Origin: Phycisphaerales bacterium
GTDB lineage: Bacteria; Planctomycetota; Phycisphaerae; SM23-33
Reading direction: 5' to 3'
Assembly: GCA_018644725.1 (NCBI GenBank)
Contig: JABGPZ010000060.1
Span: 1,622 to 65,621 of the forward strand
DNA: 64,000 nt
This document shows positions 1 to 64,000 of this stretch, piece after piece. Within the stretch, counting starts at the first letter, position 1; every line of letters begins with the position of its first letter. The notes under the pieces are model-generated. The model saw only the letters and a list, made by a program, of their open reading frames with translations, was not told where the DNA came from and did no database searches. The position numbers and the translations under genes are program-made.

Positions 1-1
1 G

Positions 2-1675
2 TTTGAGTGGACCCTCAAGCGCTTGGACACGGGCGAGAAAGTGGAAGTTCTTGTGCGCCTTGGCGCGATTGATGTCCAGGGTGAGGTCTTTATCCAGGTG
101 GTTGCCCACGACATGACCGAGGAATATCGCATGATGCGGACTCTGCGCGAAAGCGAAGAGAATCTGCGCATCACCCTTGAATCCATCGGCGACGCGGTGA
201 TTGCGACAGACACAAACGGATGTGTCTCAAGGATGAATCAGATCGCGCTGGATCTTACGGGCTGGGATCTCGACGATGCCAAAGGCCAACCGCTCGAAGA
301 GGTGTTCCACATTATCAATTGTGATAGCCGCAAGCGCGTGGACAATCCCGTGGCGCTGGTGCTGGCAACGGGACAGATTCAGGGTTTGGCGAACCATACC
401 GTGCTGATTTCCAAACGAGGCACGGAATATCACATTGCCGACTCGGCCGCGCCCATTCGCAACGACGACGGCGAGATTCTCGGCGTGGTGATGGTCTTCC
501 AGGATGTCACCGAACAGCACTTGCTCCAAGAGCGGTTGAACCATTCGCAAAAGATGGAATCGATTGGCCAGCTTGCCGGCGGGGTAGCGCACGATTTCAA
601 CAACATTCTCGCGGGGATCATGGGCCATGCCGAGTTGCTGGTCAATGAGATACCCAAAGAGAGCATGCCCCAGAGCTATCTATCGAGCATCATTTCCAGT
701 TGCGACCGTGCGGCCGACTTGGTGTCGCAGCTATTGAACTTTGCTCGCAAGGGCAAGATCCTCTCTTCGGCGATCGACCTCCACGAGATCATCAGCGAGT
801 CGGAACAGTTGTTGCGCACGACGATGGACAAGAGCATTTCAATCCGTAGCGACCTCACCGCGTCGGTGTCGAGCGTGGTTGGCGATCCGACCCAACTCCA
901 GAGCATGATCCTGAATCTTGCGATCAACGCGCGCGACGTAATGCCACATGGCGGCGAGTTCGTGATCCACACCGAGAACATCACTCTCAACGAGGCCTAT
1001 TGCCGGATCAGCGAATTTGATGTCGCGCCGGGCGACTATTTGTTGTTGTCGGTGCGCGATACGGGTTGCGGGATTTCGGCCGAGGTGTTGCCGCATATTT
1101 TCGATCCGTTCTTCACCACCAAGCCCACCGGCGAAGGCACGGGCCTGGGCCTCGCGTCGATCCACGGGGTGGTCACGTCCCATCATGGCGCGATTTGCGT
1201 CTATTCCGAAGAAGGCACAGGCAGCGAGTTCCACATTTATCTGCCCGTCAGCGACAATGCCGTTCCGATCGCTCCCGTCGTTCATCCTGGAGAGCCCAAA
1301 GGGGGTGGTGAAACAATTCTGTTGATCGACGACGAGCCGATGATCCGCAATATGGCGTGGTCAATTTTGTCGGATATGGGGTATACAGTGTTGCTGGCGG
1401 AAAATGGCCGGCGGGGCGTGGAACTTTATCGAGACAATATAGAGACCATCGATCTGGTGGTTTTGGACATGATCATGCCGGTCCTCAGTGGCCGTGAAAC
1501 GTTTGGCGAATTGCACGAGATCAATCCTGCCGTGAAGGTCGTGATGGCCTCGGGCTTCGCCCACGATGACCGCATCGAGGAGATGCTCTCTCTCGGCGCG
1601 AAGCAGTTCGTCCGAAAGCCGTTCCGCATCGGCCAATTCGCCTACGCCCTCCGCGCCGCACTCGATGAAGAATAG
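2..1675 (+). CDS. PAS/PAC hybrid sensor histidine kinase with C-terminal receiver domain (5' truncated by the window edge)
   Basis: Frame is open from base 2. It contains PAS segments ([12 protein letters not shown]...[25 protein letters not shown]), H-box (GGVAHDFNN), N-box (LNLAINARD), G-boxes ([19 protein letters not shown]) and a REC domain (LLIDDE, DMIMP, KPF). Confidence 0.95.
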
Positions 1676-1695
1676 CAGGAGAGATCCACACCAAT

Positions 1696-1728
1696 AAAAA
1701 AAGCCCGGCCAAATGGTCGGGCTTTTTT
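1696..1728. terminator. Bidirectional intrinsic terminator between convergent kinase and hcp
   Basis: A-run, GCCCGGCCA-aa-TGGTCGGGC stem, T-run. Confidence 0.85.
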
Positions 1729-1744
1729 GTGCAGTGGTGGAGCG

Positions 1745-3355
1745 CTAGTTTCCTAGCATTGCTTTGAGATCTTTTTCGGGGGTGGAGACCGGCGTGAGGC
1801 CGAAGGTGTCCACGAGCACGCCGAGGACGGTCGGGGAGACAAACGCCGGCAGCGACGGGCCGATGCGAATGTTCTTCACACCCAGCGCCAGCAGCGTCAG
1901 CAGGATGCAGACGGCCTTTTGTTCGTACCAGCTTAGCACCAGGCTCAGCGGCAATTCGTTCACGCCGCATTCGAACGCTTCGGCGAGTGCGAGTGCGATG
2001 CGGATCGCGGAGTAGGCGTCGTTGCATTGGCCGATATCGAGCAGGCGCGGGATGCCGCCGATGTCGCCGAAGTCCAGTTTGTTGAAGCGGTATTTGCCGC
2101 ACGCGAGGGTGAGGATCGCGCAGTCTTGCGGGACGGCCTCAGCGAGTTCGGTATAGTAGTTGCGGCCTGGTTTTGCGCCATCGCAGCCGCCGATGAGGAA
2201 GAAGTGGCGAAGGGCGCCGGACTTGACTGCGTCGATGACTGCCGGCGCGACCGACAGCACGGCCTGGTGTCCGAAGCCGACGGTGATTTCTTTCGGCTCT
2301 TCGGTTTCGGCGAAACCGTCGGCGGCAAGGGCAGCTTCAATCACCGGTGCAAAGTCGCGCCCGTCAATGTGCGCCGCGCCCGGGAAGGCGACCAGCCCGC
2401 AGGTGAAGATTCGCCCGAGATAGCTATCACGGGGCTGCTGGATGCAGTTGGTTGTCATCAAGATCGCGCCGGGGAAGGCGTCGAATTCTTTTTTCTGATC
2501 TTGCCACGCGCCGCCATAGTTCCCGACGAGGTGCGGATATTTTTTCAGTTCGGGATAGGCGTGGCACGGCAGCATTTCGCCGTGAGTATAGATGTTGATG
2601 CCTTTGCCCTCGGTTTGTTCCAGCAGCGCGGCGAGGTCGCCCAGATCGTGCCCGGAGACGAGGATGGCCTTGCCGGCGGTGGCGGTGACCTTCACGCTTG
2701 TTGGTTCGGGGTTGCCATAGAGGCCGGTGTTGGCGGTGTCCAGCAGTTCCATCACGCGGAAGTTCACCTCGCCACAGCGCAGGTTCGTACCCACCAGCGC
2801 GTCAACATCGGTGCTGCCGTCGGAGGTCAAAAACGCCAGCGCTTCATAGAAGAAGGTGTAGACGTCGGGGTCTTCTTGGCCGAGAACGCGCGCGTGGTGC
2901 ACATAGGCGGCGGTGCCCTTCAGGCCGTAGACCAGCAATTCCTGCAGGCCCGCGACATCGTCGCCCAACGCCTCGCGTCGCGCGGACACGCTGTACGCAT
3001 CCGCCAGCGCAAGCAGCTCGCCCGTCGTCGCGGGCAGGGTCGCCAGCGGGGTCGTGGTCGAGGCTTTGGCGCACAATGCAGTCAGCACCGTTGCGCCTTC
3101 GCGCAGAAGCTGTTCGAGTCGCACGGTATCGAAGTTCACATTCGTGACGGTGGTAAACAGCGCGTCGATCAGCCAGTTGTTGACGGCCGGGTCGTCCCAG
3201 CCATCGTGGCGGAGCGGATTGGCGACGGCGGAAAGCTCTTTGGTCATCTCGACGAGAAGATCTTGCAACGCGGCAGCCTCGGGGGATTTGCCACAGACGC
3301 CGACTTTCGTACAGCCCGTTCCTTGTGCCGTTTGTTCGCATTGATAACAAAACAT
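1745..3355 (-). CDS. hcp: Hybrid cluster protein (hydroxylamine reductase / NO-stress protein)
   Basis: Diagnostic N-terminus MFCYQCEQT...GCTKVGVCGK and motifs SGHDL, YTHGEMLP, GGCDG, LACGKYRF, GQCNDAYS, SWYEQKA. RBS AAAGGAG upstream. Confidence 0.97.
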   Translation of the reverse strand: MFCYQCEQTAQGTGCTKVGVCGKSPEAAALQDLLVEMTKELSAVANPLRHDGWDDPAVNNWLIDALFTTVTNVNFDTVRLEQLLREGATVLTALCAKASTTTPLATLPATTGELLALADAYSVSARREALGDDVAGLQELLVYGLKGTAAYVHHARVLGQEDPDVYTFFYEALAFLTSDGSTDVDALVGTNLRCGEVNFRVMELLDTANTGLYGNPEPTSVKVTATAGKAILVSGHDLGDLAALLEQTEGKGINIYTHGEMLPCHAYPELKKYPHLVGNYGGAWQDQKKEFDAFPGAILMTTNCIQQPRDSYLGRIFTCGLVAFPGAAHIDGRDFAPVIEAALAADGFAETEEPKEITVGFGHQAVLSVAPAVIDAVKSGALRHFFLIGGCDGAKPGRNYYTELAEAVPQDCAILTLACGKYRFNKLDFGDIGGIPRLLDIGQCNDAYSAIRIALALAEAFECGVNELPLSLVLSWYEQKAVCILLTLLALGVKNIRIGPSLPAFVSPTVLGVLVDTFGLTPVSTPEKDLKAMLGN

Positions 3356-3405
3356 CGCGTCTCCTTTATGGTGTCAAGGCCGATTTCTTCCGCAAGCCAT
3401 TTGGT

Positions 3406-3435
3406 TACATCAATGTAGACAACTTCGCCTACATT
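3406..3435. promoter_or_regulatory. Putative operator upstream of hcp
   Basis: Perfect inverted repeat AATGTAG-N10-CTACATT (3412-3435), overlapping TACAT-ca-ATGTA (3406-3417), 50-80 bp upstream of the hcp start. Confidence 0.45.
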
Positions 3436-3507
3436 TGGCTGCACACGAAATTATAGGCAACTGGCGGCGAGAAAACAGATTAATTTGGTTTTCTTATGGT
3501 GGACGCG

Positions 3508-4806
3508 CTAGGTTTGTTTCAGAAGATCGCAAATCATTTCTACGTTGTGCGCGGAGGCGCCTTGCTGGGCGAGGACAAATTCTCTCGCGCCGTTGGCTGC
3601 AGCTTGTGCGGCGACGGGGTCGGCGAGAGTTTCGCGCAGGAAGGTGTCAAGCGCTTCGGCGGTTTGAACGCGGACGCAGCCGTGTTCGGCGAGGTCGTCG
3701 GCCTGGGGGAAGTTGAAGGTGTGCGGCCCGAAGCAGGTTGGCTTGCCCAGCGCGGCGGCTTCGATCATGTCGCTGCCGCCCATCGGCACCATGGACCGGC
3801 CGACGAAAATCGCGCTCGCCAGAGAGTACAGTGTTTTGAGTTCGCCCATCACGTCGACCAAAATGACGGTGCGGGAATCGGTGGCGGGCGCAGTCGAGCC
3901 GTTGGGCAACTCGCTCCGGCGGCGAAGGGCATAGCCGCGCGATTCGATCAGGCGCGCGACTTCGTCGAAGCGTTCGGGTTTGCGCGGGACGAGCACGAGC
4001 GTCGCATCGGGGAACTTGTCCTGCAGGGTATTGTTCCACAGGTCCAGCAGAATTTCTTCTTCGCCCGGGCCGGTTCCGCCCGCGACGACCAGCCGCTGTC
4101 CAGCGACGCCCAGAGCGCGTACGATGTCCTCGGCCCCTTTGATTTCGCCATCGGTGCTGGTCGCGTCATATTTCAGCATGCCAGTGACGCAGAGTTTGTC
4201 TTCGCGCACACCGAGAGAGGCGAACAGGTCGGCATAGGCTTGGGTTTGACAGCCGATGCGCGTGAGTTTGTTGAATAGCCACGGCGCGATGGGGCCGAGT
4301 TTTTTGTAGCGCGGGTAGCCCTTGTTGGGGCTGATGCGTGCGTTGACGATCATCGTGGGGATGCGGCGGCGCTGGCAGGCGGAGAGAAAATTCGGCCACG
4401 CTTCACCTTCCATCATCACCACGGTATTGGGGCGAATGCGTCCGAGTGCGGTCGCGACGGCCAGGCTGAAATCCAGCGGCCATTGAATCACCGTCGCGTC
4501 CTGCGCGTCGCCATACAGACGGACCGCTGCGGCGAGGCCGGTGTCGGTCGTGGACGAAATCACCAGGTGCACGTTGGGGATCTGCGTGCGCAATTCTTTC
4601 GCCAAGAGCAGCGACGCGTTGGTCTCGCCAAGGCTCACGGCATGGACCCAGACCACCGGGCCGTCGTGGGCAATACGAGGCACGCGCCCAAGCAATCGTT
4701 CGGCAATGTGCGTACGATAGCGGCCGTGACGGATCATGCGCCAGAGGATCATTGGCGTCGCCAGCAGCAGGCCGAAAAAATAGAGAATGTCGAGAACCAG
4801 TCGCAT
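3508..4806 (-). CDS. waaA: 3-deoxy-D-manno-octulosonic acid (Kdo) transferase
   Basis: Motifs WVHAVSLGE, SSTTDTG, NARIS, TGMLKYD, LVPRKPERF, DVMGEL, FGPHTFNF. Start moved to ATG 4806 after RBS AAAGG. Confidence 0.92.
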   Translation of the reverse strand: MRLVLDILYFFGLLLATPMILWRMIRHGRYRTHIAERLLGRVPRIAHDGPVVWVHAVSLGETNASLLLAKELRTQIPNVHLVISSTTDTGLAAAVRLYGDAQDATVIQWPLDFSLAVATALGRIRPNTVVMMEGEAWPNFLSACQRRRIPTMIVNARISPNKGYPRYKKLGPIAPWLFNKLTRIGCQTQAYADLFASLGVREDKLCVTGMLKYDATSTDGEIKGAEDIVRALGVAGQRLVVAGGTGPGEEEILLDLWNNTLQDKFPDATLVLVPRKPERFDEVARLIESRGYALRRRSELPNGSTAPATDSRTVILVDVMGELKTLYSLASAIFVGRSMVPMGGSDMIEAAALGKPTCFGPHTFNFPQADDLAEHGCVRVQTAEALDTFLRETLADPVAAQAAANGAREFVLAQQGASAHNVEMICDLLKQT

Positions 4807-4904
4807 GATACGCCTTTCGTGCATCGGAGGTGTGATTTGCCACAAAGCGGGCGCTTCACAGGCAACTATTGTATCGAAGAATGCTCTCGGGAGCAAACCC
4901 AGAG

Positions 4905-4932
4905 TTGACATGTCTTGACGCGGCGTTATAAT
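4905..4932 (+). promoter_or_regulatory. Consensus sigma70 promoter for the pilC-like gene
   Basis: TTGACA (4905-4910), 16-nt spacer, TATAAT (4927-4932). Confidence 0.75.
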
Positions 4933-5023
4933 TGAGTATCAGAAAACATGATGGGGGACGTTCGGGGGCGGTGTCGCCAGACGGTGTCCATTGGCCCGTG
5001 AATGTTCCATCAAGGAGCGGTTT

Positions 5024-6250
5024 ATGCCCAAATTTGAAGTAGAACTTCAAGATGCCAGAGATTCCAATCAGGTCACAACTGAGATCGTTACGGCCGAGAA
5101 TCCGACCGAAGCGGCTGCACAGTTTCGCGGGAAGGGCTATGTCCTTCGCGTAAACGAAGTGGAAGTCACTGGCGGCTTGGCCAAACTGAACAATATTCGT
5201 ATCGAGTCTGCCCCCGGCCTCAAAGATGTCCTCGCATTCAGCAAGCAGCTTGCGGTGATGATCAAAGCGGGCATCAGCATTCGTGATGCCATCGAGGGGA
5301 TCGCTGAACAGCAATCCAATCAGCGCTTCAAAGCGATCCTCGACCAAGTTCGTACGGACGTGGAAGCGGGCCAAAGTTTTTCGGCGGCGCTGGCCAAGCA
5401 TCCCAACGTGTTCAACGCCATGTACGTCAATATGGTGCGCGCGTCGGAACTCTCCGGGAATTTCGCGCACATGCTCGGGCGGATTTGCTCGTATCTCGAA
5501 CAGCAGGATGAAACCCGTCGCATGGTTCGCAGCGCGATGGCCTATCCGGTGGTGCTTTTCTTCCTGTCGATTGGCGCACTGGTGTTCTTGCTGACGTGGG
5601 TCTTGCCGAAGTTCCTCGCCGTATTCGAAGGCAAGGAAGATCGCCTTCCCGGTCCAACCCGATTTCTGATGGCGCTGTCCGACTTCATGGTCAATCAATG
5701 GTATATTTTGATCTTGGGTGCGATCATCCTTGTGGTGGGATTTATCGTGTTTATCAAAACACCAGGCGGGCGCATCGCGTGGCACAAATTTGTTTTGCGC
5801 GTGCCGGTTTTCAGCAAAATGCTTCGGGCGTTGTATATCACGCGCGGCCTGCAGGCGTTCGGTGAGCTGATCAATGCGGGCGTTCCGATTCTTGACGCGC
5901 TGAAACTCACGTGCGATTTGTCGGGCAACATCAACTACCAGAATCTCTGGAAGAAGGTCAGCGATACCGTTCGTGAAGGCGGAAAGATTGTCCAGGAACT
6001 CCAAGGATCCACGCTGATGCCGAAAAGCGTGATTCAAATGATTGCAGCCGGGGAAGAATCTGGCCGTTTGGGCGAAGTCTTGTCGGACATTTCGGAATAT
6101 TACGAAGTGGAACTCAAGGCGCGCATCAAAATGGTCACAGGGATGATCGAACCGCTCATGATTTGCTTCATGGGTGGCGTGGTTGGTTTTATCGCTCTGA
6201 GTATCATCACCCCGATCTTCACGATGCAGAAAATTATGGCGAAGGGGTAA
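5024..6250 (+). CDS. Type II secretion/type IV pilus platform protein (GspF/PilC family)
   Basis: FSKQLAVMIKAGI, VEAGQSFSAALAKHPNVF, MVRASELSG, AMAYP, MIAAGEESGRL, IEPL. RBS AAGGAG before ATG 5024. Confidence 0.93.
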   Translation: MPKFEVELQDARDSNQVTTEIVTAENPTEAAAQFRGKGYVLRVNEVEVTGGLAKLNNIRIESAPGLKDVLAFSKQLAVMIKAGISIRDAIEGIAEQQSNQRFKAILDQVRTDVEAGQSFSAALAKHPNVFNAMYVNMVRASELSGNFAHMLGRICSYLEQQDETRRMVRSAMAYPVVLFFLSIGALVFLLTWVLPKFLAVFEGKEDRLPGPTRFLMALSDFMVNQWYILILGAIILVVGFIVFIKTPGGRIAWHKFVLRVPVFSKMLRALYITRGLQAFGELINAGVPILDALKLTCDLSGNINYQNLWKKVSDTVREGGKIVQELQGSTLMPKSVIQMIAAGEESGRLGEVLSDISEYYEVELKARIKMVTGMIEPLMICFMGGVVGFIALSIITPIFTMQKIMAKG

Positions 6251-6265
6251 CCCAGGAGACAGATC

Positions 6266-6760
6266 ATGAAACACACCAAACAAAAATCCGGGTTTACGCT
6301 GGTGGAAGTGATGGTTGCAACGGTGTTGCTGGCCACGGTGCTTTTGCCGTTGCTGCAGATCTATCCGAATATGTTGGTCATGATTGAAAAAAATCGAACG
6401 ATGACCAAGGCGACCTATCTCGCCAACGAGATCAAAGAATGGAGCGGCTACCTCAAAGCTCGCCAGCGCCACCTCTATGCGTCCGGGGCATATAAATCGA
6501 TTTGGGATCTCCATGGGGAGGTGTTTTCCCCGCCCGTGTCCGCGCCGGATATGAGTAATCCGACTTCGCCGACGGTCCTTTCCGATCATACTGGTTGGTC
6601 GCAGACGGTGACGCTGTCGCGCCGAACCGAGGGCAACCCGGCCGTGGTGGATTCACTGGGCACCTCCAAACTGGTTGAGCTCAAATGTGTCGTGAAATAC
6701 GAGGGCCAGACAATTCACGAGTTGGTTTGGCTGGAAAAAGAAGAAGCGATCATTCCCTAG
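6266..6760 (+). CDS. Prepilin-type N-methylation domain protein (minor pilin/pseudopilin)
   Basis: Basic leader followed by G|FTLVEVMVA with Glu5 and a hydrophobic helix. RBS AGGAG. Confidence 0.9.
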   Translation: MKHTKQKSGFTLVEVMVATVLLATVLLPLLQIYPNMLVMIEKNRTMTKATYLANEIKEWSGYLKARQRHLYASGAYKSIWDLHGEVFSPPVSAPDMSNPTSPTVLSDHTGWSQTVTLSRRTEGNPAVVDSLGTSKLVELKCVVKYEGQTIHELVWLEKEEAIIP

Positions 6761-6827
6761 CGAGCTCGGCGGGAAGATTCTGATTTTCGTGGTTCCGTTT
6801 GAACACCGTTCATGATACGCTTTGGGT

Positions 6828-9122
6828 ATGAGTCTGTCGTGGGACAATTCGTGGCTGCTTTGGCTTGCGCCGTTGGCGTGGGCGATTGTGTGGTGGGTGA
6901 ATGGTTCGCGCTGGCGGGCCCGGAGTCAATCTGCCGTGACGGTGGTGTGCCAGATGCTGGCGGCCGGGATGCTGACGGCCGCGCTGGCGGGTCCTCGCGT
7001 GGCGCGAGAGGGAGCGGCGCTGGAATGGTTGGTGTGTGAGGATGCGTCCGCGTCGATGGTCGCGGCGGATGCGCTTGCGATGGAAGATCGTCCGTTCCGG
7101 CGACTTTGGTTCGACCAGATGCTCCATGTGTCTCGGCCGATGTCGACGTCGTCGCGCACGGCGATGAGCGACGTTCTGGATTATGCCGCCAGCGAGTTGC
7201 CGAACCTCGCCGGGGTGGTGATTCGCACCGATGGCCGATGGCACGATGACATTTCTCCCGCGACTGCGCGACTCAAGCGGGCACTGGCCGCGAGCGGCAA
7301 GACGGTGTTTTTTATTCCCCAGCGCACGCCGCGTCGCGATGCCGCCGTCACGGCCTTCGCAGCCAGCCGCCTCGCGGGCGGTGAGCTGGAGTTGGCGGCG
7401 ACGGTGGAGGCGAACCATATATGCCAGCGTCGGCTCGTTCTTACCTCCCCCGCGGGGACCGTCCTGCTGGACAAGACGCTCAAGCTTCTCCCGCGCCAAC
7501 CCGCGCGATTCACCCGGCGGGTGCCGGCGGCGGCCGGGACGCGATTCGGGGCCGAGCTTACGCCGAGTGATGCGCTGGCGAACAATCGTCGTGAGGCGGT
7601 TTTGGCTCCGCTACGATCTCGGTTGGCGATTCTCGCAGACCCCGCCCCGGCGTGGGCGACCTTGCTCGCGAAGCAGTTGACCGAGTGGGAGATCGTGACG
7701 TCGCCGTCGCGCGCGGAGGTGTTGTCTGCGTCGGTGGTGCTCGCGCGGCCAAAGTCGCTCCCGCTGCTGAAGGATGCTACGGGCGGCGTGGTTTTGCTGG
7801 ACGCGGCCGACTCGCCGCTCTCTGTGCTCGTGCCCGATGCCCAGTCGCGCACGCCGCTGGCGGTGACGGTGTTGCTGGATGCGTCGGCGTCGATGGGCGC
7901 GCCATTGCCGGGCGGACACACGCCGTTTGGGCTGGCGACTGCTGCAGTGCGAAATTTGTCCGGCCACCTGACCAAGGACGACTCCGTGCGAGTGATTGCA
8001 TTCGATACCACTGCGCGGGACGTGTTCGTCGGCCGGGGCGATCAGCTTTCGACCTTCCGCCCGACGATGACTCCCACCGGCCAAACCGACATTGCTCCCG
8101 CGCTCAAACTCGCACTGGACGCGCCGGGGGAGTCCGGCAAGACCCGCCTCGTGCTCGTCTTCAGCGATCTCGACACCGCGAAGTTCGACGTGGCCGCCAT
8201 GGCCAAACGCTGCCGCGATGCGAAACTGAAATTGGCCGTCGCCGCACTGGGCGAAGCGGGTGCAGATTCGTCCTTGGCGGGACTGTGCAACCACCTCGGC
8301 GCGACGTTGTCGATTCTCAAATCGCCGCGAACACTCAACGCGCTTTTTGCGTCGGTGATCGCGGCCGAGCGCCCGGGCATCCAGCCGAGCGCGGAATCGC
8401 CCAAGGCGTCGGCATCTGTGGAATCGCTTTCAGCGTTGCCCCGGTCGATGATGATCCGACTGTGCCGGGCGAAGAAAAACGCCGTGGTCCTTGCGACCGC
8501 CAGCGACGAGCCGCTGTGCGCGGTGGGGAATTTCGGTCGGCGACGTATCGCGACGTTGGCGCTGGTGACTCCCGCGCCCGAATCGCTTGCCCCCGCGGCC
8601 GAGGCACTGGCCGAGCTGGTGACACTATGCGCGCCTGCCCAGGGCGACCCGCGGCTGGCCCTTTCGACTCGACGTGACGGACGGCGCATTGCGCTGACGA
8701 TTCTCGCGACCGACAAGGCCGTAGTGATGACCGAGCTGACGTTGCGCGCCCGCACAGGAACGCTCGCGGCCGACTTCGCGCAAACCGCGCCAGGCCGCTA
8801 TGAGGCGAAATTTGTTCTGCCCGCGTCGCTTGCGGGGGAGTGGGTTCATGTGACCGTGGAAAATTCCGCTGGCCGGGTCGTCGCGTCGGCCGGGGTCGTG
8901 GCGGGATGTGTCCCCGAGGCCCAGACGCTCTCGACCGCGCCGCAACGTGTCGAAGCCCTTGCCGCCGAACTCGGCGCAATCGTCACCACCGCAGCCCAGC
9001 TACCCGCCCAGCTTCAGCGTGCGACGGCCGCAACCGGCTCGCTCGCCGCCACGCTCTATCTTCTCGCACTCGTGGCCATGCTCGCAAGCTGGCTGATGCC
9101 CATCTTCACCAAATCAAAATAA
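6828..9122 (+). CDS. Membrane-anchored von Willebrand factor A domain protein
   Basis: N-terminal WLLWLAPL TM segment, two MIDAS-like DxSxS motifs (EDASASM, LDASASM), VFSD, and a C-terminal TM helix. Confidence 0.75.
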   Translation: MSLSWDNSWLLWLAPLAWAIVWWVNGSRWRARSQSAVTVVCQMLAAGMLTAALAGPRVAREGAALEWLVCEDASASMVAADALAMEDRPFRRLWFDQMLHVSRPMSTSSRTAMSDVLDYAASELPNLAGVVIRTDGRWHDDISPATARLKRALAASGKTVFFIPQRTPRRDAAVTAFAASRLAGGELELAATVEANHICQRRLVLTSPAGTVLLDKTLKLLPRQPARFTRRVPAAAGTRFGAELTPSDALANNRREAVLAPLRSRLAILADPAPAWATLLAKQLTEWEIVTSPSRAEVLSASVVLARPKSLPLLKDATGGVVLLDAADSPLSVLVPDAQSRTPLAVTVLLDASASMGAPLPGGHTPFGLATAAVRNLSGHLTKDDSVRVIAFDTTARDVFVGRGDQLSTFRPTMTPTGQTDIAPALKLALDAPGESGKTRLVLVFSDLDTAKFDVAAMAKRCRDAKLKLAVAALGEAGADSSLAGLCNHLGATLSILKSPRTLNALFASVIAAERPGIQPSAESPKASASVESLSALPRSMMIRLCRAKKNAVVLATASDEPLCAVGNFGRRRIATLALVTPAPESLAPAAEALAELVTLCAPAQGDPRLALSTRRDGRRIALTILATDKAVVMTELTLRARTGTLAADFAQTAPGRYEAKFVLPASLAGEWVHVTVENSAGRVVASAGVVAGCVPEAQTLSTAPQRVEALAAELGAIVTTAAQLPAQLQRATAATGSLAATLYLLALVAMLASWLMPIFTKSK

Positions 9123-9145
9123 AAAACGCCGCAGTTCTGCGGCGT
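9121..9145 (-). terminator. Intrinsic terminator oriented for minus-strand transcription
   Basis: Perfect stem ACGCCGCAG-tt-CTGCGGCGT preceded by an A-run on + (U-tail on -). Confidence 0.7.
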
Positions 9146-9223
9146 GAATTCCTCTTGTGGATGGCATGCGTTCTCCGTATTATTAAATCTTCAAGCCCCT
9201 GTTTCAGGGAGAAAGGGACAATC

Positions 9224-9940
9224 ATGTTTGGATGGTTCAAAAAGAAGGAGGTCAAGTCGGATTTTTCAAAAGAAACCCCTTCTAAGCCAAAGCGAATTCC
9301 CATGAAAAGGATGACTGTTCAGGCAATTACCGACGCTTTTCCTGATTTTGTCCATATTCCTCTGGGGAGGCCGGGATATTGGTTTCGCCGTGATGCTCAA
9401 CCTTTCTTGTATTCCTTCCTCGTCATACAGGCCTCGCAAAAAGGGGTATGTTGCGAAGTTGATGTTGCGGTGTCGTGGGAGGAAATGTGGGATAAAGGGT
9501 ATGGCATTAGAGAGGGGCTTAGTTGTGGAACTGGCTTGGCAAATCTCCGTGAAGACTCTTCATCAATATTGATGGAAGACGAACTGTATAAGTTCGATCC
9601 CAATGTAGATTCATTTCAAAAATGCCTGCAAGCCATAGTTGATGAAATTCGCCAATTCGCTCTACCATTCTTTTCAAATCGTGAGGAGCGCCTGCGATCT
9701 GATCCATTGACCAAATTTGGTATGGACTGGATTCAGGCAAATATCGACGACATCCCGGAGGATTTTGAGAAACATTGGTTTAGCAACCCTGGCAACCCTC
9801 CAAAAATAGAGGCGCTTGAGAAACTCAAAAGTGCCATTCGTCTGGAGGCCACGCGAATCAAGGCAGACAAGGAATATCGCCAAGGGAGTACAGTCCTTGC
9901 TATTCATTTGTTGCGATTCGCCTCGACTTGCCTCAAATAG
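9224..9940 (+). CDS. Hypothetical low-GC orphan protein (238 aa)
   Basis: ATG 9224 follows purine-rich GAAAGGGA. Visibly more AT-rich than its flanks. No recognised motif. Confidence 0.7.
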   Translation: MFGWFKKKEVKSDFSKETPSKPKRIPMKRMTVQAITDAFPDFVHIPLGRPGYWFRRDAQPFLYSFLVIQASQKGVCCEVDVAVSWEEMWDKGYGIREGLSCGTGLANLREDSSSILMEDELYKFDPNVDSFQKCLQAIVDEIRQFALPFFSNREERLRSDPLTKFGMDWIQANIDDIPEDFEKHWFSNPGNPPKIEALEKLKSAIRLEATRIKADKEYRQGSTVLAIHLLRFASTCLK

Positions 9941-9951
9941 ACCTCGTGTTA

Positions 9952-10317
9952 TTAGTCTTCCGGAGGCTTGGAATTAATCCTCTTCTCCCAGTCGAATTTG
10001 TGGAGGGTCCAGCCGTCGTATTTGCTGAGGTAGAACCAGCCGGCGGGGACGAGGGCGTTGCGCGATGTGTCGTAGACGGCGGCTTTGAGGAACGGGCCGA
10101 TCGTGTTGGTGATCAGGATCGGCGCATCAGGATGCGGCGTGATCGTCGGGCGGAACATCCCGCAGCCGGCGACCAGCGCCAGCAGAAGAACTGGTAGCAC
10201 CAGAGGCAAGATTCGCGTCGTGATTTGTCGGCGCGCTTGCTTCCGTCGTTGCGCTGGAGTTTCTTGCCTGCGACGCTGTCGTCCAAATCTCTTGATCGAG
10301 CGTAGCATTCGTTTCAT
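9952..10317 (-). CDS. Lipoprotein, putative o-spanin (Rz1-like)
   Basis: Basic N-region, hydrophobic stretch and lipobox LVAG|C, then a Pro-rich mature part. Starts inside the upstream ORF in another frame, with RBS AAAGG. Confidence 0.6.
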   Translation of the reverse strand: MKRMLRSIKRFGRQRRRQETPAQRRKQARRQITTRILPLVLPVLLLALVAGCGMFRPTITPHPDAPILITNTIGPFLKAAVYDTSRNALVPAGWFYLSKYDGWTLHKFDWEKRINSKPPED

Positions 10318-10447
10318 GGTCGTTGCCTTTCTGCTGGACGGTATGATTGCGGCGGATCTCCCGGCCGAGCGCGGGAATGAGTTTGGCGGCGATGGCTGCG
10401 AGAACCGTCCCGAGAAATGCCGCGAGGGATTTCAAATATGAAGTCAT
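10127..10447 (-). CDS. Small N-terminally anchored membrane protein, putative i-spanin (Rz-like)
   Basis: MTSYLKSLAAFLGTVLAAIAAKLIPAL TM segment plus a polar tail. Its 3' half overlaps the lipoprotein gene. Confidence 0.5.
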   Translation of the reverse strand: MTSYLKSLAAFLGTVLAAIAAKLIPALGREIRRNHTVQQKGNDHETNATLDQEIWTTASQARNSSATTEASAPTNHDANLASGATSSSAGAGRRLRDVPPDDHAAS

Positions 10448-10497
10448 GGCGTAGAGTCCTGTTTGTAGATCACGCGAAAAATTGGGGACAGGAAATC

Positions 10498-10692
10498 TTA
10501 TTTCTCGTCGCGGCCTTGTGTGAGGTCGAGGCCGAAGAGGTTGCCGATGGTTTTCAGCCAGGCCGAAACGGTGTCGAGCGCGGAGTCGTCGGCCGGGGTG
10601 GGCGTGAGAGCGACCACGCCGCGCGCGGCGATGTAGAGTGTGCCGACGATGGCGAAGACGTCTTTGTAGTTGGTTTGAATCCAGTCGATCAT
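10498..10692 (-). CDS. 64-aa membrane protein, holin-like
   Basis: MIDWIQTNYKDVFAIVGTLYIAARGVVALTPTPADD... with RBS AAAGGA. TM plus TPTPxDD resembles small phage lysis-cassette membrane proteins. Confidence 0.6.
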   Translation of the reverse strand: MIDWIQTNYKDVFAIVGTLYIAARGVVALTPTPADDSALDTVSAWLKTIGNLFGLDLTQGRDEK

Positions 10693-10706
10693 GGGGCGGT
10701 CCTTTC

Positions 10707-10988
10707 TCAGTGGCCGGGGGTGAGCCGGCCGTGGTGAAGTTCTTCGAGCAGGTGGCGCAGGATGCGCGACTGCTGGTTTTGATTGGCGGTGAATCGTGTG
10801 ATCGCGGCGGTGTTGCGCGCGATGGCATCGGCGAGCGTGCGCAGGCGTTGCTCGTCGCGGAGGATGCGCTGGAGGGCGGCGGTGAGCTGGGTTTCGCGTC
10901 GACGGGTAAGCATCCGTTCGAGCAGCCACAGCAGCCCGATCAGCCCGGCCGGGCCAAACGTAGCGAGGTTGGAAATCAGTGTACTCAT
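10707..10988 (-). CDS. 93-aa single-TM plus coiled-coil protein, holin-like (BhlA/UviB-type architecture)
   Basis: LATFGPAGLIGLLWLL TM followed by an amphipathic helix. Start overlaps the upstream stop. Confidence 0.6.
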   Translation of the reverse strand: MSTLISNLATFGPAGLIGLLWLLERMLTRRRETQLTAALQRILRDEQRLRTLADAIARNTAAITRFTANQNQQSRILRHLLEELHHGRLTPGH

Positions 10989-11953
10989 TCTGCGGGTGCC
11001 TCGATGATGTCGGTGAGTTCATAGTAAACCGTCAGCTGCAAATTCAGTGAAACCTTGCTCGAGTGCGTCCCCGATGGGACGAACAAAAGGTTGAATTGTT
11101 CCCCGTCGTCGGCGACGCGTTGCAGTGCCGAAATCAGCGCGGCGTTGGAAAGCGGTGTCAGCTGCATCGACGCGCACGTCACTTGCCCAAGCAGCGTCGC
11201 GCCCGTACCCAGCCCGCCCGTCCAGCTCGTTGACGCATCCAGGTTGTTCCACGTCGGATAGGTCCCGTCATAGGGCACCTCGGACGGGATGTGGTAGACA
11301 TCAACTACGCAGCTGTTATAGGCGAAAATTTCCAAGATCGAGTTTGGCAATATTGTCACGCCCGGCGTAATCCCCTTGGGGTCCTGGCCATAGCGGAGGA
11401 TGAAATATCCCAGTGCGCGCCTCTCCCCGTCCACCGAATTGTTGTAGACGATCATGCCCGAAAAGCAGAGGTCTGGCGAGGCGTCGGATAGCGTTGCGAA
11501 GTTGGAGACCCCCGCGATGTGCCGCACGCGATAGAGGTGTTCGAGCGCAAGGCGCAACTCGTTCATGTCTTCCGCGTCGATCCAATCTCCTTCGGCCGGC
11601 GCGCGCTTCCAGTCGTATCCCGTCGATCCGATTTGTTGGAGCAGGCCGGTCTCGTCGGGGTTCGAGGTGCTGTGGACGACGAGCGGTTTGTTCTCGTCTG
11701 CTCCCGCCAGCGGCCACACCCAGCGTTGCTGACCATAGGCCTGGCGCGGTGCAAGCAGTGTTTCGATGTCGTCGCGCAGGTCGTTGGGCGGGTCAGACGA
11801 AATAGGTCCACTCGGTGTCGGGACGGGTTCGGGCTCGGTGAAATAGATCGTGCGTCGGCGGTTGAGTTCGCTGCAGATCTCGGTGAGGTCTTCTCCGCGG
11901 GCGTGGTGCGAGATGTCAAGACGGCCGGTTTCGTTTTGTTGGAGATAGCTCAT
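10985..11953 (-). CDS. Putative tail-tip/receptor-binding protein (322 aa)
   Basis: Last gene of the structural block. Two helical 'EL' segments (EICSELNRR, DMNELRLALE) and a beta-rich C-terminus with TWNN...SWT, reminiscent of DNRLRE/CBM-like modules. Confidence 0.5.
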   Translation of the reverse strand: MSYLQQNETGRLDISHHARGEDLTEICSELNRRRTIYFTEPEPVPTPSGPISSDPPNDLRDDIETLLAPRQAYGQQRWVWPLAGADENKPLVVHSTSNPDETGLLQQIGSTGYDWKRAPAEGDWIDAEDMNELRLALEHLYRVRHIAGVSNFATLSDASPDLCFSGMIVYNNSVDGERRALGYFILRYGQDPKGITPGVTILPNSILEIFAYNSCVVDVYHIPSEVPYDGTYPTWNNLDASTSWTGGLGTGATLLGQVTCASMQLTPLSNAALISALQRVADDGEQFNLLFVPSGTHSSKVSLNLQLTVYYELTDIIEAPAE

Positions 11954-12492
11954 GTGTCTACCCGGTATTTGGCGTAGACGGGATGATCGAATGCCCAGCA
12001 GGTCTCAGAGGTCGAACTGGTCGACGCGTCGAGGGCTTCGGCGAGAACGATTTCGTCGTCGTCGAGTGCGCCGCCATCGCCGAGGTTGCGTTCGGCAAGA
12101 TTGATCGCGATGATTTCATCCGCTTCGGTGTCGTCGCTGAAGGTGCCCGCTGGGGTGACGCACTGTGGCTGAAGGGTGTATTCTGCGTCATAGCGGTGGG
12201 AGACGACTCGCGCGGCCACGGCGGTTTTCGGCGCCGAGACAGAAATGAACCATCGGCCTTCGAGGTCGATTGCGATGGCGTCGAGGTCGGCTTGGAGTTG
12301 GCCGCCGGCGGTATCGGCCTCGGCGAGATTGTAGACCTCCATTGTGTCGTCCGATTCGGTGAGGTCTTCGTTGGCATCGAGTTCGAGTTGCTTGGCGGTG
12401 TAGCGATTGTCGGCGTCGTGTGCCGTAATCCGGACCAGTCGGGCTCGGCCGGCGGCGGCCGCCTGGAGAAGATCGTGCGGTGTGGGGGACAT
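11950..12492 (-). CDS. Virion protein with two internal repeats (putative spike/OB-fold-like)
   Basis: Two ~60-aa repeats with shared pattern R(I/V)...Y-T...NLAE...GG.L. Directly follows the hub-like gene. Confidence 0.5.
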   Translation of the reverse strand: MSPTPHDLLQAAAAGRARLVRITAHDADNRYTAKQLELDANEDLTESDDTMEVYNLAEADTAGGQLQADLDAIAIDLEGRWFISVSAPKTAVAARVVSHRYDAEYTLQPQCVTPAGTFSDDTEADEIIAINLAERNLGDGGALDDDEIVLAEALDASTSSTSETCWAFDHPVYAKYRVDT

Positions 12493-12494
12493 GG

Positions 12495-14165
12495 TCAGCC
12501 TTGGAGTTCGAGGATGGTTTGCTGGTTGACGAAGTCGTGGTGCGCGCGGACCACGGCCGGGGCGCGGTTGGCTCGGCAGGACAAGCTGAGTCCTCGGCCG
12601 CCGATGCGGGGGACCAGGTCTCCTGTGCGAAAGGCCGGGTCGAGGGTCGCCAGCGCGAGAGTGGCGCGTGAGGGTCGCGTTGTGTGTGCGGCCTCGGCGA
12701 TGGCGAGCTGGCGGAGTCTCGGTGTGTCGTCGCGAACGATGGCGGGGTCGTGGTGTTTGGACGAGTCAAGGATTTCGTCGTAGTGCGCGTTGCGTTTGTG
12801 CTGGAGGATCACGTCTGGCGCATTGCGGTCCCCTTCGAGGTGGACCGAGAGCACGGCGTCGGAATCGATGGCGGCGGTGATGCGCAGCTCGGCCGTGCCC
12901 GATGCGGCGGCTTGGAAGTAGTCACCGGGAAGTTCGTCGTCGTCGAGGCGAATTGCACATCGTTCGCGACTGGCGACGACGCTGCCGGGGTAGGGCGTCC
13001 ACTCGTCTGTGGATTCCGCGCGATATTCCACGAGGAGCTTCGGACGGCTTCCATCGTCGGGGACGAAGAGCGGCGGGTGGAATTGGCGCATGCGCGAAAG
13101 GGTGAAATCGTCGTGAACCGTCGAGCAGTCGAACGCGGGAAGGGATTTGTCCGCGCCATCTTCGTTGAGGATCCAATAGCGCAGCAGGTCGCGCCGGGCC
13201 TCCCACTGTTCGCCGCGGCTTCGAACGGTCTGGGCGTAGGTGAGTTGCGAGTCGTCTTCCCAGGCGGCCGAAAGTGTGAAGGTCGATTCGTAGCGGCGCG
13301 GTGCGCCGAGGGCGTAGACGGAGGGTTGGGCCGGGCGCGCGGAGACCGTCACTGCCGCGCGGGCGAGATTGGTTTGCGAGGGGTCGAAGGTCTCGCCGGT
13401 TGGCTGAAGCTCGACGCGGCAGTATCGCCCGTCGAGGCCGGGGCGATAGAATCGCAATGTCATCCCTTCGCCCGCGATGGACAGCGATGCTTGCGCGGCG
13501 AGGCTCTCGATGGCTTGGGAAAGCGTCTTGCCGGTGAGCGTGGTTGGCGCGAGTTCGATGTCGCCCGCAAGGGACAGCAATTCGCCCCGGGACGGGGTTC
13601 CCAGGCTGGCGGCTTCGTCGCGAGCGAAGAGATAATTCAGCGCTTCGCCGACGGACCACGGGCGGGAGTCGTCGGACGAGTCGAACAGGCAGCACGCGTG
13701 GCGCAGGGCGTTCGGTTCGGTGGAGCATTGCGTTTCGTCGGTGGTGTTGAACGCCAGCGACGCGTAGCGCTGATGGAGGATGCGGCCGTCTGCGGCGAGG
13801 TGATGGCGGCCGAGGAGCGTGGAGGTCAGCGCGGTGGTGATGATCGGGGCGAGGATGGCGATGGCGGTCTCGCCGTCTTCGTCGAGGCGAAGGGAATGTT
13901 CGTCGACGATGGTTTCGAATGTAGCGGCATTCCCCATCGAGCAGACCAGTTGGACGTGTGAGCCGATGGGCGGCAGGAATCGCGTAAGGTCTCCCCAGAG
14001 CCCGCGCGGTGCGACGGCTAGCTCCCCGCGGCCAAAGGTGGGCGAGCCCAGGGCGGTCCACTCCAGCGCGACGAGGTCGTAGCGACGTTGAGAGTTGACG
14101 TAGACGCGCGGGACGAGGGGCATGGCGAGCGAGGACGAGCTGGCAAACGCGGGGAGGAGGGTCAT
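12495..14165 (-). CDS. Putative baseplate hub/Tal-like protein (556 aa)
   Basis: Real start ATG 14165 (ATGA overlap). Size, position and pattern (PPIGSHVQL, GKTLSQAIESLA...LRFYRPG, DPAFRTGDLV...VVRAHHDF..QQTILEL) fit T4 gp27/Mu gpP-like hubs. Confidence 0.55.
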   Translation of the reverse strand: MTLLPAFASSSSLAMPLVPRVYVNSQRRYDLVALEWTALGSPTFGRGELAVAPRGLWGDLTRFLPPIGSHVQLVCSMGNAATFETIVDEHSLRLDEDGETAIAILAPIITTALTSTLLGRHHLAADGRILHQRYASLAFNTTDETQCSTEPNALRHACCLFDSSDDSRPWSVGEALNYLFARDEAASLGTPSRGELLSLAGDIELAPTTLTGKTLSQAIESLAAQASLSIAGEGMTLRFYRPGLDGRYCRVELQPTGETFDPSQTNLARAAVTVSARPAQPSVYALGAPRRYESTFTLSAAWEDDSQLTYAQTVRSRGEQWEARRDLLRYWILNEDGADKSLPAFDCSTVHDDFTLSRMRQFHPPLFVPDDGSRPKLLVEYRAESTDEWTPYPGSVVASRERCAIRLDDDELPGDYFQAAASGTAELRITAAIDSDAVLSVHLEGDRNAPDVILQHKRNAHYDEILDSSKHHDPAIVRDDTPRLRQLAIAEAAHTTRPSRATLALATLDPAFRTGDLVPRIGGRGLSLSCRANRAPAVVRAHHDFVNQQTILELQG

Positions 14166-14785
14166 GATATGGCCTCGGGGAGAAGGGTGGGTGGCAAGGG
14201 CGTGCGGTCGGCGGCGGCGAGAGAATGGACCGTCAATTCCCCCGCGCTGTCCGAGCGGACAGCCCGAGCGGCGAGGGTGGTCATGCCCGCGAGGTCCAGC
14301 GGAATGCTGTAGTCGCCCGCGGCAGTCCAGGGGACAATCGCGGCGGGGCTGCCTGTGTCGATCGCACCGTTGGCGGCGAAGAGTTCGATCTGCTCGGGAG
14401 GCAGTTGGCCGTCGAGACACGTCGCGTGAAAATGGACCTGCGAGGGAGTGTCCAGTTCGGCGGTGAGTTCTTCGATGCGCGGCAGGCGGATGATCCAGTC
14501 GACGGCCGAGAGTTCGACGAGGGTTTCGACGTGGATTGTGCCGTCCTCGATCAACTCGGGCGAGACGCGGTTGGCGCGGATGCGATAGCTCGCCCCCAGC
14601 GCCAGCGGGAGGGACACGGTCGTTTCGTCGTCGGCGACGGTGGCCACGGGCAACAACGGTTCGCCGATGTGTCCCGCGCGGATGCGGATGTATCCGCCGG
14701 TCCCGATCCCCACGCGCAGGCCGCCGGTGGCGATGGCGGTGAGGGCGGGCGCATCGAGCAGGCCGTTGGGAAAGCGCAGCCGCAT
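14162..14785 (-). CDS. Hypothetical virion protein, beta-sandwich/FN3-like (207 aa)
   Basis: ATG 14785 lies just after the upstream stop. Beta-rich segments (SYRIRANRVS, TLAARAVRSD..GE). Confidence 0.55.
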   Translation of the reverse strand: MRLRFPNGLLDAPALTAIATGGLRVGIGTGGYIRIRAGHIGEPLLPVATVADDETTVSLPLALGASYRIRANRVSPELIEDGTIHVETLVELSAVDWIIRLPRIEELTAELDTPSQVHFHATCLDGQLPPEQIELFAANGAIDTGSPAAIVPWTAAGDYSIPLDLAGMTTLAARAVRSDSAGELTVHSLAAADRTPLPPTLLPEAIS

Positions 14786-14787
14786 GA

Positions 14788-15651
14788 TTACGCTCCCGGG
14801 GTTTCGGCGGCGGCGACGTCTTGGCGCAGGGCATCGTCGGTGACGCTTTGGGTGGTCACGGCCGCGTCGAGTTCGTTGTAGACCGTCAGCTCGGCGCTTT
14901 GGGTGGTTTCGGTTTGCCCCGTCCGCACGAAGGCGAGCTTGCTGGCGAAGCGGTGGAACAGCCAGACGAGTTGTTCGCGGAAGCTTGCGGGCTTGGCGGT
15001 GAGGGTCGTGGAGATCGAGTCCAGGCCGTCGGCTGCGAGCTTGGCCGCAGTGACCGGCGCATCGAGGTTGTCCAGCGTTGCAGCACGGGTTGCGGAATAC
15101 CCCTGGGCATCGAGCGCGGTTTGCAGGTCGGCGACCGTCGCGGGCGTGCGGTCGAACCATCGCACGGTATAGCTGTTGTCCGTCGCGGCGATGTTGGTGA
15201 GGTCGACGCGGACGCTGTCGGCAGGGCCGAGCGCGATCGGCCGCGTGAGCAAACGATAGTCACTCGTCCCGGCCGGAAGGGTCACGATTTGGCTGAGCGT
15301 GGGGGTGGTGTCGGCGTCGAGATAGAGGTCCACAGTCCAGTCGCCAGCGGAAAATTCGCCGAAGAGTTCGATCTGGATTTCTCCCGCAGCCGAGGCGAAG
15401 GGAGTGTAGCTGTCGAGGGTATCGCCGGAGGAGAGGTCCATGTTCTCGGCAGTATGGGTTCGCAGAAGTTGCACGTTCAGGTCCTCCATGGCGGCGGGGA
15501 AATCGTAGGCCGCGTCGGTGGTGATGGGGGGAAGCTCGGCGAGAAGCGCGGGCAACAGTGCGCCGTGGGTCTCGGTCGAAAGCGGGGTCGGGCTGACGAG
15601 ATGAAGCGCGTCGGCGAGGGTCAATTGGTCAATGTCGAGGGTGAATGTCAT
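14788..15651 (-). CDS. Hypothetical acidic virion protein (287 aa), possible fibre/appendage
   Basis: RBS AGGAG before ATG 15651. Thr/Asp/Ala-rich and inside the structural operon. Confidence 0.6.
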   Translation of the reverse strand: MTFTLDIDQLTLADALHLVSPTPLSTETHGALLPALLAELPPITTDAAYDFPAAMEDLNVQLLRTHTAENMDLSSGDTLDSYTPFASAAGEIQIELFGEFSAGDWTVDLYLDADTTPTLSQIVTLPAGTSDYRLLTRPIALGPADSVRVDLTNIAATDNSYTVRWFDRTPATVADLQTALDAQGYSATRAATLDNLDAPVTAAKLAADGLDSISTTLTAKPASFREQLVWLFHRFASKLAFVRTGQTETTQSAELTVYNELDAAVTTQSVTDDALRQDVAAAETPGA

Positions 15652-15662
15652 GGCGGGTTCTC

Positions 15663-16121
15663 CTAGACTGCGTCGGGCAGTGCGCGGAAGAGACACGCGC
15701 CGCGGCAGTCGACGATGTCTTCGAGATCGTAGCTACCCGAGGTGACGGTGATCGTGGCCAGCGGGAGATGCGCAGCGGTGGGGAAGCCATAGGTCTCGAC
15801 CGTCAGTTCGCCCGCGTCGTCGAGATAGATCGAGTTGACTGCGTTGTCGGTGAGGGCCTGGGTTTGGCTGCCGGCATAGAGAACGACGGCCCCGGCGGAG
15901 CTGGTGAATCGACCGGCGCGGACTCCAAAGGTTGCGCTGCCATCCTGGAAGACGCGGAAGTCGCCCGCTCGCCGCGCCACGGTAAGAAGCTGGGCGATCA
16001 TGCGGTAGAAGCTGGTGTAGTATGGCGATTCATAGATCGCGACAAACGGCACGCCGGTGTCGGCGTCGGTGGTGCCCGAGAGGGCGTTGAGCGAATCATC
16101 GCTGGGAAGCAGTTCAGACAT
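15663..16121 (-). CDS. Putative baseplate upper/fibre-attachment protein (152 aa)
   Basis: RBS GGAGG. C-terminal LPLATITV...IVDCR resembles the LPLA.v.v....I.D.R motif of BppU-like tail proteins. Confidence 0.55.
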   Translation of the reverse strand: MSELLPSDDSLNALSGTTDADTGVPFVAIYESPYYTSFYRMIAQLLTVARRAGDFRVFQDGSATFGVRAGRFTSSAGAVVLYAGSQTQALTDNAVNSIYLDDAGELTVETYGFPTAAHLPLATITVTSGSYDLEDIVDCRGACLFRALPDAV

Positions 16122-16812
16122 GGGAAACCTCCAGGGTCAGGTGCTGAGTGGCAGGGTCATAGGCCGTCGGGGCAATCGCCGCAAGGGACGCGGGGGCAAC
16201 GCGGGCGGCGAGTGTGGAATCAATGGGCTCGGACAGTGAATCGCCATTGCGCGTTTGGAGCCGAATCCGCAGCAGGCCGCTACGGGGTGCGCACAGGCGA
16301 AGGGAGATCTCTTCGGCGTCGAAGCCGAATGCTCCCGCGCCGAAGGCTCCGCGTCCAAAGCCCGGGGCGAGGTCGCCGTCGATACCGAATCCGCCGCGGC
16401 CCAATTGGCCCTGGCCAAAGCCCCAGTGCAGATGGGTCTCGTCCCAGATCGTGGCGGAGTCGGCCAGGCGATAGTCCCCACCGAGGCCGTCGTCGCAGAG
16501 AAGCTCGACGCGTTCGCCGGGCAGGTGGCAGGTGCGGCGCATTACGCGATGGCGATGGTGCCAGTCGGGCGGGGGCAGGGATTCGGCGCGGTGGCGATCA
16601 GCCCAGCTGCAGGCGCGGACGCTGGCGCTGGTGGGTGCGCTGGTGGCGCGAAACAGGAAGGTGCGCTGGGCGGGTGTGTTGGTGACGTCGGCGATCTCGC
16701 CATCGAGATAGAGCTGGTGGTACGCTTCGTCGGCGCTGGACTCGAACGTCAGGGCCCACTGGCCCGGCTGGGCGGCGGGACGAACAGAGACAATGGTTGC
16801 CTCGGCGGTCAT
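16114..16812 (-). CDS. Hypothetical virion protein with a GFG-repeat segment (232 aa)
   Basis: ATG 16812 overlaps the upstream TGA. Contains WGFGQGQLGRGGFGIDGDLAPGFGRGAFGAGAFGFD. Confidence 0.6.
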   Translation of the reverse strand: MTAEATIVSVRPAAQPGQWALTFESSADEAYHQLYLDGEIADVTNTPAQRTFLFRATSAPTSASVRACSWADRHRAESLPPPDWHHRHRVMRRTCHLPGERVELLCDDGLGGDYRLADSATIWDETHLHWGFGQGQLGRGGFGIDGDLAPGFGRGAFGAGAFGFDAEEISLRLCAPRSGLLRIRLQTRNGDSLSEPIDSTLAARVAPASLAAIAPTAYDPATQHLTLEVSHV

Positions 16813-17582
16813 GATGCCAGTTCCCGATATTCGAGGGTGTAGCTGCAATTGCAGCCGCTGGCGGTGAGGCGGATTTCGCCGGGCGCGAAACTCTCAAGAA
16901 GCAGATTGGCGTAGACGCGCGTGTCGTCGGTGAGTTGATGAAGTTGGTGGGTTTGGCAGGCGATGATGGCCTGGATGCGGCTTTCGAGACTGGCGCGAGT
17001 GGCCCCGGCGAGAGTGCCGCGCTGGGTGATGGTGCGACTGCGACGGCCGAGGGGCATGACCATCTCACCATCGAGGCCGGGGAATCCGCGGCGGAGGGTT
17101 TTGTGGACCCAGCTGGAAATCTCCAGTCGCGCCGGGCCGGACGAGAACAGCGCATTGCCATCGAGCAGCAGCTCACATGCGTCGGCCGAATCGTCGAAGT
17201 GGCAGGCTACATCCAGAGTTGCGCGCGGGCCATCGAGGCGGATCGCACGGACGGCGGTGGCGTCGCCGGCGGGGAGGTCTTCGCAGAGGCCTTCGCGGGT
17301 GGGGTCGTCCAGCAGCGTTTCGCTGACGAGCTCGGCCAGGTCCATCGCGCGGGCGCGTGCGGCGAGTTTGTTGTCGGCGCTGGTACGGATTTCAACGCTT
17401 AGCTCGAGCTGTTTTTGTCCGCGGCAGTGTTTCGTTGAGACGTCGTTGACGGCCTCGACGATGACGCAGGCGTTGGGCGTGTCGCCGTCGTTGGCTTCGC
17501 GCCCGGACGAGACCCACGCCAGCTCATCCATGGCCCGGAGAGTTTCGACGATGTGATCGAGAATGGTCGCTGCGTGTTGCAT
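16809..17582 (-). CDS. Putative tail-terminator-like plus distal-tail/tube-initiator-like fusion (257 aa)
   Basis: RBS GGAGG before ATG 17582. The N-half ends in LLDDPTREGL (terminator-like). The C-half has FPGLDG...LGRRSRTITQRGTL...YTLEYRE (Dit/P2 gpU-like). Confidence 0.5.
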   Translation of the reverse strand: MQHAATILDHIVETLRAMDELAWVSSGREANDGDTPNACVIVEAVNDVSTKHCRGQKQLELSVEIRTSADNKLAARARAMDLAELVSETLLDDPTREGLCEDLPAGDATAVRAIRLDGPRATLDVACHFDDSADACELLLDGNALFSSGPARLEISSWVHKTLRRGFPGLDGEMVMPLGRRSRTITQRGTLAGATRASLESRIQAIIACQTHQLHQLTDDTRVYANLLLESFAPGEIRLTASGCNCSYTLEYRELAS

Positions 17583-17584
17583 GA

Positions 17585-18229
17585 TTACCTCCGGCGAAGT
17601 TGGACGTTGGCCAGCGAACGTGACGTGTCGCGTTGGGCGTCGGCGTCGGTGTCGGTGACGAGGGTGAGTTGGGTCCGAAGGCGCCGCGCTTCGGCGCGAT
17701 AGTGTTCGGCCTTGATCCAGTTCAGGTCGTCCTGGGCGGCTTTTTGACAGCGGCCAAGGAAGATCGCTGCCAGCGCACGAAAGGCGCATAGCCGCCGGAG
17801 TTGATCGCTGGGGGAAAAGTCGTCGGCGTCGAAATCGACTTCACTTTGGGCGCGAAGCTCTTCGCCGAGAGCGGCGGAGGCTTCGGTACTGTGCGCGGCA
17901 AAGGTGCGCACGCGCCAGGAAAGCCCGGTTGCGTCGGGCGGGGCGACGGGGCCGTCGGTGCTGGACGTGCGCAACAGGGAAACGCTTAGGGCGGTGGGGG
18001 AATCGACGGACAGAATTTCGCAGCAGGTGCCCTCGGCGGGGATGGTTGCGCTGGTCGTGAGGACCATGCCCGGGAGAATGCTGGCGGCGAAGCTGGCCGA
18101 GGCACTGGTGAACGCGCCTGCGGCAAGCGCGCCGTCGTCGCCGGCGGCAAATTGCTGGCAGGCAGAGCCCTGGAGGAACACGAGAGGTTCAAGGGCCAAA
18201 AGATCGCGGTCGGTGCAGAACAAAGTCAT
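17585..18229 (-). CDS. Putative head-tail adaptor/head completion protein (214 aa)
   Basis: Immediately after the capsid gene, with RBS GAGG. FCTDRDL N-terminus and a helical C-terminus (QLRRLCAFRALAAIF...KAEHYRAEA) ending in a beta-strand. Confidence 0.6.
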   Translation of the reverse strand: MTLFCTDRDLLALEPLVFLQGSACQQFAAGDDGALAAGAFTSASASFAASILPGMVLTTSATIPAEGTCCEILSVDSPTALSVSLLRTSSTDGPVAPPDATGLSWRVRTFAAHSTEASAALGEELRAQSEVDFDADDFSPSDQLRRLCAFRALAAIFLGRCQKAAQDDLNWIKAEHYRAEARRLRTQLTLVTDTDADAQRDTSRSLANVQLRRR

Positions 18230-18287
18230 GGGAAACCTCGGGGGAAAGAGTCGAGGGGGAAGAATCGATGCGCGGAAAATCACCGGC

Positions 18288-18315
18288 CGGCGCGACCCGC
18301 GAACGGGCCGCGCCG
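18288..18315 (-). terminator. Stable UUCG-loop hairpin just after the major capsid gene
   Basis: Minus strand CGGCGCGGCCCG-TTCG-CGGGTCGCGCCG, with only a distant, weak U-tract. Confidence 0.6.
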
Positions 18316-18331
18316 ACACACAGTACAACTC

Positions 18332-19486
18332 TTAGGCATTCAAGCCGGTGATCATGCCGTGGGCAAGCTCGTTGCGGAATTCGAGGGAATATTCCCCGAT
18401 CAGCTCGCCCGCTTCATAGTCGCCCGTGGACGCGAGCGGTTTGTAGTGGAAGCTGCGCCCAACGAGCGGCAGAACGTCAACGCGGCTGGAATCCAGCAGC
18501 ACGACCGTGTCGGTGGGCACGTTGCGCGAGAGCAGCACACGGCAGACGCCGAAGTCGCTTTCGTAGATGCTCACCATGTCGCGGTAGGTTTCGTCCTGGG
18601 TGGTGTAGCCGCGCGAGGCCGTGATGAAGTTGTTGATGCGGCGCTTCTGGGCACCGTTGACGACGATGGTGTCGATGCGGCTGGACGCGTTTTCCCACAC
18701 CAATCGCAGTGCGAGATTCAGCTGGGCCTCGGTGAGGGCCGCGTCGGAGGGGAAGCTGCTCGCCCCAGGCACAAACGCGTTGGTCGAGATCGAGGGAATG
18801 ATGCCCTTCATCGTGCGGCGCACGCTGGACGAGCCTTCGGGGTTGGCGGCCGGGGACGTGCCGTTGAGGACGGTGTTCTCCAGGTCGCGCAGCAATTCGC
18901 GCAGACGTTCCTGCTTCTGATAGTCCAGCTCGTCGGCCACGGCGAGCTTGCGCACGGCGAGGTCGCTGCCGGAAACGCGCAGGGCCGAGGTGAAGATTTG
19001 GGTCCAGTTGCCGCGCCGTTGGCGGTTGGTGAACCGTGCAGCCGGAGCGTCGTCCCCTTCGAGTGCGGCGTTGCCGAGAATGTGCAGCGTGTCGGTGTCG
19101 GCCAGCTCTTGGGGGGTCGTGCTGCCATAGCCGCGCTGGATCGTCAGCGTGTTGCTCGACACGGCCGTGATGAACATCAGCTCTTTGGAGCCGGCCGCCT
19201 GGACTTGGTCGCCGACGCGGAAGCGCTCGCCGTTGGCAACGGTGATCGACGTGGTATCTTTGGATGCGTCATCGAGGCTGTCGTGGTCGATGACATCTTT
19301 GTTGGGCAGAAGGGTGTCTTCGAGCCACTCGTGATAGGTGCTGGTGGCTTCGCGGGGCGCGTCGCCGAGATGGTCGAGCAGGGGCGTCTCGTAGGGGCTG
19401 ACGATGCTGATGATGTCAGAGACATCTTCGGCGAGGTCTTGGAGCGATGCTCCGCTGGAATACGTTGCTTTGCCTGTAAAACTCAT
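18332..19486 (-). CDS. Major capsid protein, SU10/DUF5309-like HK97 fold (384 aa)
   Basis: EDVSDII..VSPYETPLL, HEWLEDTL, ALEGDDA, NWTQIF...VSGS, ELDYQ...ELLRDLE, R.MKGI, YESDFG, GELIGEYSLE..NELAHG.ITGL. RBS AAAGGA. Confidence 0.88.
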   Translation of the reverse strand: MSFTGKATYSSGASLQDLAEDVSDIISIVSPYETPLLDHLGDAPREATSTYHEWLEDTLLPNKDVIDHDSLDDASKDTTSITVANGERFRVGDQVQAAGSKELMFITAVSSNTLTIQRGYGSTTPQELADTDTLHILGNAALEGDDAPAARFTNRQRRGNWTQIFTSALRVSGSDLAVRKLAVADELDYQKQERLRELLRDLENTVLNGTSPAANPEGSSSVRRTMKGIIPSISTNAFVPGASSFPSDAALTEAQLNLALRLVWENASSRIDTIVVNGAQKRRINNFITASRGYTTQDETYRDMVSIYESDFGVCRVLLSRNVPTDTVVLLDSSRVDVLPLVGRSFHYKPLASTGDYEAGELIGEYSLEFRNELAHGMITGLNA

Positions 19487-19571
19487 GGCGGATCCTTTCG
19501 GGAAATGAAGCAGAATACGTTGTGTCCGCCTGACGGTCAGGCGAGAAATGAAAACGTGGGTGAGAAAACGG

Positions 19572-20021
19572 TTACTTCAGAGATCGTCGCAGGCGCAGGT
19601 AGGCCGTGAGGTCGCGACGGTTGCCGCTTTGGGCGGCGCGACGGGCGGTGTCGTCGAGGCGAACCTGGTCAGAGGCGACGGGGTTGGCAGCCGGGGCGCT
19701 CATTGGCGGCAGGGGTGCAGCCAGCGGCGGCGCGGGGGCGGGCTTGAGGAAGGGTTTGTCGTCGAGCAATGCGCCGAGTGCGTCGCGGGTGGCTTGGGCG
19801 TCGAGCGGGGCCGAGCAGTCCATGCGCGCCCGGAGCAGTGTTTCGCACGTCTCGGGGTCGATGGGTTTGGCCTCGCGCAGGGCCGTGTCGAGCAGATGTT
19901 GGTTGCTCTGTTCGAGAAGTTGCTGAGCGAGTTGGTCGCGCTGGGAGGTCATATCGTCGAGGTCGGTTTGGACGGTTTCGAGTGTGGCCTCGGGCGGGGG
20001 AGTGGCGTTGGGATCGGTCAT
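19572..20021 (-). CDS. Putative capsid scaffolding protein (149 aa)
   Basis: Lies between portal and capsid. Acidic coiled-coil, Pro-rich linker and basic C-terminal helix (DLTAYLRLRRSLK). Confidence 0.7.
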   Translation of the reverse strand: MTDPNATPPPEATLETVQTDLDDMTSQRDQLAQQLLEQSNQHLLDTALREAKPIDPETCETLLRARMDCSAPLDAQATRDALGALLDDKPFLKPAPAPPLAAPLPPMSAPAANPVASDQVRLDDTARRAAQSGNRRDLTAYLRLRRSLK

Positions 20022-21490
20022 TCGGCAGAGTCCTCCACGCTGGCGCGGTCATAGCCCAATTCGGCGAGGATGCGGTCCTGGCTGATGCCGAGTTGCTGCT
20101 TGAGGCGGGCGTTTTCGAGTTGATGGGTTTCGTCGTTGGGGAGCGGGTCGGGGAAGAGGACATCGATTTTTCGCTCGGCGGGCGTGGTGGCGAAGAGGTT
20201 ACTTCGGTCGAGGAAGTCCAGCGCGAGTTCCATCAATGCCCCCAGGCCGGTCGCAAAGGTCAGCCGCTTGCGGGCGGTGCGGCTGAGTAGGCCGCTGAGC
20301 ATCACACGCAGGGCGGTTGCGCTGGAGAGGTTGCCGATTTGGCCGCGCAGAATGCCCGCAGCGAGGGGCGTGACGCCCGAGAGCTTGTCGAGGCCCTGGC
20401 GAATTTGATCGATGTGCAGGTCTTCGGAAGGGCTGCCGTCGTCAGCGCCAAACTCTTCGATGCTGGCGTTGAGGTTGCCGGTGGCCCACATTTGGCCCGG
20501 GCCGACAGGGCGTTCGAGGAAGTCGTCGATGCCCTTGCCGAGATACATCTTGAACGATTGATACGTCACGCGGTGGGCGCGGTCGCACAGGCGTGTGTTG
20601 AGCTCGTCCTGCAGCGGGATCATCGGCTCGACGTCGCTGAAGCCGGCATAACTGCCGGGCGCGGCGATGTTCTGGATGTGGACGATGGGCAGGCGCCCCA
20701 GGGCGTTGGGGCCTTGGGCAACGAGGCGGCGGTTTTCGTAGCGCTGCCACCAGGAGGGCGAAAGGATCTCGACGATCTCGGTGGGCTTGGGCGACGAGGG
20801 TGTGCGGTTGAGCAGTCGGCGGATCGCGCCGGATTTGGTCGGCTCGGTACTCGAGCGGAAGTAGCGCTGAACCCAGTAGCGAGTCTGGCGGTAGTTGTCC
20901 GATTCGAGGATCGGAATCACACGCGGCGCTTCGATGGGTTCCAGGCGCAGGTTTCCTGCGGCGGCGATGGCGGTTTCGAGCGGGTCGTCGCTGGGGGGGA
21001 TGGATTCTGCGAAGTTGGCGGGGACGCGCAGGGCGACATCGACAAATCCGTAGACACTCGCGAAGAGGGCCATTTCTTCGAGGAGCAATTCCGAGCCGTT
21101 GGCGGCCAGGAGTGCGCCGAGGATTGCTTCGATGGCTTCGGCGCGAGCGGGGTCGGTGGCGCGACTTCGAAGGGTGACACCGCGGCCGAAGAGATAGTCG
21201 ACCATAGTGTTCACGCGCCATGCGATGTCGTTTTCGATGACGACTTCTTTGCGGCCTGCGTTGGGGCCCGCGCCGGGTTCGCCCGTGATGCGCGGGGGAA
21301 GGCCTTCTTCCTGCGCAAGGCGATAGGCTCGGCCCTGTTCGCCGCTGGGGGCGGGGGTCATGGGGTTTCGGTAGTAGTTCCACAGCCGTCGGTAGAGCGG
21401 TTCCTGGGCGGGCGAAAGCTGATCGATCAGCCAACGGACATGCTCGTCGTGAAGTGTGGAATCCTGGAAGGGTGCAAGTTCAAATGTCAT
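20018..21490 (-). CDS. Phage portal protein, SPP1 gp6-like (490 aa)
   Basis: LWNYY, ENDIAWRVNTMVDYLFG, NALGRLPIVHIQN...GFSDVEPMIPLQDELN, GNLSSATALR, LGISQDRILAELGY. RBS GAGGAG. Confidence 0.9.
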   Translation of the reverse strand: MTFELAPFQDSTLHDEHVRWLIDQLSPAQEPLYRRLWNYYRNPMTPAPSGEQGRAYRLAQEEGLPPRITGEPGAGPNAGRKEVVIENDIAWRVNTMVDYLFGRGVTLRSRATDPARAEAIEAILGALLAANGSELLLEEMALFASVYGFVDVALRVPANFAESIPPSDDPLETAIAAAGNLRLEPIEAPRVIPILESDNYRQTRYWVQRYFRSSTEPTKSGAIRRLLNRTPSSPKPTEIVEILSPSWWQRYENRRLVAQGPNALGRLPIVHIQNIAAPGSYAGFSDVEPMIPLQDELNTRLCDRAHRVTYQSFKMYLGKGIDDFLERPVGPGQMWATGNLNASIEEFGADDGSPSEDLHIDQIRQGLDKLSGVTPLAAGILRGQIGNLSSATALRVMLSGLLSRTARKRLTFATGLGALMELALDFLDRSNLFATTPAERKIDVLFPDPLPNDETHQLENARLKQQLGISQDRILAELGYDRASVEDSAE

Positions 21491-21698
21491 AGTGGGGTCT
21501 CCTCACTCTTGGAGGAATGTCGCAATGCTATGCGCAAAAAGTGTGTCCTCTTTTTTTCGAGGTTCGTGGGAGGTGCATGAATAGGGAGTGGAAATTTTCG
21601 GACGGTTTTTTGCTCCGCGACAGGCTACGCAGAAATTCTGCGCGAGGGGCATCGGCTTTTCCGTTTCAATCCCTCCCGCGCCGGAGTATGATGGTGCC

Positions 21699-22289
21699 AT
21701 GACGAAATTGATCAGCATCATGGGGCCCATTGGCGTGGGCAAGACGACTCTCGCAGAGCACCTCGCCGAAGAGCTGGGCGCGGAGTTGGTCCTCGAAGAT
21801 TTTGCGGGCAATCCCTATTTGGCCGACAGTTGCAGGGGGCGCAATGATTTGATCTTGCCGTCGCAGGTCTATTTTTTGATGACGCGCGCTCGGCAGTTGG
21901 CCCGGGAACACTGGGACTCGCGCGAGGGCCTGGCGGTGAGCGATTATGCGTTTTGTCAGGATGAGTTGTATGCCCGGCTGAAGCTCGTGCCGCAGGAGCT
22001 GGCGATCTATCGAGCGCTGCTGGAACCGACGATGGGGTTGGTGACGCGGCCTCGGGTGCTGATTCATCTCGACGCGCCGCTGGAGGTCCTCTGCGACCGG
22101 ATCGCCGGACGCGGGCGGGAGTTTGAATCGTGGTACACCGAAGAATTTCTCGCCGCGCACCGTCAGGCGCACTGGGACTATCAGCCGCCGGCGGGGGTGA
22201 AATTGTTGCGGGTGAACACGGCCGAAAGCGATCTGCGCGAGGACTCGACGCGCGAAAAACTGGGCCGGATGATCCGCGCGGTGCTTTGA
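21699..22289 (+). CDS. Deoxynucleoside kinase (dAK/dGK family)
   Basis: P-loop GPIGVGKTTL, NPYL, QVYFL..R, VSDY, RIAGRGREFE. Confidence 0.9.
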   Translation: MTKLISIMGPIGVGKTTLAEHLAEELGAELVLEDFAGNPYLADSCRGRNDLILPSQVYFLMTRARQLAREHWDSREGLAVSDYAFCQDELYARLKLVPQELAIYRALLEPTMGLVTRPRVLIHLDAPLEVLCDRIAGRGREFESWYTEEFLAAHRQAHWDYQPPAGVKLLRVNTAESDLREDSTREKLGRMIRAVL

Positions 22290-22339
22290 ATTGCCACAAT
22301 CCATTTGCTCCCCAGCCCGGAAGTTGCTAGCATGTGGCC

Positions 22340-24076
22340 ATGTACAAATACTTTCTGACACTCCGCTACATGCTCAGCAAGTTCCTGCCCCACCTTTCGT
22401 CGTTGGGCGTGGCGCTGTGTGTGTTCCTGTCGCTGACGGTGATCAGCCTGTTCTCGGGATTCCTCGACAAGCTTGAAACGTCCGCGCGCGGACTTTTCGG
22501 CGAGATCATCATCGAAGCGCCCGGCGCGAACGGCATGCCCGACTATGATGCGTTTATCCAGTCTGTCACCGACGCGAAAACGGGCGTGGCCGAGGTTGCC
22601 GCCGCAGAGCCATTCATCATCAGCTATGGCATGTTGCGCCTCAAGGGCGATTCGACATTTCGTCAATATGTCCAGGTCGCGGGCATTCGCCTGCCGGGCC
22701 GTGAGAAAGTCAGTAGCTTTGCCGAAGGCCTGAAGGTTCAGCGTGGAGTCAACGCGCCGACGTTCAATCCCACGGCCAAGCAAACCGTCGCGGCGATCAA
22801 GGCCGAGCAGAAGATCATGGCCGATGCGATCCTCAAAGACGTTCCGCAGCTCACTAAGTTGCTGACGGCCAAAGAGCGTGAGGAGATTCGCAAAGACCCC
22901 GGGATGGCGGTGCGATTGTTCTTGCGGAAGGAATTGACCTTGACGGCCGCCCAGTCGCGGTTCCGCGAGGAGTGTTATCATGCGAGCACGCTATTGCTGG
23001 GAGCGCGCAGGCGACTGGCGGCTCAGGACCGCGTGCTGCCCATGATTGCGGCGGCACAAAAGGCCCTCGACGAGGCCATCGCCAACAAGGCCAGTGTGAC
23101 CGAGATTGATGACCGGCGCGAGAACCTCGAAGATTTGCAAGATGCATATGAGGTGGTCCCCGATGAGTATTCGGTGATTATCGGTTCGGAAATTCCGAGT
23201 TTGACGTTCCCGAGTCCTTCGGGCGAGATGATCCGTAGGATTGGCCCGGGCCACCAGATGACGCTGTATGTGTTTCCGGCCGGGAGAAATCCCAGCAAGG
23301 CCGATTTCTCGCCGGAAATTCGCATGTTCAAGATTACCGACGCAAACGAGTCGGGCGTGTTCAGCATCGACAAACTGTTCATCTATGTCCCGTTTGAAAC
23401 GCTCCAGACCCTGAGCTATATGGATGCGAACCCCACGTCGAGTGTGCCTACGCGTGCGCGGTGCAGCCAGATTCACATGCGCGTGAGCGGTGACGGTAGC
23501 GAGGAACACCTCCAGGCCGTCGCGGCGAAAGTGCGCGAAACCCTTGCGAAGTTCATGCAATCACATCCGGGGATGGCCGCAGCCAAGCCGACCGTGCAAA
23601 CTTGGCGCGAACGACAGGCGCAGGTTCTTCAGCCGCTCCAGCAACAGCGGATGCTCGCGATTTTCGCGTTGATCCTGATTTCGCTGGTGGCGGTGGTTCT
23701 GATTTTCGCGATCCTCTATATGATGACGGTGCAGAAGACCCGCGAGATCGGGTTGCTCAAGGCACTCGGCGCGTCGAATTCCGGCGTGGCGGGGCTGTTC
23801 TTCATCTTCGGGTCGACGATCGGCGTGGCGGGGTCAGCCATCGGCGTGGGCCTGGCCTATCTCGTGGTGACGAACATCAACGCGGTGCAGTCGGCGCTGG
23901 GCCTGCAGGTCTTTACGCGGCGGACGCACCTGTTCAATGAGATTCCCAACACGATGGACTGGAACGCGGCGATTTGGGTGGTCGGCGGGGCGATTCTCGC
24001 GGGCCTGCTCGGCGCGCTGATTCCTGCCCTTCGCGCGGCCTGGAAACAACCCGTCGCAGCACTCCGATACGAATAG
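22340..24076 (+). CDS. LolC/LolE-like (FtsX/MacB-family) ABC permease with an enlarged periplasmic domain
   Basis: LRY N-terminus with TM1, long periplasmic region, and MTVQKTREIGLLKALGAS...IPALRAA...PVAALRYE. Confidence 0.88.
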   Translation: MYKYFLTLRYMLSKFLPHLSSLGVALCVFLSLTVISLFSGFLDKLETSARGLFGEIIIEAPGANGMPDYDAFIQSVTDAKTGVAEVAAAEPFIISYGMLRLKGDSTFRQYVQVAGIRLPGREKVSSFAEGLKVQRGVNAPTFNPTAKQTVAAIKAEQKIMADAILKDVPQLTKLLTAKEREEIRKDPGMAVRLFLRKELTLTAAQSRFREECYHASTLLLGARRRLAAQDRVLPMIAAAQKALDEAIANKASVTEIDDRRENLEDLQDAYEVVPDEYSVIIGSEIPSLTFPSPSGEMIRRIGPGHQMTLYVFPAGRNPSKADFSPEIRMFKITDANESGVFSIDKLFIYVPFETLQTLSYMDANPTSSVPTRARCSQIHMRVSGDGSEEHLQAVAAKVRETLAKFMQSHPGMAAAKPTVQTWRERQAQVLQPLQQQRMLAIFALILISLVAVVLIFAILYMMTVQKTREIGLLKALGASNSGVAGLFFIFGSTIGVAGSAIGVGLAYLVVTNINAVQSALGLQVFTRRTHLFNEIPNTMDWNAAIWVVGGAILAGLLGALIPALRAAWKQPVAALRYE

Positions 24077-24102
24077 GCACTGCGCGAATTCCGCATAGAC
24101 AC

Positions 24103-24132
24103 AAAAAAACCTTCCCAATGGAAGGTTTTTTT
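24103..24132. terminator. Bidirectional terminator between the lolC/E-like gene and tRNA-Asp
   Basis: A7-CCTTCC-caat-GGAAGG-T7. Confidence 0.85.
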
Positions 24133-24135
24133 AAA

Positions 24136-24209
24136 CGAGGCAGACGGGACTCGAACCCGCAACCTCCGGCGTGACAGGCCGGTGCGCTAACCAATTGTGC
24201 TACTGCCCC
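24136..24209 (-). tRNA. tRNA-Asp (GTC)
   Basis: GGGGCAGTAGCACAATTGGTTAGCGCACCGGCCT-GTC-ACGCCGGAGGTTGCGGGTTCGAGTCCCGTCTGCCTCG forms a cloverleaf with TTCGA T-loop and G73. CCA is not encoded. Confidence 0.96.
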
Positions 24210-24241
24210 GTTCGTTCGCCACGGTTGGCGACGGGAGGAGG

Positions 24242-24269
24242 ATTATACTTACCGCGCGAAAATTGTCAA
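24242..24269 (-). promoter_or_regulatory. Consensus sigma70 promoter of tRNA-Asp
   Basis: Minus strand TTGACA-N16-TATAAT. Confidence 0.8.
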
Positions 24270-24520
24270 CCGCTCTTTGCAAATTTTTGGGAATTTCTTT
24301 CTCAAACCCACAAATCGCGGCCCCGAAGGGCTTCATTCTGTGTTTTCTTTCAAAAACGAAAATAGTACTTGCAAAATTTTCTAAATTCGCTTCAATAGAT
24401 GGCTTCTTCCTGCGTTGATCACAGGAGAGCTAGAAACCAATGGACCCCTATCGCGCCTCGCTTTGGGAGCTACTTTATCGTGGCCTCGAGTCGAGCGCTT
24501 ACCCCAAGGAGATTGGATTG

Positions 24521-25825
24521 ATGAGTCAGCATACCAAGATTTCACGCCGACGGTTTTTGACCTCGGCCACCGCCGCGGCAGCGTTGCCGATGATTGTTCC
24601 TTCCAGTGTATTTGGCGCCAATGCCCCCAGCGAGCGGATCGAACTGGCGGGGATCGGCATGGGCGGCCGTGGCGTGGGGAATATGAAAAACCTGATGAAC
24701 CAAAAAGGTGTTCAGGTCGTTGCGACGTGTGATGCGGACCTCCTTAAGGCCCAGAGCTTTGCGCGATACGCTGAGGGCAAGCAGGGGCAAAAGGGCGTCA
24801 AGGTTTATCAGGACTACCGCGAGCTTCTCGCGAAGACGTCCTGTGACGCGGTGATGATTGGCACGCCGGACCACCTTCATGCCGTGATCGGTATTGCCTG
24901 TGCCAATGCGGGCAAGGACATCTATGGCGAAAAGCCGTTCGCGCGCTACATCAAAGAAGGCCGCGCACTGGTCAATGCCGTCGAACGCAATGGTGTGATT
25001 TGGCAGACCGGCAGCTGGCAGCGTAGCAAGAAGAGTTTCCGCCATGCGTGCGAGCTCGTTCGCAATGGCCACATGGGCAAGATCACGAAGATTACCATCG
25101 GCTTGCCCGCAGGTTGGGGCAGCTACGACAAGTACAAGGCTCCCATCAAGCCGCAGGCGGTTCCCAAGACTTTGGACTATGATTTGTGGCTTGGCCCGGC
25201 GCCGTGGTCTCCCTACTACAAAGAGAAGGTTACCTATTCCTGGCGCCTGATCAGCGATTATGGCGGCGGCAAGCTGCTCGACTGGATTGGTCACCACGGC
25301 GACATCGCTCAGTGGGGCCTTGGCCGCGACAATTCTGGCCCGTGCAAGTGTACCCCCGGCAAGATTACCTATCCCACGCACGGCCTTTTCGACACGCCGA
25401 TCCAATACAAATACACCCTCGAATATGATGATGGCATTGAGGTCGAAATTGGTGACGACAAGCAGGTGCCCAAGGGGTGCCGGTTCTGGAATGACAAGGG
25501 CGAATGGCTGGAGGTTTCTCGCAGTGATCTCACGGCGTCGAATAAGGCGTTGCTCAAGACCGTCATTGGTCCGGGCGAAACGCGATTGTACCATTCGAGC
25601 GACCACGAAGCCAACTGGACCAGCTGCATCCGGTCTCGCAAGCAGACCATCACACCAGCAGAAACCGCGCACCGTTCGGTGACGCTGGGGCACTTGTGCC
25701 TGATCGCCGAACGCCTCGGGCGGACGGTCAACTTCGATCCCAAGACGGAATCGTTCCTCAAAGATCCCGCCGCACAGGCCCTCACGCAACGCGCATACCG
25801 CGCTGGCTGGGAACTGCCGCTGTAG
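24521..25825 (+). CDS. Tat-exported Gfo/Idh/MocA oxidoreductase
   Basis: SRRRFL Tat motif, GIGMGGRG, TPDHLH, GKDIYGEKP, QTGSWQRS, DLWLGPAP. RBS AAGGAG. Confidence 0.93.
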   Translation: MSQHTKISRRRFLTSATAAAALPMIVPSSVFGANAPSERIELAGIGMGGRGVGNMKNLMNQKGVQVVATCDADLLKAQSFARYAEGKQGQKGVKVYQDYRELLAKTSCDAVMIGTPDHLHAVIGIACANAGKDIYGEKPFARYIKEGRALVNAVERNGVIWQTGSWQRSKKSFRHACELVRNGHMGKITKITIGLPAGWGSYDKYKAPIKPQAVPKTLDYDLWLGPAPWSPYYKEKVTYSWRLISDYGGGKLLDWIGHHGDIAQWGLGRDNSGPCKCTPGKITYPTHGLFDTPIQYKYTLEYDDGIEVEIGDDKQVPKGCRFWNDKGEWLEVSRSDLTASNKALLKTVIGPGETRLYHSSDHEANWTSCIRSRKQTITPAETAHRSVTLGHLCLIAERLGRTVNFDPKTESFLKDPAAQALTQRAYRAGWELPL

Positions 25826-25866
25826 CTTCGACCCCTTTTCGATAGACCTCTCATAAGGATATACCC

Positions 25867-28800
25867 ATGAAGACAAAATATACCATACTGCTGCTCCTGC
25901 TGGCGACGACGTTCGCTGTCGCGGCCAAGCCGATTGCAAAACTCGAATCGTTCCAATTCAATCCGGACCAACAAAAGGTTCTCACACCGATTGAAAAGTC
26001 CATCTGGCAGACCAAGCCCGCCGACCGTGCCAATTGGGAAGCCAAGCTTCTCGCGACGCTTGAGTCGCCCAAGGCGACCGTTGACGGCAAGATCATCATT
26101 CTTCGCCGCCTGCTTCCGTCCGTGATTTCCGAGAAGAGCGTCGCTGTTGTCGCGCCGCTGCTGCTCGATGCAAAGCTCACCGATGACGCCCGTGGCGTGC
26201 TGCAGAATTATGATGCACCCTCGGCCGCAGAAGCCCTTCTTGCCGCACTCCCCAAGGCTAAGGGCAAAACCAAGCTGGGCCTCGTTCAGTCGCTCGGTTT
26301 GTGCCGCAGCCCTGCTGCTGTCGCGGCGGTCAAGGCTGCGCTCTATAGTGATTCGTGCGACGCGAGCCTGATGCGTGCCTGCCTGACGGCCCTCGGCAAC
26401 ATTGGCGACAAAGCCGCTGGCGAGCATCTCCTCGGCATCCAAGGCTTCAAGGCCTTCCAGACGACGCTGAATGACGCGACGCTGATTGCCTCGGCGCACC
26501 TCGCCGCAGAAGGCCAATCTGGACTTGCCACAAAGCTCGCCAAGAAGGTGTATGCGGGCGAGGCTGCAACAACGGGTCAAAAGAATTCAGCGCTCCGGTG
26601 TTTGCTGAAGGCCGATCCAGTTGCCTCGGTTGGACAAGTGATTCAGGTGGCAAAAGACAACAAGTACGCCAAAGCACTTTTGGGCATGATGCCTGCGGGC
26701 AAGGCCTGCACCATCGCGTTTGGCGAGACATTGATTAAGCAGAATGCGTTGGCAGAACCGGGGATGCTCCAGCTGTTGTTGGACCGTGAAGATCCCGCAG
26801 CCATGCCTGTTGTTTGTGAGGCGCTCAAAGGCAAGCTCGCTTCGAGCGACCGGGATGCGGCGATGGAATTCGTTGGCCAATTCGGAGCCCTGTCCGACTT
26901 GGGCTGGTTACTCAAAGAATTCAAGGCAGGCAACAAGACGGCCGCGGAGGCGTTGATGGCTCTCAATGCCGACGGCGTCGAAGACGAACTGCTCGCCAAG
27001 GCCGAAACCGATGCATCACTCATCGCGATTCTTGCTGGGCGCAGAGCCCAAGCGGCATTGCCGATGATGATTGCCCAGCTCAAGAAACCCACCAACTCCA
27101 GCGCGGTCAAGGCTGCTGCCAGCGCTGTCCCTGTGATGGCAGGCGAAAAAGACCTTCCCGCATTGATTGATGCGCTGCTGGCGAATCCCAAATCGACCGT
27201 CACCAAGGTCGTCGTTGCCGTCGCCGTCAAGGGTAAGGGCTCGGCTCAGACGGCCGGCTTGGTCGCTGCGATGCCTAAGGCATCGGCGAAGGCGCAAGGC
27301 GAACTTCTCTCCGCGTTGGCACAGATCGGCGGGGGCGATGCCCTCAAGGCCGTCAAGGCCCAGATGGCCTCCAAGGACGAAGCCGTTGCCGACGCCGCCA
27401 CTCGCGCACTGTGCGGCTGGAAGTCTGTCGAAGCGATGGGCGAGCTGAAAACGCTCGCAGCCTCCACCAAGAACGCGACGTACAAAGTTCTCGCGGTGCG
27501 CGGCTATCTCACGCTGGCGGACACGCAGCTTGATTCCCGTCGCGGCGGGACCAAGTCCAATGTCGCGACGATCGGCAAGATTCTTCCTCAGTGCAGCCGC
27601 CCGGAAGAAAAGCGCATGGCCATCAGCATCCTGAAAAAATGCTATTGCAGCGAATCGATTGCGATGCTGAAAACGCTGGCCAAGGACGAAGCCGTCGCCA
27701 AGGAAGCCGCCGACGCGATCAAGGCCGCCGACAAAAAGAACAAGCCGAAGAAGTCCAAAAACAAAAAGAAGTCGTCCAAGAAATCGAGTGCGGGAAATGA
27801 CGCCGCTTTTTCCACGGCCCCCTCTACCACATCTTCTGCTCCAGTCAAAAAAACCAAAAAGACCAAAAAAGCCAAAGAGCCTAAAAAGATCGAAGAGCTT
27901 AACCAGGCCGCACCCGTCACCGAAAAATGGGTCAGCCTCTTTGATGGCAAAACCCTCACGGGCTGGGAGCGCCACGGTGGCAAGGCGGACTACAAAGTCG
28001 AAGATGGTGCGATTGTCGGCACGTCGCGCCCCAAGACGCCCAACACGTTCCTCTGCACCACCCGCGAATATGGGGACTTTGCCCTCGAATATGAATACTT
28101 CCCGCACGACCACCTCAACTGCGGCGTGCAGTTCCGCAGCAAGATTCGCGAAAAAGATGACCGCGTGTATGGCTACCAATGCGAAATCGACCCGTCGAGT
28201 CGCGCGTGGAGCGCGGGCGTGTTCGGTGAAGCGAGTCGCGGCTGGCTGAACCCGGTCGAATGCCCCAAGGCCCAGGCCGCCTACAAGCCCGGCGAGTGGA
28301 ACAAGGTGCGCATCGTCTGCATCGGCCACTCGATCCGGACCTATCTCAATGGCGTGCCCGTCGCGGACCTGTTCGACAAGGATGAAAAAGAAGGCATCAT
28401 CGGCCTGCAGGTCCACAGCGTGGGTAAGAACAATACTCCGATGAGCATCAAATGGCGCAACCTGCGCATCATGGAACTCGCCCCGACCAACACCGTCGCA
28501 CTGTTGGACGCGCCGGCTGACTCGATGGGCAAGGTTGCCCCGCGCGGCGCGACGGTTCTGATCGCACCCGGCAAGGGTCTCGACGCGTGGACTGTCAGCA
28601 GCTATAAGCCCAAATGGATGACCAACCAGCAAAAAGGCAAACTGCAGTGGACCGTGGATACGAAGACGGGCATCGCTACCGTGAAACCAAAAACTGGCAG
28701 CATGGTCAGCAAGAAAAAATTCGGCGCGCAACGGATTCATGTCGAATTCTGCACACCGGAGTCGACGGAAACCTCACCCGAGAAATCGGGCAATTCGGGC

Positions 28801-29226
28801 ATCTTCATTCAGGATCGCTACGAGTTGCAGATTTGCAACACCGCCGGCCTCAAGCCCGAAGCGCAGTACTGCGGCGGCATCTATCGCCAGCGTAAACCCG
28901 ACGTCAATGCTGCGAAAAAACCCGGCGAGTGGCAGGTCTATGACATCTACTTCATTCCCGCGAAATTCAAGGGTAAGAAGAAAGTCGCCAATGCCCGCGT
29001 GAGCGCCAAGCTCAACGGCCAATGGATTCACCGCGATGCGGCCATCACGGGAAATACTGGCCCGGGTCCCAAAGAGGACGCGTCCAATCAGTCGCTGGTG
29101 TTGCAGGATCACGGCCAAGAGGTGAAGTTCCGCAATGTCTGGGTCTGCGATCTGGACCATCCCGAAACACTCGGCCAGTATGACCCTCGCAAAAAAGGCG
29201 CGGACCGCAACTCCCGCATGAAGTAG
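25867..29226 (+). CDS. Secreted HEAT-repeat protein with two DUF1080 (3-keto-disaccharide hydrolase-like) domains
   Basis: Signal peptide, HEAT-like helical repeats and a Lys-rich linker. DUF1080 motifs LFDGKTLTGW/NCGVQFRS/GYQCEID/IGLQVH and HVEF/GNSGIFIQDRYELQI/LQDHG..VKFRNVW. Confidence 0.88.
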   Translation: MKTKYTILLLLLATTFAVAAKPIAKLESFQFNPDQQKVLTPIEKSIWQTKPADRANWEAKLLATLESPKATVDGKIIILRRLLPSVISEKSVAVVAPLLLDAKLTDDARGVLQNYDAPSAAEALLAALPKAKGKTKLGLVQSLGLCRSPAAVAAVKAALYSDSCDASLMRACLTALGNIGDKAAGEHLLGIQGFKAFQTTLNDATLIASAHLAAEGQSGLATKLAKKVYAGEAATTGQKNSALRCLLKADPVASVGQVIQVAKDNKYAKALLGMMPAGKACTIAFGETLIKQNALAEPGMLQLLLDREDPAAMPVVCEALKGKLASSDRDAAMEFVGQFGALSDLGWLLKEFKAGNKTAAEALMALNADGVEDELLAKAETDASLIAILAGRRAQAALPMMIAQLKKPTNSSAVKAAASAVPVMAGEKDLPALIDALLANPKSTVTKVVVAVAVKGKGSAQTAGLVAAMPKASAKAQGELLSALAQIGGGDALKAVKAQMASKDEAVADAATRALCGWKSVEAMGELKTLAASTKNATYKVLAVRGYLTLADTQLDSRRGGTKSNVATIGKILPQCSRPEEKRMAISILKKCYCSESIAMLKTLAKDEAVAKEAADAIKAADKKNKPKKSKNKKKSSKKSSAGNDAAFSTAPSTTSSAPVKKTKKTKKAKEPKKIEELNQAAPVTEKWVSLFDGKTLTGWERHGGKADYKVEDGAIVGTSRPKTPNTFLCTTREYGDFALEYEYFPHDHLNCGVQFRSKIREKDDRVYGYQCEIDPSSRAWSAGVFGEASRGWLNPVECPKAQAAYKPGEWNKVRIVCIGHSIRTYLNGVPVADLFDKDEKEGIIGLQVHSVGKNNTPMSIKWRNLRIMELAPTNTVALLDAPADSMGKVAPRGATVLIAPGKGLDAWTVSSYKPKWMTNQQKGKLQWTVDTKTGIATVKPKTGSMVSKKKFGAQRIHVEFCTPESTETSPEKSGNSGIFIQDRYELQICNTAGLKPEAQYCGGIYRQRKPDVNAAKKPGEWQVYDIYFIPAKFKGKKKVANARVSAKLNGQWIHRDAAITGNTGPGPKEDASNQSLVLQDHGQEVKFRNVWVCDLDHPETLGQYDPRKKGADRNSRMK

Positions 29227-29243
29227 AAAGGCGACACGACGAC

Positions 29244-30413
29244 ATGAGTGAACCAGAAGTGATTCGTATCGGTATCGTCGGCTTCGGGTCGATCGCACGC
29301 GTCCACGCGGGCTATTTGCTCGCGGGCGAAGTGCCCGGCGCGGTGTTGTCGGCGGTGTCGTCGATTGATGAACCCGGCCAGGCTGCCGCACGAGAACTCG
29401 GCGGCGAGATTGCCGTGTTCGCTTCGGCGGCGGAGATGTATGCAGCGGGCGCGTGTGACGCGGCGCTGATTTGCACACCGCACAAGGCGCACCCTGCGTG
29501 CGCGATGGAAGCGATGCAGGCCGGCGTGGCCGTCCTCAGCGAAAAACCCGCCGGCGTGGAACCCGCATCCGTCGCCGCGATGAACGATGCCGCCGACGAG
29601 GCAGGCGTCGCATTCAGCATGATGTATCACTGGCGCACGAGCGGGCTGTATCAAACCCTCAAGCGCCTGCTCGACGAGGACACCCTCGGCGCGATCAAGC
29701 GCATTCACTGGAGCGTGACGAACTGGTATCGCACGCAGGCCTATTACGACGCGAGCAGCTGGCGCGCAACGTGGGAAGGCGAGGGCGGCGGCGCGACGAT
29801 CAATCAATCCGCACACCAACTCGACCTGTGGCAGTGGCTGTTCGGGCTGCCGACGCGCCTGCGCGCGTTTTGCGGCTTTGGAAAATATCACGACATCGAG
29901 GTCGAGGACGACGTCACGGCCTATATGGAATATGACTCGGGCACGACGGCGACGTTCATCGCCTCGACCGGCGAAGCGCCCGGCGAAAGCCGTCTGGTGA
30001 TTCACGGCGATCTCGGGAAGATTGTTGTCGAGGACGACACGATCACGCTGTGGAAAAACGCCATCTCCGAGCGGGCCCACAACGCCTCCGACCCGACGGG
30101 CTTCGAATTGCCCGCATGCGAAAAAACAGTCGTCGACTATCCCGAAGGCACACCCGCGCACGCGCTGGTGACGGCCGACTTCGTTACTCATCTTCGCACC
30201 GGTTCTCCGCTACTCGTCGATGGCCGCGATGGCCTCGCGAGCATGCAGCTGGTCAACGCGATGATTCTCAGCGGCTGGACGGACGAGTGGTGCAGCCTGC
30301 CCGTCGATGCCGAAACCTATAACAAACACCTCGCCGAGCACATCGCCAACTCCGCCGGCAAGGCCGAAACAACCGCGACGACCCTCGACATGAGCAAGTC
30401 GTTCAGCTACTAA
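29244..30413 (+). CDS. Cytoplasmic Gfo/Idh/MocA oxidoreductase
   Basis: GIVGFGSIA, TPHKAH, EKP, WYRTQAYY...WRATW.GEGGG..INQ..HQLD. Confidence 0.93.
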   Translation: MSEPEVIRIGIVGFGSIARVHAGYLLAGEVPGAVLSAVSSIDEPGQAAARELGGEIAVFASAAEMYAAGACDAALICTPHKAHPACAMEAMQAGVAVLSEKPAGVEPASVAAMNDAADEAGVAFSMMYHWRTSGLYQTLKRLLDEDTLGAIKRIHWSVTNWYRTQAYYDASSWRATWEGEGGGATINQSAHQLDLWQWLFGLPTRLRAFCGFGKYHDIEVEDDVTAYMEYDSGTTATFIASTGEAPGESRLVIHGDLGKIVVEDDTITLWKNAISERAHNASDPTGFELPACEKTVVDYPEGTPAHALVTADFVTHLRTGSPLLVDGRDGLASMQLVNAMILSGWTDEWCSLPVDAETYNKHLAEHIANSAGKAETTATTLDMSKSFSY

Positions 30414-30437
30414 ATTCACACAGAGTAAGGACCAGAC

Positions 30438-32345
30438 ATGACTGACCAACCCGCACCCGCCACCGATCCACTCGCCGCAGAACGCGCGTACCTCGCCGAC
30501 CTCGAAACCAAGCCGCTGCCCAGGCGCTGGGGTGGCTACCTCAAGCTTTCCGGCCCGGGCTTTTTGCAGAGCGCGATGACCCTTGGCGGCGGCACGGCGT
30601 TTACGTCGCTGCTGTTGGCGACGTACGACTATCGCCTGCTGTGGGTCGCACCACTGGGGATGATTATGGGCGTGGTGATGCTCTCGGCGCTGAGCTATCA
30701 AACGCTCTCGACGGGCGAACGTCCGTTCGAAGCCGTCCGCAAGCACGTCAGTCCCGCTTTGGCGTGGGCGTGGGTGCTCACCTCGCTGGGCGCGACGGTG
30801 ATCTGGCATTTCGCGCAATATGGCCTGCTCGCGGGCATGGGCAAAGACCTTCTCAAGGCATCCGGCGTGGCCATGCCCAAACAGGGAACCCCGGCCGATA
30901 CGTGGCTGGTGCTTGGGATCGGGGCCGTCGTGTTGTGCATCGCGATCTGGATCGTTTTTCAATATTCCAAAGGTCACCGCGGCATCCGCATTTACGAAAC
31001 CGTCGTCAAGTCGCTGGTCTGGATGATCGTCGCAATCCTTGCCGTCGTGGTCATTATGTTCGGCATCAAGGGCAAACTTGATGCGGGCCAGATTTTCTCA
31101 GGCTATATTCCGAACTTCCTGCCAGAAGACCCCAAGGGGATCGAAAAAGTCATCGGCGCACTCGGCGCATCGGTGGGCATCAATATGACGTTCCTGTTCG
31201 GCTATTCCCAGCTCTCGCGCGGCTGGGGTCGCGAGCACCGAGGCCTGGCGCGATTCGACCTCGCGTTCGGGATGCTCGTGCCGTTTACCATTGCAACGTC
31301 GCTTCTGGTCATCGCGGCTGCGACCGCCTTCCAGGGCAAAGTCGCCCCCGGCGCCCAGGTTCGTCCAGATGAGTTGGGCGCTATGTTCGTTGAGGCGGGC
31401 ATGCCCGCAGTCGCCACTCGGATCGTCTTTGACTTCGGCATCTGCGCGATGCTTCTCTCGTGCATCACGATGCACATGCTTTGCTGCGGGTTCTGCTGGT
31501 CCGAGGCGCTGAAGTTCAAGCCCGAAGGCTGGAAATATAAACTCGCCTGTCTCACGCCGTGTGTTGGCGTGTTCGGCGTGTTGCTCTGGAGTACGATGGG
31601 TGCCTATGTCGCGCCGTGGACGAGTGCGATTTGCTGGGTGATGCTTCCGATTGCCTACATCGCGTTCTTCCTTCTCAACAACAAAAAGAAGTATCTCGGC
31701 GAGGACAAACCCAAAGGCCCCAAGGGTGCCATTTGGAATCTCGCCATGCTGCTGATCGTACTGTTCACGCTGGGATCGACGGGCTATTTCTTCTACGCGA
31801 AGTATGGCATGCCCCAGTCGACGCGCATTGCGGCCGAGGTGAACATGGCCGAGTTCTATGCGGACCTGGCGCGCAAGGATTTCGCGGAAGCGGAAAAAAC
31901 AGGAGAAGGGCTTGTCGCCGCCAAGGCTAAGGCCGAATTGCTGACCCAAAAGAAAGCGCTTCTGGATGTGGTCCTTACCAAACAGAAGGCTCTCGAAGCT
32001 GCGAAGGATCCCGCCGTTGCCGCGATTCTGGCTAAGAGCGTAGACTCTGCCCGCGGGCAAGTCGACGTTTTTCTGAAGTTGGATGCAATGGGCAAATCGA
32101 TCCAGGCGAAGGAAACGGCCCTCGCTGGAGCAAAAGAGAAAACGAAACTCCAAGGCGAGCTGGACGACTTGCTGGCCCAAAAGAAACGTCTCGACATGAG
32201 GAGTGCACTTCTGAAAACGATTTGCACCACGCTGGAAACGCTGGAGGCGACTCCGGATGACGTGGTCGCGAATAAGGTTCTTGGAAATTATGAAGAGCAG
32301 CTGAAAACAATGGACGAGGCGAAAGCAAAGGCGTTGAACAAATGA
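30438..32345 (+). CDS. NRAMP-like (APC-fold) transporter with C-terminal coiled-coil
   Basis: About 11 TM helices, GPGFLQSAMTLGGG and GASVGINMTFL, and a ~170-aa Lys/Ala/Glu-rich helical tail. Confidence 0.8.
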   Translation: MTDQPAPATDPLAAERAYLADLETKPLPRRWGGYLKLSGPGFLQSAMTLGGGTAFTSLLLATYDYRLLWVAPLGMIMGVVMLSALSYQTLSTGERPFEAVRKHVSPALAWAWVLTSLGATVIWHFAQYGLLAGMGKDLLKASGVAMPKQGTPADTWLVLGIGAVVLCIAIWIVFQYSKGHRGIRIYETVVKSLVWMIVAILAVVVIMFGIKGKLDAGQIFSGYIPNFLPEDPKGIEKVIGALGASVGINMTFLFGYSQLSRGWGREHRGLARFDLAFGMLVPFTIATSLLVIAAATAFQGKVAPGAQVRPDELGAMFVEAGMPAVATRIVFDFGICAMLLSCITMHMLCCGFCWSEALKFKPEGWKYKLACLTPCVGVFGVLLWSTMGAYVAPWTSAICWVMLPIAYIAFFLLNNKKKYLGEDKPKGPKGAIWNLAMLLIVLFTLGSTGYFFYAKYGMPQSTRIAAEVNMAEFYADLARKDFAEAEKTGEGLVAAKAKAELLTQKKALLDVVLTKQKALEAAKDPAVAAILAKSVDSARGQVDVFLKLDAMGKSIQAKETALAGAKEKTKLQGELDDLLAQKKRLDMRSALLKTICTTLETLEATPDDVVANKVLGNYEEQLKTMDEAKAKALNK

Positions 32346-33220
32346 CGCCGGATGGAATCTACTATACCGGCTTTGCCGACGAAGCCGCCAAGGGCATCGA
32401 CGGGCAGATTGCTGCGACCACCGCCCTCGGCTGGTCGAACATCGAGGCGCGCGCGATCGATGGCGTCAATCTTACCGACATTTCTGATTTGCAATTCGAC
32501 CTTGTCGCGCAGAAGCTCTCTGATGCGGGCGTTACGGTCAACTGCTTTGGCTCGGCGATTTCCAACTGGGCCAAGGACGTTCTCGACCCCGCCGACACCA
32601 GCTTCGAGGAAACCGACCGCGCCATCACGCGCATGCAGACCCTCGGGGCCAAGCTGATCCGCATCATGAGCTACAAGGTGTACGAGGACCGCGAGCCGGG
32701 CGACCAAGACAAGGCCGCACGGTTCGAGACGCTTCGCCGCATCGTCGACCGCTTCCTCGACGCGGGGCTCCAGCCCGTCCACGAAAACTGTATGAACTTT
32801 GGCGGCATGGGCTGGGAATACACGCAGGAATTGCTCGACAATGTCCCCGGCCTGAAGCTGGTCTACGATACGGGCAATCCGGTGTTCCTCGCCGATCGTG
32901 CCCAGCCGCGGCCTTATCCGCGCCAGAATCCGTGGGAGTTCTATTCCCACGTTCGCGACCACATCGCCTACATCCACATCAAGGATTGCGTGTACCGCAG
33001 TGACGACGATGTGACCTATACGTTCCCCGGCGAGGGTGACGCCGACGTGAAGCGCATTCTGGCCGACCTCCTCGGGCGCGGGTATCAAGGTGGTATCAGT
33101 ATCGAGCCGCATATGGCCGTCGTATTCCACGATGCCGCGCAGTCGTCCGACGAACAGGTCCGCTTCAACAATTACGTCGAGTATGGCCGTCGGCTGGAAT
33201 CTCTCGTGGCCTCGTTGTAG
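32342..33220 (+). CDS. Sugar phosphate isomerase/epimerase family (AP_endonuc_2 TIM barrel)
   Basis: GFADEA, HENC, YDTGN, YIHIKD, GEGD, ISIEPH metal-binding pattern. Confidence 0.9.
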   Translation: MTPDGIYYTGFADEAAKGIDGQIAATTALGWSNIEARAIDGVNLTDISDLQFDLVAQKLSDAGVTVNCFGSAISNWAKDVLDPADTSFEETDRAITRMQTLGAKLIRIMSYKVYEDREPGDQDKAARFETLRRIVDRFLDAGLQPVHENCMNFGGMGWEYTQELLDNVPGLKLVYDTGNPVFLADRAQPRPYPRQNPWEFYSHVRDHIAYIHIKDCVYRSDDDVTYTFPGEGDADVKRILADLLGRGYQGGISIEPHMAVVFHDAAQSSDEQVRFNNYVEYGRRLESLVASL

Positions 33221-33318
33221 CAAAACTGTGTAAAAAGCAGTGCTTCGGCCTTGTCAGAGAGATTGGGGCGTGGTAAAATTTCCTGTTCATTGGCCTCATG
33301 CAACTAAAGGAGATCGGC

Positions 33319-33792
33319 ATGTCTGAACGTCTCAAAGAAATCTTTCGTTTTCGCGAAGATGCATCCACCAAAGAGTACGCCATTGCGGGCGGCGCGGGGG
33401 TGGTGATTCTGGTCGCGCTTTATTTCATCTTCTTTTCTGGCTCCAGCACCCCGACGGTCCCCGCGGGATACGCGACCAGAGACATTCCTTTTTGGTGCAC
33501 CAAGGCCAATAAAGAGTTCACGATTCCCTACAACGAGTTGGAGGAAGCGGGACCGCAGGACTTTGATGCAGTCGTCCTGCCGAACCATATCAGGCGCTAC
33601 CCCTCCTCGTTGAACAATGGCAAAAAGACGGGTGTCAGGATGATTTCCTGTCTCTCGTGCAAAAAGTGGTTCTGCCCGGATTGGTGGAAGCGCGATTGGT
33701 CCGAGGCGGATACCGAGATTGAAAAGCCGCTGGTTTGTCCGCATTGTGGTACGGATCGGGACAAATATTTAGACAAGATGATGAGACGATAA
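33319..33792 (+). CDS. Hypothetical single-TM protein with Zn-ribbon CxxC motifs
   Basis: RBS AAAGGAG, one TM helix, CLSC and CPHC. Confidence 0.75.
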   Translation: MSERLKEIFRFREDASTKEYAIAGGAGVVILVALYFIFFSGSSTPTVPAGYATRDIPFWCTKANKEFTIPYNELEEAGPQDFDAVVLPNHIRRYPSSLNNGKKTGVRMISCLSCKKWFCPDWWKRDWSEADTEIEKPLVCPHCGTDRDKYLDKMMRR

Positions 33793-33817
33793 TCTGCGTA
33801 ACAAAGCGACTCACACG

Positions 33818-33843
33818 ACCCCGCCCATCGGCGGGGTTTTTTT
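33818..33843 (+). terminator. Intrinsic terminator
   Basis: ACCCCGCC-catc-GGCGGGGT followed by a T-run. Confidence 0.85.
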
Positions 33844-33912
33844 GTGCCTGGGGGGATGGCGCGCGCGTGATTTTGGGTGCATTTTTTGGCTCAGGTCGGT
33901 ACACTATGGGCC

Positions 33913-34614
33913 ATGTCACTTGTGAAAATTGACAATCTGTGGAAAATCTACCCGCTTTTGGCGGGGGACGTAGTCGCTCTCGGCGGAGTGTCGCTGGAGA
34001 TCAAGGCCGGGGACTATGTCTCCATCATGGGCCAATCTGGCAGCGGCAAAAGTACGATGCTGAACCTGCTGGGCTGCCTCGACAAGCCCTCCCGCGGGCA
34101 ATATTGGCTGGGCGATGCCGACGTCGCGACATTGACTGACGAGCAGCTTAGCGTGGTTCGCAATGAGCGGATCGGGTTTGTCTTTCAGAGCTTCAATCTC
34201 ATTCCCTGGTTGACGATCGAGGAGAACGTGGAAGTGCCCCTGTTCTATCAAGGCATTGCTCCCGCCGCCCGCCGCGCCAAGTCGATGGAGATGTTGTCGC
34301 TCGTCGGCCTCGGAGATCGCGTCGGCCACAAACCCAACGAACTCTCGGGCGGCCAGCGTCAACGCGCCGCCATCGCCCGGGCGCTGGTGAACGACCCGCT
34401 GATTATTCTCGCCGACGAGCCAACGGGGAATCTCGACAGCGCGACGACGTTGGAGATCCTCGACCTGTTTGACGAGCTCAACCAAAATGGCTGTACGATC
34501 ATCATGGTTACCCACGAGGCCGACGTGGCCGAGCGCACCCGCCGCGTGATTGTTCTCCGCGACGGCGAGTTGGAATCGGACCGCACGCAGGCCCCCCAAG
34601 GGGGTAAGCGATGA
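33913..34614 (+). CDS. ABC transporter ATP-binding protein (LolD/MacB-like)
   Basis: GQSGSGKST, GFVFQSFNL, LSGGQRQR, ILADEPTGNLD, MVTHE. Confidence 0.95.
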   Translation: MSLVKIDNLWKIYPLLAGDVVALGGVSLEIKAGDYVSIMGQSGSGKSTMLNLLGCLDKPSRGQYWLGDADVATLTDEQLSVVRNERIGFVFQSFNLIPWLTIEENVEVPLFYQGIAPAARRAKSMEMLSLVGLGDRVGHKPNELSGGQRQRAAIARALVNDPLIILADEPTGNLDSATTLEILDLFDELNQNGCTIIMVTHEADVAERTRRVIVLRDGELESDRTQAPQGGKR

Positions 34615-35891
34615 GCCTCTCACTGTTTAAATTTCGCGACATGGTCATCCTCGGCCTCCACGGTGTGGTGGTTCACAAGGTGCGCAGCGTTTTGACGATC
34701 CTGGGGATTTTGTTCGGCGTGTGGAGTGTGATCGCGATGCTGGCGATCAATGCAGGCCTGAGCGTGCAGAGCCAAAAAGCGCTCCGGCGGCTGGGCTCGA
34801 CGAACATCATCATTAATTCGATCAAGCCCGAAACCGACGCGGCGAATTCTGGCGCGTACAACGGTGCGCTGGTCTATGGTCTGACTCTTCGGGATGTCGA
34901 GCGTCTCGGGACCAATACGCCCGGCGTGGTCGAAAGTGCCATCCTTCACAAGACCCAGAAAACCGCCTGTGCCGGCGAGCACATTCGGGCGGTAGGGGTG
35001 CTCGGCATCGAACCGAACTACCTGGCCGTCGCCAATGGAGAAGTGTCCCGCGGGCGATTCATCAGCGATCTGGACATCCTCCTCTGCCGCAATGTCTGCG
35101 TGATTCCCCAGTCGTTTGCCAATCGGATGTTCCCCGCAGACGATGCGCTCGGCAAGGATCTCCACCTGCTCGATTCCGACGGCAAGCCGTTTCACATCGT
35201 GGGGATTATGGAGACGTTGCCCGCCGCACTGGAAAGCCAACTCGGCGAGTCGGGCGACGCGGTCCTCGTGCCGCTGTCGACCTCGCGCGCGGAATTTGGT
35301 TCGATGACAATCCGCTATTCCCAGGGATCGCGCAGTGTCGAACAAGTCGATATTTCCCAGTGCATCCTGCGGATGGAGAACGAATCGGCGGTGATTCGCG
35401 GGGCCGGGGTCGTGCGAAATCTTCTCCAGCGCGATCATCCCCAGGGCGATTACGCGCTGAAGGTCCCCGTCGAAGAAATCAAATTGATGAAGGCGGACAT
35501 GCGCCGTTGGAACGTGATGTTCTTTCTGATCGCGAGCATTTCGCTGCTGGTCGGCGGCATCGGGATTATGAATATCATGCTCGCCAGCGTCACCGAGCGG
35601 ACACGCGAAATTGGTGTGCGCCGGGCTTTGGGCGCGAAAAAACAGGACATCGTCACGCAGTTCCTCGTCGAGGCTGTGACGCTGACGACGCTGGGCGGGC
35701 TGCTCGGGATCGGCATTGGGACGTTCGTGCCGTGGATCCTCCAGCAGATTCTCGCGATTGAAACGCTGATTACGCCGATGACGCTGATCGTGCCGTTCGT
35801 GATGGCGGTCGTGGTGGGGCTGCTGAGCGGATTTTACCCGGCGCTGCGTGCAGCGAAACTCGATCCGATCGACGCACTCCGTCACGAATAA
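34611..35891 (+). CDS. MacB-like ABC permease
   Basis: RSVLTILGILFGV, ISLLVGGIGIMNIMLASVTERTREIGVRRALGA, YPALRAAKLDPIDALRHE. Confidence 0.95.
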   Translation: MSLSLFKFRDMVILGLHGVVVHKVRSVLTILGILFGVWSVIAMLAINAGLSVQSQKALRRLGSTNIIINSIKPETDAANSGAYNGALVYGLTLRDVERLGTNTPGVVESAILHKTQKTACAGEHIRAVGVLGIEPNYLAVANGEVSRGRFISDLDILLCRNVCVIPQSFANRMFPADDALGKDLHLLDSDGKPFHIVGIMETLPAALESQLGESGDAVLVPLSTSRAEFGSMTIRYSQGSRSVEQVDISQCILRMENESAVIRGAGVVRNLLQRDHPQGDYALKVPVEEIKLMKADMRRWNVMFFLIASISLLVGGIGIMNIMLASVTERTREIGVRRALGAKKQDIVTQFLVEAVTLTTLGGLLGIGIGTFVPWILQQILAIETLITPMTLIVPFVMAVVVGLLSGFYPALRAAKLDPIDALRHE

Positions 35892-35949
35892 TACAATCGC
35901 TGGTCTGCGCCCACGTTGAACAGAAGACACGCCTTGTTAGGAGACCGGA

Positions 35950-37455
35950 ATGGACAAGCAGACTGTGAACCTTGGCAAGCTCTCGCGGCGGCGCCTGTTG
36001 CAAAGTGCGGGGTTGGCGGCGATTTGGCCAGCAGCATCCCGCCTTGTGGCTGCGGGAAAACCCGCCAAGCCGAACATCATTCTCGTAATTGGCGACGACA
36101 TGACCTGGCACGATTGCGAGCCCTACGGCAGTACAATCGTCAAAACCCCGAACATGGCGCGTCTCGCAAGCGAAGGCATACGGCTGGATAATATGTTCAC
36201 GTCGACGGCGATGTGTGCACCGACGCGTCAGCAATTGTATACGGGTCTGTTCCCCGTTCGCAACGGTGCGTACCCAAACCACAGCCAAATCCGCTCGGGC
36301 ATCAAAACCCTGCCGGTCTACCTCAAGGCGCTCGGCTATCGTGTCGGCCTCGTCGGCAAAAGGCACTTTGGCCCGGCCGCGCAGTATCCGTATGAAAATC
36401 TCGGCATCTTGCCCAAGACGGCCAAGGCTGTCGCGGACCTCACGAAGACCAAGGCCTTTGTCAATCGCGATGCGAGTCAGCCGTTCTGCCTGGTGGTGTG
36501 TCCCTCTGACGCACATGGCCCGTGGACGCGTGGCGATGCCTCGAAGTATCCGCCAGCGAAAATCACGCCGCCGCCATATCTGCCAGACACCCCCGAGACT
36601 CGCACTGCGCTTTCGCACTACTATGCCGAAGTCACGTCGCTGGACGATTTGCTCGGCGAGGTTCTTGCGATGGCCGACGCGCCGAAACGCAAGGCCAATA
36701 CCATCGTCATGTTCACCAGCGAGCAGGGATCGAGTATGCCGTTTGGCGGCAAGTGGAGCTGCCATGATACGGGTCTGAAAACGGCGTTCCTGGTCCGCTG
36801 GCCGGGGATGGTCAAGCCCGGTTCGTCATCGGATGCGCTTTGCCAATATGTCGACGTGCTCCCGACAATGATCGAAGCGGCTGGCGGAAAACCCGAGGCG
36901 CTCAAAGCTGGGCGGCCTGATGCGAATGGCAAGACAGGGTTTGACGGCGAGAGCCTCGTCGGCGTGTTGACGGGCAAAGCCGAATCACACCGAAAGCATG
37001 TCTACGGCGTACACACCACGCGCGGGATTATCAACGGCAACGAGGCGTGGCCGATTCGCTCTGTCAGCGATGGCCGCTATAAGCTGATCTTGAATCTGAA
37101 TTCGGGCACGCCATTCAGCAATGTGATTTCCGCACCGAGAAAAGGGACCAAGGCGAGTACGCACCGGCATGAGCCCGATGCTCTGCAATCGTGGGCGAAG
37201 GCCGGCGGCGAGGCCGCCAAGCGTGCGGCGTTCTACACGACTCGTCCCGCCGTCGAACTCTATGACCTGAAGGCCGATCCGTGGGAACTGAAAAACCGCG
37301 CGAAGGACGAAACACTGTCTGCCATCCGCAAGCGCCTCGAAGCGCAGCTTGCGACATGGATGGTCTCTCAGGGCGACCAAGGCATGAAGACCGAGAAGGC
37401 CGCCCGCCGCCGTCACGGTAAGAGTCCTGCGAAACCCGCGAAGGGCAAGAAGTAG
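35950..37455 (+). CDS. Tat-exported Cys-type sulfatase (N-sulfoglucosamine sulfohydrolase-like)
   Basis: SRRRLL, PNIILVIGDD, CAPTR..LYTG, GKRH, ELYDLKADPWE. Confidence 0.92.
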   Translation: MDKQTVNLGKLSRRRLLQSAGLAAIWPAASRLVAAGKPAKPNIILVIGDDMTWHDCEPYGSTIVKTPNMARLASEGIRLDNMFTSTAMCAPTRQQLYTGLFPVRNGAYPNHSQIRSGIKTLPVYLKALGYRVGLVGKRHFGPAAQYPYENLGILPKTAKAVADLTKTKAFVNRDASQPFCLVVCPSDAHGPWTRGDASKYPPAKITPPPYLPDTPETRTALSHYYAEVTSLDDLLGEVLAMADAPKRKANTIVMFTSEQGSSMPFGGKWSCHDTGLKTAFLVRWPGMVKPGSSSDALCQYVDVLPTMIEAAGGKPEALKAGRPDANGKTGFDGESLVGVLTGKAESHRKHVYGVHTTRGIINGNEAWPIRSVSDGRYKLILNLNSGTPFSNVISAPRKGTKASTHRHEPDALQSWAKAGGEAAKRAAFYTTRPAVELYDLKADPWELKNRAKDETLSAIRKRLEAQLATWMVSQGDQGMKTEKAARRRHGKSPAKPAKGKK

Positions 37456-37482
37456 CATTTCGCGCCCCATTCTTTCTGACAT

Positions 37483-37518
37483 AAAAACAACCCCGCCAGA
37501 TGACGGGGTTGTTTTTTT
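37483..37518. terminator. Bidirectional terminator between convergent sulfatases
   Basis: AAAAACAACCCCG-ccagatga-CGGGGTTGTTTTTTT. Confidence 0.88.
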
Positions 37519-37538
37519 GTCGGTAGAACGCCGAGATA

Positions 37539-39071
37539 TTATTTCTTGGCGGGTTTCTTGGGTGACTTCTTGGGTGATTTCTTTTCGCGCTTGGGAGGCC
37601 GAACCGCGGGGATTTTGCCATTGAACTTCGCGCGGATTTTGCGGAGGGTGGCCGAGAGTTGTTTGACGGTCTCGGCGTGTTTGGGATCTTTGGCGAGGTT
37701 GGTGAATTCGCCGGGGTCGGCCTTCACATCATACAGCTCGGTGCCCTTTTTCCCGTCGTACCAGAGATTGAGGTGCCAGTTGTCCGTCCGGAGCGATTCC
37801 CCCGCGCCGCGTTGGGTTACGGTGTAGGCGGGTTTGTCGTTCCAGGCCTTGGATGCGGGGTCGTCAAGAAGCGCAGTCATCGATTGGCCAGGGAGTATCT
37901 CGGGCGGCGTGAATCCGCACAATTCGACGAGCGTCGGATAGATGTCCGTGTGCTCGACGATGCGGTCGCACTGCTTGCCCGCGGCCTTCATGCCGGGCGC
38001 GGAAATAATCAGCGGCGTACGGATTACATCTTCCCAGAGACTCTGTTTTTGCCAGCAGTCGTGCTCGCCGAGGTTCCAGCCGTGGTCGGACATGAACAGG
38101 ACGATGGTGTTGTCTTCGAGGCCGTTTTCTTTGAGCCCGTCGAGCAGGCGGCCGACCTGGGCATCCATGAAGCTCACGGAGGCGTAGTAGGCGCTGAGGG
38201 ATTTTTTCTGCTGTTCTACGCTCATGCCGTAGCGCGGGAAGTTTTTCATTGCCAGTGCGTGCGGGGGCACGTCCTTCAGGTCGTCCTTGACGGCCTTGGC
38301 GAGGATCATGCTTTTGGAGGGGAACGGCTCGAAGAATCGCTTGGGCGCGACGAGCGGCACGTGCGGCCGAACCAGCCCCACGCCGAGGAAGAACGGTTTG
38401 TCTTTGCCGAGTTTCGGCATCATTTCAAGCGCGAGGTCGGTGGCCATCACGTCGGCGTGAAGGTTGTCCGGGCCATCGGCTTCGACGCGGACGAAGTCGC
38501 ACCCTTGATGCGTCATGTTAGGCGAGCAATCTTCTTTTTTGCCGGGGGTGTTCTGCTCTTTGGCCTTGACGTTGATCGCGACATCCCAAGATTTTTTATC
38601 ATCGGCTCTGGCGGTGCCGTCAATGATTTCGCCGGGGATGCCCATGTGATAAATCTTGCTCACGCGGGCAGCATGATAGCCATTGGCCTTGAGGAACTGC
38701 GGCAGCGTGACGAGGTTTTTGACCCTGGCGCGGAGTTTGTCGCCGTGCGGGCCGTTGTGGTAGTTGCCCATCACGCCTGTGGTCCACGGGGACAGGCCAG
38801 ACATGATCGCCGCGCGCGCCGGGCCGCAGACCGGGTTCATCGTGTAGGCGCGATTGAACTGCATGCCTTGCTTGGCGAGGCGGTCGAGGTGGGGCGTTTT
38901 GCATTGGCGCCGGCCATAGCCGCTCAGCGCACAGGTCAGGTCATCGGAAATGATGAACAGGACGTTCGGCCGCTTGGCGGGTTTGGTTTCCGCCAGCAAG
39001 CGGGTGGGGCTCGTCAGTGAGATCGCTACGCCACCGAGGGCGGCTGCGGAGAGGAATTTGCGTCGGTTCAT
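37539..39071 (-). CDS. Tat-exported sulfatase (iduronate-2-sulfatase-like)
   Basis: NRRKFL, PNVLFIISDDL, CGPAR, KIYH, RPHVP, SDHGWNLGEH..WQK. Confidence 0.92.
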   Translation of the reverse strand: MNRRKFLSAAALGGVAISLTSPTRLLAETKPAKRPNVLFIISDDLTCALSGYGRRQCKTPHLDRLAKQGMQFNRAYTMNPVCGPARAAIMSGLSPWTTGVMGNYHNGPHGDKLRARVKNLVTLPQFLKANGYHAARVSKIYHMGIPGEIIDGTARADDKKSWDVAINVKAKEQNTPGKKEDCSPNMTHQGCDFVRVEADGPDNLHADVMATDLALEMMPKLGKDKPFFLGVGLVRPHVPLVAPKRFFEPFPSKSMILAKAVKDDLKDVPPHALAMKNFPRYGMSVEQQKKSLSAYYASVSFMDAQVGRLLDGLKENGLEDNTIVLFMSDHGWNLGEHDCWQKQSLWEDVIRTPLIISAPGMKAAGKQCDRIVEHTDIYPTLVELCGFTPPEILPGQSMTALLDDPASKAWNDKPAYTVTQRGAGESLRTDNWHLNLWYDGKKGTELYDVKADPGEFTNLAKDPKHAETVKQLSATLRKIRAKFNGKIPAVRPPKREKKSPKKSPKKPAKK

Positions 39072-40591
39072 CGTTTGACCTTTCGTGCGAGAATCTTCTT
39101 GTGTAGTTTCAGGAGGCGCTTGACCACCGCCGGATTTTTCTTCGCGACGTTGGTGGTTTCGCCGGGGTCTTCGAGCAGGTTGAACAGGTGTAGTGTTTTT
39201 GTTCCGTGGCGGCCGGATTTGGGAAGAATCACTTTCCAGTGGCCCTGGCGGAGAGTGTATTTCTGATAGAACACATCAATGCCAGTGTCGGATTCGCCCA
39301 GCAGCGCGGGCATGATATCGACGCTGTCGATGGCCTTGCCCTCGGGCATGGTTTCGCCGACGAGGGACGCGAAAGACGCGAAGAAATCGGTCTGTGAGAC
39401 CATGGCATCCGAGACGCCGGGTTTGATGGTCCCGGGCCAGGAGGTGATAAACGGCACGCGCGTTCCGGCCTCGAACGGCGAAGCTTTTCGGCCGCGATAG
39501 ATGCCGCCGGCTTTGTGGTCGCCGTTGAGTTCCGGCGATTGGTCGTGGTAGCCGTTGTCGAGAACGGGTCCGTTGTCGCTGGAGAAAATCACCAGCGTGT
39601 CCTCTTCGATCCCGAGGGTCTTGAGGGTTTTGAGCACCTCGCCGACGCACCAATCCATCTCGACGATCACGTCGCCGCGCGGGCCGAGCTTGGTCGTGCC
39701 CACGAACCGCTTGTTGGGCACGCGGGGGACGTGGGGTTGGTGGAGCGCGAAGTAGAGGAAGAACGGTTTGTCTTTTTTGGCGTTGCGATTGAGGAAGTCG
39801 ACGGCCTTGGCAGTGAACACGTCGGCCATGTCTTCGTCGGTCCACAGGGCCTTTTTGCCGCCCTTCATATAGCCGATGCGGCCGATGCCGTTGACGATCG
39901 AACAGTCGTGGCCTTTGGAGTGCTTCATCTTCAGCAGCTCCGGATTTTTCCTGCCCGTAGGCTCGCCGGGGAAGTTCGTTCCGTAATTCACGAGGATCGG
40001 ATCGTTTGGATCGAGGCCGACGACCGTGCCATTTTTGACGTAGACGCACGGCACGCGGTCGTTGGTCGCGGCCATGATGTATGACTCGTCAAAGCCGACT
40101 TCGTTCGTGCCGGGCGTGATTTTCTTGTTCCAGTCCACGCCGCCCTTGGTGGTGCCCAGGCCGAGGTGCCACTTGCCGACGATGCCGGTGAGGTAGCCCG
40201 CCTTCTGGAGCATTTTCGGGAGCGTCGGCTGGTCGGTCTTGATAATCATCGCCGCATCTCCGGGGAGAATTTTCGCGCGGGAGTTGCGGAACGGTGCTTC
40301 GCCCGTCAGCAGCGAATAGCGACTCGGCGTGCACGTCGGTGCCGAGCAATAGCCATTGGTGAAGCGCAGGCCTCGCTTGGCGATGGCATCGATGTTGGGC
40401 GTGGGGATGGCCTTGGAGCCATAGCAGCCAGGGTCGCCATAGCCGAGGTCATCAGCGTACAGAATCACAATGTTGGGCTTGCGCGGAGCGCGGGGCTTGG
40501 CGGCGTTCGTTGCCAGCAAGCCCCGGCCCGCAGTCACACCACCGGCGATGCCGGCGATGGTGGTCGCGCGAAGGAAGGCGCGTCGGTTCAT
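39068..40591 (-). CDS. Tat-exported arylsulfatase A-like enzyme
   Basis: NRRAFL, YADDLGYGD, CTPSRYSLLTG, GKWHLG, SSDNGP. Confidence 0.94.
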   Translation of the reverse strand: MNRRAFLRATTIAGIAGGVTAGRGLLATNAAKPRAPRKPNIVILYADDLGYGDPGCYGSKAIPTPNIDAIAKRGLRFTNGYCSAPTCTPSRYSLLTGEAPFRNSRAKILPGDAAMIIKTDQPTLPKMLQKAGYLTGIVGKWHLGLGTTKGGVDWNKKITPGTNEVGFDESYIMAATNDRVPCVYVKNGTVVGLDPNDPILVNYGTNFPGEPTGRKNPELLKMKHSKGHDCSIVNGIGRIGYMKGGKKALWTDEDMADVFTAKAVDFLNRNAKKDKPFFLYFALHQPHVPRVPNKRFVGTTKLGPRGDVIVEMDWCVGEVLKTLKTLGIEEDTLVIFSSDNGPVLDNGYHDQSPELNGDHKAGGIYRGRKASPFEAGTRVPFITSWPGTIKPGVSDAMVSQTDFFASFASLVGETMPEGKAIDSVDIMPALLGESDTGIDVFYQKYTLRQGHWKVILPKSGRHGTKTLHLFNLLEDPGETTNVAKKNPAVVKRLLKLHKKILARKVKR

Positions 40592-42144
40592 TTAGTTTTC
40601 TTTCTTTTGGCCTTGGCTTTGACCGCGGCTTGGCCTTTGGCCTTGGTGGCTTTCAGCATGGCCTGAAGCTTGGTAACGACCTTGGGGTTAGCCTTGGCGA
40701 CGTTTTTCTTTTCGCTCGGGTCGGCCTTGAGGTTGTAGAGCTGCGAGTGTTTCACGGTGCCGTCACGTTTGGTGCTGCCCGCGATGAACTTCCACTCGCC
40801 GCAGCGAACGGTGCCCTTTTGGTAGAACGCTTCGATGCCTTCTTTGGATTCGCCCAACAGTGCAGGCATGATGTTGACGCTGTCGATGGCTTGGCCGGCG
40901 GGAACGGTCGCGCCGGTCATGGCTGCGAGCGACGCGAGGTAGTCGGTCTGGCTGACAACGGCATCGCTGACACCGGGCTTGATCGTGCCGGGCCAGTAGG
41001 TGATGAACGGGACGCACGTGCCACCCTCGAAGTGGGAATATTTCCCGCCCTTGAGAATGCCCGATGCGGTGTGCTTGCCATTTTTCTGGCGAGCGTCGTC
41101 CTTGTAGCCATCGTCGAGAACCGGGCCGTTGTCGGAGCTGAAGAGGATCAGTGTGTCTTCGGCAATGCCGAGAGTTTCGAGGGCCTTGGTGATCTCGCCG
41201 ACGCACCAGTCCATCTCGACGATCACGTCACCACGCGGGCCGAGCTTGGTCGTGCCGACGAAGCGCTTGTTGGGGACGCGCGGGACGTGGGGTTGGTGCA
41301 GCGCGAAGAACAGGAAGAACGGTTTGTCTTCCTTGGACTTGCGGGTGACGAAATCGACAGCTTTGGCGGTGAAGAGGTCGGCCATGTCTTCGTCGACCCA
41401 CAGGGCCTTCTTGCCGCCCTTCATGAATCCGATGCGGCCGATGCCGTTGACGATCGAGCAGTTGTGCCCGTGGGAGTGCTTCATCTTCGTCAGCAACTCG
41501 GGGTTGTCTTTGCCGGTGGGTTCGCCGGGGAAGTTCTTCTTGTAGCTCACGAGGATCGGGTCTTTGGGGTCGAGCCCGACGACGCCTTTGTCCTTAACAT
41601 AGACGCACGGGACGCGGTCATTCGTGGCGGCCATAATGTACGATTCGTCAAAGCCGATGTCGTTGGGCGTCTGGGTGATTTTCTTGTTCCAGTCGATCGG
41701 AGCCTTGCCGTCGCCGAGGCCGAGGTGCCACTTGCCGACGACGCCGGTGGTGTAGCCCGCACTGCGGAGCACTGTTGCGACGGTGGCCTGCTTGGTGGAG
41801 ATGATCATCGCCGCGTCGCCGCGGAGGATGTGTGCGCGGCTGTTGCGGAACGGGGACTCGCCCGTCAGCAGCGAGTAGCGGCTGGGGGTGCAGGTCGGCG
41901 CGGCGCAGTAGCCGTTGGTGAACTTTTGGCCGCCCTTGGCGAGCTTGTCGATATTCGGCGTATTGATGAACTTGCTGCCATAGCAGCTCGGGTCGCCATA
42001 GCCGAGGTCGTCGGCATAGACGATGACGATATTGGGTTTTTTGATGGTGGACTTGGTGTCGGCCTTCAGCAGGTTGCGGCCAGAGATTGCGCCAGCGGCA
42101 ACGCCAGCAACAGCTGCACTTCGTAGGAACATACGTCGATTCAT
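40588..42144 (-). CDS. Tat-exported arylsulfatase A-like enzyme (paralogue of the adjacent gene)
   Basis: Start ATG 42144 (RBS GGAG). NRRMFL, CTPSRYSLLTG, and long blocks identical to 39068-40591. Confidence 0.94.
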   Translation of the reverse strand: MNRRMFLRSAAVAGVAAGAISGRNLLKADTKSTIKKPNIVIVYADDLGYGDPSCYGSKFINTPNIDKLAKGGQKFTNGYCAAPTCTPSRYSLLTGESPFRNSRAHILRGDAAMIISTKQATVATVLRSAGYTTGVVGKWHLGLGDGKAPIDWNKKITQTPNDIGFDESYIMAATNDRVPCVYVKDKGVVGLDPKDPILVSYKKNFPGEPTGKDNPELLTKMKHSHGHNCSIVNGIGRIGFMKGGKKALWVDEDMADLFTAKAVDFVTRKSKEDKPFFLFFALHQPHVPRVPNKRFVGTTKLGPRGDVIVEMDWCVGEITKALETLGIAEDTLILFSSDNGPVLDDGYKDDARQKNGKHTASGILKGGKYSHFEGGTCVPFITYWPGTIKPGVSDAVVSQTDYLASLAAMTGATVPAGQAIDSVNIMPALLGESKEGIEAFYQKGTVRCGEWKFIAGSTKRDGTVKHSQLYNLKADPSEKKNVAKANPKVVTKLQAMLKATKAKGQAAVKAKAKRKKTK

Positions 42145-42321
42145 TTGGATCTCCAATGTAGAAGGGGTTTGTGGCCGAGCTCGCATCGTGCTCACAGGAG
42201 GGATAACGGGTTTTCGGGTCGATTATTGTACTCTCCTGGCGTGATTTTCAAACAGACATTTTCGGAAATCGGGACAAAAGGGCATCCCGCCAGCAAAAAG
42301 GCCAATTCATCGCGGAGAGGC

Positions 42322-43521
42322 CTATCCATAGGCGCCGAAGCCGAAGAACCAGTGTTTTTTGGCGAAGCGGTACATCCAGTGTTTCTCGGGGATTTCTTCG
42401 CCGGGGATGTGGTGGCAGGGCAGCAGCGGCAGCGCGCGCAGGTCGTCGGTCGTCGCGCCGCGCAGGGAGGTGTCGCGGGCGTCGTGGTCGTCGAGGAAGT
42501 CGGCGAGTTTGTCCGGGCAGTCCAGCAGGACGCAGCCGCGGGTTTGCTCGGCGGCGAAGCGGCGGAAGTCGGCGAGGAATTTGCTCTCGGTGAGCGTCTT
42601 GGCGAGGTCGTCGTCGTTGTCGTGGATGTGGTCGCGGGCGAATTGGATCGGCGGGCACGGTTCGATGAATCCCGCCGGCGAGACGTGATGGCTGATGCCG
42701 GTCGCGGCCGGGCAGAGTGCGCGGCCCTTCGCGTCCCAATAGCTGTCGACGATCATGATCGGCTTTTTGCAGCGCTGCTCGACGATGAAGCGACGTGCGC
42801 GGGTGATTTCGTCGGCATCGAGCGCCAGCTCGACGTGCGGCTCGGCCCCGGCTGGGCGGTAGAGATAGTACCACGCGTAGAGTGCGCCGCGACGGATCAG
42901 CTCGTCGAGCCACGCCTCGCTACACAACTCGTCGAGGTTCGATTTGCACAGGCTCGTCGCGACGCCGGTGAACAGTTTTTCACGAACACAGTTTTCCAGC
43001 CCCGCCAGCGAGCGCTCGAGGACGTCGCTGCCGCCGCGCCGGATGTCGCTGACTGACGCGCCACCTTCGATGCTGATCAGCGGCGTGACGTTGGCGAGGG
43101 CGCGCAGTTGTTTTGCGATCTCGGGCGTGATGAGCGTGCCGTTGGTGAAGAGCTGAAACGTGCAGTCGCGGTGTCGCCCGAAAAGGTCCAGCAGCCCTTC
43201 GTGAAGGAGCGGCTCGCCGCCGAGGATGCCGAAGAAGCGGCATTTGCGTTTGCGCGCCGCCGCGATGATCGTCGCCAATTCGTCCAGCGACAGTTCCGTC
43301 TTCGGCGCGTCGACCGCGACCCAGCATCCCTGGCAGTGCAGGTTGCATTTGTTGGTGATCGACAGGAACAGAAACGGCGGGAAGACTTCGCCCGCTTTGA
43401 GGCCTTTGTTGAAGCGGCGGATTGCGCGAACGTTCGCCAGCCCGCAATTCAGCCCGAGCTTCCACAGCGTGCGGAAGGACGCGCCGCGCAGCATGCGCCA
43501 TGTGAGTTGCGGCAGAATCAT
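42322..43521 (-). CDS. Radical SAM protein with short Cys-containing (Twitch-like) C-terminal extension
   Basis: CNLHCQGC, GGEP, FTNG, CPAATG..HH...IEPCP. Confidence 0.9.
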   Translation of the reverse strand: MILPQLTWRMLRGASFRTLWKLGLNCGLANVRAIRRFNKGLKAGEVFPPFLFLSITNKCNLHCQGCWVAVDAPKTELSLDELATIIAAARKRKCRFFGILGGEPLLHEGLLDLFGRHRDCTFQLFTNGTLITPEIAKQLRALANVTPLISIEGGASVSDIRRGGSDVLERSLAGLENCVREKLFTGVATSLCKSNLDELCSEAWLDELIRRGALYAWYYLYRPAGAEPHVELALDADEITRARRFIVEQRCKKPIMIVDSYWDAKGRALCPAATGISHHVSPAGFIEPCPPIQFARDHIHDNDDDLAKTLTESKFLADFRRFAAEQTRGCVLLDCPDKLADFLDDHDARDTSLRGATTDDLRALPLLPCHHIPGEEIPEKHWMYRFAKKHWFFGFGAYG

Positions 43522-44222
43522 TGTTCGCCTCCGGTCGATGTGTCGGGGTCGATGTGTTTGAGACGCTCGGCGATTTCTGGCGGCACGGCGGCACTACCGG
43601 TGCGCGCGCGAAGTTGATCGAGAATCGATCCCGCGAGTTTTTTGCCGCCCTCGGCCGAGGCGTTTCCGGGATAGCCGTCGATGCCGCGTTCGTCACATTT
43701 GGGGAAAATGATTGCCTTCTGCGGACACGCTCGCGCGCAGGCGGGGCAATTGTTCTTGCACTTGGTTGGTTCGACGACTTGCACGGTTTCGCCGTCTTTG
43801 CGGTAAACGCCGAACAGACAAAACGAGACGCACTGGCCGCACGCGGTGCAAAGCTCGCGGTCGAGCACAGGGTACCAAGGCCGCCAGTCACCCGGCGGGT
43901 CGAGCGCGTCGATCATGTCGGCGACGGCTGCGATGGCCTCGGGAGTTGCCCTGGCGGCGGGCAGGGTTTCGCTTTGGCGCGAATCGATCACGTCGACGCT
44001 TGGCGCAAGCGCTGCTCCGGCGAAGTCCGCCAGCCAGCGAATCGCCCGCGGGGAATAGGGTGCGAGCACGCACGTCGCGTTTGCCAGCGCGTCGGCCGCG
44101 ATGGTTGGCGCAAGCACACACAGCCCCGGCAAGTCGCCGAAGACCGCCGCCTCGTTCGTCGCCAGCGTCGCGAGCAATGTCTCGCTCGCCGCCGCTTCAC
44201 CATGAAAATAGATCGTTGTCAT
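43518..44222 (-). CDS. Ferredoxin-domain protein (2x[4Fe-4S])
   Basis: CTACGQCVSFC and CKNNCPACARACP. Stop overlaps the radical SAM start. Confidence 0.85.
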   Translation of the reverse strand: MTTIYFHGEAAASETLLATLATNEAAVFGDLPGLCVLAPTIAADALANATCVLAPYSPRAIRWLADFAGAALAPSVDVIDSRQSETLPAARATPEAIAAVADMIDALDPPGDWRPWYPVLDRELCTACGQCVSFCLFGVYRKDGETVQVVEPTKCKNNCPACARACPQKAIIFPKCDERGIDGYPGNASAEGGKKLAGSILDQLRARTGSAAVPPEIAERLKHIDPDTSTGGEQ

Positions 44223-44252
44223 AGGTCAATCATTATAGAGCATTGCTCGCAG

Positions 44253-44288
44253 AAAAAAAGCAGGCCCGCCGAAAATCGACGAGCCTGC
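44253..44288 (-). terminator. Intrinsic terminator of the PQQ-like propeller gene
   Basis: A7 then GCAGGC...GCCTGC stem on + (U-tail on -). Confidence 0.65.
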
Positions 44289-44321
44289 GAGATTTATTTT
44301 TGCTGTTCAGTATTCTTTTTT

Positions 44322-44349
44322 CCTATAGCCTTTGGCCTGAAGCCTACAG
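44322..44349. repeat. Heptamer tandem repeat CCTNNNG x4
   Basis: cctatag cctttgg cctgaag cctacag. Confidence 0.6.
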
Positions 44350-44357
44350 TCTCTTCC

Positions 44358-45545
44358 CTACTTCACCTCGTAGCAGACGAGGGTGGCAGTTTTTGAGCTT
44401 TTGGGATTGTCGCGGAAAAATACCATCTTGCCTGCGACGCACGGCGAGGTCCAGCACGGCTTGGTGTTGAAGACCTTGAGGGTTTGCGTCGCCTTGAATC
44501 CTGTGGCCGAAAACGGCGCGAGGTACACGGTTCCCCGATTTCCAATGACGATCATATTCGTGCCACAGGCGATCAGCCCGCCATCGCCGATGCCCTTTTT
44601 GGACCATGTCCGCTTGCCAGTTTTGGCATCGAGGCAGACCAGCGGCGGGGTCTTCGTCGTATTGCCAGAGAAGCCGTAGAGGTAGCCCTTGTGGAGCATC
44701 GGATTGGAGAAGTGGGTGCACATGTTTTTATTTTCCCACACTTTTTTGACTTTGCCCGTCGCGTCAATTTCCAGCATCGCGCAGCCGCGATCATAGTCAC
44801 TGGAAATGAATACGCGGTTTGTGCCGACGATCAGCGGTGTCGCGGCGTTGATGTTGTACTTGGTTTCCCACGCGATGCTTCCCAAGGCCTTGCCCGTTTT
44901 GGGGTCCAGCACGACCAGCCCGCGCGCGGGGAAGGTCAGCAGGACCGTCTTGTCGCCGGGGAGAGTCATGGGAATCGCCGAGGAGTACGCCTGGCCATAG
45001 TCGGTGCGCGTTTGCCATTTGGTCTTGCCCGTCTTGGCGTCGAAGGCGACGATCCGGCCGATGTCAATCACGCACAGGCCGTCGTGGATCAGCGGGCTGT
45101 TGGCAAAGCCCCACCGGCCCGGGCGGCAGCGGAATTTCTTCGCGTGGCTTTCCCAGACGGGCTTGCCGGTTTTCGCGTTGAGGCAGAGGATGTGCCCTTC
45201 GCGGCTGACGGTGTAGACCTTGCCGTCGAAGACCGAAGGTGTGCAGCGCGGGCCGCGAAAGTTGCCGTCCGAGCAGCGGTAGGTATGCGTCCAGGTCGTC
45301 TTGCCGGTTTTGGCTTCGAGGCAGTACACCGTATCCATACCATTGGAGTTGCCCATCGTGTACAGCGCGTCACCGACGACGGTGACGTTGGAATAGCCCG
45401 TGCCGATGGATTTGGTCCAGAGCTTCTTGCCGATGGAGTTGACCTGCGGGTATTGGCCATCGCGCTTGGGCCCGAGGTAGCCTTCGAAGCCCGCAGCCAT
45501 CACGGCCGTGGTGAGCAACAAAATTGTCAGTGCGGTACGTTTCAT
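44358..45545 (-). CDS. Secreted PQQ-like (BamB-type) beta-propeller repeat protein
   Basis: Signal peptide, GPKRDG, and repeated CL(D/E/N)AKTGK..W blades. Confidence 0.9.
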   Translation of the reverse strand: MKRTALTILLLTTAVMAAGFEGYLGPKRDGQYPQVNSIGKKLWTKSIGTGYSNVTVVGDALYTMGNSNGMDTVYCLEAKTGKTTWTHTYRCSDGNFRGPRCTPSVFDGKVYTVSREGHILCLNAKTGKPVWESHAKKFRCRPGRWGFANSPLIHDGLCVIDIGRIVAFDAKTGKTKWQTRTDYGQAYSSAIPMTLPGDKTVLLTFPARGLVVLDPKTGKALGSIAWETKYNINAATPLIVGTNRVFISSDYDRGCAMLEIDATGKVKKVWENKNMCTHFSNPMLHKGYLYGFSGNTTKTPPLVCLDAKTGKRTWSKKGIGDGGLIACGTNMIVIGNRGTVYLAPFSATGFKATQTLKVFNTKPCWTSPCVAGKMVFFRDNPKSSKTATLVCYEVK

Positions 45546-45576
45546 ATCGATCTCCTTATGAGAGTGTCGTCGTATT

Positions 45577-45664
45577 CTATTCGATGCGTTTCAGTGTCAG
45601 CGTTCGCGTGGTTTTCGAGAATCACAGGGTTGCTATTCGATGCGTTTCAGTGTCAGCGTTCGCG
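45577..45664. repeat. Exact 32-bp direct repeat duplicating the 3' end of tsaE
   Basis: CTATTCGATGCGTTTCAGTGTCAGCGTTCGCG at 45577-45608 and 45633-45664, 24 bp apart. Confidence 0.9.
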
Positions 45665-46064
45665 AGTTTTCGCCGGTGATGTCAATCGTCAGTTCCCAGC
45701 GCGGGTGCGGCAGGGTTGCCCCGGCGAGGTTGGCCCATTCGATCACGACCGCGCCCTCGGCGAGGAAATCTTCAAGGCCGATGTCTTCGAGTTCTTCGTC
45801 CGCGCTGACCATCCGGTAGAGGTCGAGGTGATACAGCGGCCGATCGCCAGCGGGGTATTGATGGCAGAGAACGTAGGTCGGACTCGAAACGTTGCTCGCA
45901 TCCGCGCCATAGCCCTCGGCAATCCCGCGCGTGATGGCGGTCTTGCCCGCGCCGAGAGTCCCCAGCAGCGCCAGGCAGTCGCCCGCGCCGAGTGTCGCGC
46001 CGATTTCCCGGCCAACCGCGTAGGTCTCGTCCACGCTCGTCGTATTGTAGATGGTTTCGTTCAC
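45633..46064 (-). CDS. tsaE: tRNA threonylcarbamoyladenosine biosynthesis ATPase
   Basis: LLGTLGAGKT, VSSPTY, HLDLYR, VIEWA. GTG start. Confidence 0.95.
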   Translation of the reverse strand: MNETIYNTTSVDETYAVGREIGATLGAGDCLALLGTLGAGKTAITRGIAEGYGADASNVSSPTYVLCHQYPAGDRPLYHLDLYRMVSADEELEDIGLEDFLAEGAVVIEWANLAGATLPHPRWELTIDITGENSRTLTLKRIE

Positions 46065-46217
46065 GCGCAGAGTTTACCAAAATCGACACGAATTCCCAAG
46101 AGGTATTCCTGTGTCAATTCTCAGGGAAAGCTATCAGATTTAACGGGATTTGCCAAGTGCTATTGCGGCGATAAATTGTGCGGTTGCGTTTTGCGCTTGG
46201 CGTGGTATACTTTGGCC

Positions 46218-47360
46218 GTGGAACTACATAACTACATCCGGGCGGAAATCTCTGCGGGCGCGATTCGTCATAACGTCGCGACGCTGCGTGGTTTGATTCC
46301 CGCAGCGACCAAGCTTTGCGCCGTCGTCAAGGCCAACGCGTATGGCCACGGGCAGCATTTGCTGCTGGAGACGATGAGCGAGTTGGCCGACTTTCTCGCC
46401 GTCGCTACCCCGGCCGAGGCGCTCGAATTGCGCAATCTCGGATATGGCGGCGAATTGCTCGTGTTGTTCACCGCCTGCACCGACAATCGCGAGCCGCACC
46501 TTGCGATCACCCTCGACGCACTCGTGCGCGCGGGCGTGACGGTTTCGGTTGCGTCCCAGCGCGGCATGGACCTGCTGACCAAGTCGGCCCGGCGCGTGGG
46601 CGAGCGCGTGAAGATGCACCTCGTCGTCGATACGGGGATGACCCGCAGCGGCCTGCCTTCGGCCGACGTGCCCGCCGTCGTGCGGAATGCACAGATGGAT
46701 CCGTCGCTGGAACTCGCGGGGATCTATTCGCACTTTGCCACGGCCGACGAGGCGGATAAGTCGTCCGCTAAAAATCAGTTGCAGGTGTTTATGGAGACGC
46801 TTTCGGCGGCTGGAATTGATAAACATTCAGGCGTAATTCGCCATATGGCCAACTCGGCCGCCACGATCGACCTTCCCGAGGCGCATTTGGACATGGTGCG
46901 GCCTGGGATCGCGCTGTTTGGCTATCAGCCGTCGACCGAGATGCACAATCGGCCGGGTCTTCAGCCGGCGTTGCAGCTTTCGGCGCACATTATGCAAACG
47001 AAGCAAGTCCCTGCGGGGACTCGGGTTGGATACGGTTTAACGTATGAATTTGACCGCGATTCGCGCGTGGGACTCGTGCCGCTGGGCTATGCCGATGGCT
47101 ATGATCGGCGGCTGGGGAACGTCGCGGCCGTTCGCGTCGGCGAGCGGGTCTGCCCGGTGCGCGGGCGGGTGTCGATGGACCAGATTTCGATTGACCTCAC
47201 CGATTGCCCCGAGGCCGAGGCCGGCGATCTTGTGGAAGTGATTTCCACCGATCCTGCCGCCCCGAATTCGCTGGAAGCCCTTGCTATTGCAGCGGATACG
47301 ATTCCGTATGAATTGATGTGTCGCCTCGGCGCCCGCGTCCGCCGCACCCTTGTGGAGTAG
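46218..47360 (+). CDS. alr: Alanine racemase
   Basis: AVVKANAYGHG (PLP lysine), DTGMTRSG, YSHFATAD, HMANSAA, VRPGI, GYADGY, GRVSMDQ, TIPYEL. True start about GTG 46218. Confidence 0.95.
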   Translation: MELHNYIRAEISAGAIRHNVATLRGLIPAATKLCAVVKANAYGHGQHLLLETMSELADFLAVATPAEALELRNLGYGGELLVLFTACTDNREPHLAITLDALVRAGVTVSVASQRGMDLLTKSARRVGERVKMHLVVDTGMTRSGLPSADVPAVVRNAQMDPSLELAGIYSHFATADEADKSSAKNQLQVFMETLSAAGIDKHSGVIRHMANSAATIDLPEAHLDMVRPGIALFGYQPSTEMHNRPGLQPALQLSAHIMQTKQVPAGTRVGYGLTYEFDRDSRVGLVPLGYADGYDRRLGNVAAVRVGERVCPVRGRVSMDQISIDLTDCPEAEAGDLVEVISTDPAAPNSLEALAIAADTIPYELMCRLGARVRRTLVE

Positions 47361-47668
47361 CCTGTTGGCCTGAATTCGGCCTATTTTTTGTATAAAAAAG
47401 CGTCAATGTACGAAAAATCTTGGATTTGTGAGTCATGGCTTCTTTTTCCAGAGGGCTCTGGGCGTGGCGAGGGAGTTGTGGATTTGTAGAAGTTGTTCGG
47501 AAATTTATTTTGAGAAATCTGGTGAAAATCTCGTGTTTTTGTGTCGATAGGTGGCGAAAGAGGTCGATATAAGTGTTGACTCGCGGAAGAATTGTATTCT
47601 TTCCGCCCGTCATGACACCAAGGATGGATGTCATAACCTTCTGCAGTAGAAGGACTAAGGAGAATCAC

Positions 47669-50600
47669 ATGCGTCACGGACGACAATGGATGATTGCGAT
47701 GCTGCTGGCAGGGATGCTGGCGATTTGCATGTGCAATGGTTTAATTTTTGCAGAAGAGTCGGCGGAGTCTGCGCCGAATACGCCCACCGTCACGAACCCT
47801 GACACCCCGTCCTCACAAGAGAAGTCTGTCCCCACCCCCAATATCGAATCTTCCGAGAAAAAAGCAGATAAGCCGAGTGTAGAAAACGAGATAGCCCCGA
47901 AAGAGGCGCCTGCGTCCAAGTCCGAGCCCAAACCGGAAGTAAACCCAGAAACCAAGCCAGAAGTTAAGCCTGTAGAAGAAGTTAAGCCGGAACCCGCGAA
48001 GAAGGCGAAAAAGGCCAAGAAAGCCAAGGCCGAGATCAAGGCCGCGGCGGACACGAAGACAAAAGCGGATATCCGCTTCCAGTTCGACGCGGTTCCCTAT
48101 AAGGATGTCCTCAAGCGGTTCAGCCAGATGATGAATAAGCCGATTCTCGGCGAGATTGCCGTCGAGGGAACGCTAACCTTCTCCGATCCAAGGCCTTACA
48201 CGAATGACGAAGCGATGGATACGCTGAATTTGATCCTCGCGATGAAGGGCTATGCCCTGCGCGAAGAGGGTCGATTCCTCCGCCTGCGTCCTCTGGCGGA
48301 AGTGGCGACGACGACGAAAATCTTCCACGGCCTGGGCGCGGCGACGGGCATTCGCAGCAACGAAATCGTCACCGTGGTTTTGCCCGTGGCGCATCTGGAT
48401 TCGACGGCGGCCTCCAAGGCCGTGATTCGCCTGGTGTCCGCGTTTGGATCGATCACGCCGCTGGACAACAATCGCGGTATGGTCATCACCGACACGATGG
48501 CGAATATCCGCCGCGTGGCGGGCATGCTCAAGGAGCTCGACGTCGAGCCTCCCGCCAAGGCCAAGCCCCAGATCAAGTCGGTCCTGCTGCACAACGCCTC
48601 GGCCAAGACGGTCGCGATGATTCTCCAGAAAATGTTTACATCGACCCCGCAAATGCGGTACGACTCGGCCACTCGCCGGATGGTCCCCGTGACCCCCTCC
48701 TCGTCAAGTTCTACAAAGAAGTCCGAGTCGAAGCTGATGGTGGCGTATGACGAGCGGATCAATCTGATTATCCTGTTTGGCGCAGAGGATATGGTTACCC
48801 AGGCCGAACAGGTCATCGCCACGTTGGATAAGGATCACCGCGAGGGCCAGGACGACATTCGCGTGTTTGAGTTGAAGAACGCGACGGCCTCGGCGGTTGC
48901 TCAGGCGATCCACACCATGTTCCCCGCGCCGCGGGCAGGAATGCCGTCGGACGTGGCCGTCAGTGCCGACGCCGCGAACAATCGCGTGATCGTGACTGCG
49001 ACGAAGGTGAAGATGGACCGCATCGAGAATCTGATTAACAAGCTGGACTCCGCCGGCAAGGAGCTTTCGCGCACACGGATCATTCGCATCGAAAACGCGG
49101 ACGCGGCGAGTCTCGCCTCGCCTCTGGTTTCGGCGACGCGCAAGATTGACTCGCGCGGCAGACCGCTCTATCCGCTCGTTGTGACCGCAGAAATGGGAAC
49201 GAATTCCATTATTTTGACCGGCCCGGAAGTTGAAATCGCAAAGGCCGAAAAAATCATCGCGACCCTCGACGTCGCACCGACCGAGCAATACCCCGTGAAG
49301 ATCATTGCGCTCACCCAGGCTGACCCGGTTTCGGTGGCGACGATTTTGACTCAGCTCTATGCGCCCCAGGCCATGTCCAAAAGCTCGAAGGTTCCCACCA
49401 AGCGCAAGGGCGGCAAGGTTGTGACCGTGTCGATCCGCCCCGAGTTGCGCAGCCGCAGCTTGCTGGTCCGCGCCGACAAAGCGACCTTTGAAGCCATCGC
49501 CGCACTGGCGAAGAAAATTGACGAATCGGCCTCGCGCGGCGAGCGCAAGCGCACGATTATTATGATGAATTACGCCGATGCGACCACCGTGTCTCTGGCG
49601 TTGCGTCAGGCGTTTGCGCCGGCGCGTGGCAAGAAGATCAATCCCGAAGACGAGGTGACGATTGTTCCCGAGCCGGGCACGAATTCGCTGATCGTGACTG
49701 CCAGCGAAGCGAACCTTAAGAAGGTTCAGGATGTGGTCTCCGGCCTCGACCGCGAAGACGCCGCCCGTCAACAGACGGCGATGATGGTTCTCAAGAACGC
49801 CAAGGCGGCGGACGTGTCGAACGTTCTGGCCGACATTTTCGGCGGTGGCACGGGCTCCTCGCGTACGTCGCGCAAGCTCAGCGGCAATTCGGTGCTGGCG
49901 ATTTCGGCCGACGAAACGTCCAACGCCATCGTGCTGCGGGGTTCGGCGAATGACGTGGATCGCGCCAAGGATATGATTACCCAGCTCGACAGCGCCTCGA
50001 GCAGTGGCGCGACGGCGGTGTATCTGCTGCCGCTGAAGTCGTCCGAGGCCAGTGCCGTTCTCCAGCGCGTTCAGGACCTGTACAACCAGCAGGCAAGCCA
50101 GGCGCGTGCGGCGAAAAAGAAGATTGACCCGATGGCGGTCACGGCCGACACGCGGGCGAATGTGCTGATCCTCGCGACGTCGAAAACGATGTACGAAACG
50201 GTCAAAACGTGGGTCCAGCAGGTCGAGGCGATGAAGCCTGCCTCGCGGACGATGAAGATTATTCCGCTGAAACATTCCAAACCCGCCGATGTCAAAACCG
50301 TCGTCGATCAGATGTTCAACGAGGCGACATCGGGTACGGGTTCCTCCGTTAACATCCGGTACAGTTCGTCGCGCAGTTCCAAGCCCGCCAGCAGCAATCG
50401 ATGCGAAGTGACGGTGCTGTCCGATCAGAGCGCGGTGATGGTCAAGGCCTCGAGCGACGATCTCGCCGAGATCGAGAAGATCGTCCAGAGTCTCGAAGAG
50501 TCTGCCAAGACGAATAAACGACAGACGAAAATTTTCGCGCTGAAAAACGCGCCCAACCAGCGAGTGCTGCAGGCGCTGAGGGGAATGTATCCCACCGCCC

Positions 50601-53600
50601 GTGGCGCTACGGCTGACCAGCAGGTGACCATCTCGGCTGTGACGGGCAGCAACGCGATTCTCGTCGCCGCGCCGACCAGCAAGATGGATGAAATTTCCCA
50701 CCTCATCGAGCAGCTCGACAAGAAGGAAGTATCCTCCAAGCTCGACTTCCGGATTTATGTGCTCGAGAATGCCCAGCCGACAAAAGTCCTGCCGACACTG
50801 CAAAAGATGATCGCGCAGATCCTCAGGGCCTATCCTGGCGACACGATTGACATCCAGGCCGACCAGCGTACCAAGAGCCTGATCGTGACCGCGCGCGAGG
50901 CGCTCTTTAGCGACATTGAACAGCTCATCGGCGCGCTGGACGTCGCACCCGCAGCGGCTGAAGCGTTTGTCGAAGTCATCATGATCGAGCATGGCAATGC
51001 CTCGACCCTGGCGAATGTGCTCAACGAATTGCTGCGCCCCTCGACGACCAAGCTTGTTACGCCCGAAGCCCTCGCGCTTCAGGAACAGGTCCGCAAGCTC
51101 CAGGTCCGTTGCGCCGCCGACGGTACGCTCGCCAAACTCGACCTGACCAAACCCATCAAGGTCAATGCGATTCCGCCCGCGCCGCAAGGCTGCAACGCGC
51201 TGGTGATCCAATCGACCAAAGAGAACCTTGCCGCGCTGAGTGCGATTGCCGCGGCGATGGACGCTCCGCCCGCGGGCACGACGCCTAAGGTGCACGAGTA
51301 CAAACTTGAGAACGGGAATGTGACTTCGATCGCCAGCACGCTGCAGACGCTCTTTGCCGAGCGCCACGCGGTGATTCGCCTGCGCGATCCCAAGGCCGCC
51401 AAGGCCGTCATTGCTCCCGATGTGCGGACGAACACGCTGATGGTCTCGGCCGTCAAGGAAGACCTTGCCATCATCGAATCGCTGCTGAAAAAGCTCGACG
51501 TTGAACTCGACGATGCGACGGTGCAGCTGGAAGTGCTTTCGCTGAAATACAATGACGCGGGCACGCTGACGACGTCGCTGAAGCGCCTCTTTGCCGCGCG
51601 GCGTAAAAGTCTCACCCCGCTCGGCCAGCAGCAAAATCCCCAGGACGCAGTCGATATTGAAGCGGACTCGCTGTCGAACTCCCTAGTCGTCTCGGCCAGC
51701 AAAGAAAACCTTTCGTTGCTGAAGGGGCTGCTGAAGAAGATCGATGTTTTGCCCACGGACGAAGCGGGCGTGGTGCGGATGTATGTGCTGGAACACGCCG
51801 ACGCGTCGCGCGTGGCGGAGATGCTCAAAGACCTCGTCAAGCAGGGGCTCTACAAGCCTTCGCTCGTTGGTCAGGGCGCGGCGAAGCTCAAGGATCGCGA
51901 GAAGGTTTCGATCACGGTCGACACACGCACGAACGTGCTGATCGTTTCGGCCAGTCGCGAAAACTTCACGATTCTCGAACAGGTTCTCGGCCGGCTTGAC
52001 TCCAACGAGAACATTGCCCAGCTTAACCAGATTCAGACCTTCCCGCTGAAAAAGGCCGACGCGGTTTCGATCGCGCCGACGATTCAGCAATTCTTTGACA
52101 AGCGCCTGAGCGCACTCAAGACGGCGGGTTCGACGACGCGGATTCAGCCGGTCGTGGTCATCGCGGACGGGCGGACCAACAGCCTGCTCGTCGCGGGTAG
52201 CCGCGAAACCTTCGGCGAGATCAAGAGCATGATCGAGCGCCTCGACGGTGACGCGGTGACGCCGGAAAACAGTTACGAAATCTTCACCCTCAAACATGCT
52301 TCGGCCTCGGTGCTTCAGGGTACGTTGCAGAAACTGTTCGACAGCCGCAACCAGCGCGACGGCAGCAAGGACAAAATCACCGTCCTCTCCGAGCCGACGG
52401 CCAACACGCTGATCGTGGGCTGTCCGCCGGAGGACATGCTCGAAGTGCGCAAGCTGATTACGTCGCTCGACAAGCCGACCGCTGGAGACACCGCGAGCAA
52501 CACCAAGAGCTATCCGCTCAAGCATGCCGACGCGGCCGAGCTCGTCAAGACGCTCTCCGACCTGTACAAGACGCAAAACCCCACCGGGACAATCCTCATC
52601 GCCGCCGACGAACGCACCAACACCATCGTCCTCACCGGCGGGCTGGGTGACATCAAGCGCGTGGGCGAACTCGTTGCCCAGTTGGATCGTGAGACCGTTG
52701 CCAACGTGACCGAGATTCGCGTCTTCCCGCTGAAGAACGCTAACGCCGAAGAGCTGGCGACGTTGCTGACGGAATTGCTGACTCAAAAGCCCAAGGCTCT
52801 GACCAAGCTTTCAGCCAACCGCCAGACGCTGTTGCAGTTCGTCACGGCCGACAAGAACAACCAGAAAATTATCTCCCAGGCGCTGCACGAAGGGCTGCTG
52901 ATCAATTCTGATAAGCGCACCAATTCCATTGTCGTCTCTGCGCCCCAGTCCGTAATTCCGCTGCTGAGTAATCTCATCGGCGCGATGGATGCCATCAGTC
53001 CCCAAGAGGCTGAAATCCGCGTCTTCAAGCTCACCAATGCCGACGCGACGCAGATGGCCGACGTGCTCAACCAGCTCTTCCGCACCGAGGACGCCCCCAC
53101 GGGTACCTCGCGCAAGGCGCCGGAAGTGACCTACACCCTCAAGGACGGTTCGGGCAAAGCCGCCGCAAGTACCGGCTCGGCCTCGCAGTCGTCACTGAAT
53201 ATTACCGTCGATGAACGGACCAACTGTCTGCTGATCGGTGGCACGCATCGCCAGATCGAAATGGCCGCAGCGGTTATCGCCGACCTCGATTCGTCGCCTG
53301 CCCAACAGCGCGTGACGAAGGTCTATCGCCCGCGCAACAACGAAGTCGAGAACATTGAAAAGGCCCTGCGCAGTTTCCTCGACGAAGAACGCAAACGCAT
53401 CGAAACCGCCCTCGGCAAAGACCGCCTTGGCGCGGCCCAGCGACTCTTGGAGCGCGAAGTCGCCGTCGTTGCCGAGCCCAACACCAACACACTGATGATC
53501 TCCGCGTCGCCGCGGTATTTCGACACGCTCGTGAAGATGATTGACGAGCTGGACCAGCCGCCCGCGCAGGTGCTCATCCAGGCACTGCTCGCGGAGGTGA

Positions 53601-54718
53601 ACATCGACGACACGACCGACCTCGGGATGGAGTGGTCGCACAAAGGCACCGCTGGGAGCAACGCGCTCGCCACGGGTGCGGACTTCAACATCCAAGCGGG
53701 CATCCAGCAGGGCACGGCCGTGCCGGGCTTCAGCGTGTCGGTCTCGGGCGGAAATCTGAATTTCTTCCTTCAGGCGTTGCGAAGCCAGAACCGCCTCGAG
53801 ATTCTCTCTCGCCCGCAATTGCTGGCGATGGACAATCAAAAGGGCGTGATCAATGTCGGCCAGGAATTCCCGATCATCACGGGCAGCCGCATCTCCGACA
53901 ATGACCAGACCTACACCACGATCCAGTACAAGAAAATCGGCGTGACGCTGGAGATTCTCCCGCGCATCGGCTCGGACGATACGATTCGCCTGGAAGTCCT
54001 CGCGTCAAGCTCGTCGGTGGGCACGTCGCAGGTCCAGGTGGCCGAGGGCGTTCAGGCGCGTTCGATCAACAACCGTTCGGCCGAGACGACCGTCACCTGC
54101 TATGACGGCCAGACCATCATTATTGGCGGGCTGATCACGACCGAAGAAAACTCCGTAGAGAACAAGATCCCCGTCCTGGGCGACCTGCCCTACATCGGCC
54201 CGCTCTTCCGCGACATCCACAAGGAAAAACGGCGCGTCGAGTTGCTGATTTTCCTCACGCCGAAGATCATGCGTTCCAAGACCGCCGCCAAGGACATCAC
54301 GACCAACGAGCTCAAACGCGAGCACCTCGTCCACACGCTCAACAGCGACGACCGCATCAAGCGCGGCACGCTCGACGGCATTCAGGACAAGACGCTCCAG
54401 CAGGCTACGGGCATCGGCTCGACGGCCGCCCCCGCCGGTCGCAATGCGGAAATCCGCCAGACGGTCATCGACCTGGGCCTCGTGCCCCAGCCTTGGCCAG
54501 GCCAGAAGGATCTCTTCCCGCGCTCGGTCGAAATCACACCCCCCGCCAAGTCGACTTCCGTCCCTGCCCCCGCGCAGGCGGAGCCCGCGTCGACGACGGC
54601 TTCTTCTACTTCCCATCAATCTCACTTTGCGCCGCGGCGCTTGTCCGTGACACCTCGGGCTGCTGCGAACTCCCGTCGGCGAGTGCCCCGGCTCAGTGAG
54701 ATGGAGGACTCCCGATGA
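47669..54718 (+). CDS. Giant GspD-type secretin (~2349 aa) with N0 plus ~21 Secretin_N repeats
   Basis: RBS AAGGAG, signal peptide, low-complexity spacer and N0 domain. Repeats of the form (I/V)xxfxLxxAxAxx...DxRTNxLIV...LD precede the secretin core (QVLIQALLAEV, LSRPQLLAMDN, GQTIIIGGLI, KIPVLGDLPYIGPLFR, ELLIFLTPKI). Confidence 0.93.
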   Translation: MRHGRQWMIAMLLAGMLAICMCNGLIFAEESAESAPNTPTVTNPDTPSSQEKSVPTPNIESSEKKADKPSVENEIAPKEAPASKSEPKPEVNPETKPEVKPVEEVKPEPAKKAKKAKKAKAEIKAAADTKTKADIRFQFDAVPYKDVLKRFSQMMNKPILGEIAVEGTLTFSDPRPYTNDEAMDTLNLILAMKGYALREEGRFLRLRPLAEVATTTKIFHGLGAATGIRSNEIVTVVLPVAHLDSTAASKAVIRLVSAFGSITPLDNNRGMVITDTMANIRRVAGMLKELDVEPPAKAKPQIKSVLLHNASAKTVAMILQKMFTSTPQMRYDSATRRMVPVTPSSSSSTKKSESKLMVAYDERINLIILFGAEDMVTQAEQVIATLDKDHREGQDDIRVFELKNATASAVAQAIHTMFPAPRAGMPSDVAVSADAANNRVIVTATKVKMDRIENLINKLDSAGKELSRTRIIRIENADAASLASPLVSATRKIDSRGRPLYPLVVTAEMGTNSIILTGPEVEIAKAEKIIATLDVAPTEQYPVKIIALTQADPVSVATILTQLYAPQAMSKSSKVPTKRKGGKVVTVSIRPELRSRSLLVRADKATFEAIAALAKKIDESASRGERKRTIIMMNYADATTVSLALRQAFAPARGKKINPEDEVTIVPEPGTNSLIVTASEANLKKVQDVVSGLDREDAARQQTAMMVLKNAKAADVSNVLADIFGGGTGSSRTSRKLSGNSVLAISADETSNAIVLRGSANDVDRAKDMITQLDSASSSGATAVYLLPLKSSEASAVLQRVQDLYNQQASQARAAKKKIDPMAVTADTRANVLILATSKTMYETVKTWVQQVEAMKPASRTMKIIPLKHSKPADVKTVVDQMFNEATSGTGSSVNIRYSSSRSSKPASSNRCEVTVLSDQSAVMVKASSDDLAEIEKIVQSLEESAKTNKRQTKIFALKNAPNQRVLQALRGMYPTARGATADQQVTISAVTGSNAILVAAPTSKMDEISHLIEQLDKKEVSSKLDFRIYVLENAQPTKVLPTLQKMIAQILRAYPGDTIDIQADQRTKSLIVTAREALFSDIEQLIGALDVAPAAAEAFVEVIMIEHGNASTLANVLNELLRPSTTKLVTPEALALQEQVRKLQVRCAADGTLAKLDLTKPIKVNAIPPAPQGCNALVIQSTKENLAALSAIAAAMDAPPAGTTPKVHEYKLENGNVTSIASTLQTLFAERHAVIRLRDPKAAKAVIAPDVRTNTLMVSAVKEDLAIIESLLKKLDVELDDATVQLEVLSLKYNDAGTLTTSLKRLFAARRKSLTPLGQQQNPQDAVDIEADSLSNSLVVSASKENLSLLKGLLKKIDVLPTDEAGVVRMYVLEHADASRVAEMLKDLVKQGLYKPSLVGQGAAKLKDREKVSITVDTRTNVLIVSASRENFTILEQVLGRLDSNENIAQLNQIQTFPLKKADAVSIAPTIQQFFDKRLSALKTAGSTTRIQPVVVIADGRTNSLLVAGSRETFGEIKSMIERLDGDAVTPENSYEIFTLKHASASVLQGTLQKLFDSRNQRDGSKDKITVLSEPTANTLIVGCPPEDMLEVRKLITSLDKPTAGDTASNTKSYPLKHADAAELVKTLSDLYKTQNPTGTILIAADERTNTIVLTGGLGDIKRVGELVAQLDRETVANVTEIRVFPLKNANAEELATLLTELLTQKPKALTKLSANRQTLLQFVTADKNNQKIISQALHEGLLINSDKRTNSIVVSAPQSVIPLLSNLIGAMDAISPQEAEIRVFKLTNADATQMADVLNQLFRTEDAPTGTSRKAPEVTYTLKDGSGKAAASTGSASQSSLNITVDERTNCLLIGGTHRQIEMAAAVIADLDSSPAQQRVTKVYRPRNNEVENIEKALRSFLDEERKRIETALGKDRLGAAQRLLEREVAVVAEPNTNTLMISASPRYFDTLVKMIDELDQPPAQVLIQALLAEVNIDDTTDLGMEWSHKGTAGSNALATGADFNIQAGIQQGTAVPGFSVSVSGGNLNFFLQALRSQNRLEILSRPQLLAMDNQKGVINVGQEFPIITGSRISDNDQTYTTIQYKKIGVTLEILPRIGSDDTIRLEVLASSSSVGTSQVQVAEGVQARSINNRSAETTVTCYDGQTIIIGGLITTEENSVENKIPVLGDLPYIGPLFRDIHKEKRRVELLIFLTPKIMRSKTAAKDITTNELKREHLVHTLNSDDRIKRGTLDGIQDKTLQQATGIGSTAAPAGRNAEIRQTVIDLGLVPQPWPGQKDLFPRSVEITPPAKSTSVPAPAQAEPASTTASSTSHQSHFAPRRLSVTPRAAANSRRRVPRLSEMEDSR

Positions 54719-55254
54719 GCGTACCCAAACCGCGCCTGAGCTGGTTCCTGATCCTGGTGGTCGTAGGCTTTTTAATGGGCCTGTTCGCCAGCAGCGGCTG
54801 TGGGGGCATGGAGACCCCCAATTGGCTGCGGACCAAGCCCAAGCCCAGCCCGCCCGTCGCACACATCAGCATGTCCTGCCCGCCTGTCGCCGCCGACTTT
54901 GACGGCGATGGCGAGAATGACGGCGTGCCGGTGTTGTTGATGTTTTACGCGAACACGGAGGGGGCAATTACCGCCATCCGTCCCGACGGAACGGTGAAGA
55001 TGGGCCTCTATGTCGGGAAGCATACGGGCAAAATTCCCGCCAACGTCAAGCCGCATCAGACCTGGACCCTCACCGCCGCCGAGCTTGCCAGCTGTGAAGG
55101 TACGCAGATGAAGTTGGTCTCCTATCGGGTGCCGCTTCGCTGGAAAACCGCGCCGCCCAAGGGTCGCATCACCTTCAGCTGTCTCTTCACGCCCGCCTCG
55201 GGCGACCGGCCTCAGGTCGCGGCCGAGCCCGTCATTTTGCCCTATTACAAATAA
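54715..55254 (+). CDS. Lipoprotein translationally coupled to the secretin (pilotin candidate)
   Basis: ATGA overlap, RBS GGAGGA, hydrophobic signal ending SSG|C. Confidence 0.7.
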   Translation: MSVPKPRLSWFLILVVVGFLMGLFASSGCGGMETPNWLRTKPKPSPPVAHISMSCPPVAADFDGDGENDGVPVLLMFYANTEGAITAIRPDGTVKMGLYVGKHTGKIPANVKPHQTWTLTAAELASCEGTQMKLVSYRVPLRWKTAPPKGRITFSCLFTPASGDRPQVAAEPVILPYYK

Positions 55255-55303
55255 GCAAGCAGGCCAGAGGCAATAGGCCGAGGCTGTAGGAAAGAAAAAA
55301 CAA

Positions 55304-55394
55304 GGGCGAAACATTTTTCGCCCCTACGAAATAGACAAACAAAAACCCGGCCAATCGGTCGGGTGTTTTTGTAGGGGCGACGCTTGCTGCGCCC
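55304..55394. repeat. Two GTAG-type REP-like palindromes flanking a bidirectional terminator
   Basis: 55304-55327 on - reads GTAGGGGCGAAAAATGTTTCGCCC. 55371-55394 on + reads GTAGGGGCGACGCTTGCTGCGCCC. Terminator ACCCGGCC-aatc-GGTCGGGT lies at 55341-55370. Confidence 0.65.
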
Positions 55395-55405
55395 GAATTT
55401 GGGAT

Positions 55406-58018
55406 TTACAGTTCCGACTTGAGGCGGCGGAGGAATGCGTGGGCTTCGATGGGGGACATGTTGTCGAGGTCGGCTGCGGAGATATCGGCCGCGACGCGGT
55501 CGGCGGGGGACGCAAATAAGTTGAACTGTTCGATCTCTTGCCGCGCGGTTTCCGCGAGTTCCGGCAGGTCCAGACCCGTGGCGAAATGTTCCTGGAGTTG
55601 CGGCAGAAGTTCCCGCGCGCGCTGGGTAACTTCTTTGGGCACGCCTGCGAGTTTTGCGACGTGGACGCCGTAGCTCGCCTCGGCCGGGCCGGGAATAATT
55701 TTGTGCAGGAAGACCACTTCGTCATGCCATTCGCGCACGGAAACATTGAGGTTCGTCGTCGCGGGCAGCACGCTGTCCAGCTCGGTCAGCTCGTGATAGT
55801 GTGTCGCGAACAGTGTGCGGCAGCGGCAGTGGTTGGCGATGAATTCGCAGATCGCCCACGCCAGCGCCAGCCCGTCGCACGTCGAGGTGCCCCGGCCGAC
55901 TTCGTCGAGAATCACCAGCGAGCGGCTTGTGGCGTTGTTGAGGATGTTCGCGGTTTCGACCATTTCGAGCATGAATGTCGAGAGGCCTTTGGCGAGTTCG
56001 TCGGCCGCGCCCACGCGTGTGAAAATCCGGTCGGCGATGCCAATCGTCGCGCTCTCGGCCGGGATGAAACTCCCGGTCTGCGCCAGCAACACCAGCAGGG
56101 CGACTTGGCGGATGTAGGTCGATTTGCCGGCCATGTTCGGGCCAGTGATCAGCAGAAGGCGGTCGATGTCGCCGCCCATGGTCACGTCGTTGGGGACGAA
56201 TTTTTCGCGCAGTTCTTCGGCCACCACGGGGTGTTTGCCGCCATTGATTTCGAGGACGTTGTCCTGCGTGATCGTCGGGCGGGTGTAGTCGCGGCTTCGG
56301 GCGAGATGCCCGAGCGCGGCGAGGACGTCGATGGTGGCGAGCGCTTCGGCGGCGGCTTGGAGTTCTTCGAGGCAGTCGGCGAGTTTGACACGCAATTCTT
56401 CGAAGAGTTTCGCTTCGAGATTTTTCGCGCGTTCCTCGGCCGTCAGCACTTCCGATTCGTACTGCTTGAGTTCGTCGGTGATATAGCGCTCGGCGTTTTT
56501 GAGCGTCTGCTTGCGGTGGAATTCCGGCGGCGCCTTGTCGCTGTGGAGGCGGCTGATTTCGATGTAGTAGCCAAAGACGCGGTTGAAGCCCATCTTCAGC
56601 GGCAGGTCGTATTGCTCGGCGAGTTTTTTCTGATAGTCCGCCAGCCAGGTTTCGCCGTCGCGGCCAATGGTGCGCAGGCGGTCGAGCTCTTCGTCAAAGC
56701 CGGTCGCGATCACGCCGCCGTCGCGCAGGAGTGCGCTGCAGTCGGGGTCGATGGTGGCTTCGATCCACGCGGCCGGTTCGTCGAGGCCATCGAGCGCGGG
56801 GGCGAGATCGTTCAGCAGGCCTGGTGCGCCTTCGAGACTCGCGGCGAGCGCGGGCAGGTTCGCCAGCGTTTGGCCGAGGGCGAGGACTTCGCGCGGGCGG
56901 ACGCGATTCAGCGCGATGTTTGTCGAGATGCGGTCGATCTGCGCACAGTCGGCGAGAATGGTTCGTAGCGCGGCGACGGCGTCGGCGGACTCGGCGAAAA
57001 ACGCGACGGCCTCTTGGCGTGCGAGGATGGCCGAGTAGTTCACCAGCGGGTAGGTCAGCCAGCGTTCGAGCAGGCGGCTACCCATGCCGGTTTTGGTTTG
57101 GTCGAGGCTCGCCAGCAGGCTTCCCGTGCGGACGTTGTCGCGCAGGGTGCGCTGAACTTCCAGGCAGCGCAGCGTGTTGCCGTCGATGGCCATGTAGCGT
57201 TCGCGCTGGAAGGGCATGAGTTTGCGGATGTGGCCGAGCGCGGATTTTTGCGTCTCGCGGAGATAGTCCAGCAGCGCTCCGGCCGCGCAGACGCCTTCGT
57301 CGGCGGTTTCGATCCCGAAGCCTGCGAGCGTGGTCACGGCGAATTGTTCGTGGAGCGCTTCGGTGGCGGCGTGGATGTCGAAGACCCACGGCGGGCGGCG
57401 CGTGGCGACGGCACTGGTCGCGGCGGAAAGTTGCGCGGTCCATTCGCGCTGGTCAAAGTGGGAGTCTTCGGCGAGGACGACTTCGGCCGGGCGGATACGG
57501 ATGAGTTCGTCGACGACGTGTTCGGCCGGCGCGGTCATCGTGAAAAATTGCCCGCTGGACAGTTCCACCCACGACAGGCCCACCAGCGCGTCGCGCTTGG
57601 CGGTTGCGGTTTTCGCCTGGAAGATCGCGGCGAGGTAGTTGCCTTCGCGCTGATCGAGCAGTGTTTCGTCGGTGAGCGTCCCGGGCGTCACCAGCCGCAC
57701 GACATCGCGCTTGACCACGCCCTTGGCGGTTTTGGGGTCTTCGACCTGTTCACAGATCGCGACGCGAATGCCCTCGGCGACCAGGCGGCGGAGGTAGTTG
57801 TCCAGCGCGTGATAGGGGATGCCCGCGAGGGGGATCGCGTTCGCACCTTTGTTGCGCGTGGTTACGGCAATGCCGAGAATCCGCGCGGCCGTCTTGGCGT
57901 CGTCGGCGAAGAGTTCGTAGAAATCCCCCATGCGAAAGAAGAGCAGATAGTCGGGGTATTGCTCCTTGAATTCGCTCCATTGACGCATCGCAGGGGTGTC
58001 GTACGGGGTCTTTGCCAT
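55406..58018 (-). CDS. mutS: DNA mismatch repair protein MutS
   Basis: TPAMRQ, FFRMGDFYELF, VTPGT, GPNMAGKSTY, STFMLEM, DEVGRGTS, FATHYHEL, SYGVHVA. Confidence 0.98.
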   Translation of the reverse strand: MAKTPYDTPAMRQWSEFKEQYPDYLLFFRMGDFYELFADDAKTAARILGIAVTTRNKGANAIPLAGIPYHALDNYLRRLVAEGIRVAICEQVEDPKTAKGVVKRDVVRLVTPGTLTDETLLDQREGNYLAAIFQAKTATAKRDALVGLSWVELSSGQFFTMTAPAEHVVDELIRIRPAEVVLAEDSHFDQREWTAQLSAATSAVATRRPPWVFDIHAATEALHEQFAVTTLAGFGIETADEGVCAAGALLDYLRETQKSALGHIRKLMPFQRERYMAIDGNTLRCLEVQRTLRDNVRTGSLLASLDQTKTGMGSRLLERWLTYPLVNYSAILARQEAVAFFAESADAVAALRTILADCAQIDRISTNIALNRVRPREVLALGQTLANLPALAASLEGAPGLLNDLAPALDGLDEPAAWIEATIDPDCSALLRDGGVIATGFDEELDRLRTIGRDGETWLADYQKKLAEQYDLPLKMGFNRVFGYYIEISRLHSDKAPPEFHRKQTLKNAERYITDELKQYESEVLTAEERAKNLEAKLFEELRVKLADCLEELQAAAEALATIDVLAALGHLARSRDYTRPTITQDNVLEINGGKHPVVAEELREKFVPNDVTMGGDIDRLLLITGPNMAGKSTYIRQVALLVLLAQTGSFIPAESATIGIADRIFTRVGAADELAKGLSTFMLEMVETANILNNATSRSLVILDEVGRGTSTCDGLALAWAICEFIANHCRCRTLFATHYHELTELDSVLPATTNLNVSVREWHDEVVFLHKIIPGPAEASYGVHVAKLAGVPKEVTQRARELLPQLQEHFATGLDLPELAETARQEIEQFNLFASPADRVAADISAADLDNMSPIEAHAFLRRLKSEL

Positions 58019-58140
58019 AGAGGCGCGATTCTATCGGCACAAGGGTAAAATTGCAAGCGATTGACTTGCAGGGCAGGAGAGAGTAGGATTGGCAGGTGTC
58101 GATGTAGCGATCAGTGGAATTCAACCATGGAGATAGTTTC

Positions 58141-60435
58141 GTGAAGACAAAGCGACAACTCCGGCCAAGCGTGATGAGGTGTATTGCAATTGCAGGTTTG
58201 CTTTCGGGATGCGCCACGGCGACACTCGGGGACACTGCGGTCTATTATGTTTCCCCGAAGGGGCTCGACAGCAATTCCGGCACGAAGGACGCCCCGCTGG
58301 CGACGTTGCAGTCGGCGGCAAAGCAAATGAAGCCGGGTGACACCTGTATTCTGCGCGGCGGGGTCTATCGTCAAACGCTCCGCCTGACTCATGGCGGTAC
58401 GGCGGCCAAGCCGTTGACGTTCAAGGCCTATCCCGGTGAAGTGCCCGTTCTCGATGGGACGGATGTAGTGGGCGGAACGTGGAAAAAATACAAAGGGAAA
58501 ATCTACCGCACGCAACTCAAGGCGGGACTCTCTCTCGGGCAAGTCTTCGTGGACAAGGCCATGATGACGTGGGCACGCTGGCCGAACGCGACGTTCAAGG
58601 ATCGCTGGGCAAACAAGAAGTGGGCGCCATGCAAAGGCCCGCTTGGGACGTTGATTGGCGGCAAGGCGCTGGCGAAAACCAGGATTGACTGGACCGGCGG
58701 AATTGTGATGTTGAACACGAAGCCCAATTGGGACAAGTGGACGGCCATCGTAAAAAAACACGCCAAAGGGAAAGATCGGTTCAACTACTCCAAGGCGCTG
58801 CAGTGGAAATGGCCGCGCGAGCAGGGAGGGTCCTATTCCCTCCATGGTAAGCTCGAAGCCCTCGATGCGGCGGAGGAATGGTATTACGATGCGAAGACGG
58901 GGATGCTCTATCTTTATTGTCCCAAAGGTGACACTCCAGCCAACCATGTGGTGGAAGTCAAGAAGCGCACCTATGGTGTGGATGCGGAAACGTGTGATTT
59001 TGTTCAGCTGAAGGGAATTCATTTTCGCGCGACGACGTTTACTTTTCGCGAGTGCCACCATTGCCTCGTGGATGGATGTCACATTCGGTTTCCCAATGTT
59101 GCACCGCTCTTGTGGGACTTGAATATGCCGTCGAAGCCCATGGTTGCCACGCAGATGATTGGCCATCACAATACGGTTCGCAATTCCAGCCTGGCCTACA
59201 GTCCGACGTTCGGATTGCGCATGCTCGGTTCGCACAATCGTGTGGAAAACAATCTGATCTATGACGTCAATTGGGTGGGTTCGCTGTGCTATGCCAATGT
59301 GTGGATGGGGAGCCTCGAAGACAACTACACATGGGAAGGCTGCCTGAAGTACGAGGGCCTGCTCAAGGAGACCGTGCCCCAGGCTACGGCGGAAGAGCTT
59401 GCCAATGTGCAGTGGGGCGGGAAGATGGGACGGATTGTGAAGGTTCATGATCCCGACCGGGCGAAACCCGCAGGCAACTGTGTTGTCCGCCGCAACACAC
59501 TGTTTGGTTCGGGAAATATCGTCTTGGGCTTTTTCGAACAGCCGAACTACGACATTGGATACAACTACGTCTACGATGGCGGGATGTTTGTCCACGATGT
59601 GTCAATGATTTACACGACCTTGCCGCAGATTCGAGGCTCGGTGGTGCACCACAATTGGGTGACGACGAAATACAAGTTGTGCATTCGCGCCGACGATCAG
59701 TCTCGTGGCGTGGCGGTGCATCACAATGTAATGTGGGGGGCGAGCACAGGGAGTCTGGTTGTCAAGGGTGATGACAATGCTGTCTATCACAACACCTCTT
59801 TGGCAAGGTCGCTCAAGAATTGGGACTTGAATGTGAAGACGATGGCAGAACCGGACAAGCCGCACTATCGCAAGCTTTGGCCGCTGCTGAAGGCGCAGAA
59901 TACGAAGACGCCCATTTGGAATAATTTTGTCCATCGCATCACGACTGCGAATGGGGACACCCTTTACGCGAAAGGCGACCCGCGGTTGTCGCACAATTTG
60001 ATCGATGCGAATCCGGCATCGTTGTTGGTGAATCCGGCTGGGCTGGACTTCCGCCCGAAACCCGGCTCGCCGCTGATTGATGCGGGGCGGGTGATCAAGG
60101 GGGTCAATGACGGGTTTGCGGGGAAAGCGCCAGATGTGGGTGCCTATGAATTTGGGGTCAAGCCATGGGTGGCGGGGCACAAGAACTTTGTTCGGACCCA
60201 TGGCGAGACCACCGACCCGGAGACCGGTGAATCCACGATGACGCTTTGTTTGTCGATGCCTGCGGTCAAGAATGTCTCGGTGACGCTGGTTCCTGCCGAG
60301 GGTGTGACCCTCACGAGCAGGTCCAAACTGGTGTTCACTGCCGCGAATTGGGCCGCGGGGCGGACGGTCCGATTCAAGGTCAGCAAAGAGAGTTCCGCCA
60401 AGGCCATCACGTTTGTCATTGAGCAACCGAGGTGA
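58141..60435 (+). CDS. Secreted right-handed parallel beta-helix protein (polysaccharide lyase/hydrolase-like)
   Basis: GTG after [40 protein letters not shown], repeated vhhN turns, [20 protein letters not shown]. Confidence 0.85.
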
Positions 60436-60455
60436 CGGTTGCAGTAGAAGCATAG

Positions 60456-60487
60456 AAAAAGCCCGAGCAATTGCCCGGGCTTTTTTT
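60456..60487. terminator. Bidirectional terminator
   Basis: A5-GCCCGAGCA-at-TGCCCGGGC-T7. Confidence 0.85.
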
Positions 60488-60510
60488 GTGGGACAAGTTG
60501 TCGTCGTAAT

Positions 60511-62052
60511 TTACTTGCTTGTGCCTGCACTCATCATTGCGCGGATTTTGGTGTGGAGGCGATTGACGACTTCGGGGTTGGCTGCGGCGACGTTTTTGGT
60601 TTCGCTGGGGTCGGCGGCCATGTCGTAGAGCTGGAACGGTTTTTTCCATGCGTCGCCCTTGGGTCTGGCGCGGCCACCCGAGCCGGCCGAGCAGATCAGT
60701 TTCCATTTGCCGTCACGGATGGCGAAGTGCCCCCCAGACGAGTGGTGGATGACTGGCGCGCGCGGGGTGGGGAGGGGCTTGCCTTCCATCAGCGGCAGGA
60801 GGTTGAAGCTGTCTTCGCCGGTGGTCTTGGCGAGCTTGGTTACGCCGCCGGCTGCGGCGCAGGTTGCGAGGAGGTCGACGATGCTAACCGGCGTGTCGCA
60901 GGTAGAAGCCTTGGGCGTTTTGCCCGGCCAGCGAACGATAAACGGTACGCGGTGGCCGCCGTCATAGATGTCCGCTTTCGTGCCGCGATAGATGTGGTTG
61001 GCGGTGTGGTTCGACTCGCGGAAGCCCTGGACGGAGGGCGTTTTGATGTGGCCGGGCTCGTTGTCTTTCAGGCGGTACATGTACGAGCCGTTGTCGCTGG
61101 AAACGATCAGCAGCGTGTTGTCGGCGACCTTCGCGTCGTCGAGCGCTTTGAGGACTTCGCCGACGACCCAGTCGGTCTGCATGAGGAAGTCGCCATAGAG
61201 GCCGCGCTTGGATTTTCCAACGAAGCGCTCGGCGGGCAGGCAGGGCTTGTGCGGCGAGGTGAGCGGGAAGTAGAGGAAGAACGGCTTGTCGCCCTTGGCC
61301 GATTTGGCGATGTGCTCGCACGATTTTTTCGTGAGGATGTCCAGCGCGCCGACGTGGCTGAAGTCCTTAGCCATGTCGCCGCCGCGGCTATAGTTCGGGA
61401 AGCTGCTGCCGGGGTAGCGGCTGGTGGCGGGCGCGACGAATTTGTCGTTCTCGATGAAGGTGTACGGCGGCATGTCCAGCGAGGCCGTCACGCCGAAGTA
61501 GTAGTCAAATCCATTGACGTTCGGGCTGTTTTGGATTTTCTTCGTATAGTCGACTCTGCCCTTGTGCTTGTCTTTGGGTTTGGGTCCAGCCTTGGCGGGT
61601 TTCGGCAGGTCCATCCCGAGGTGCCACTTGCCGATGCAGGCGGTGTCATAGCCAGCGCCCTTGAGCAGCGTGGCAATGGTCTCTCGTTTTGGGTCGATGA
61701 GGTGGCTGGAGAACCCGCTGAGCACACCATGCTTGAGACGCGTCCGCCAGCAGTAGCGGCCGGTAACGAGCGAGTAGCGGCTCGGGGTACAGACGGCTGA
61801 GGTGGTGTGCGCGTCGGTGAAGATCATGCCTTCGTTGGCGAGGCGCGTGGTGTGCGGCGTGGGGATGACCGATTTCTTGTTGATGCACTGCAGGTCGCCC
61901 GAGCCGAGGTCGTCAGCGAAAATGATGACGATGTTGGGCTTCTTTGCGGGTGCGGGTGCGCAGGTTCCGCAGTGGGCCAGCGCGCGCGGCGCGGCCGAGG
62001 CGGCAAGGGCGATCGATGCGGACTTCAAAAATGTGCGGCGTTGAACGGTCAT
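60511..62052 (-). CDS. Tat-exported arylsulfatase A-like enzyme
   Basis: QRRTFLK, FADDLGSGD, CTPSRYSLVTG, GKWHLG, SSDNG, GGHRVPFIVRWPG. Confidence 0.94.
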   Translation of the reverse strand: MTVQRRTFLKSASIALAASAAPRALAHCGTCAPAPAKKPNIVIIFADDLGSGDLQCINKKSVIPTPHTTRLANEGMIFTDAHTTSAVCTPSRYSLVTGRYCWRTRLKHGVLSGFSSHLIDPKRETIATLLKGAGYDTACIGKWHLGMDLPKPAKAGPKPKDKHKGRVDYTKKIQNSPNVNGFDYYFGVTASLDMPPYTFIENDKFVAPATSRYPGSSFPNYSRGGDMAKDFSHVGALDILTKKSCEHIAKSAKGDKPFFLYFPLTSPHKPCLPAERFVGKSKRGLYGDFLMQTDWVVGEVLKALDDAKVADNTLLIVSSDNGSYMYRLKDNEPGHIKTPSVQGFRESNHTANHIYRGTKADIYDGGHRVPFIVRWPGKTPKASTCDTPVSIVDLLATCAAAGGVTKLAKTTGEDSFNLLPLMEGKPLPTPRAPVIHHSSGGHFAIRDGKWKLICSAGSGGRARPKGDAWKKPFQLYDMAADPSETKNVAAANPEVVNRLHTKIRAMMSAGTSK

Positions 62053-62432
62053 GGCGAATCCTTTTTATGTAGATAGGAGGTTGAAGATCAATGGCGTTGT
62101 CCAAGTAATAAACGCAACGATACCACTTGCATTGCAAATCCGCAAGCGGCAGTGCCATAAATGTGGGGTGCTGGCCGGGAAAGTCATCGTGGAAATTTCG
62201 CGAACCCGAAGAATGAAACATAATAAATAGGCCTTTGAATAAACAACAATTTACGATTCGTACGCTTCGATAAGAAAGTCCGAAAAACACTAATTTTATG
62301 GGCGGATTTCGCTTGTGTGGCAGGGGGCGGTGACGTATAACCGAAAGCTCACAACCTATGACCAGCGATGCGAATCGGGGCTGTGTTAGCCCGCCGCGCG
62401 CTGGAGCTGCAACCGATTGAAAGGAGATTTTT

Positions 62433-64000
62433 ATGCCGGCTATTAAACCGCAAGACGTGAGGAATGTCGTGTTCCTTGGACACGGGGGAGCAGGCAAGAC
62501 CACCCTCGCCGAAGCCATGCTCCTGAACGCCAAAGTCACGACGAGATTGGGCTGTGTCAACGATGGGTCGAGCAAGCTGGATTACACGGATATCGAAAAA
62601 GAACGCCAGCACTCGGTAGACCCGTCGTTGTGTTTTGTTGAGAGCAACGGCAAGACGATCAACGTTATCGACACGCCGGGCTATCCCGATTTTATCGGTG
62701 GCGCACTGTCGGCGATGACCGGTGCGGATGCGGCCGTGATTGTGATCTCCGCGATCAACGGCATCGAGACCAACACCCGCCGGATGTACAAAGAAGCCAA
62801 GGCCGCCGGCTTGCCGATCTCGTTTGTGATTACGAAGATCCACGGCGACAACGTCGACCTCCATGGCCTGATGGACACCGTGCACGAAACCTTCGGCAGC
62901 GAATGCCACGACATGAACTTGCCCGCCAACGGCGGCAAAGAGGTCATCGACTGCTGGCTGAACAAGACCGGCGACTGCGACTGGGGCAGCGTCGAAGAAG
63001 CGCACCAGGAACTCGTCGAGTCGGTCATTGAAGCCGACGAAGACATGATGACGGCCTATCTCGAAGGCGAAGAAATTTGCGAAGAAGCGCTCTCGTCGGC
63101 CTTTGGCAAGGCGATGGCGGCGGGCACGATCGTGCCAGTGTTCTTCACTTCCGCCCACGACGACGTCGGCATCAATCAGTTCACCTCTGCGCTCGCGAAA
63201 TATTATCCCAAACCAGGCCGCGTCCCCGGCGCGCCCGTCACCGGCGAACCCGCCGGCGAAGGCGAAGCCATCGAAGTTGCCGCCGACGAAACCAAGCCCT
63301 TTATCGGCCAGGCCTTCAAAATTACTTCCGACCCGTTCGTCGGCAAAATTTCCTGGATCCGCATCCTGCAGGGGACGCTCAAGGGCAGCACGAACTATCA
63401 CCTCGACGATGAAAAGAAGACCGCTAAGATTGGCCACCTCTTTAAGGTCCAGGGCGGCGAAACCATCGAAGCGCCCCAGGCCGTCGCGGGCGACATCGTC
63501 GCGCTTGCCAAGGTCGATACCCTCTCCAGCGGTGTGATCCTTCACGAAGATGCCGCGCCGATGTATCGCGCCATGCCCAAATGCCCCACGCCGATGTACT
63601 CGCTGGCGGTCACGCCCCAAAAGCGTGGCGACGAAGGGAAAATTTCCGAAGCGCTCCACCGCTTCACCGACGAAGATCCCACGTTCAAATCGCGCCTCGA
63701 TACCCAGACGCACGAAACCGTCATCGACGGCATCGGCGATCTGCATCTGCGCGTGATGCTCGCGAAAATGTCCAAGCGCTACAAGGTCGATGTCGACACC
63801 AAGCAGCCGAAGATCGCCTATCGCGAAACGATTTCGTCCAAGTCCGCCGCGCAGTATCGCCACAAGAAACAGACCGGCGGCAGTGGCCAGTTTGGCGAAG
63901 TCCACCTTCGCGTCGAACCGCGTGAACGCGGAGCTGGCTTTGAGTTCGTCAGCGAGCTGTTTGGCGAATCGATTCCGCGCCAATATCTCCCTGCGATTGA
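62433..64000 (+). CDS. Elongation factor G paralogue (EF-G2-like), 3' truncated by the window edge
   Basis: Absent from the ORF track because it has no stop. ATG 62433 after AAAGGAG gives MPAIKPQDVRNVVFLGHGGAGKTTLAEAML...DYTDIEKERQHSV...DTPGYPDF...EDPT...GIGDLHL...IAYRETI...HKKQTGGSGQFGEV. Confidence 0.92.
   Translation, partial: MPAIKPQDVRNVVFLGHGGAGKTTLAEAMLLNAKVTTRLGCVNDGSSKLDYTDIEKERQHSVDPSLCFVESNGKTINVIDTPGYPDFIGGALSAMTGADAAVIVISAINGIETNTRRMYKEAKAAGLPISFVITKIHGDNVDLHGLMDTVHETFGSECHDMNLPANGGKEVIDCWLNKTGDCDWGSVEEAHQELVESVIEADEDMMTAYLEGEEICEEALSSAFGKAMAAGTIVPVFFTSAHDDVGINQFTSALAKYYPKPGRVPGAPVTGEPAGEGEAIEVAADETKPFIGQAFKITSDPFVGKISWIRILQGTLKGSTNYHLDDEKKTAKIGHLFKVQGGETIEAPQAVAGDIVALAKVDTLSSGVILHEDAAPMYRAMPKCPTPMYSLAVTPQKRGDEGKISEALHRFTDEDPTFKSRLDTQTHETVIDGIGDLHLRVMLAKMSKRYKVDVDTKQPKIAYRETISSKSAAQYRHKKQTGGSGQFGEVHLRVEPRERGAGFEFVSELFGESIPRQYLPAI

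Follow-up and report, generated by a model that had tools for sequence, protein, structure and literature searches.

Positions 9952-21490 of the window (the whole analysed stretch of 64,000 nucleotides from the MAG of a marine Phycisphaerales bacterium, fragmented into 112 contigs and here labelled G000) are occupied by 16 minus-strand ORFs, which overlap or are separated by short gaps. The same 16 frames are marked by third-position GC, and no frameshift was found in the cluster. This agrees with the initial annotation, which had described 16 co-oriented, tightly packed ORFs without obvious frameshifts, headed by a portal gene with a divergent deoxynucleoside kinase gene upstream. The features are as follows.

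21588-22289, plus strand: deoxynucleoside kinase gene (PF01712, 1.9e-14), divergent, its start 97 nt from the portal start
21491-21587, minus strand: putative control region between the portal and kinase genes, with RBS GAGGAG and a TTGCGCA...TTGCGAC element
20018-21490, minus strand: g01, portal, 490 aa (PF05133 SPP1_portal, 6.4e-15; phrog_104, 2.2e-20)
19572-20021, minus strand: g02, scaffold-like, 149 aa, between portal and capsid, without family match
18332-19486, minus strand: g03, major capsid protein (MCP), 384 aa (PF17236 SU10_MCP (DUF5309), 1.7e-85; phrog_1328, 1e-76)
18286-18317, minus strand: GC-rich hairpin with T-rich tail directly 3' of the capsid gene (14 pairs, 12 GC)
17585-18229, minus strand: g04, conserved head-proximal protein, 214 aa, candidate neck, adaptor or head fibre
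16809-17582, minus strand: g05, putative structural protein, 257 aa, two separate ORFs in most relatives
16114-16812, minus strand: g06, glycine-rich putative structural protein, 232 aa, with invariant glycines in alignment A5
15663-16121, minus strand: g07, anchor domain of a modular tail fibre or spike, 152 aa, the conserved N-terminal part
14788-15651, minus strand: g08, 287 aa, specific to this genome, in a variable slot between g07 and g10
14162-14785, minus strand: g09, variable tail gene, 207 aa, three weak matches only (29-34% identity)
12495-14165, minus strand: g10, central baseplate hub and spike fusion (gp27/VgrG-like), 556 aa (AlphaFold pLDDT 84.7, Foldseek)
11950-12492, minus strand: g11, acidic conserved tail protein, 180 aa, 27-46% identical in relatives
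10985-11953, minus strand: g12, 322 aa, 23-35% identical in relatives
10707-10988, minus strand: g13, membrane anchor and coiled coil, 93 aa (phrog_32121, 2.6e-4)
10498-10692, minus strand: g14, small membrane protein (holin-like), 64 aa (phrog_9685, 6.6e-5)
10127-10447, minus strand: g15, N-terminal membrane anchor, 106 aa, overlapping g16 in another frame
9952-10317, minus strand: g16, lipoprotein (o-spanin-like), up to 121 aa, lipobox LVAGC
about 9225-9940, plus strand: convergent ORF with no assigned function, flanking the g16 end

The immediate flanks are genes of non-phage type: an FtsX permease gene follows the kinase gene on the portal side, and a VWA protein gene lies beyond the convergent ORF on the other. 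Both junctions are bridged by metagenome contigs of independent assemblies. This partly answers the earlier concern that the rest of a prophage had been split off; the MAG is fragmented and the terminase contig described below measures 2.3 kb. As previously noted, neither integrase nor att site is visible: no att-like repeat flanks the cluster, and none of the seven tyrosine integrase matches in the genome falls on its contig. The sole tRNA of the window is 2.6 kb distant. No terminase gene was found within the window; endolysin, small terminase, tail tube, tape-measure and sheath were not recognised for the cluster; and genes for replication, integration or a repressor were found next to neither the cluster nor the terminase locus.

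In Pfam and PHROG searches, two of the 16 ORFs had family matches above threshold, namely g01 (portal) and g03 (capsid); none was found for the other 14. Of the gene labels proposed initially, portal and capsid are confirmed by these matches and the tail/baseplate block is supported for g10 by its AlphaFold model, whereas scaffold, adaptor, holin-like and spanin-like reflect position and sequence features only, because the 14 ORFs are without family match.

Head, tail and release genes

The region upstream of the portal gene is probably regulatory, judging from its sequence. Relatives have in common there an RBS GGTGAGGAG and, some 35-50 nt before the start codon of the portal gene, a palindrome resembling TGCGCGCGCA. 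Two related loci (L018 and L019) each have two exact copies of this palindrome ahead of the portal gene, and only nine were counted in the whole 2.54-Mb genome. g01 is the genome's only SPP1-type portal match. The position of g02 between portal and capsid, kept in relatives (26-44% identity), suggests a scaffold function. The MCP is 56-76% identical over the class, and the hairpin behind its gene may act as an attenuator that holds capsid expression above tail expression. g04 is present in 74 loci at a coverage of at least 80%, head-only clusters among them; its AlphaFold model (pLDDT 86.3) had no fold match in the PDB and resembled viral tail-fibre proteins only weakly (TM about 0.3). The ORFs homologous to g05 are mostly 132-143 aa long (16/20) and fused in the remaining four (263-275 aa). 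For g06, no sequence match was found in the PDB.

g07 is 27-70% identical in relatives, where the homologous ORFs are 144-653 aa long, with a conserved N-terminal and a variable C-terminal part; the short g07 is a natural length variant and no truncation by frameshift, as nine of 53 homologous ORFs measure 144-161 aa. g08 has no tblastn match in any of 97 related loci and is probably a receptor-binding part. In several relatives the region homologous to g09 is the terminal part of a longer protein (about 700 aa). The g10 model had 47 Foldseek matches in the PDB at E <= 0.001, including spikes of contractile injection systems (7b5h_AJ, 2.1e-11; 7aef_q, 1.9e-10), the Haloferax virus HFTV1 tail (9h4p), Mu gp44, T4 gp27 and VgrG1. 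g11 always lies immediately 3' of g10 in relatives. For g12, the ESM Atlas model is similar to beta-sandwich proteins of the CBM96 type (TM 0.46-0.54, feature score 0.85), so that g12 is possibly a glycan-binding receptor-binding protein; this is a lead only.

The hub-spike fold is common to contractile injection systems and T6SS VgrG, and the slot for tail fibres is hypervariable: in a pair of genomes with 67-91% identity in the other genes, one gene there reaches 37%. Like the unmatched g08, these features would suit a domesticated and vertically inherited particle whose selected function is anti-phage defence or abortive infection, the killing of competitors by means of the VgrG-like spike and the variable receptor-binding genes, or DNA disposal. 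We consider such a function unlikely. Sheath and tube genes were not recognised in the cluster, and nothing in the family and fold searches linked it to known defence families. To our knowledge, tailocins and injection systems are without portal, capsid and terminase.

g13 is the conserved last core gene (36-60% identical in relatives, head-only clusters too) and may have a holin-like or spanin-like role. The overlap of g15 with g16 suggests an i-spanin-like role for the former, and g16 would function as the o-spanin. Paralogues of g14 (69% identical), g15 (57% over 56 aa) and g16 (47%) are located on contig C78, where the MAG contains a siphovirus-like fragment; hence part of the cluster swaps genes with phages.

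Three genomes that are 97-99% complete have head-only clusters with no hub match, which agree poorly with a tailed transfer particle and would suit a non-transfer function. Head-only versions exist in several families and could also point to a satellite-like or helper-dependent capsid-making element that obtains tails, small terminase or induction from a co-resident phage. The missing small terminase and endolysin and the sharing of g14-g16 with another phage fragment would fit this as well. Yet an element of this kind is extremely unlikely: integrase, replication and att features were not found, different genera keep the same chromosomal position, the cluster in the window itself encodes a tail hub and fibres, and, unlike mobile satellites, the element is fixed in whole families.

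Conservation and inheritance in Phycisphaerae

Of 41 relatives, 20 have the cluster MCP. So do 117 of the 201 Phycisphaerae genomes sampled at a completeness of at least 90% (84 had no match) and at least 586 species genomes, of which the best 80 all belong to Phycisphaerae/Planctomycetota. The cluster is thus not confined to a few genomes, though patchy over the class; the initial annotation had named absence or patchiness in close relatives as speaking against a host-maintained system. Presence follows families (f3 12/12, f13 11/11, f14 20/21, f7 26/30; f4 0/9, f18 0/11), mostly as one intact copy; in about 10 of the 117 genomes, e.g. G006, G053 and G156, the MCP is fragmented or interrupted. 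Synteny, which had been proposed for examination, is conserved: the order from portal to g13 is kept in relatives, and purB, divergent, adjoins the portal in 17 of 24 assessable family-clade loci. In G000 and the six other assessable loci the cluster lies away from purB with no flanks in common, so either the cluster moved or the surrounding genome was rearranged.

In pairwise comparisons the MCP (67-80% identity) is no less conserved than purB (61-74%), and the two identities are correlated (Spearman 0.74, 36 non-independent pairs). G023 is the genome closest to G000 for purB (73%), MCP (74%) and TerL (70%), and the TerL and purB trees both support this grouping (support 95-98). Resolution is poor in the portal and MCP trees. 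When left unconstrained, the portal tree grouped G000 with G029 instead of G023 (support 80/90); the AU test did not reject G000 with G023 (p 0.245 and 0.44), which is no proof of that grouping. In the MCP tree the family clade comprises 31 rows; all rows labelled Phycisphaeraceae fall in another clade, which has 21.

The genes are under purifying selection. In the first clean pair of genomes dN/dS was 0.06-0.19 in 15 of 15 cluster genes, and in the second 0.08-0.30 in 13 of 14; values near 1, which the initial annotation had listed as contrary evidence, were not what was measured in these two pairs. In the second pair, the only one with aligned flanking genes, dS of the cluster (0.50-1.20) equals that of the flanks (0.62-1.24). 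The composition is not as simply host-like as had been claimed: GC is 0.642 in the cluster, 0.594 in the rest of the window and 0.589 in the genome. Cluster GC tracks flank GC over a range of 0.47 to 0.70 and exceeds it at 26 of 28 loci; the mean excess is 2.7 points. A GC bias of known GTAs is reported in an excerpt of PMC7360931.

Closest homologues in complete temperate phages, also considered initially as contrary evidence, were not found, the best MCP match in isolated phages being 33% identical. Two phage-like contigs with terminal repeats carry MCPs that are 61-70% identical and nested within host clades in the MCP tree; none of the other cluster genes was found on them. One of the two, G041, encodes a portal and a head protein of its own, with the extra MCP located among early genes. 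Such lone MCP copies would fit a means by which phages counteract a host system, as expected for a non-transfer function. The nearest other viral MCPs are 36-37% identical and separated by a branch of about 3 substitutions per site.

The cluster is not a decaying prophage. One could argue that such clusters are remnants of a widespread temperate phage family that integrated repeatedly, often near purB: the genes are phage-derived with a GC somewhat above the flanks, the context differs between G000 and its nearest relatives, some MCPs are interrupted, and g14-g16 have paralogues in another phage fragment. However, we regard this as very unlikely in view of the absence of an integrase match on the contig and of an att repeat, the terminase at another locus in most genomes, the mostly single intact copy fixed within families, the low dN/dS of all measurable genes with dS equal to the flanks in the one aligned pair, the GC that follows each host, and the distance to viral MCPs.

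A large terminase at a second locus

The initial annotation had suggested that an orphan large terminase might be found elsewhere in the genome. This proved to be the case.

C97:134-1621, separate contig: gene for a large terminase (TerL) of divergent sequence, behind an ABC-ATPase/GNAT gene

The contig is 2338 bp long, and the neighbours of TerL were read only within that length. The protein is 44% identical (E 1.5e-122) to a terminase-like ORF beside the portal in G039. A profile of 17 TerL homologues matched the solved large terminases 5oe8 (1.7e-11), T4 gp17 (4.4e-5), P22 (9.1e-5) and SPP1 (2.2e-4), and Walker A, Walker B and the nuclease aspartates are invariant among the aligned homologues. 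In most relatives the pair of TerL and ABC-ATPase/GNAT genes is unlinked from the cluster. Among 24 family relatives, with TerL counted as present at an identity of at least 56%, 11 had both MCP and TerL, one MCP only, two TerL only and ten neither; where close TerL orthologues exist, they and the cluster are on different contigs.

Since the terminase keeps its catalytic motifs, the non-DNA container offered as an alternative in the initial annotation is disfavoured. Likewise, portal, capsid and a TerL with intact ATPase and nuclease motifs imply DNA packaging, which argues against a function other than transfer.

Interpretation and comparison with known systems

The earlier reading as a host-maintained particle is supported by the distribution, dN/dS, the lack of closest homologues in complete temperate phages and the unlinked terminase. 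In our judgement the cluster is likely to be the structural and release half of a domesticated, phage-derived particle system, inherited chromosomally across Phycisphaerae and probably GTA-like. No description of a GTA in Planctomycetota turned up in literature searches, and the initial annotation, too, had known of none characterised there. The cluster, as predicted from its genes, is a strong candidate GTA of new and independent origin.

A possible course of events is that a host-controlled promoter upstream of the portal, suggested by the conserved palindrome and RBS, drives one 16-gene operon. Portal, scaffold-like protein and SU10-type capsid protein would form procapsids, which TerL, encoded elsewhere behind the ABC-ATPase/GNAT gene, would fill with DNA, presumably host DNA by a headful mechanism. 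A compact tail of VgrG-like hub-spike and variable receptor-binding proteins would be added, and the small membrane and lipoprotein gene products would release the particles for transfer. The packaging genes are not at the same locus as the structural ones, and at neither were replication, integration or repressor genes found nearby; thus the particle cannot propagate itself.

Phage satellites such as capsid-forming phage-inducible chromosomal islands (cf-PICI) are likewise chromosomal elements with their own capsid, portal and packaging genes, and the head-only variants resemble cf-PICI in gene content. Satellites are, however, mobile and have integrase, replication genes and att sites, which were not found for the Phycisphaerae cluster with its position conserved across genera. 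Kuravirus SU10 and DUF5309 podophages (e.g. Bruynoghevirus) share the capsid family (PF17236), the MCP being 27-28% identical to that of Pseudomonas Bruynoghevirus-type phages. Unlike these podophages, the cluster lacks phage genes for replication, transcription and terminase, and its MCP is at most 33% identical to those of isolated phages. Its tail hub is gp27/VgrG-like, whereas an excerpt of PMC9509320 describes adaptor, nozzle and tail needle for SU10.

The GTAs and GTA-like defective phages BaGTA, VSH-1, Dd1, VTA and PBSX are, similarly, independent domestications of tailed phages whose particles are unable to propagate their own genes. They have been shown to package host DNA, whereas packaging by the Phycisphaerae system is predicted from genes, and ancestry and host phylum differ. 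An excerpt of a review (PMC11841831) names VTA, Dd1 and BaGTA and gives lack of replication genes and headful packaging as GTA features.

RcGTA of Rhodobacter capsulatus (Alphaproteobacteria) is also a compact chromosomal head-tail cluster without replication or integration genes, with functions split over more than one locus. The RcGTA terminase is encoded inside its cluster, whereas that of Phycisphaerae lies outside, an ABC-ATPase/GNAT gene stands where a small terminase would be expected, and a tape-measure or tube gene was not recognised. Host inheritance over a large clade, purifying selection and a GC above background are further common traits, as far as the excerpt of PMC7360931 goes. 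Beyond general phage fold classes the two systems have no homology, the Phycisphaerae cluster being distinguished by its SU10/DUF5309-type capsid, its SPP1-type portal and its host phylum, Planctomycetota.

The structural operon and its surroundings

The source genome G000 (a 2.54-Mb MAG in 112 contigs, 95% complete, GC 0.589) carries in the window, which spans 1622-65621 of its contig C82, 16 tightly packed minus-strand ORFs, and third-position GC picks out the same frames. The cluster and its neighbors are:

9952-21490, minus strand: the cluster, genes g01 to g16
g01, minus strand: portal, SPP1-type (PF05133, 6.4e-15)
g03, minus strand: major capsid protein (MCP), SU10/DUF5309 type (PF17236, 1.7e-85)
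21491-21587: palindrome of the type TGCGCGCGCA; in many loci of the family it lies some 35-50 nt before the portal start
start 97 nt upstream of the portal, opposite strand, divergent: deoxynucleoside kinase gene
beyond the kinase: FtsX permease gene, then tRNA-Asp 2.6 kb off (24135-24210, minus strand)
9225-9940, plus strand: low-GC ORF of about 238 aa, no family match
downstream of the cluster, beyond this ORF: gene for a VWA protein

The gene labels of the initial annotation stood in part: portal and capsid are backed by family matches and the tail hub by its fold. The remaining 14 of the 16 ORFs, the hub gene g10 included, have no above-threshold family match in Pfam or PHROGs. A model of g10 built from a 17-homologue alignment (pLDDT 84.7) gave 47 PDB matches at E <= 0.001 with Foldseek, the top ones being central spikes of contractile injection systems, the tail of Haloferax virus HFTV1, Mu gp44 and T4 gp27. 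Judged by this model, g10 is a gp27/VgrG-like baseplate hub with a fused spike. The model of g04 is also confident (pLDDT 86.3); nothing in the PDB matched its fold and viral matches were weak. As PDB sequence-profile queries, g10, g04 and g06 gave nothing useful, and structural matches of g12 in the ESM Atlas fell short of the evidence level and were set aside. Gene g07 is a conserved anchor domain of 150 residues; relatives have this domain either by itself or with 100-500 extra residues attached. The genes between g07 and g10 form a variable slot, and g08 found no match among 97 related loci. A strong hairpin directly follows the capsid gene.

The last four genes, g13-g16, encode small membrane proteins and one lipobox lipoprotein. 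Genes g15 and g16 overlap in different reading frames, as the genes of spanin pairs do, and g13-g16 are putative lysis genes. No endolysin, small terminase, tail tube or tape-measure protein was recognised among the cluster genes. Another G000 contig of 3 kb (C78; locus L167, 1-3075) carries siphovirus-like tail genes, namely one for a tail tube (PF06199, 1.6e-6) and a chaperone-like ORF, plus the beginning of a tape-measure gene, and inserted among them are paralogues of g14, g15 and g16 (69%, 57% and 47% identical). The tail genes indicate that a second phage or a prophage fragment is present in the G000 bin. The paralogues indicate that the membrane/lipoprotein cassette shuttles between elements, and thus its role in lysis is only putative.

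The low-GC ORF is convergent with the cluster, ends 12 nt from the g16 stop and is preceded by a terminator-like hairpin after the VWA gene. A Pfam and PHROGs scan of the immediate flanks found genes of non-phage type. The initial annotation had seen neither integrase nor att site, and this holds: no direct repeat flanks the cluster, and none of the 7 tyrosine-integrase matches in G000 lies on its contig. An intact or recently inactivated temperate prophage, which would hold terminase, replication, lysogeny and integrase modules and att sites in one contiguous genome, was rejected on these grounds and because the terminase lies at another locus. Contigs from four other marine metagenome runs, all of low depth, are identical to the window and span both cluster ends. 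A joint of 17273 to 23061 (side 20) appeared in high-depth contigs and was taken as a chance match or another organism. Summed contig depth at 23752-24385 is 10-50 times that of the rest in all four runs; the tRNA-Asp gene lies inside this bin, so the excess probably comes from tRNA genes of other organisms. Farther along, positions 47573-54718 (plus strand) are uninterrupted in one reading frame, 2381 aa long, whose third-position GC bias is strong.

The description of the composition as host-like did not hold, with a GC of 0.642 in the cluster against 0.594 in the rest of the window. Over a range of 0.47 to 0.70, cluster GC tracks that of the flanks, and in 26 of 28 loci it is slightly higher. 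A GC excess is also reported for alphaproteobacterial gene transfer agents (GTAs) (PMC7360931).

The palindrome upstream of the portal occurs in only 9 places in the whole G000 genome. In two genera it is found twice, about 110 nt apart (locus L018, 4081 and 4194; locus L019, 15674 and 15783). It may serve as an operator. A search around 12 terminase loci, meant to reveal co-regulation, did not find it.

The unlinked terminase

An orphan large terminase elsewhere in the genome had been proposed as one possibility, and a candidate came to light on a small contig. Pfam families PF03237, PF03354, PF04466 and PF17289 have no match in the G000 genome, and among 41 relatives PF03237 matched in 9 genomes without tracking the cluster. 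In G039, a genome of another family, a marginal Terminase_6N match lies 1.3 kb upstream of the portal, and this ORF has a homologue in G000 (44% identical, E 1.5e-122):

C97 (2338 bp), 134-1621, minus strand: predicted large terminase (TerL), homologue of the portal-side ORF of G039

Since TerL was seen only with the G039 ORF as query, its absence from the Pfam searches was a failure of sensitivity. The single sequence stays below the Pfam cut-offs (Terminase_6N 0.0061, Terminase_3C 0.011); a profile of 17 homologues matches large terminases of solved structure, with values of 1.7e-11 to 2.2e-4. In an alignment of 17 sequences G81/K83/T84, D169/E170, D328, D382 and D474 are invariant, comprising Walker A and B and the nuclease aspartates. 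By these sequence criteria the C97 ORF is a large terminase that has kept the signatures of its N-terminal ATPase and its C-terminal RNase-H-like nuclease, and the intact motifs make DNA packaging plausible. Four cysteines between the ATPase and nuclease domains (C244, C250, C253 and C259 in G000) are kept in 17 of 17 terminases and form a possible zinc-binding insert.

The next gene upstream of TerL encodes a fusion of an ABC-type ATPase and a GNAT-like domain; in G000 it is truncated by the contig end. Similar fusions in the ESM Atlas fall into clusters that are 48-87% viral. The pair is kept in relatives; in loci at the family level the ABC-ATPase/GNAT and terminase genes either adjoin directly or overlap, which leaves no room for the 142-149-aa ORF seen between them in a sister element.

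Among 24 genomes of the G000 family, MCP and TerL (at >= 56% identity) occur together in 11, MCP alone in 1, TerL alone in 2 and neither in 10. The sole MCP-only genome is 69% complete. The TerLs of MCP-positive genomes form one clade, apart (100/100) from that of the L193-type sister element, whose terminases overlap them in identity. Terminase and cluster are on separate contigs in G000 and 10 family relatives; C97 spans only 2.3 kb, and in four genomes (G014, G015, G034, G038) the separate contigs are large.

Distribution, divergence and variant forms

The capsid gene was found in 20 of 41 sampled relatives, mostly as a single copy, with 67-74% identity within the family and 56-63% to other families of the class Phycisphaerae. 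When a profile of 15 MCPs was run against 201 genomes of the class, each with a completeness of at least 90%, 117 were positive. Some families are at or near fixation (12/12, 11/11, 20/21 and 26/30), and others gave no MCP match (0/9, 0/8 and 0/11). Patchiness among relatives had been named as evidence against a host-kept system; the 117 positive genomes and several fixed families argue the other way. A scan with one genome per species yielded at least 586 confirmed relatives, the best 80 of which are all Phycisphaerae or otherwise labelled Planctomycetota. At least one locus among the MCP matches, L133, carries no MAG label and may be from a cultured strain.

Gene order is kept as portal, scaffold, MCP, g04, g05, g06, g07, the variable genes, g10, g11, g12 and g13. 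The housekeeping gene purB adjoins the portal divergently in 17 of the 24 family-clade loci with enough upstream DNA, and further genes beyond it are common to those loci. G000 and its closest relatives lack the purB context and have no flanks in common.

MCP identities between pairs of genomes (67-80%) and those of purB (61-74%) give correlated distance sets; the capsid does not outpace purB in divergence. By purB, MCP and terminase alike, G023 is closest to G000. In the MCP tree, 31 rows form a family clade, and a second clade of 21 rows includes all those labelled Phycisphaeraceae; a very long branch sets this group as a whole apart from other viral capsids, the nearest of which are 36-37% identical. 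The best capsid match in isolated phages is 33% identical; the closest homologues do not lie in complete temperate phages. The grouping of G000 with G023 is supported by the TerL and purB trees (support 95-98). Portal and MCP give weak trees, for which the AU test does not reject this grouping (p 0.245 and 0.44). With 12 taxa and weak inner support, the gene trees are compatible with co-divergence with the host, short of proof.

A dN/dS near 1 is not what was measured. In the two species pairs with usable divergence dN/dS is 0.06-0.30 for every measurable cluster gene, approximate NG86 values given the dS of 0.2-1.2 in both pairs. In the one pair whose flanks could be aligned, cluster dS (0.50-1.20) equals that of neighbor genes (0.62-1.24). 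A high-GC pair, L014/L091, was spoiled by long antisense ORFs, and the values were therefore taken from the two lower-GC pairs. Recurrent defective prophages, the second alternative by weight, are disfavoured by the selection, composition and synteny data. A helper-dependent satellite, third by weight, would borrow functions from a phage; mobility genes are lacking, and fixation across whole families also speaks against it.

Broken, reduced and related forms were found as follows:

G053, C106, 25537-25710 and 32596-33573: MCP in pieces
G146, C41; G156, C6; G006, C30 (L029): MCP in pieces
L026 (G038), 4269-8827; L027 (G036); L028 (G034); also L106, L112, L125, L132, L149: head-only clusters
L193 (G025, C4, 1-19900); also L186, L189-L191: sister element, in genomes without SU10-type MCP; ABC-ATPase/GNAT, 142-aa ORF, separate-clade terminase, 484-aa ORF in portal position, scaffold-like protein, beta-helix protein, g07-like anchor (42% identical)
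G041 (IMG/VR; L030, L063-L065), 41 kb, GC 0.57, direct terminal repeats: MCP copy at 32992-34143
G042 (IMG/VR; L031), 62 kb, GC 0.43, direct terminal repeats: MCP copy at 55349-56491

The MCP gene is in pieces in about 10 of the 117 positive class genomes, in one case about 7 kb apart, which suggests insertions or decay in some lineages. In G006, one of these, the tail genes and terminase are still present.

Head-only clusters occur in several families. They comprise portal, scaffold and MCP, together with g04 and one small gene resembling g13, followed by unrelated genes on the other strand. A profile of the g10 hub found nothing anywhere in G034, G036 and G038, which are 97-99% complete. The sister element is a single co-oriented block of about 20 kb with its packaging genes contiguous with the structural genes.

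The two virus contigs carry full-length SU10-type MCP copies (up to 80% identical to host copies in G041 and up to 72% in G042) that are nested within host clades of the MCP tree; no other cluster gene was found on either. G041 also encodes a terminase, a portal (phrog_156, 1.6e-93) and a head protein (phrog_334, 2.9e-68) of its own; the additional MCP lies between RecT/PD-(D/E)XK and methylase genes. From this arrangement it looks as if a phage captured the capsid gene of the host element. Such a capture would point to conflict between a host particle system and phages.

A candidate gene transfer agent and known systems

These results fit a phage-derived particle system, long kept by its hosts, with structural and packaging operons split. 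Genes for replication, integration or a repressor were found next to neither operon. Such an arrangement matches how GTAs are built and inherited. A passage of PMC11841831 describes GTAs as lacking replication genes and packaging by headfuls.

In G000, phage-type head, tail and putative release genes lie in the chromosome, with no genes of replication, integration or lysogeny control found beside them, and the cluster is kept over the clade, inherited vertically and under purifying selection. Membership in the GTA class can nevertheless be claimed only in part; particles, random host-DNA content and transfer are predictions. The leading alternative is a domesticated element with another function, e. 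g. defence or killing, as suggested by the spike with its VgrG-like fold, by the hypervariability of the fibres and by the MCP copies that phages carry. The boldest form of the GTA reading, possible though short of an even chance, is an ancient, independently arisen GTA, the first in Planctomycetota, split since the early Phycisphaerae radiation into a structural operon and a separate operon of ABC-ATPase/GNAT and terminase, with head-only reduction and capture of its MCP by phages. The head-only DNA-packaging module would then be a reduced form in some families.

Only a handful of independently domesticated GTAs are known to us, none of them in Planctomycetota. The statement that no GTA is characterised in this phylum was upheld by a full-text literature search, which returned no GTA report for Planctomycetes, Planctomycetota or Phycisphaerae. 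What would be new is a GTA-like system of separate origin and different construction, in a phylum not previously represented. If the particles carry DNA, hundreds of Phycisphaerae species from marine, sediment, groundwater and bioreactor samples would possess a built-in route of gene exchange. Full clusters, head-only clusters and the sister element with its different head, together with terminase-linked (G039) and terminase-unlinked clusters, offer a natural series for the dismantling of a virus and its retention by the host. Both the ABC-ATPase/GNAT protein paired with the terminase and the phage-carried capsid copies pose questions that lend themselves to direct tests.

Tailocins and contractile injection systems consist of sheath, tube and baseplate without capsid, portal or terminase. 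A system of this type was rejected because capsid, portal and terminase are present and no cluster ORF matched a sheath or tube family in Pfam or PHROGs; the hub-spike fold is all that the two have in common. The cluster also differs from the RcGTA-like family of Alphaproteobacteria. Its Pfam matches are SPP1_portal and SU10_MCP only, whereas the capsid and portal of RcGTA belong to other families; the two systems are not homologues. In RcGTA the terminase is encoded within the cluster, in G000 outside it.

What the first reader, a model, noticed from the sequence alone, without database searches (positions are those of the whole stretch)
16809..17582. Apparent tail-terminator/distal-tail fusion with no tube or tape measure: a zero-length-tail architecture?
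Seen: the gene after the adaptor has two halves. Residues ~1-130 (ILDHIVETL...PNACVIVE...LELSVEIRT...LAELVSETLLDDPTREGL) resemble lambda gpU/SPP1 gp17-like terminators. Residues ~137-257 (FPGLDGEMVMPLGRRSRTITQRGTL...YANLLLESF...YTLEYRE) resemble Dit/P2 gpU-type tube initiators. No long Ala/Gly helical tape-measure ORF, tail chaperones, sheath or separate major tail protein is recognisable in the operon. Established: these two hexameric rings normally cap opposite ends of the tail tube. Inference: fusing them would dock a sipho/myo-type baseplate directly on the neck, giving an unusual stubby particle.
Basis: inference. Interest (0 to 1): 0.8.

Follow-up and report, generated by a model that had tools for sequence, protein, structure and literature searches.

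The report
Tail-terminator fused to distal-tail ring
One gene of a phage-derived particle cluster in a marine planctomycete joins two ring-forming tail parts that normally cap opposite ends of a long phage tail, which suggests a very short tail built only of stacked rings.

Summary
Window 16809-17582 (minus strand) is one 257-aa ORF. A confident AlphaFold2 model (pLDDT 94.6) splits it into two domains. Residues 1-135 have the lambda gpU / T5 p142 tail-terminator fold (Z 13-14.6). Residues 136-257 have the Dit N-domain / tube-initiator fold (Z 9-11).

The fusion is real. In most relatives the halves are separate ~143-aa and ~121-aa genes with a third ~135-aa gene, X, between them. X is missing here and from this 95%-complete genome. 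Metagenome contigs bridge the junction without a difference.

The gene lies in an 11.5-kb portal-scaffold-capsid-short-tail cluster. The cluster holds no recognisable tube, sheath, tape-measure or terminase gene. This scan had already flagged the same cluster on other Phycisphaerae genomes as a candidate domesticated particle.

New here: the segment between connector and tail tip is modular among relatives (C; X-C; N·C fused; N-X-C; also N·X and X·C fusions).

Best reading (0.6): a two-tier ring joins the connector directly to the tail tip, giving a stubby tail. Particle shape, ring assembly and the fold of X remain untested.

A tube gene and a tape-measure fragment on another contig match a separate lambda-like prophage. 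Verdict: new variant of a known kind, interest 0.6.

The parts
17178..17582 (-). N domain of the fusion (residues 1-135): tail-terminator fold
   Evidence: VIA-align Z 13-14.6, rmsd 2.1-2.8, 117-127 aligned residues to P74-26 9oab_Fa, Chi 8vhx_C, T5 p142 8bcp_C, pyocin R2 collar 6u5f_A, lambda gpU 3fz2_A, RcGTA 6tba_4A and Mu 9khy_1. phrog_4204 'tail terminator' is hit by 14 of 123 family members.
16809..17177 (-). C domain of the fusion (residues 136-257, with stop): Dit N-domain / tube-initiator fold
   Evidence: VIA-align Z 9-11 to monocin tip 9j1k_K, 80alpha Dit 6v8i_AC, Pa193 9b45_V, SPP1 Dit 2x8k_A, TP901-1 4v96_AS, Mu baseplate 9ki1_0 and pyocin R2 6u5b_h. The best BFVD single-domain hit is a 123-aa 'DNA circulation, N-terminal' protein, TM 0.76.
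17585..18229 (-). g214, gene between capsid and the fusion (candidate portal-side connector; family unknown)
   Evidence: Position and conservation in 11 loci. No Pfam, PHROG or PDB sequence match.
18332..19486 (-). major capsid protein
   Evidence: Pfam SU10_MCP PF17236, E 1.7e-85.
19572..20021 (-). scaffold-like protein
   Evidence: Position. The homologue in L032 hits Pfam Phage_scaffold at 1.4e-8.
20018..21490 (-). portal protein
   Evidence: Pfam SPP1_portal 6.4e-15; phrog_104 2.2e-20.
16114..16812 (-). g232, conserved protein with a central Gly-rich GFG repeat region; start overlaps the stop of the fusion
   Evidence: No family or PDB match.
15663..16121 (-). g152, conserved ~150-aa module that in relatives is the N-terminus of 241-589-aa proteins with variable C-termini (candidate fibre anchor)
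   Evidence: tblastn and ORF lengths in 8 loci.
14788..15651 (-). g287, unknown; no homologue detected in the related loci
14162..14785 (-). g207, unknown; no homologue detected in the related loci
12495..14165 (-). g556, largest conserved tail-tip protein
   Evidence: Conserved in 8 loci. ESM Atlas neighbours are viral ~500-aa hypotheticals. No PDB sequence match.
11950..12492 (-). g180, conserved unknown
10985..11953 (-). g322, conserved unknown
10498..10692 (-). g64, small hydrophobic protein at the end of the cluster
   Evidence: phrog_9685 6.6e-5. A paralogue with 69% identity lies on contig C78.
9952..10317 (-). g121, predicted lipoprotein (lipobox-like LVAGC) at the end of the cluster
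   Evidence: Translation. A paralogue with 47% identity lies on C78.

Best explanation
The 257-aa protein is a functional in-frame fusion of two ring-forming tail modules. A gpU/gp17-type tail-terminator domain (N, residues 1-135) is joined by about 8 residues to a Dit-N / Mu gp43-N-type tube-initiator domain (C, residues 136-257). It most likely arose by loss of gene X, which separates the two genes in related loci. I infer that it assembles, as both parent families do, into a hexamer with two stacked tiers. The upper tier would dock on the connector made by the upstream 214-aa protein under the portal. The lower tier would carry the tail-tip proteins encoded downstream (g232, the g152 fibre-anchor module, g556, g180, g322). 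No tube, sheath, chaperone or tape-measure gene is recognisable in the cluster, so the particle would have a stubby, podovirus-like tail made of a few stacked rings. Among relatives the number of rings between connector and tip appears to be set by gene content: C alone, X-C, N·C, or N-X-C. Shown: the two folds, the fusion, the missing X, the modular architectures and the absence of recognisable tube or tape-measure genes in the cluster. Inferred: hexameric rings, the stacking order, docking partners and particle shape.
For: Folds: model pLDDT 94.6. Residues 1-135 match terminators at Z 13-14.6, and residues 136-257 match Dit/initiator chains at Z 9-11. Every row that aligns residues 136-257 alone among the 50 entries shown comes from a baseplate or tip entry, and none from a tube entry. 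Foldseek agrees.

Fusion versus split: architecture counts are. Split loci L003, L004, L005 and L033 read N, X, C with overlapping start and stop codons. Fused loci are the window and L002.

Adjacency and equal stoichiometry are suggested by the other pairwise fusions. P0092 is N+X (16 cluster members). P0032 is X+C.

X is absent from this genome by tblastn and by HMM search over 34,116 six-frame ORFs.

The fusion is maintained. Fused forms sit in at least 3 well-supported clades of the C-domain tree. One fused cluster has 26 members from Planctomycetota MAGs. 25 invariant columns are spread over both halves of 14 fused proteins. The gene is translationally coupled on both sides. Identical sequence occurs in metagenome contigs of three studies.

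No tube or tape measure: 0 of 14 operon ORFs hit such families. The whole genome has no PF10145, PF04984 or PF18906 match.

The cluster is conserved. 16 of 401 Planctomycetota genomes have a match, and the same gene order is seen in 13 fetched loci.
Against: No oligomer, stacking or particle evidence was obtained. The fold of X is unknown; there are only weak tube leads (2 of 36 family members hit Pfam Phage_tube_2, best E 0.0012; one ESM Atlas neighbour cluster at rank 27). If X is not a ring protein, the 'ring-count' picture weakens. The neighbours g214, g232 and g556 have no recognisable fold, so one of them could be an unrecognised tube or a short tape measure. Short tape measures exist (from memory, RcGTA's is about 220 aa). 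The terminator tier is absent in many relatives (g214 directly followed by C in L025-L028), so it may have a role other than coupling. The genome does contain a Phage_tail_2 tube gene and a tape-measure-like N-terminus on contig C78, next to paralogues of two cluster genes. The genome is 95% complete in 112 contigs.
Confidence: 0.6

Rival explanations
1. The fusion is functional, but the particle has an ordinary tube. The tube would be supplied by an unrecognised ORF of the cluster, or in trans by another locus such as the tube, chaperone and tape-measure block on contig C78. The fused protein would then act only at one end, or as an assembly intermediate.
For: C78 carries a Phage_tail_2 tube gene (28.4 bits, over the cut-off), a chaperone-like ORF and a tape-measure-like N-terminus. 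It also carries paralogues of cluster genes g64 (69% identity) and g121 (47%). Several cluster proteins have unknown folds.
Against: The C78 block is homologous to part of a complete, separate lambda-like prophage in G068, which has its own GpA terminase, lambda-family portal and capsid. Only 1 of 5 relatives that carry the cluster has any Phage_tail_2 match, and three of the four without one are assemblies of 1-2 contigs. A terminator covalently tied 1:1 to a Dit-like domain by about 8 residues leaves no obvious room for a tube between them.
Confidence: 0.12
2. The cluster is a decaying prophage remnant, and the fusion is a neutral deletion scar that removed gene X. No functional particle is made.
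For: There is no terminase next to the cluster. None of six Pfam large-terminase families matches anywhere in the genome. X is missing. No RNA-seq holder was listed.
Against: All 14 ORFs are intact and tightly coupled. The cluster keeps its order across families of the class, with capsid identity of 60-75%. Fused proteins recur in several clades, and one fused cluster has many members. Both halves keep invariant residues.
Confidence: 0.1
3. The C domain is itself the (short) tube. It would polymerise into several stacked rings without a tape measure, and the N domain would cap only the last ring, so the tail is short but not 'zero length'.
For: Dit N-domains and tube proteins share the tail-tube fold (passages of PMC11784142). 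C is the one module present in every architecture.
Against: In a 1:1 fusion every C subunit carries a terminator domain, which should block further stacking on that face. The rows that align the C half alone come from baseplate or tip entries rather than tube entries.
Confidence: 0.08

Closest known systems
Tail terminator proteins of long-tailed phages and tailocins (lambda gpU, SPP1 gp17, T5 p142, R2 pyocin collar, RcGTA)
   Same: Residues 1-135 have the same fold (Z 13-14.6). The gene sits just after the head and connector genes. A PHROG tail-terminator family is hit by 14 of 123 relatives.
   Different: Known terminators cap a tube whose gene follows and whose length a tape measure sets (PMC11784142, passages). 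Here no tube or tape-measure gene follows, and the domain is covalently joined to a Dit-like domain. The query itself hits no Pfam or PHROG terminator family.
Distal tail proteins and tube initiators (SPP1 gp19.1 Dit, TP901-1 and 80alpha Dit, Mu gp43 'DNA circulation' N-domain, pyocin, PVC and monocin baseplate rings)
   Same: Residues 136-257 match their N-terminal tube-like domain (Z 9-11; Foldseek E 1e-4 to SPP1 Dit). One of 123 relatives hits Pfam DNA_circ_N.
   Different: Only the ~120-aa ring domain is present. There is no C-terminal galectin/OB or other domain. The gene is not flanked by a tape-measure gene or a recognisable Tal/hub gene.
Enlarged or duplicated terminators (phiCD508 gp53; PVC16)
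   Same: These are two-domain neck proteins built on a terminator domain. 9gb5_H (272 aa) is the top Foldseek hit, and 207 residues align over both halves. PMC11784142 (passages) describes PVC16 as carrying a second terminator-like domain.
   Different: The rmsd of 11.8-13 A shows that the domain arrangement differs. Those extra domains bind the sheath or repeat the terminator fold; they are not Dit-like rings, and those machines have long tubes.
Gene transfer agents and other domesticated phage particles (RcGTA type)
   Same: A chromosomal, conserved, integrase-less cluster of head and tail genes. Earlier notes of this scan reached the same reading on other Phycisphaerae genomes.
   Different: From memory, the RcGTA cluster encodes terminase, a protease, a tube and a tape measure, and makes a siphovirus-like tail. 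None of these is recognisable here.

Membership tests
Tail terminator (gpU / gp17 / p142 type) | Fold: a four-stranded antiparallel beta-sheet flanked by two alpha-helices | tested here: met
   DSSP of the model gives H2-16, strands, H72-92, strands. Z 13-14.6 to seven solved terminators over residues 1-135.
Tail terminator (gpU / gp17 / p142 type) | Sequence-family membership (Pfam Tail_completion_gp17 / PHROG tail terminator) | tested here: inconclusive
   The query has 0 families. Among 123 relatives, 14 hit phrog_4204 and 2 hit PF11367.
Tail terminator (gpU / gp17 / p142 type) | Hexameric ring | not testable with these tools
Tail terminator (gpU / gp17 / p142 type) | Caps a polymerised tube whose gene lies downstream, with a tape measure | tested here: not met
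   No tube or tape-measure family among 14 operon ORFs. The next module is the Dit-like domain of the same polypeptide.
Distal tail protein (Dit) / tube initiator | N-terminal tail-tube-like beta-sandwich ring domain | tested here: met
   Residues 136-257, Z 9-11 to Dit and initiator chains of 80alpha, SPP1, TP901-1, p2, Mu, pyocin and PVC.
Distal tail protein (Dit) / tube initiator | C-terminal galectin-like/OB or other peripheral domain (classical siphophage Dit) | tested here: not met
   The protein ends at residue 257 with the ring domain. The aligned chain ranges cover only the N parts of the 240-446-aa targets.
Distal tail protein (Dit) / tube initiator | Gene placed between the tape-measure gene and the Tal/hub gene | tested here: not met
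   It is preceded by the terminator domain and g214, and followed by g232, which has no hub family hit.
Tail tube protein | Closest structural neighbours are polymerising tube proteins | tested here: inconclusive
   The rows that align residues 136-257 alone among the 50 entries shown are all from baseplate or tip entries. A family not listed is not excluded.
T7/P22-type podovirus tail (adaptor plus nozzle) | Adaptor and nozzle families recognisable | tested here: inconclusive
   No Pfam or PHROG adaptor or nozzle family was hit by any of 14 ORFs. The folds of g214 and g556 were not modelled.
RcGTA-type gene transfer agent | Terminase, tube and tape measure inside the cluster | tested here: not met
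   Six Pfam terminase families give no match in the genome.
RcGTA-type gene transfer agent | Chromosomal cluster kept across related host species | tested here: met
   16 of 401 Planctomycetota genomes have a match. Gene order is shared in 13 loci, with housekeeping flanks in the three places annotated.

The most novel reading that the evidence does not exclude
Phycisphaerae keep a domesticated head-and-tail particle whose tail has no tube polymer and no tape measure. Tail length would be set genetically, by how many ring modules (terminator-like N, X, Dit-like C) are encoded and fused: one, two or three tiers. This would be a tape-measure-independent way to build a tail, and a living intermediate between podovirus-type and siphovirus/myovirus-type tails.
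Probability: 0.25. Interest if true: 0.85.

Novelty: new variant of a known kind. Interest (0 to 1): 0.6.

Why it matters
Terminators and Dit/initiator rings are thought of as the two caps of a tube measured by a tape-measure protein. A natural protein that joins the two caps directly would show that these modules can form a tail without tube or ruler. That reading is strengthened by relatives that insert or delete ring genes and fuse them in every neighbouring pair. It bears on how short and long tails evolved from one another. It gives a concrete handle on the architecture of the widespread, undescribed Phycisphaerae particle. It also offers a minimal ring-stack scaffold for structural study.

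Tried and rejected
1. Searches failed on a wrong start coordinate. I found the starts with a script and repeated the scans.

2. It was superseded by the 123-row model.

3. Complex prediction with 3 copies of the fusion gave no answer: score 0.00, controls not run. It says nothing for or against ring formation. Searches were queue refusals of the same job.

4. Profile searches of PDB sequences gave nothing credible: the fusion, X, g214 (a PPR hit at 4e-4 with no passing stretch, judged spurious), g556 and g232.

5. hhalign of X against the C-half and against the fused alignment found no similarity (probability 0.2 and 0.1).

6. PHROGs on X gave nothing useful.

I used A1 and A4 instead. Neither found a relative of the fusion in IMG/VR.

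8. tblastn of the fusion, of a stand-alone C (P0036) and of a stand-alone N (P0022) against 50,697 phage records gave no match.

9. No RNA holder was listed for the stretch, so expression is untested.

10. The number of independent fusion events could not be resolved. The best tree needs 7 changes, but the well-supported branches force only 1.

11. 9gb5_H as a true two-domain analogue was rejected as evidence, because the rmsd is 11.8 A. I take the chain to be phiCD508 gp53, the tail terminator described in passages of PMC11948020; no call confirmed the chain identity.

12. Literature searches found no description of this cluster or of a terminator-Dit fusion. Only listings and abstracts were read, except for the passages cited above.

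Full report
**The gene.** The finding's coordinates hold one ORF on the minus strand, 257 aa long. Its ATG is at 17582, behind a GGAGG and the stop codon of the upstream gene. Its TGA overlaps the ATG of the downstream gene.

**The operon.** The gene is the fifth of a co-directional, tightly packed operon:
- portal (Pfam SPP1_portal)
- a scaffold-like ORF
- major capsid protein (SU10_MCP, E 1.7e-85)
- a 214-aa protein
- the fusion
- ORFs of 232, 152, 287, 207, 556, 180, 322, 64 and 121 aa

None of the 14 ORFs hits a Pfam or PHROG family for tube, sheath, tail chaperone, tape measure, baseplate or terminase. The flanks are ordinary chromosomal genes: a VWA protein on one side and a deoxynucleoside kinase and an FtsX permease on the other.

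**Two halves, two genes elsewhere.** A word-based search found only three relatives. A full HMMER search with their profile found 286 at E<=0.001. Most of the best 150 are stand-alone proteins that match either query 2-131 (about 140-146 aa) or query 137-255 (about 121-123 aa).

I built domain HMMs and ran them over 152 retrieved proteins. They gave C only 79, N only 49, N-C 21 (one a 166-aa fragment), X-C 1, N-X 1 and none 1. All members that carry a source name come from Planctomycetota or Phycisphaerae MAGs.

**Folds.** A model from 4 sequences was poor (pLDDT 60). A model from a 123-row alignment of fused and split relatives reached pLDDT 94.6 and pTM 0.69. I aligned it against 48,161 PDB representatives.
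- Residues 1-135 match tail terminators: P74-26 (Z 14.6), Chi (14.1), T5 p142, R2 pyocin collar and lambda gpU (13.5 each), RcGTA and Mu (13.2 each). The rmsd is 2.1-2.8 A over 117-127 residues.
- Residues 136-257 match the N-terminal ring domain of Dit or tube-initiator chains: monocin tip (Z 11.0), 80alpha Dit (10.9), Pa193 (10.3), Pam3 (10.0), SPP1 Dit (9.9), Milano, TP901-1, A-1(L) 'baseplate-initiators', Mu baseplate and R2 pyocin baseplate (9.4-9.7).

Every row that aligns residues 136-257 alone among the 50 entries shown comes from a baseplate or tip entry. Foldseek agrees.

In the viral library the best single-domain hits are a 123-aa 'DNA circulation, N-terminal' protein (TM 0.76) and several ~145-aa 'tail completion' proteins. 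The top-ranked hits are 246-384-aa uncultured-virus proteins aligned over both halves at high rmsd. At the sequence level, 14 of 123 relatives hit PHROG 4204 'tail terminator', 2 hit Pfam gp17 and 1 hits DNA_circ_N.

**What lies between the halves in relatives.** Four loci from Phycisphaerae and Planctomycetota MAGs and ten regions from genomes of the phylum share the operon's order.

In L003, L004, L005 and L033 the N gene and the C gene are separated by a third gene, X. X is 134-136 aa long and has overlapping start and stop codons. HMM scans of 14 loci plus the window gave four architectures between g214 and g232:
- N-X-C: L003, L004, L005, L033
- N·C fused: the window and L002
- X-C: L031 and L032 by HMM. 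L029 and L030 belong to the same family as L031 and have an ORF-sized gap at that place, but no HMM hit.
- C alone, about 60 nt after g214: L025-L028

L034 gave no hit.

In the phylum survey, 16 of 401 genomes matched, and only the window's genome had both halves in one frame. Two other pairwise fusions exist: P0092 is N+X and P0032 is X+C. By Rosetta-stone logic this argues that N, X and C are neighbours of equal copy number, in that order.

X is absent from this genome. tblastn gave nothing below E 0.06, and an HMM search over 34,116 six-frame ORFs gave nothing significant.

X has no Pfam, PHROG or PDB match and no profile similarity to N or C. The only leads are weak. Two of 36 family members hit Pfam Phage_tube_2 (best E 0.0012). 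One ESM Atlas neighbour cluster at rank 27 has 14% of members carrying that family.

**Is the fusion real and kept?** Logan contigs of metagenome runs X1 and X3 bridge the junction (about nt 17165-17195) with no difference. A third run, X2, reaches about 34 nt past it. One of these runs may be the source sample.

On a C-domain tree of 89 rows and 123 columns, fused forms fall in at least three well-supported clades. The window with P0002 and P0003 has support 100. P0034, P0072 and P0075 have 99. P0070, P0111, P0023 and P0150 have 96. The best tree needs 7 changes of state, but the supported branches force only one, so the number of fusion events is open. A supported split (96) separates the lineages without N from those with N.

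Fourteen fused proteins share 25 invariant positions spread over both halves.

**Tube or tape measure elsewhere?** The genome is 2.54 Mb in 112 contigs and 95% complete. It has no match to Pfam PhageMin_Tail, Phage_sheath_1 or Phage_tube_2.

It has one Phage_tail_2 match, on the 3,075-bp contig C78. The same contig also holds a chaperone-like ORF, a tape-measure-like N-terminus that runs off the contig, and paralogues of the cluster's last two genes: g64 at 69% identity and g121 at 47%.

The tube, chaperone and tape-measure block is homologous to part of a complete lambda-like prophage in genome G068. That prophage has its own GpA terminase, lambda-family portal, capsid and a 662-aa tape measure. 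Only 1 of 5 cluster-bearing relatives has any Phage_tail_2 match. I read C78 as a fragment of a separate siphovirus-type prophage. The paralogues beside it remain unexplained.

**Terminase and context.** Six Pfam large-terminase families give no match in the genome. Earlier notes of this scan, made on other genomes, describe the same cluster as a terminase-less, probably domesticated particle operon of Phycisphaerae. One note places the packaging genes at a separate locus. I confirmed the conservation and the missing terminase here, but not the separate locus.

The capsid family also occurs in cultured podophages and siphophages, at 33% identity at best. It therefore does not settle the tail type.

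**Mechanism proposed.** Solved terminators and Dit or initiator rings are hexamers at the two ends of a tube (passages of PMC11784142). A 1:1 fusion through about 8 residues should therefore give a two-tier hexamer. The upper tier would face the g214 connector and the lower tier the tail-tip proteins, with no tube between. This part is inference. No oligomer, docking or particle evidence was obtained, and the neighbours' folds are unknown.

**Literature.** I found no description of this cluster or of such a fusion (listings and abstracts only).

**Verdict.** This is a new variant of known modules inside a cluster that the scan has already flagged. Interest 0.6.

Noticed in passing
L039:7023-8180 and L040:5970-7121 (IMG/VR contigs): Two viral contigs carry a lone SU10-type capsid gene, 70% and 61% identical to the window's. 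It sits among early and replication genes (RecT, PD-(D/E)XK nuclease, methylases, Lar, DnaB). No portal, g214, N, X or C lies beside it. Small and large terminase genes lie further downstream in L039. A phage-borne copy of the host particle's capsid gene could be a decoy or a hijack.
   Followed up: partly
Own genome contig C78:1-3075 (L035 covers 914-3075): A 3-kb contig holds a Phage_tail_2 tube gene, a chaperone-like ORF and a tape-measure-like N-terminus. It also holds paralogues of window genes g64 (69% identity) and g121 (47%), next to a TsaA-like gene. The tube block matches a full lambda-like prophage in G068. Why cluster-end genes are duplicated there is unexplained.
   Followed up: partly
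window 15663-16121 (g152) and homologues in L002-L005 and L025-L028: The 152-aa protein equals the conserved N-terminal ~150 residues of 241-589-aa proteins in relatives, which have variable C-termini. One relative's next gene has a Laminin_G_3 domain. This pattern is typical of a fibre or spike anchor with swapped receptor-binding parts. Here the anchor stands alone, followed by two genes with no homologues in the fetched loci.
   Followed up: partly
window 16114-16812 (g232): The protein has a conserved central Gly-rich stretch with repeated GFG/GAFG motifs (consensus GFGxxQFGxGGFGxDGxxAPGLGxGAFGAGxFGxDA), between an N-terminal and a C-terminal domain of unknown fold.
   Followed up: no
L032 (G238:C1:636200-656199): This cluster copy is truncated. 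It reads portal, scaffold, capsid, g214, X and C, followed within about 2 kb by SPOR, DinB and PdxA genes. No homologue of g232, g152, g556, g180 or g322 was detected there.
   Followed up: no
window 24440-40591: The host context includes several sulfatases, GFO/IDH/MocA oxidoreductases and a 1119-aa HEAT plus 3-keto-disaccharide hydrolase protein. From memory this is typical of polysaccharide-degrading Planctomycetota.
   Followed up: no
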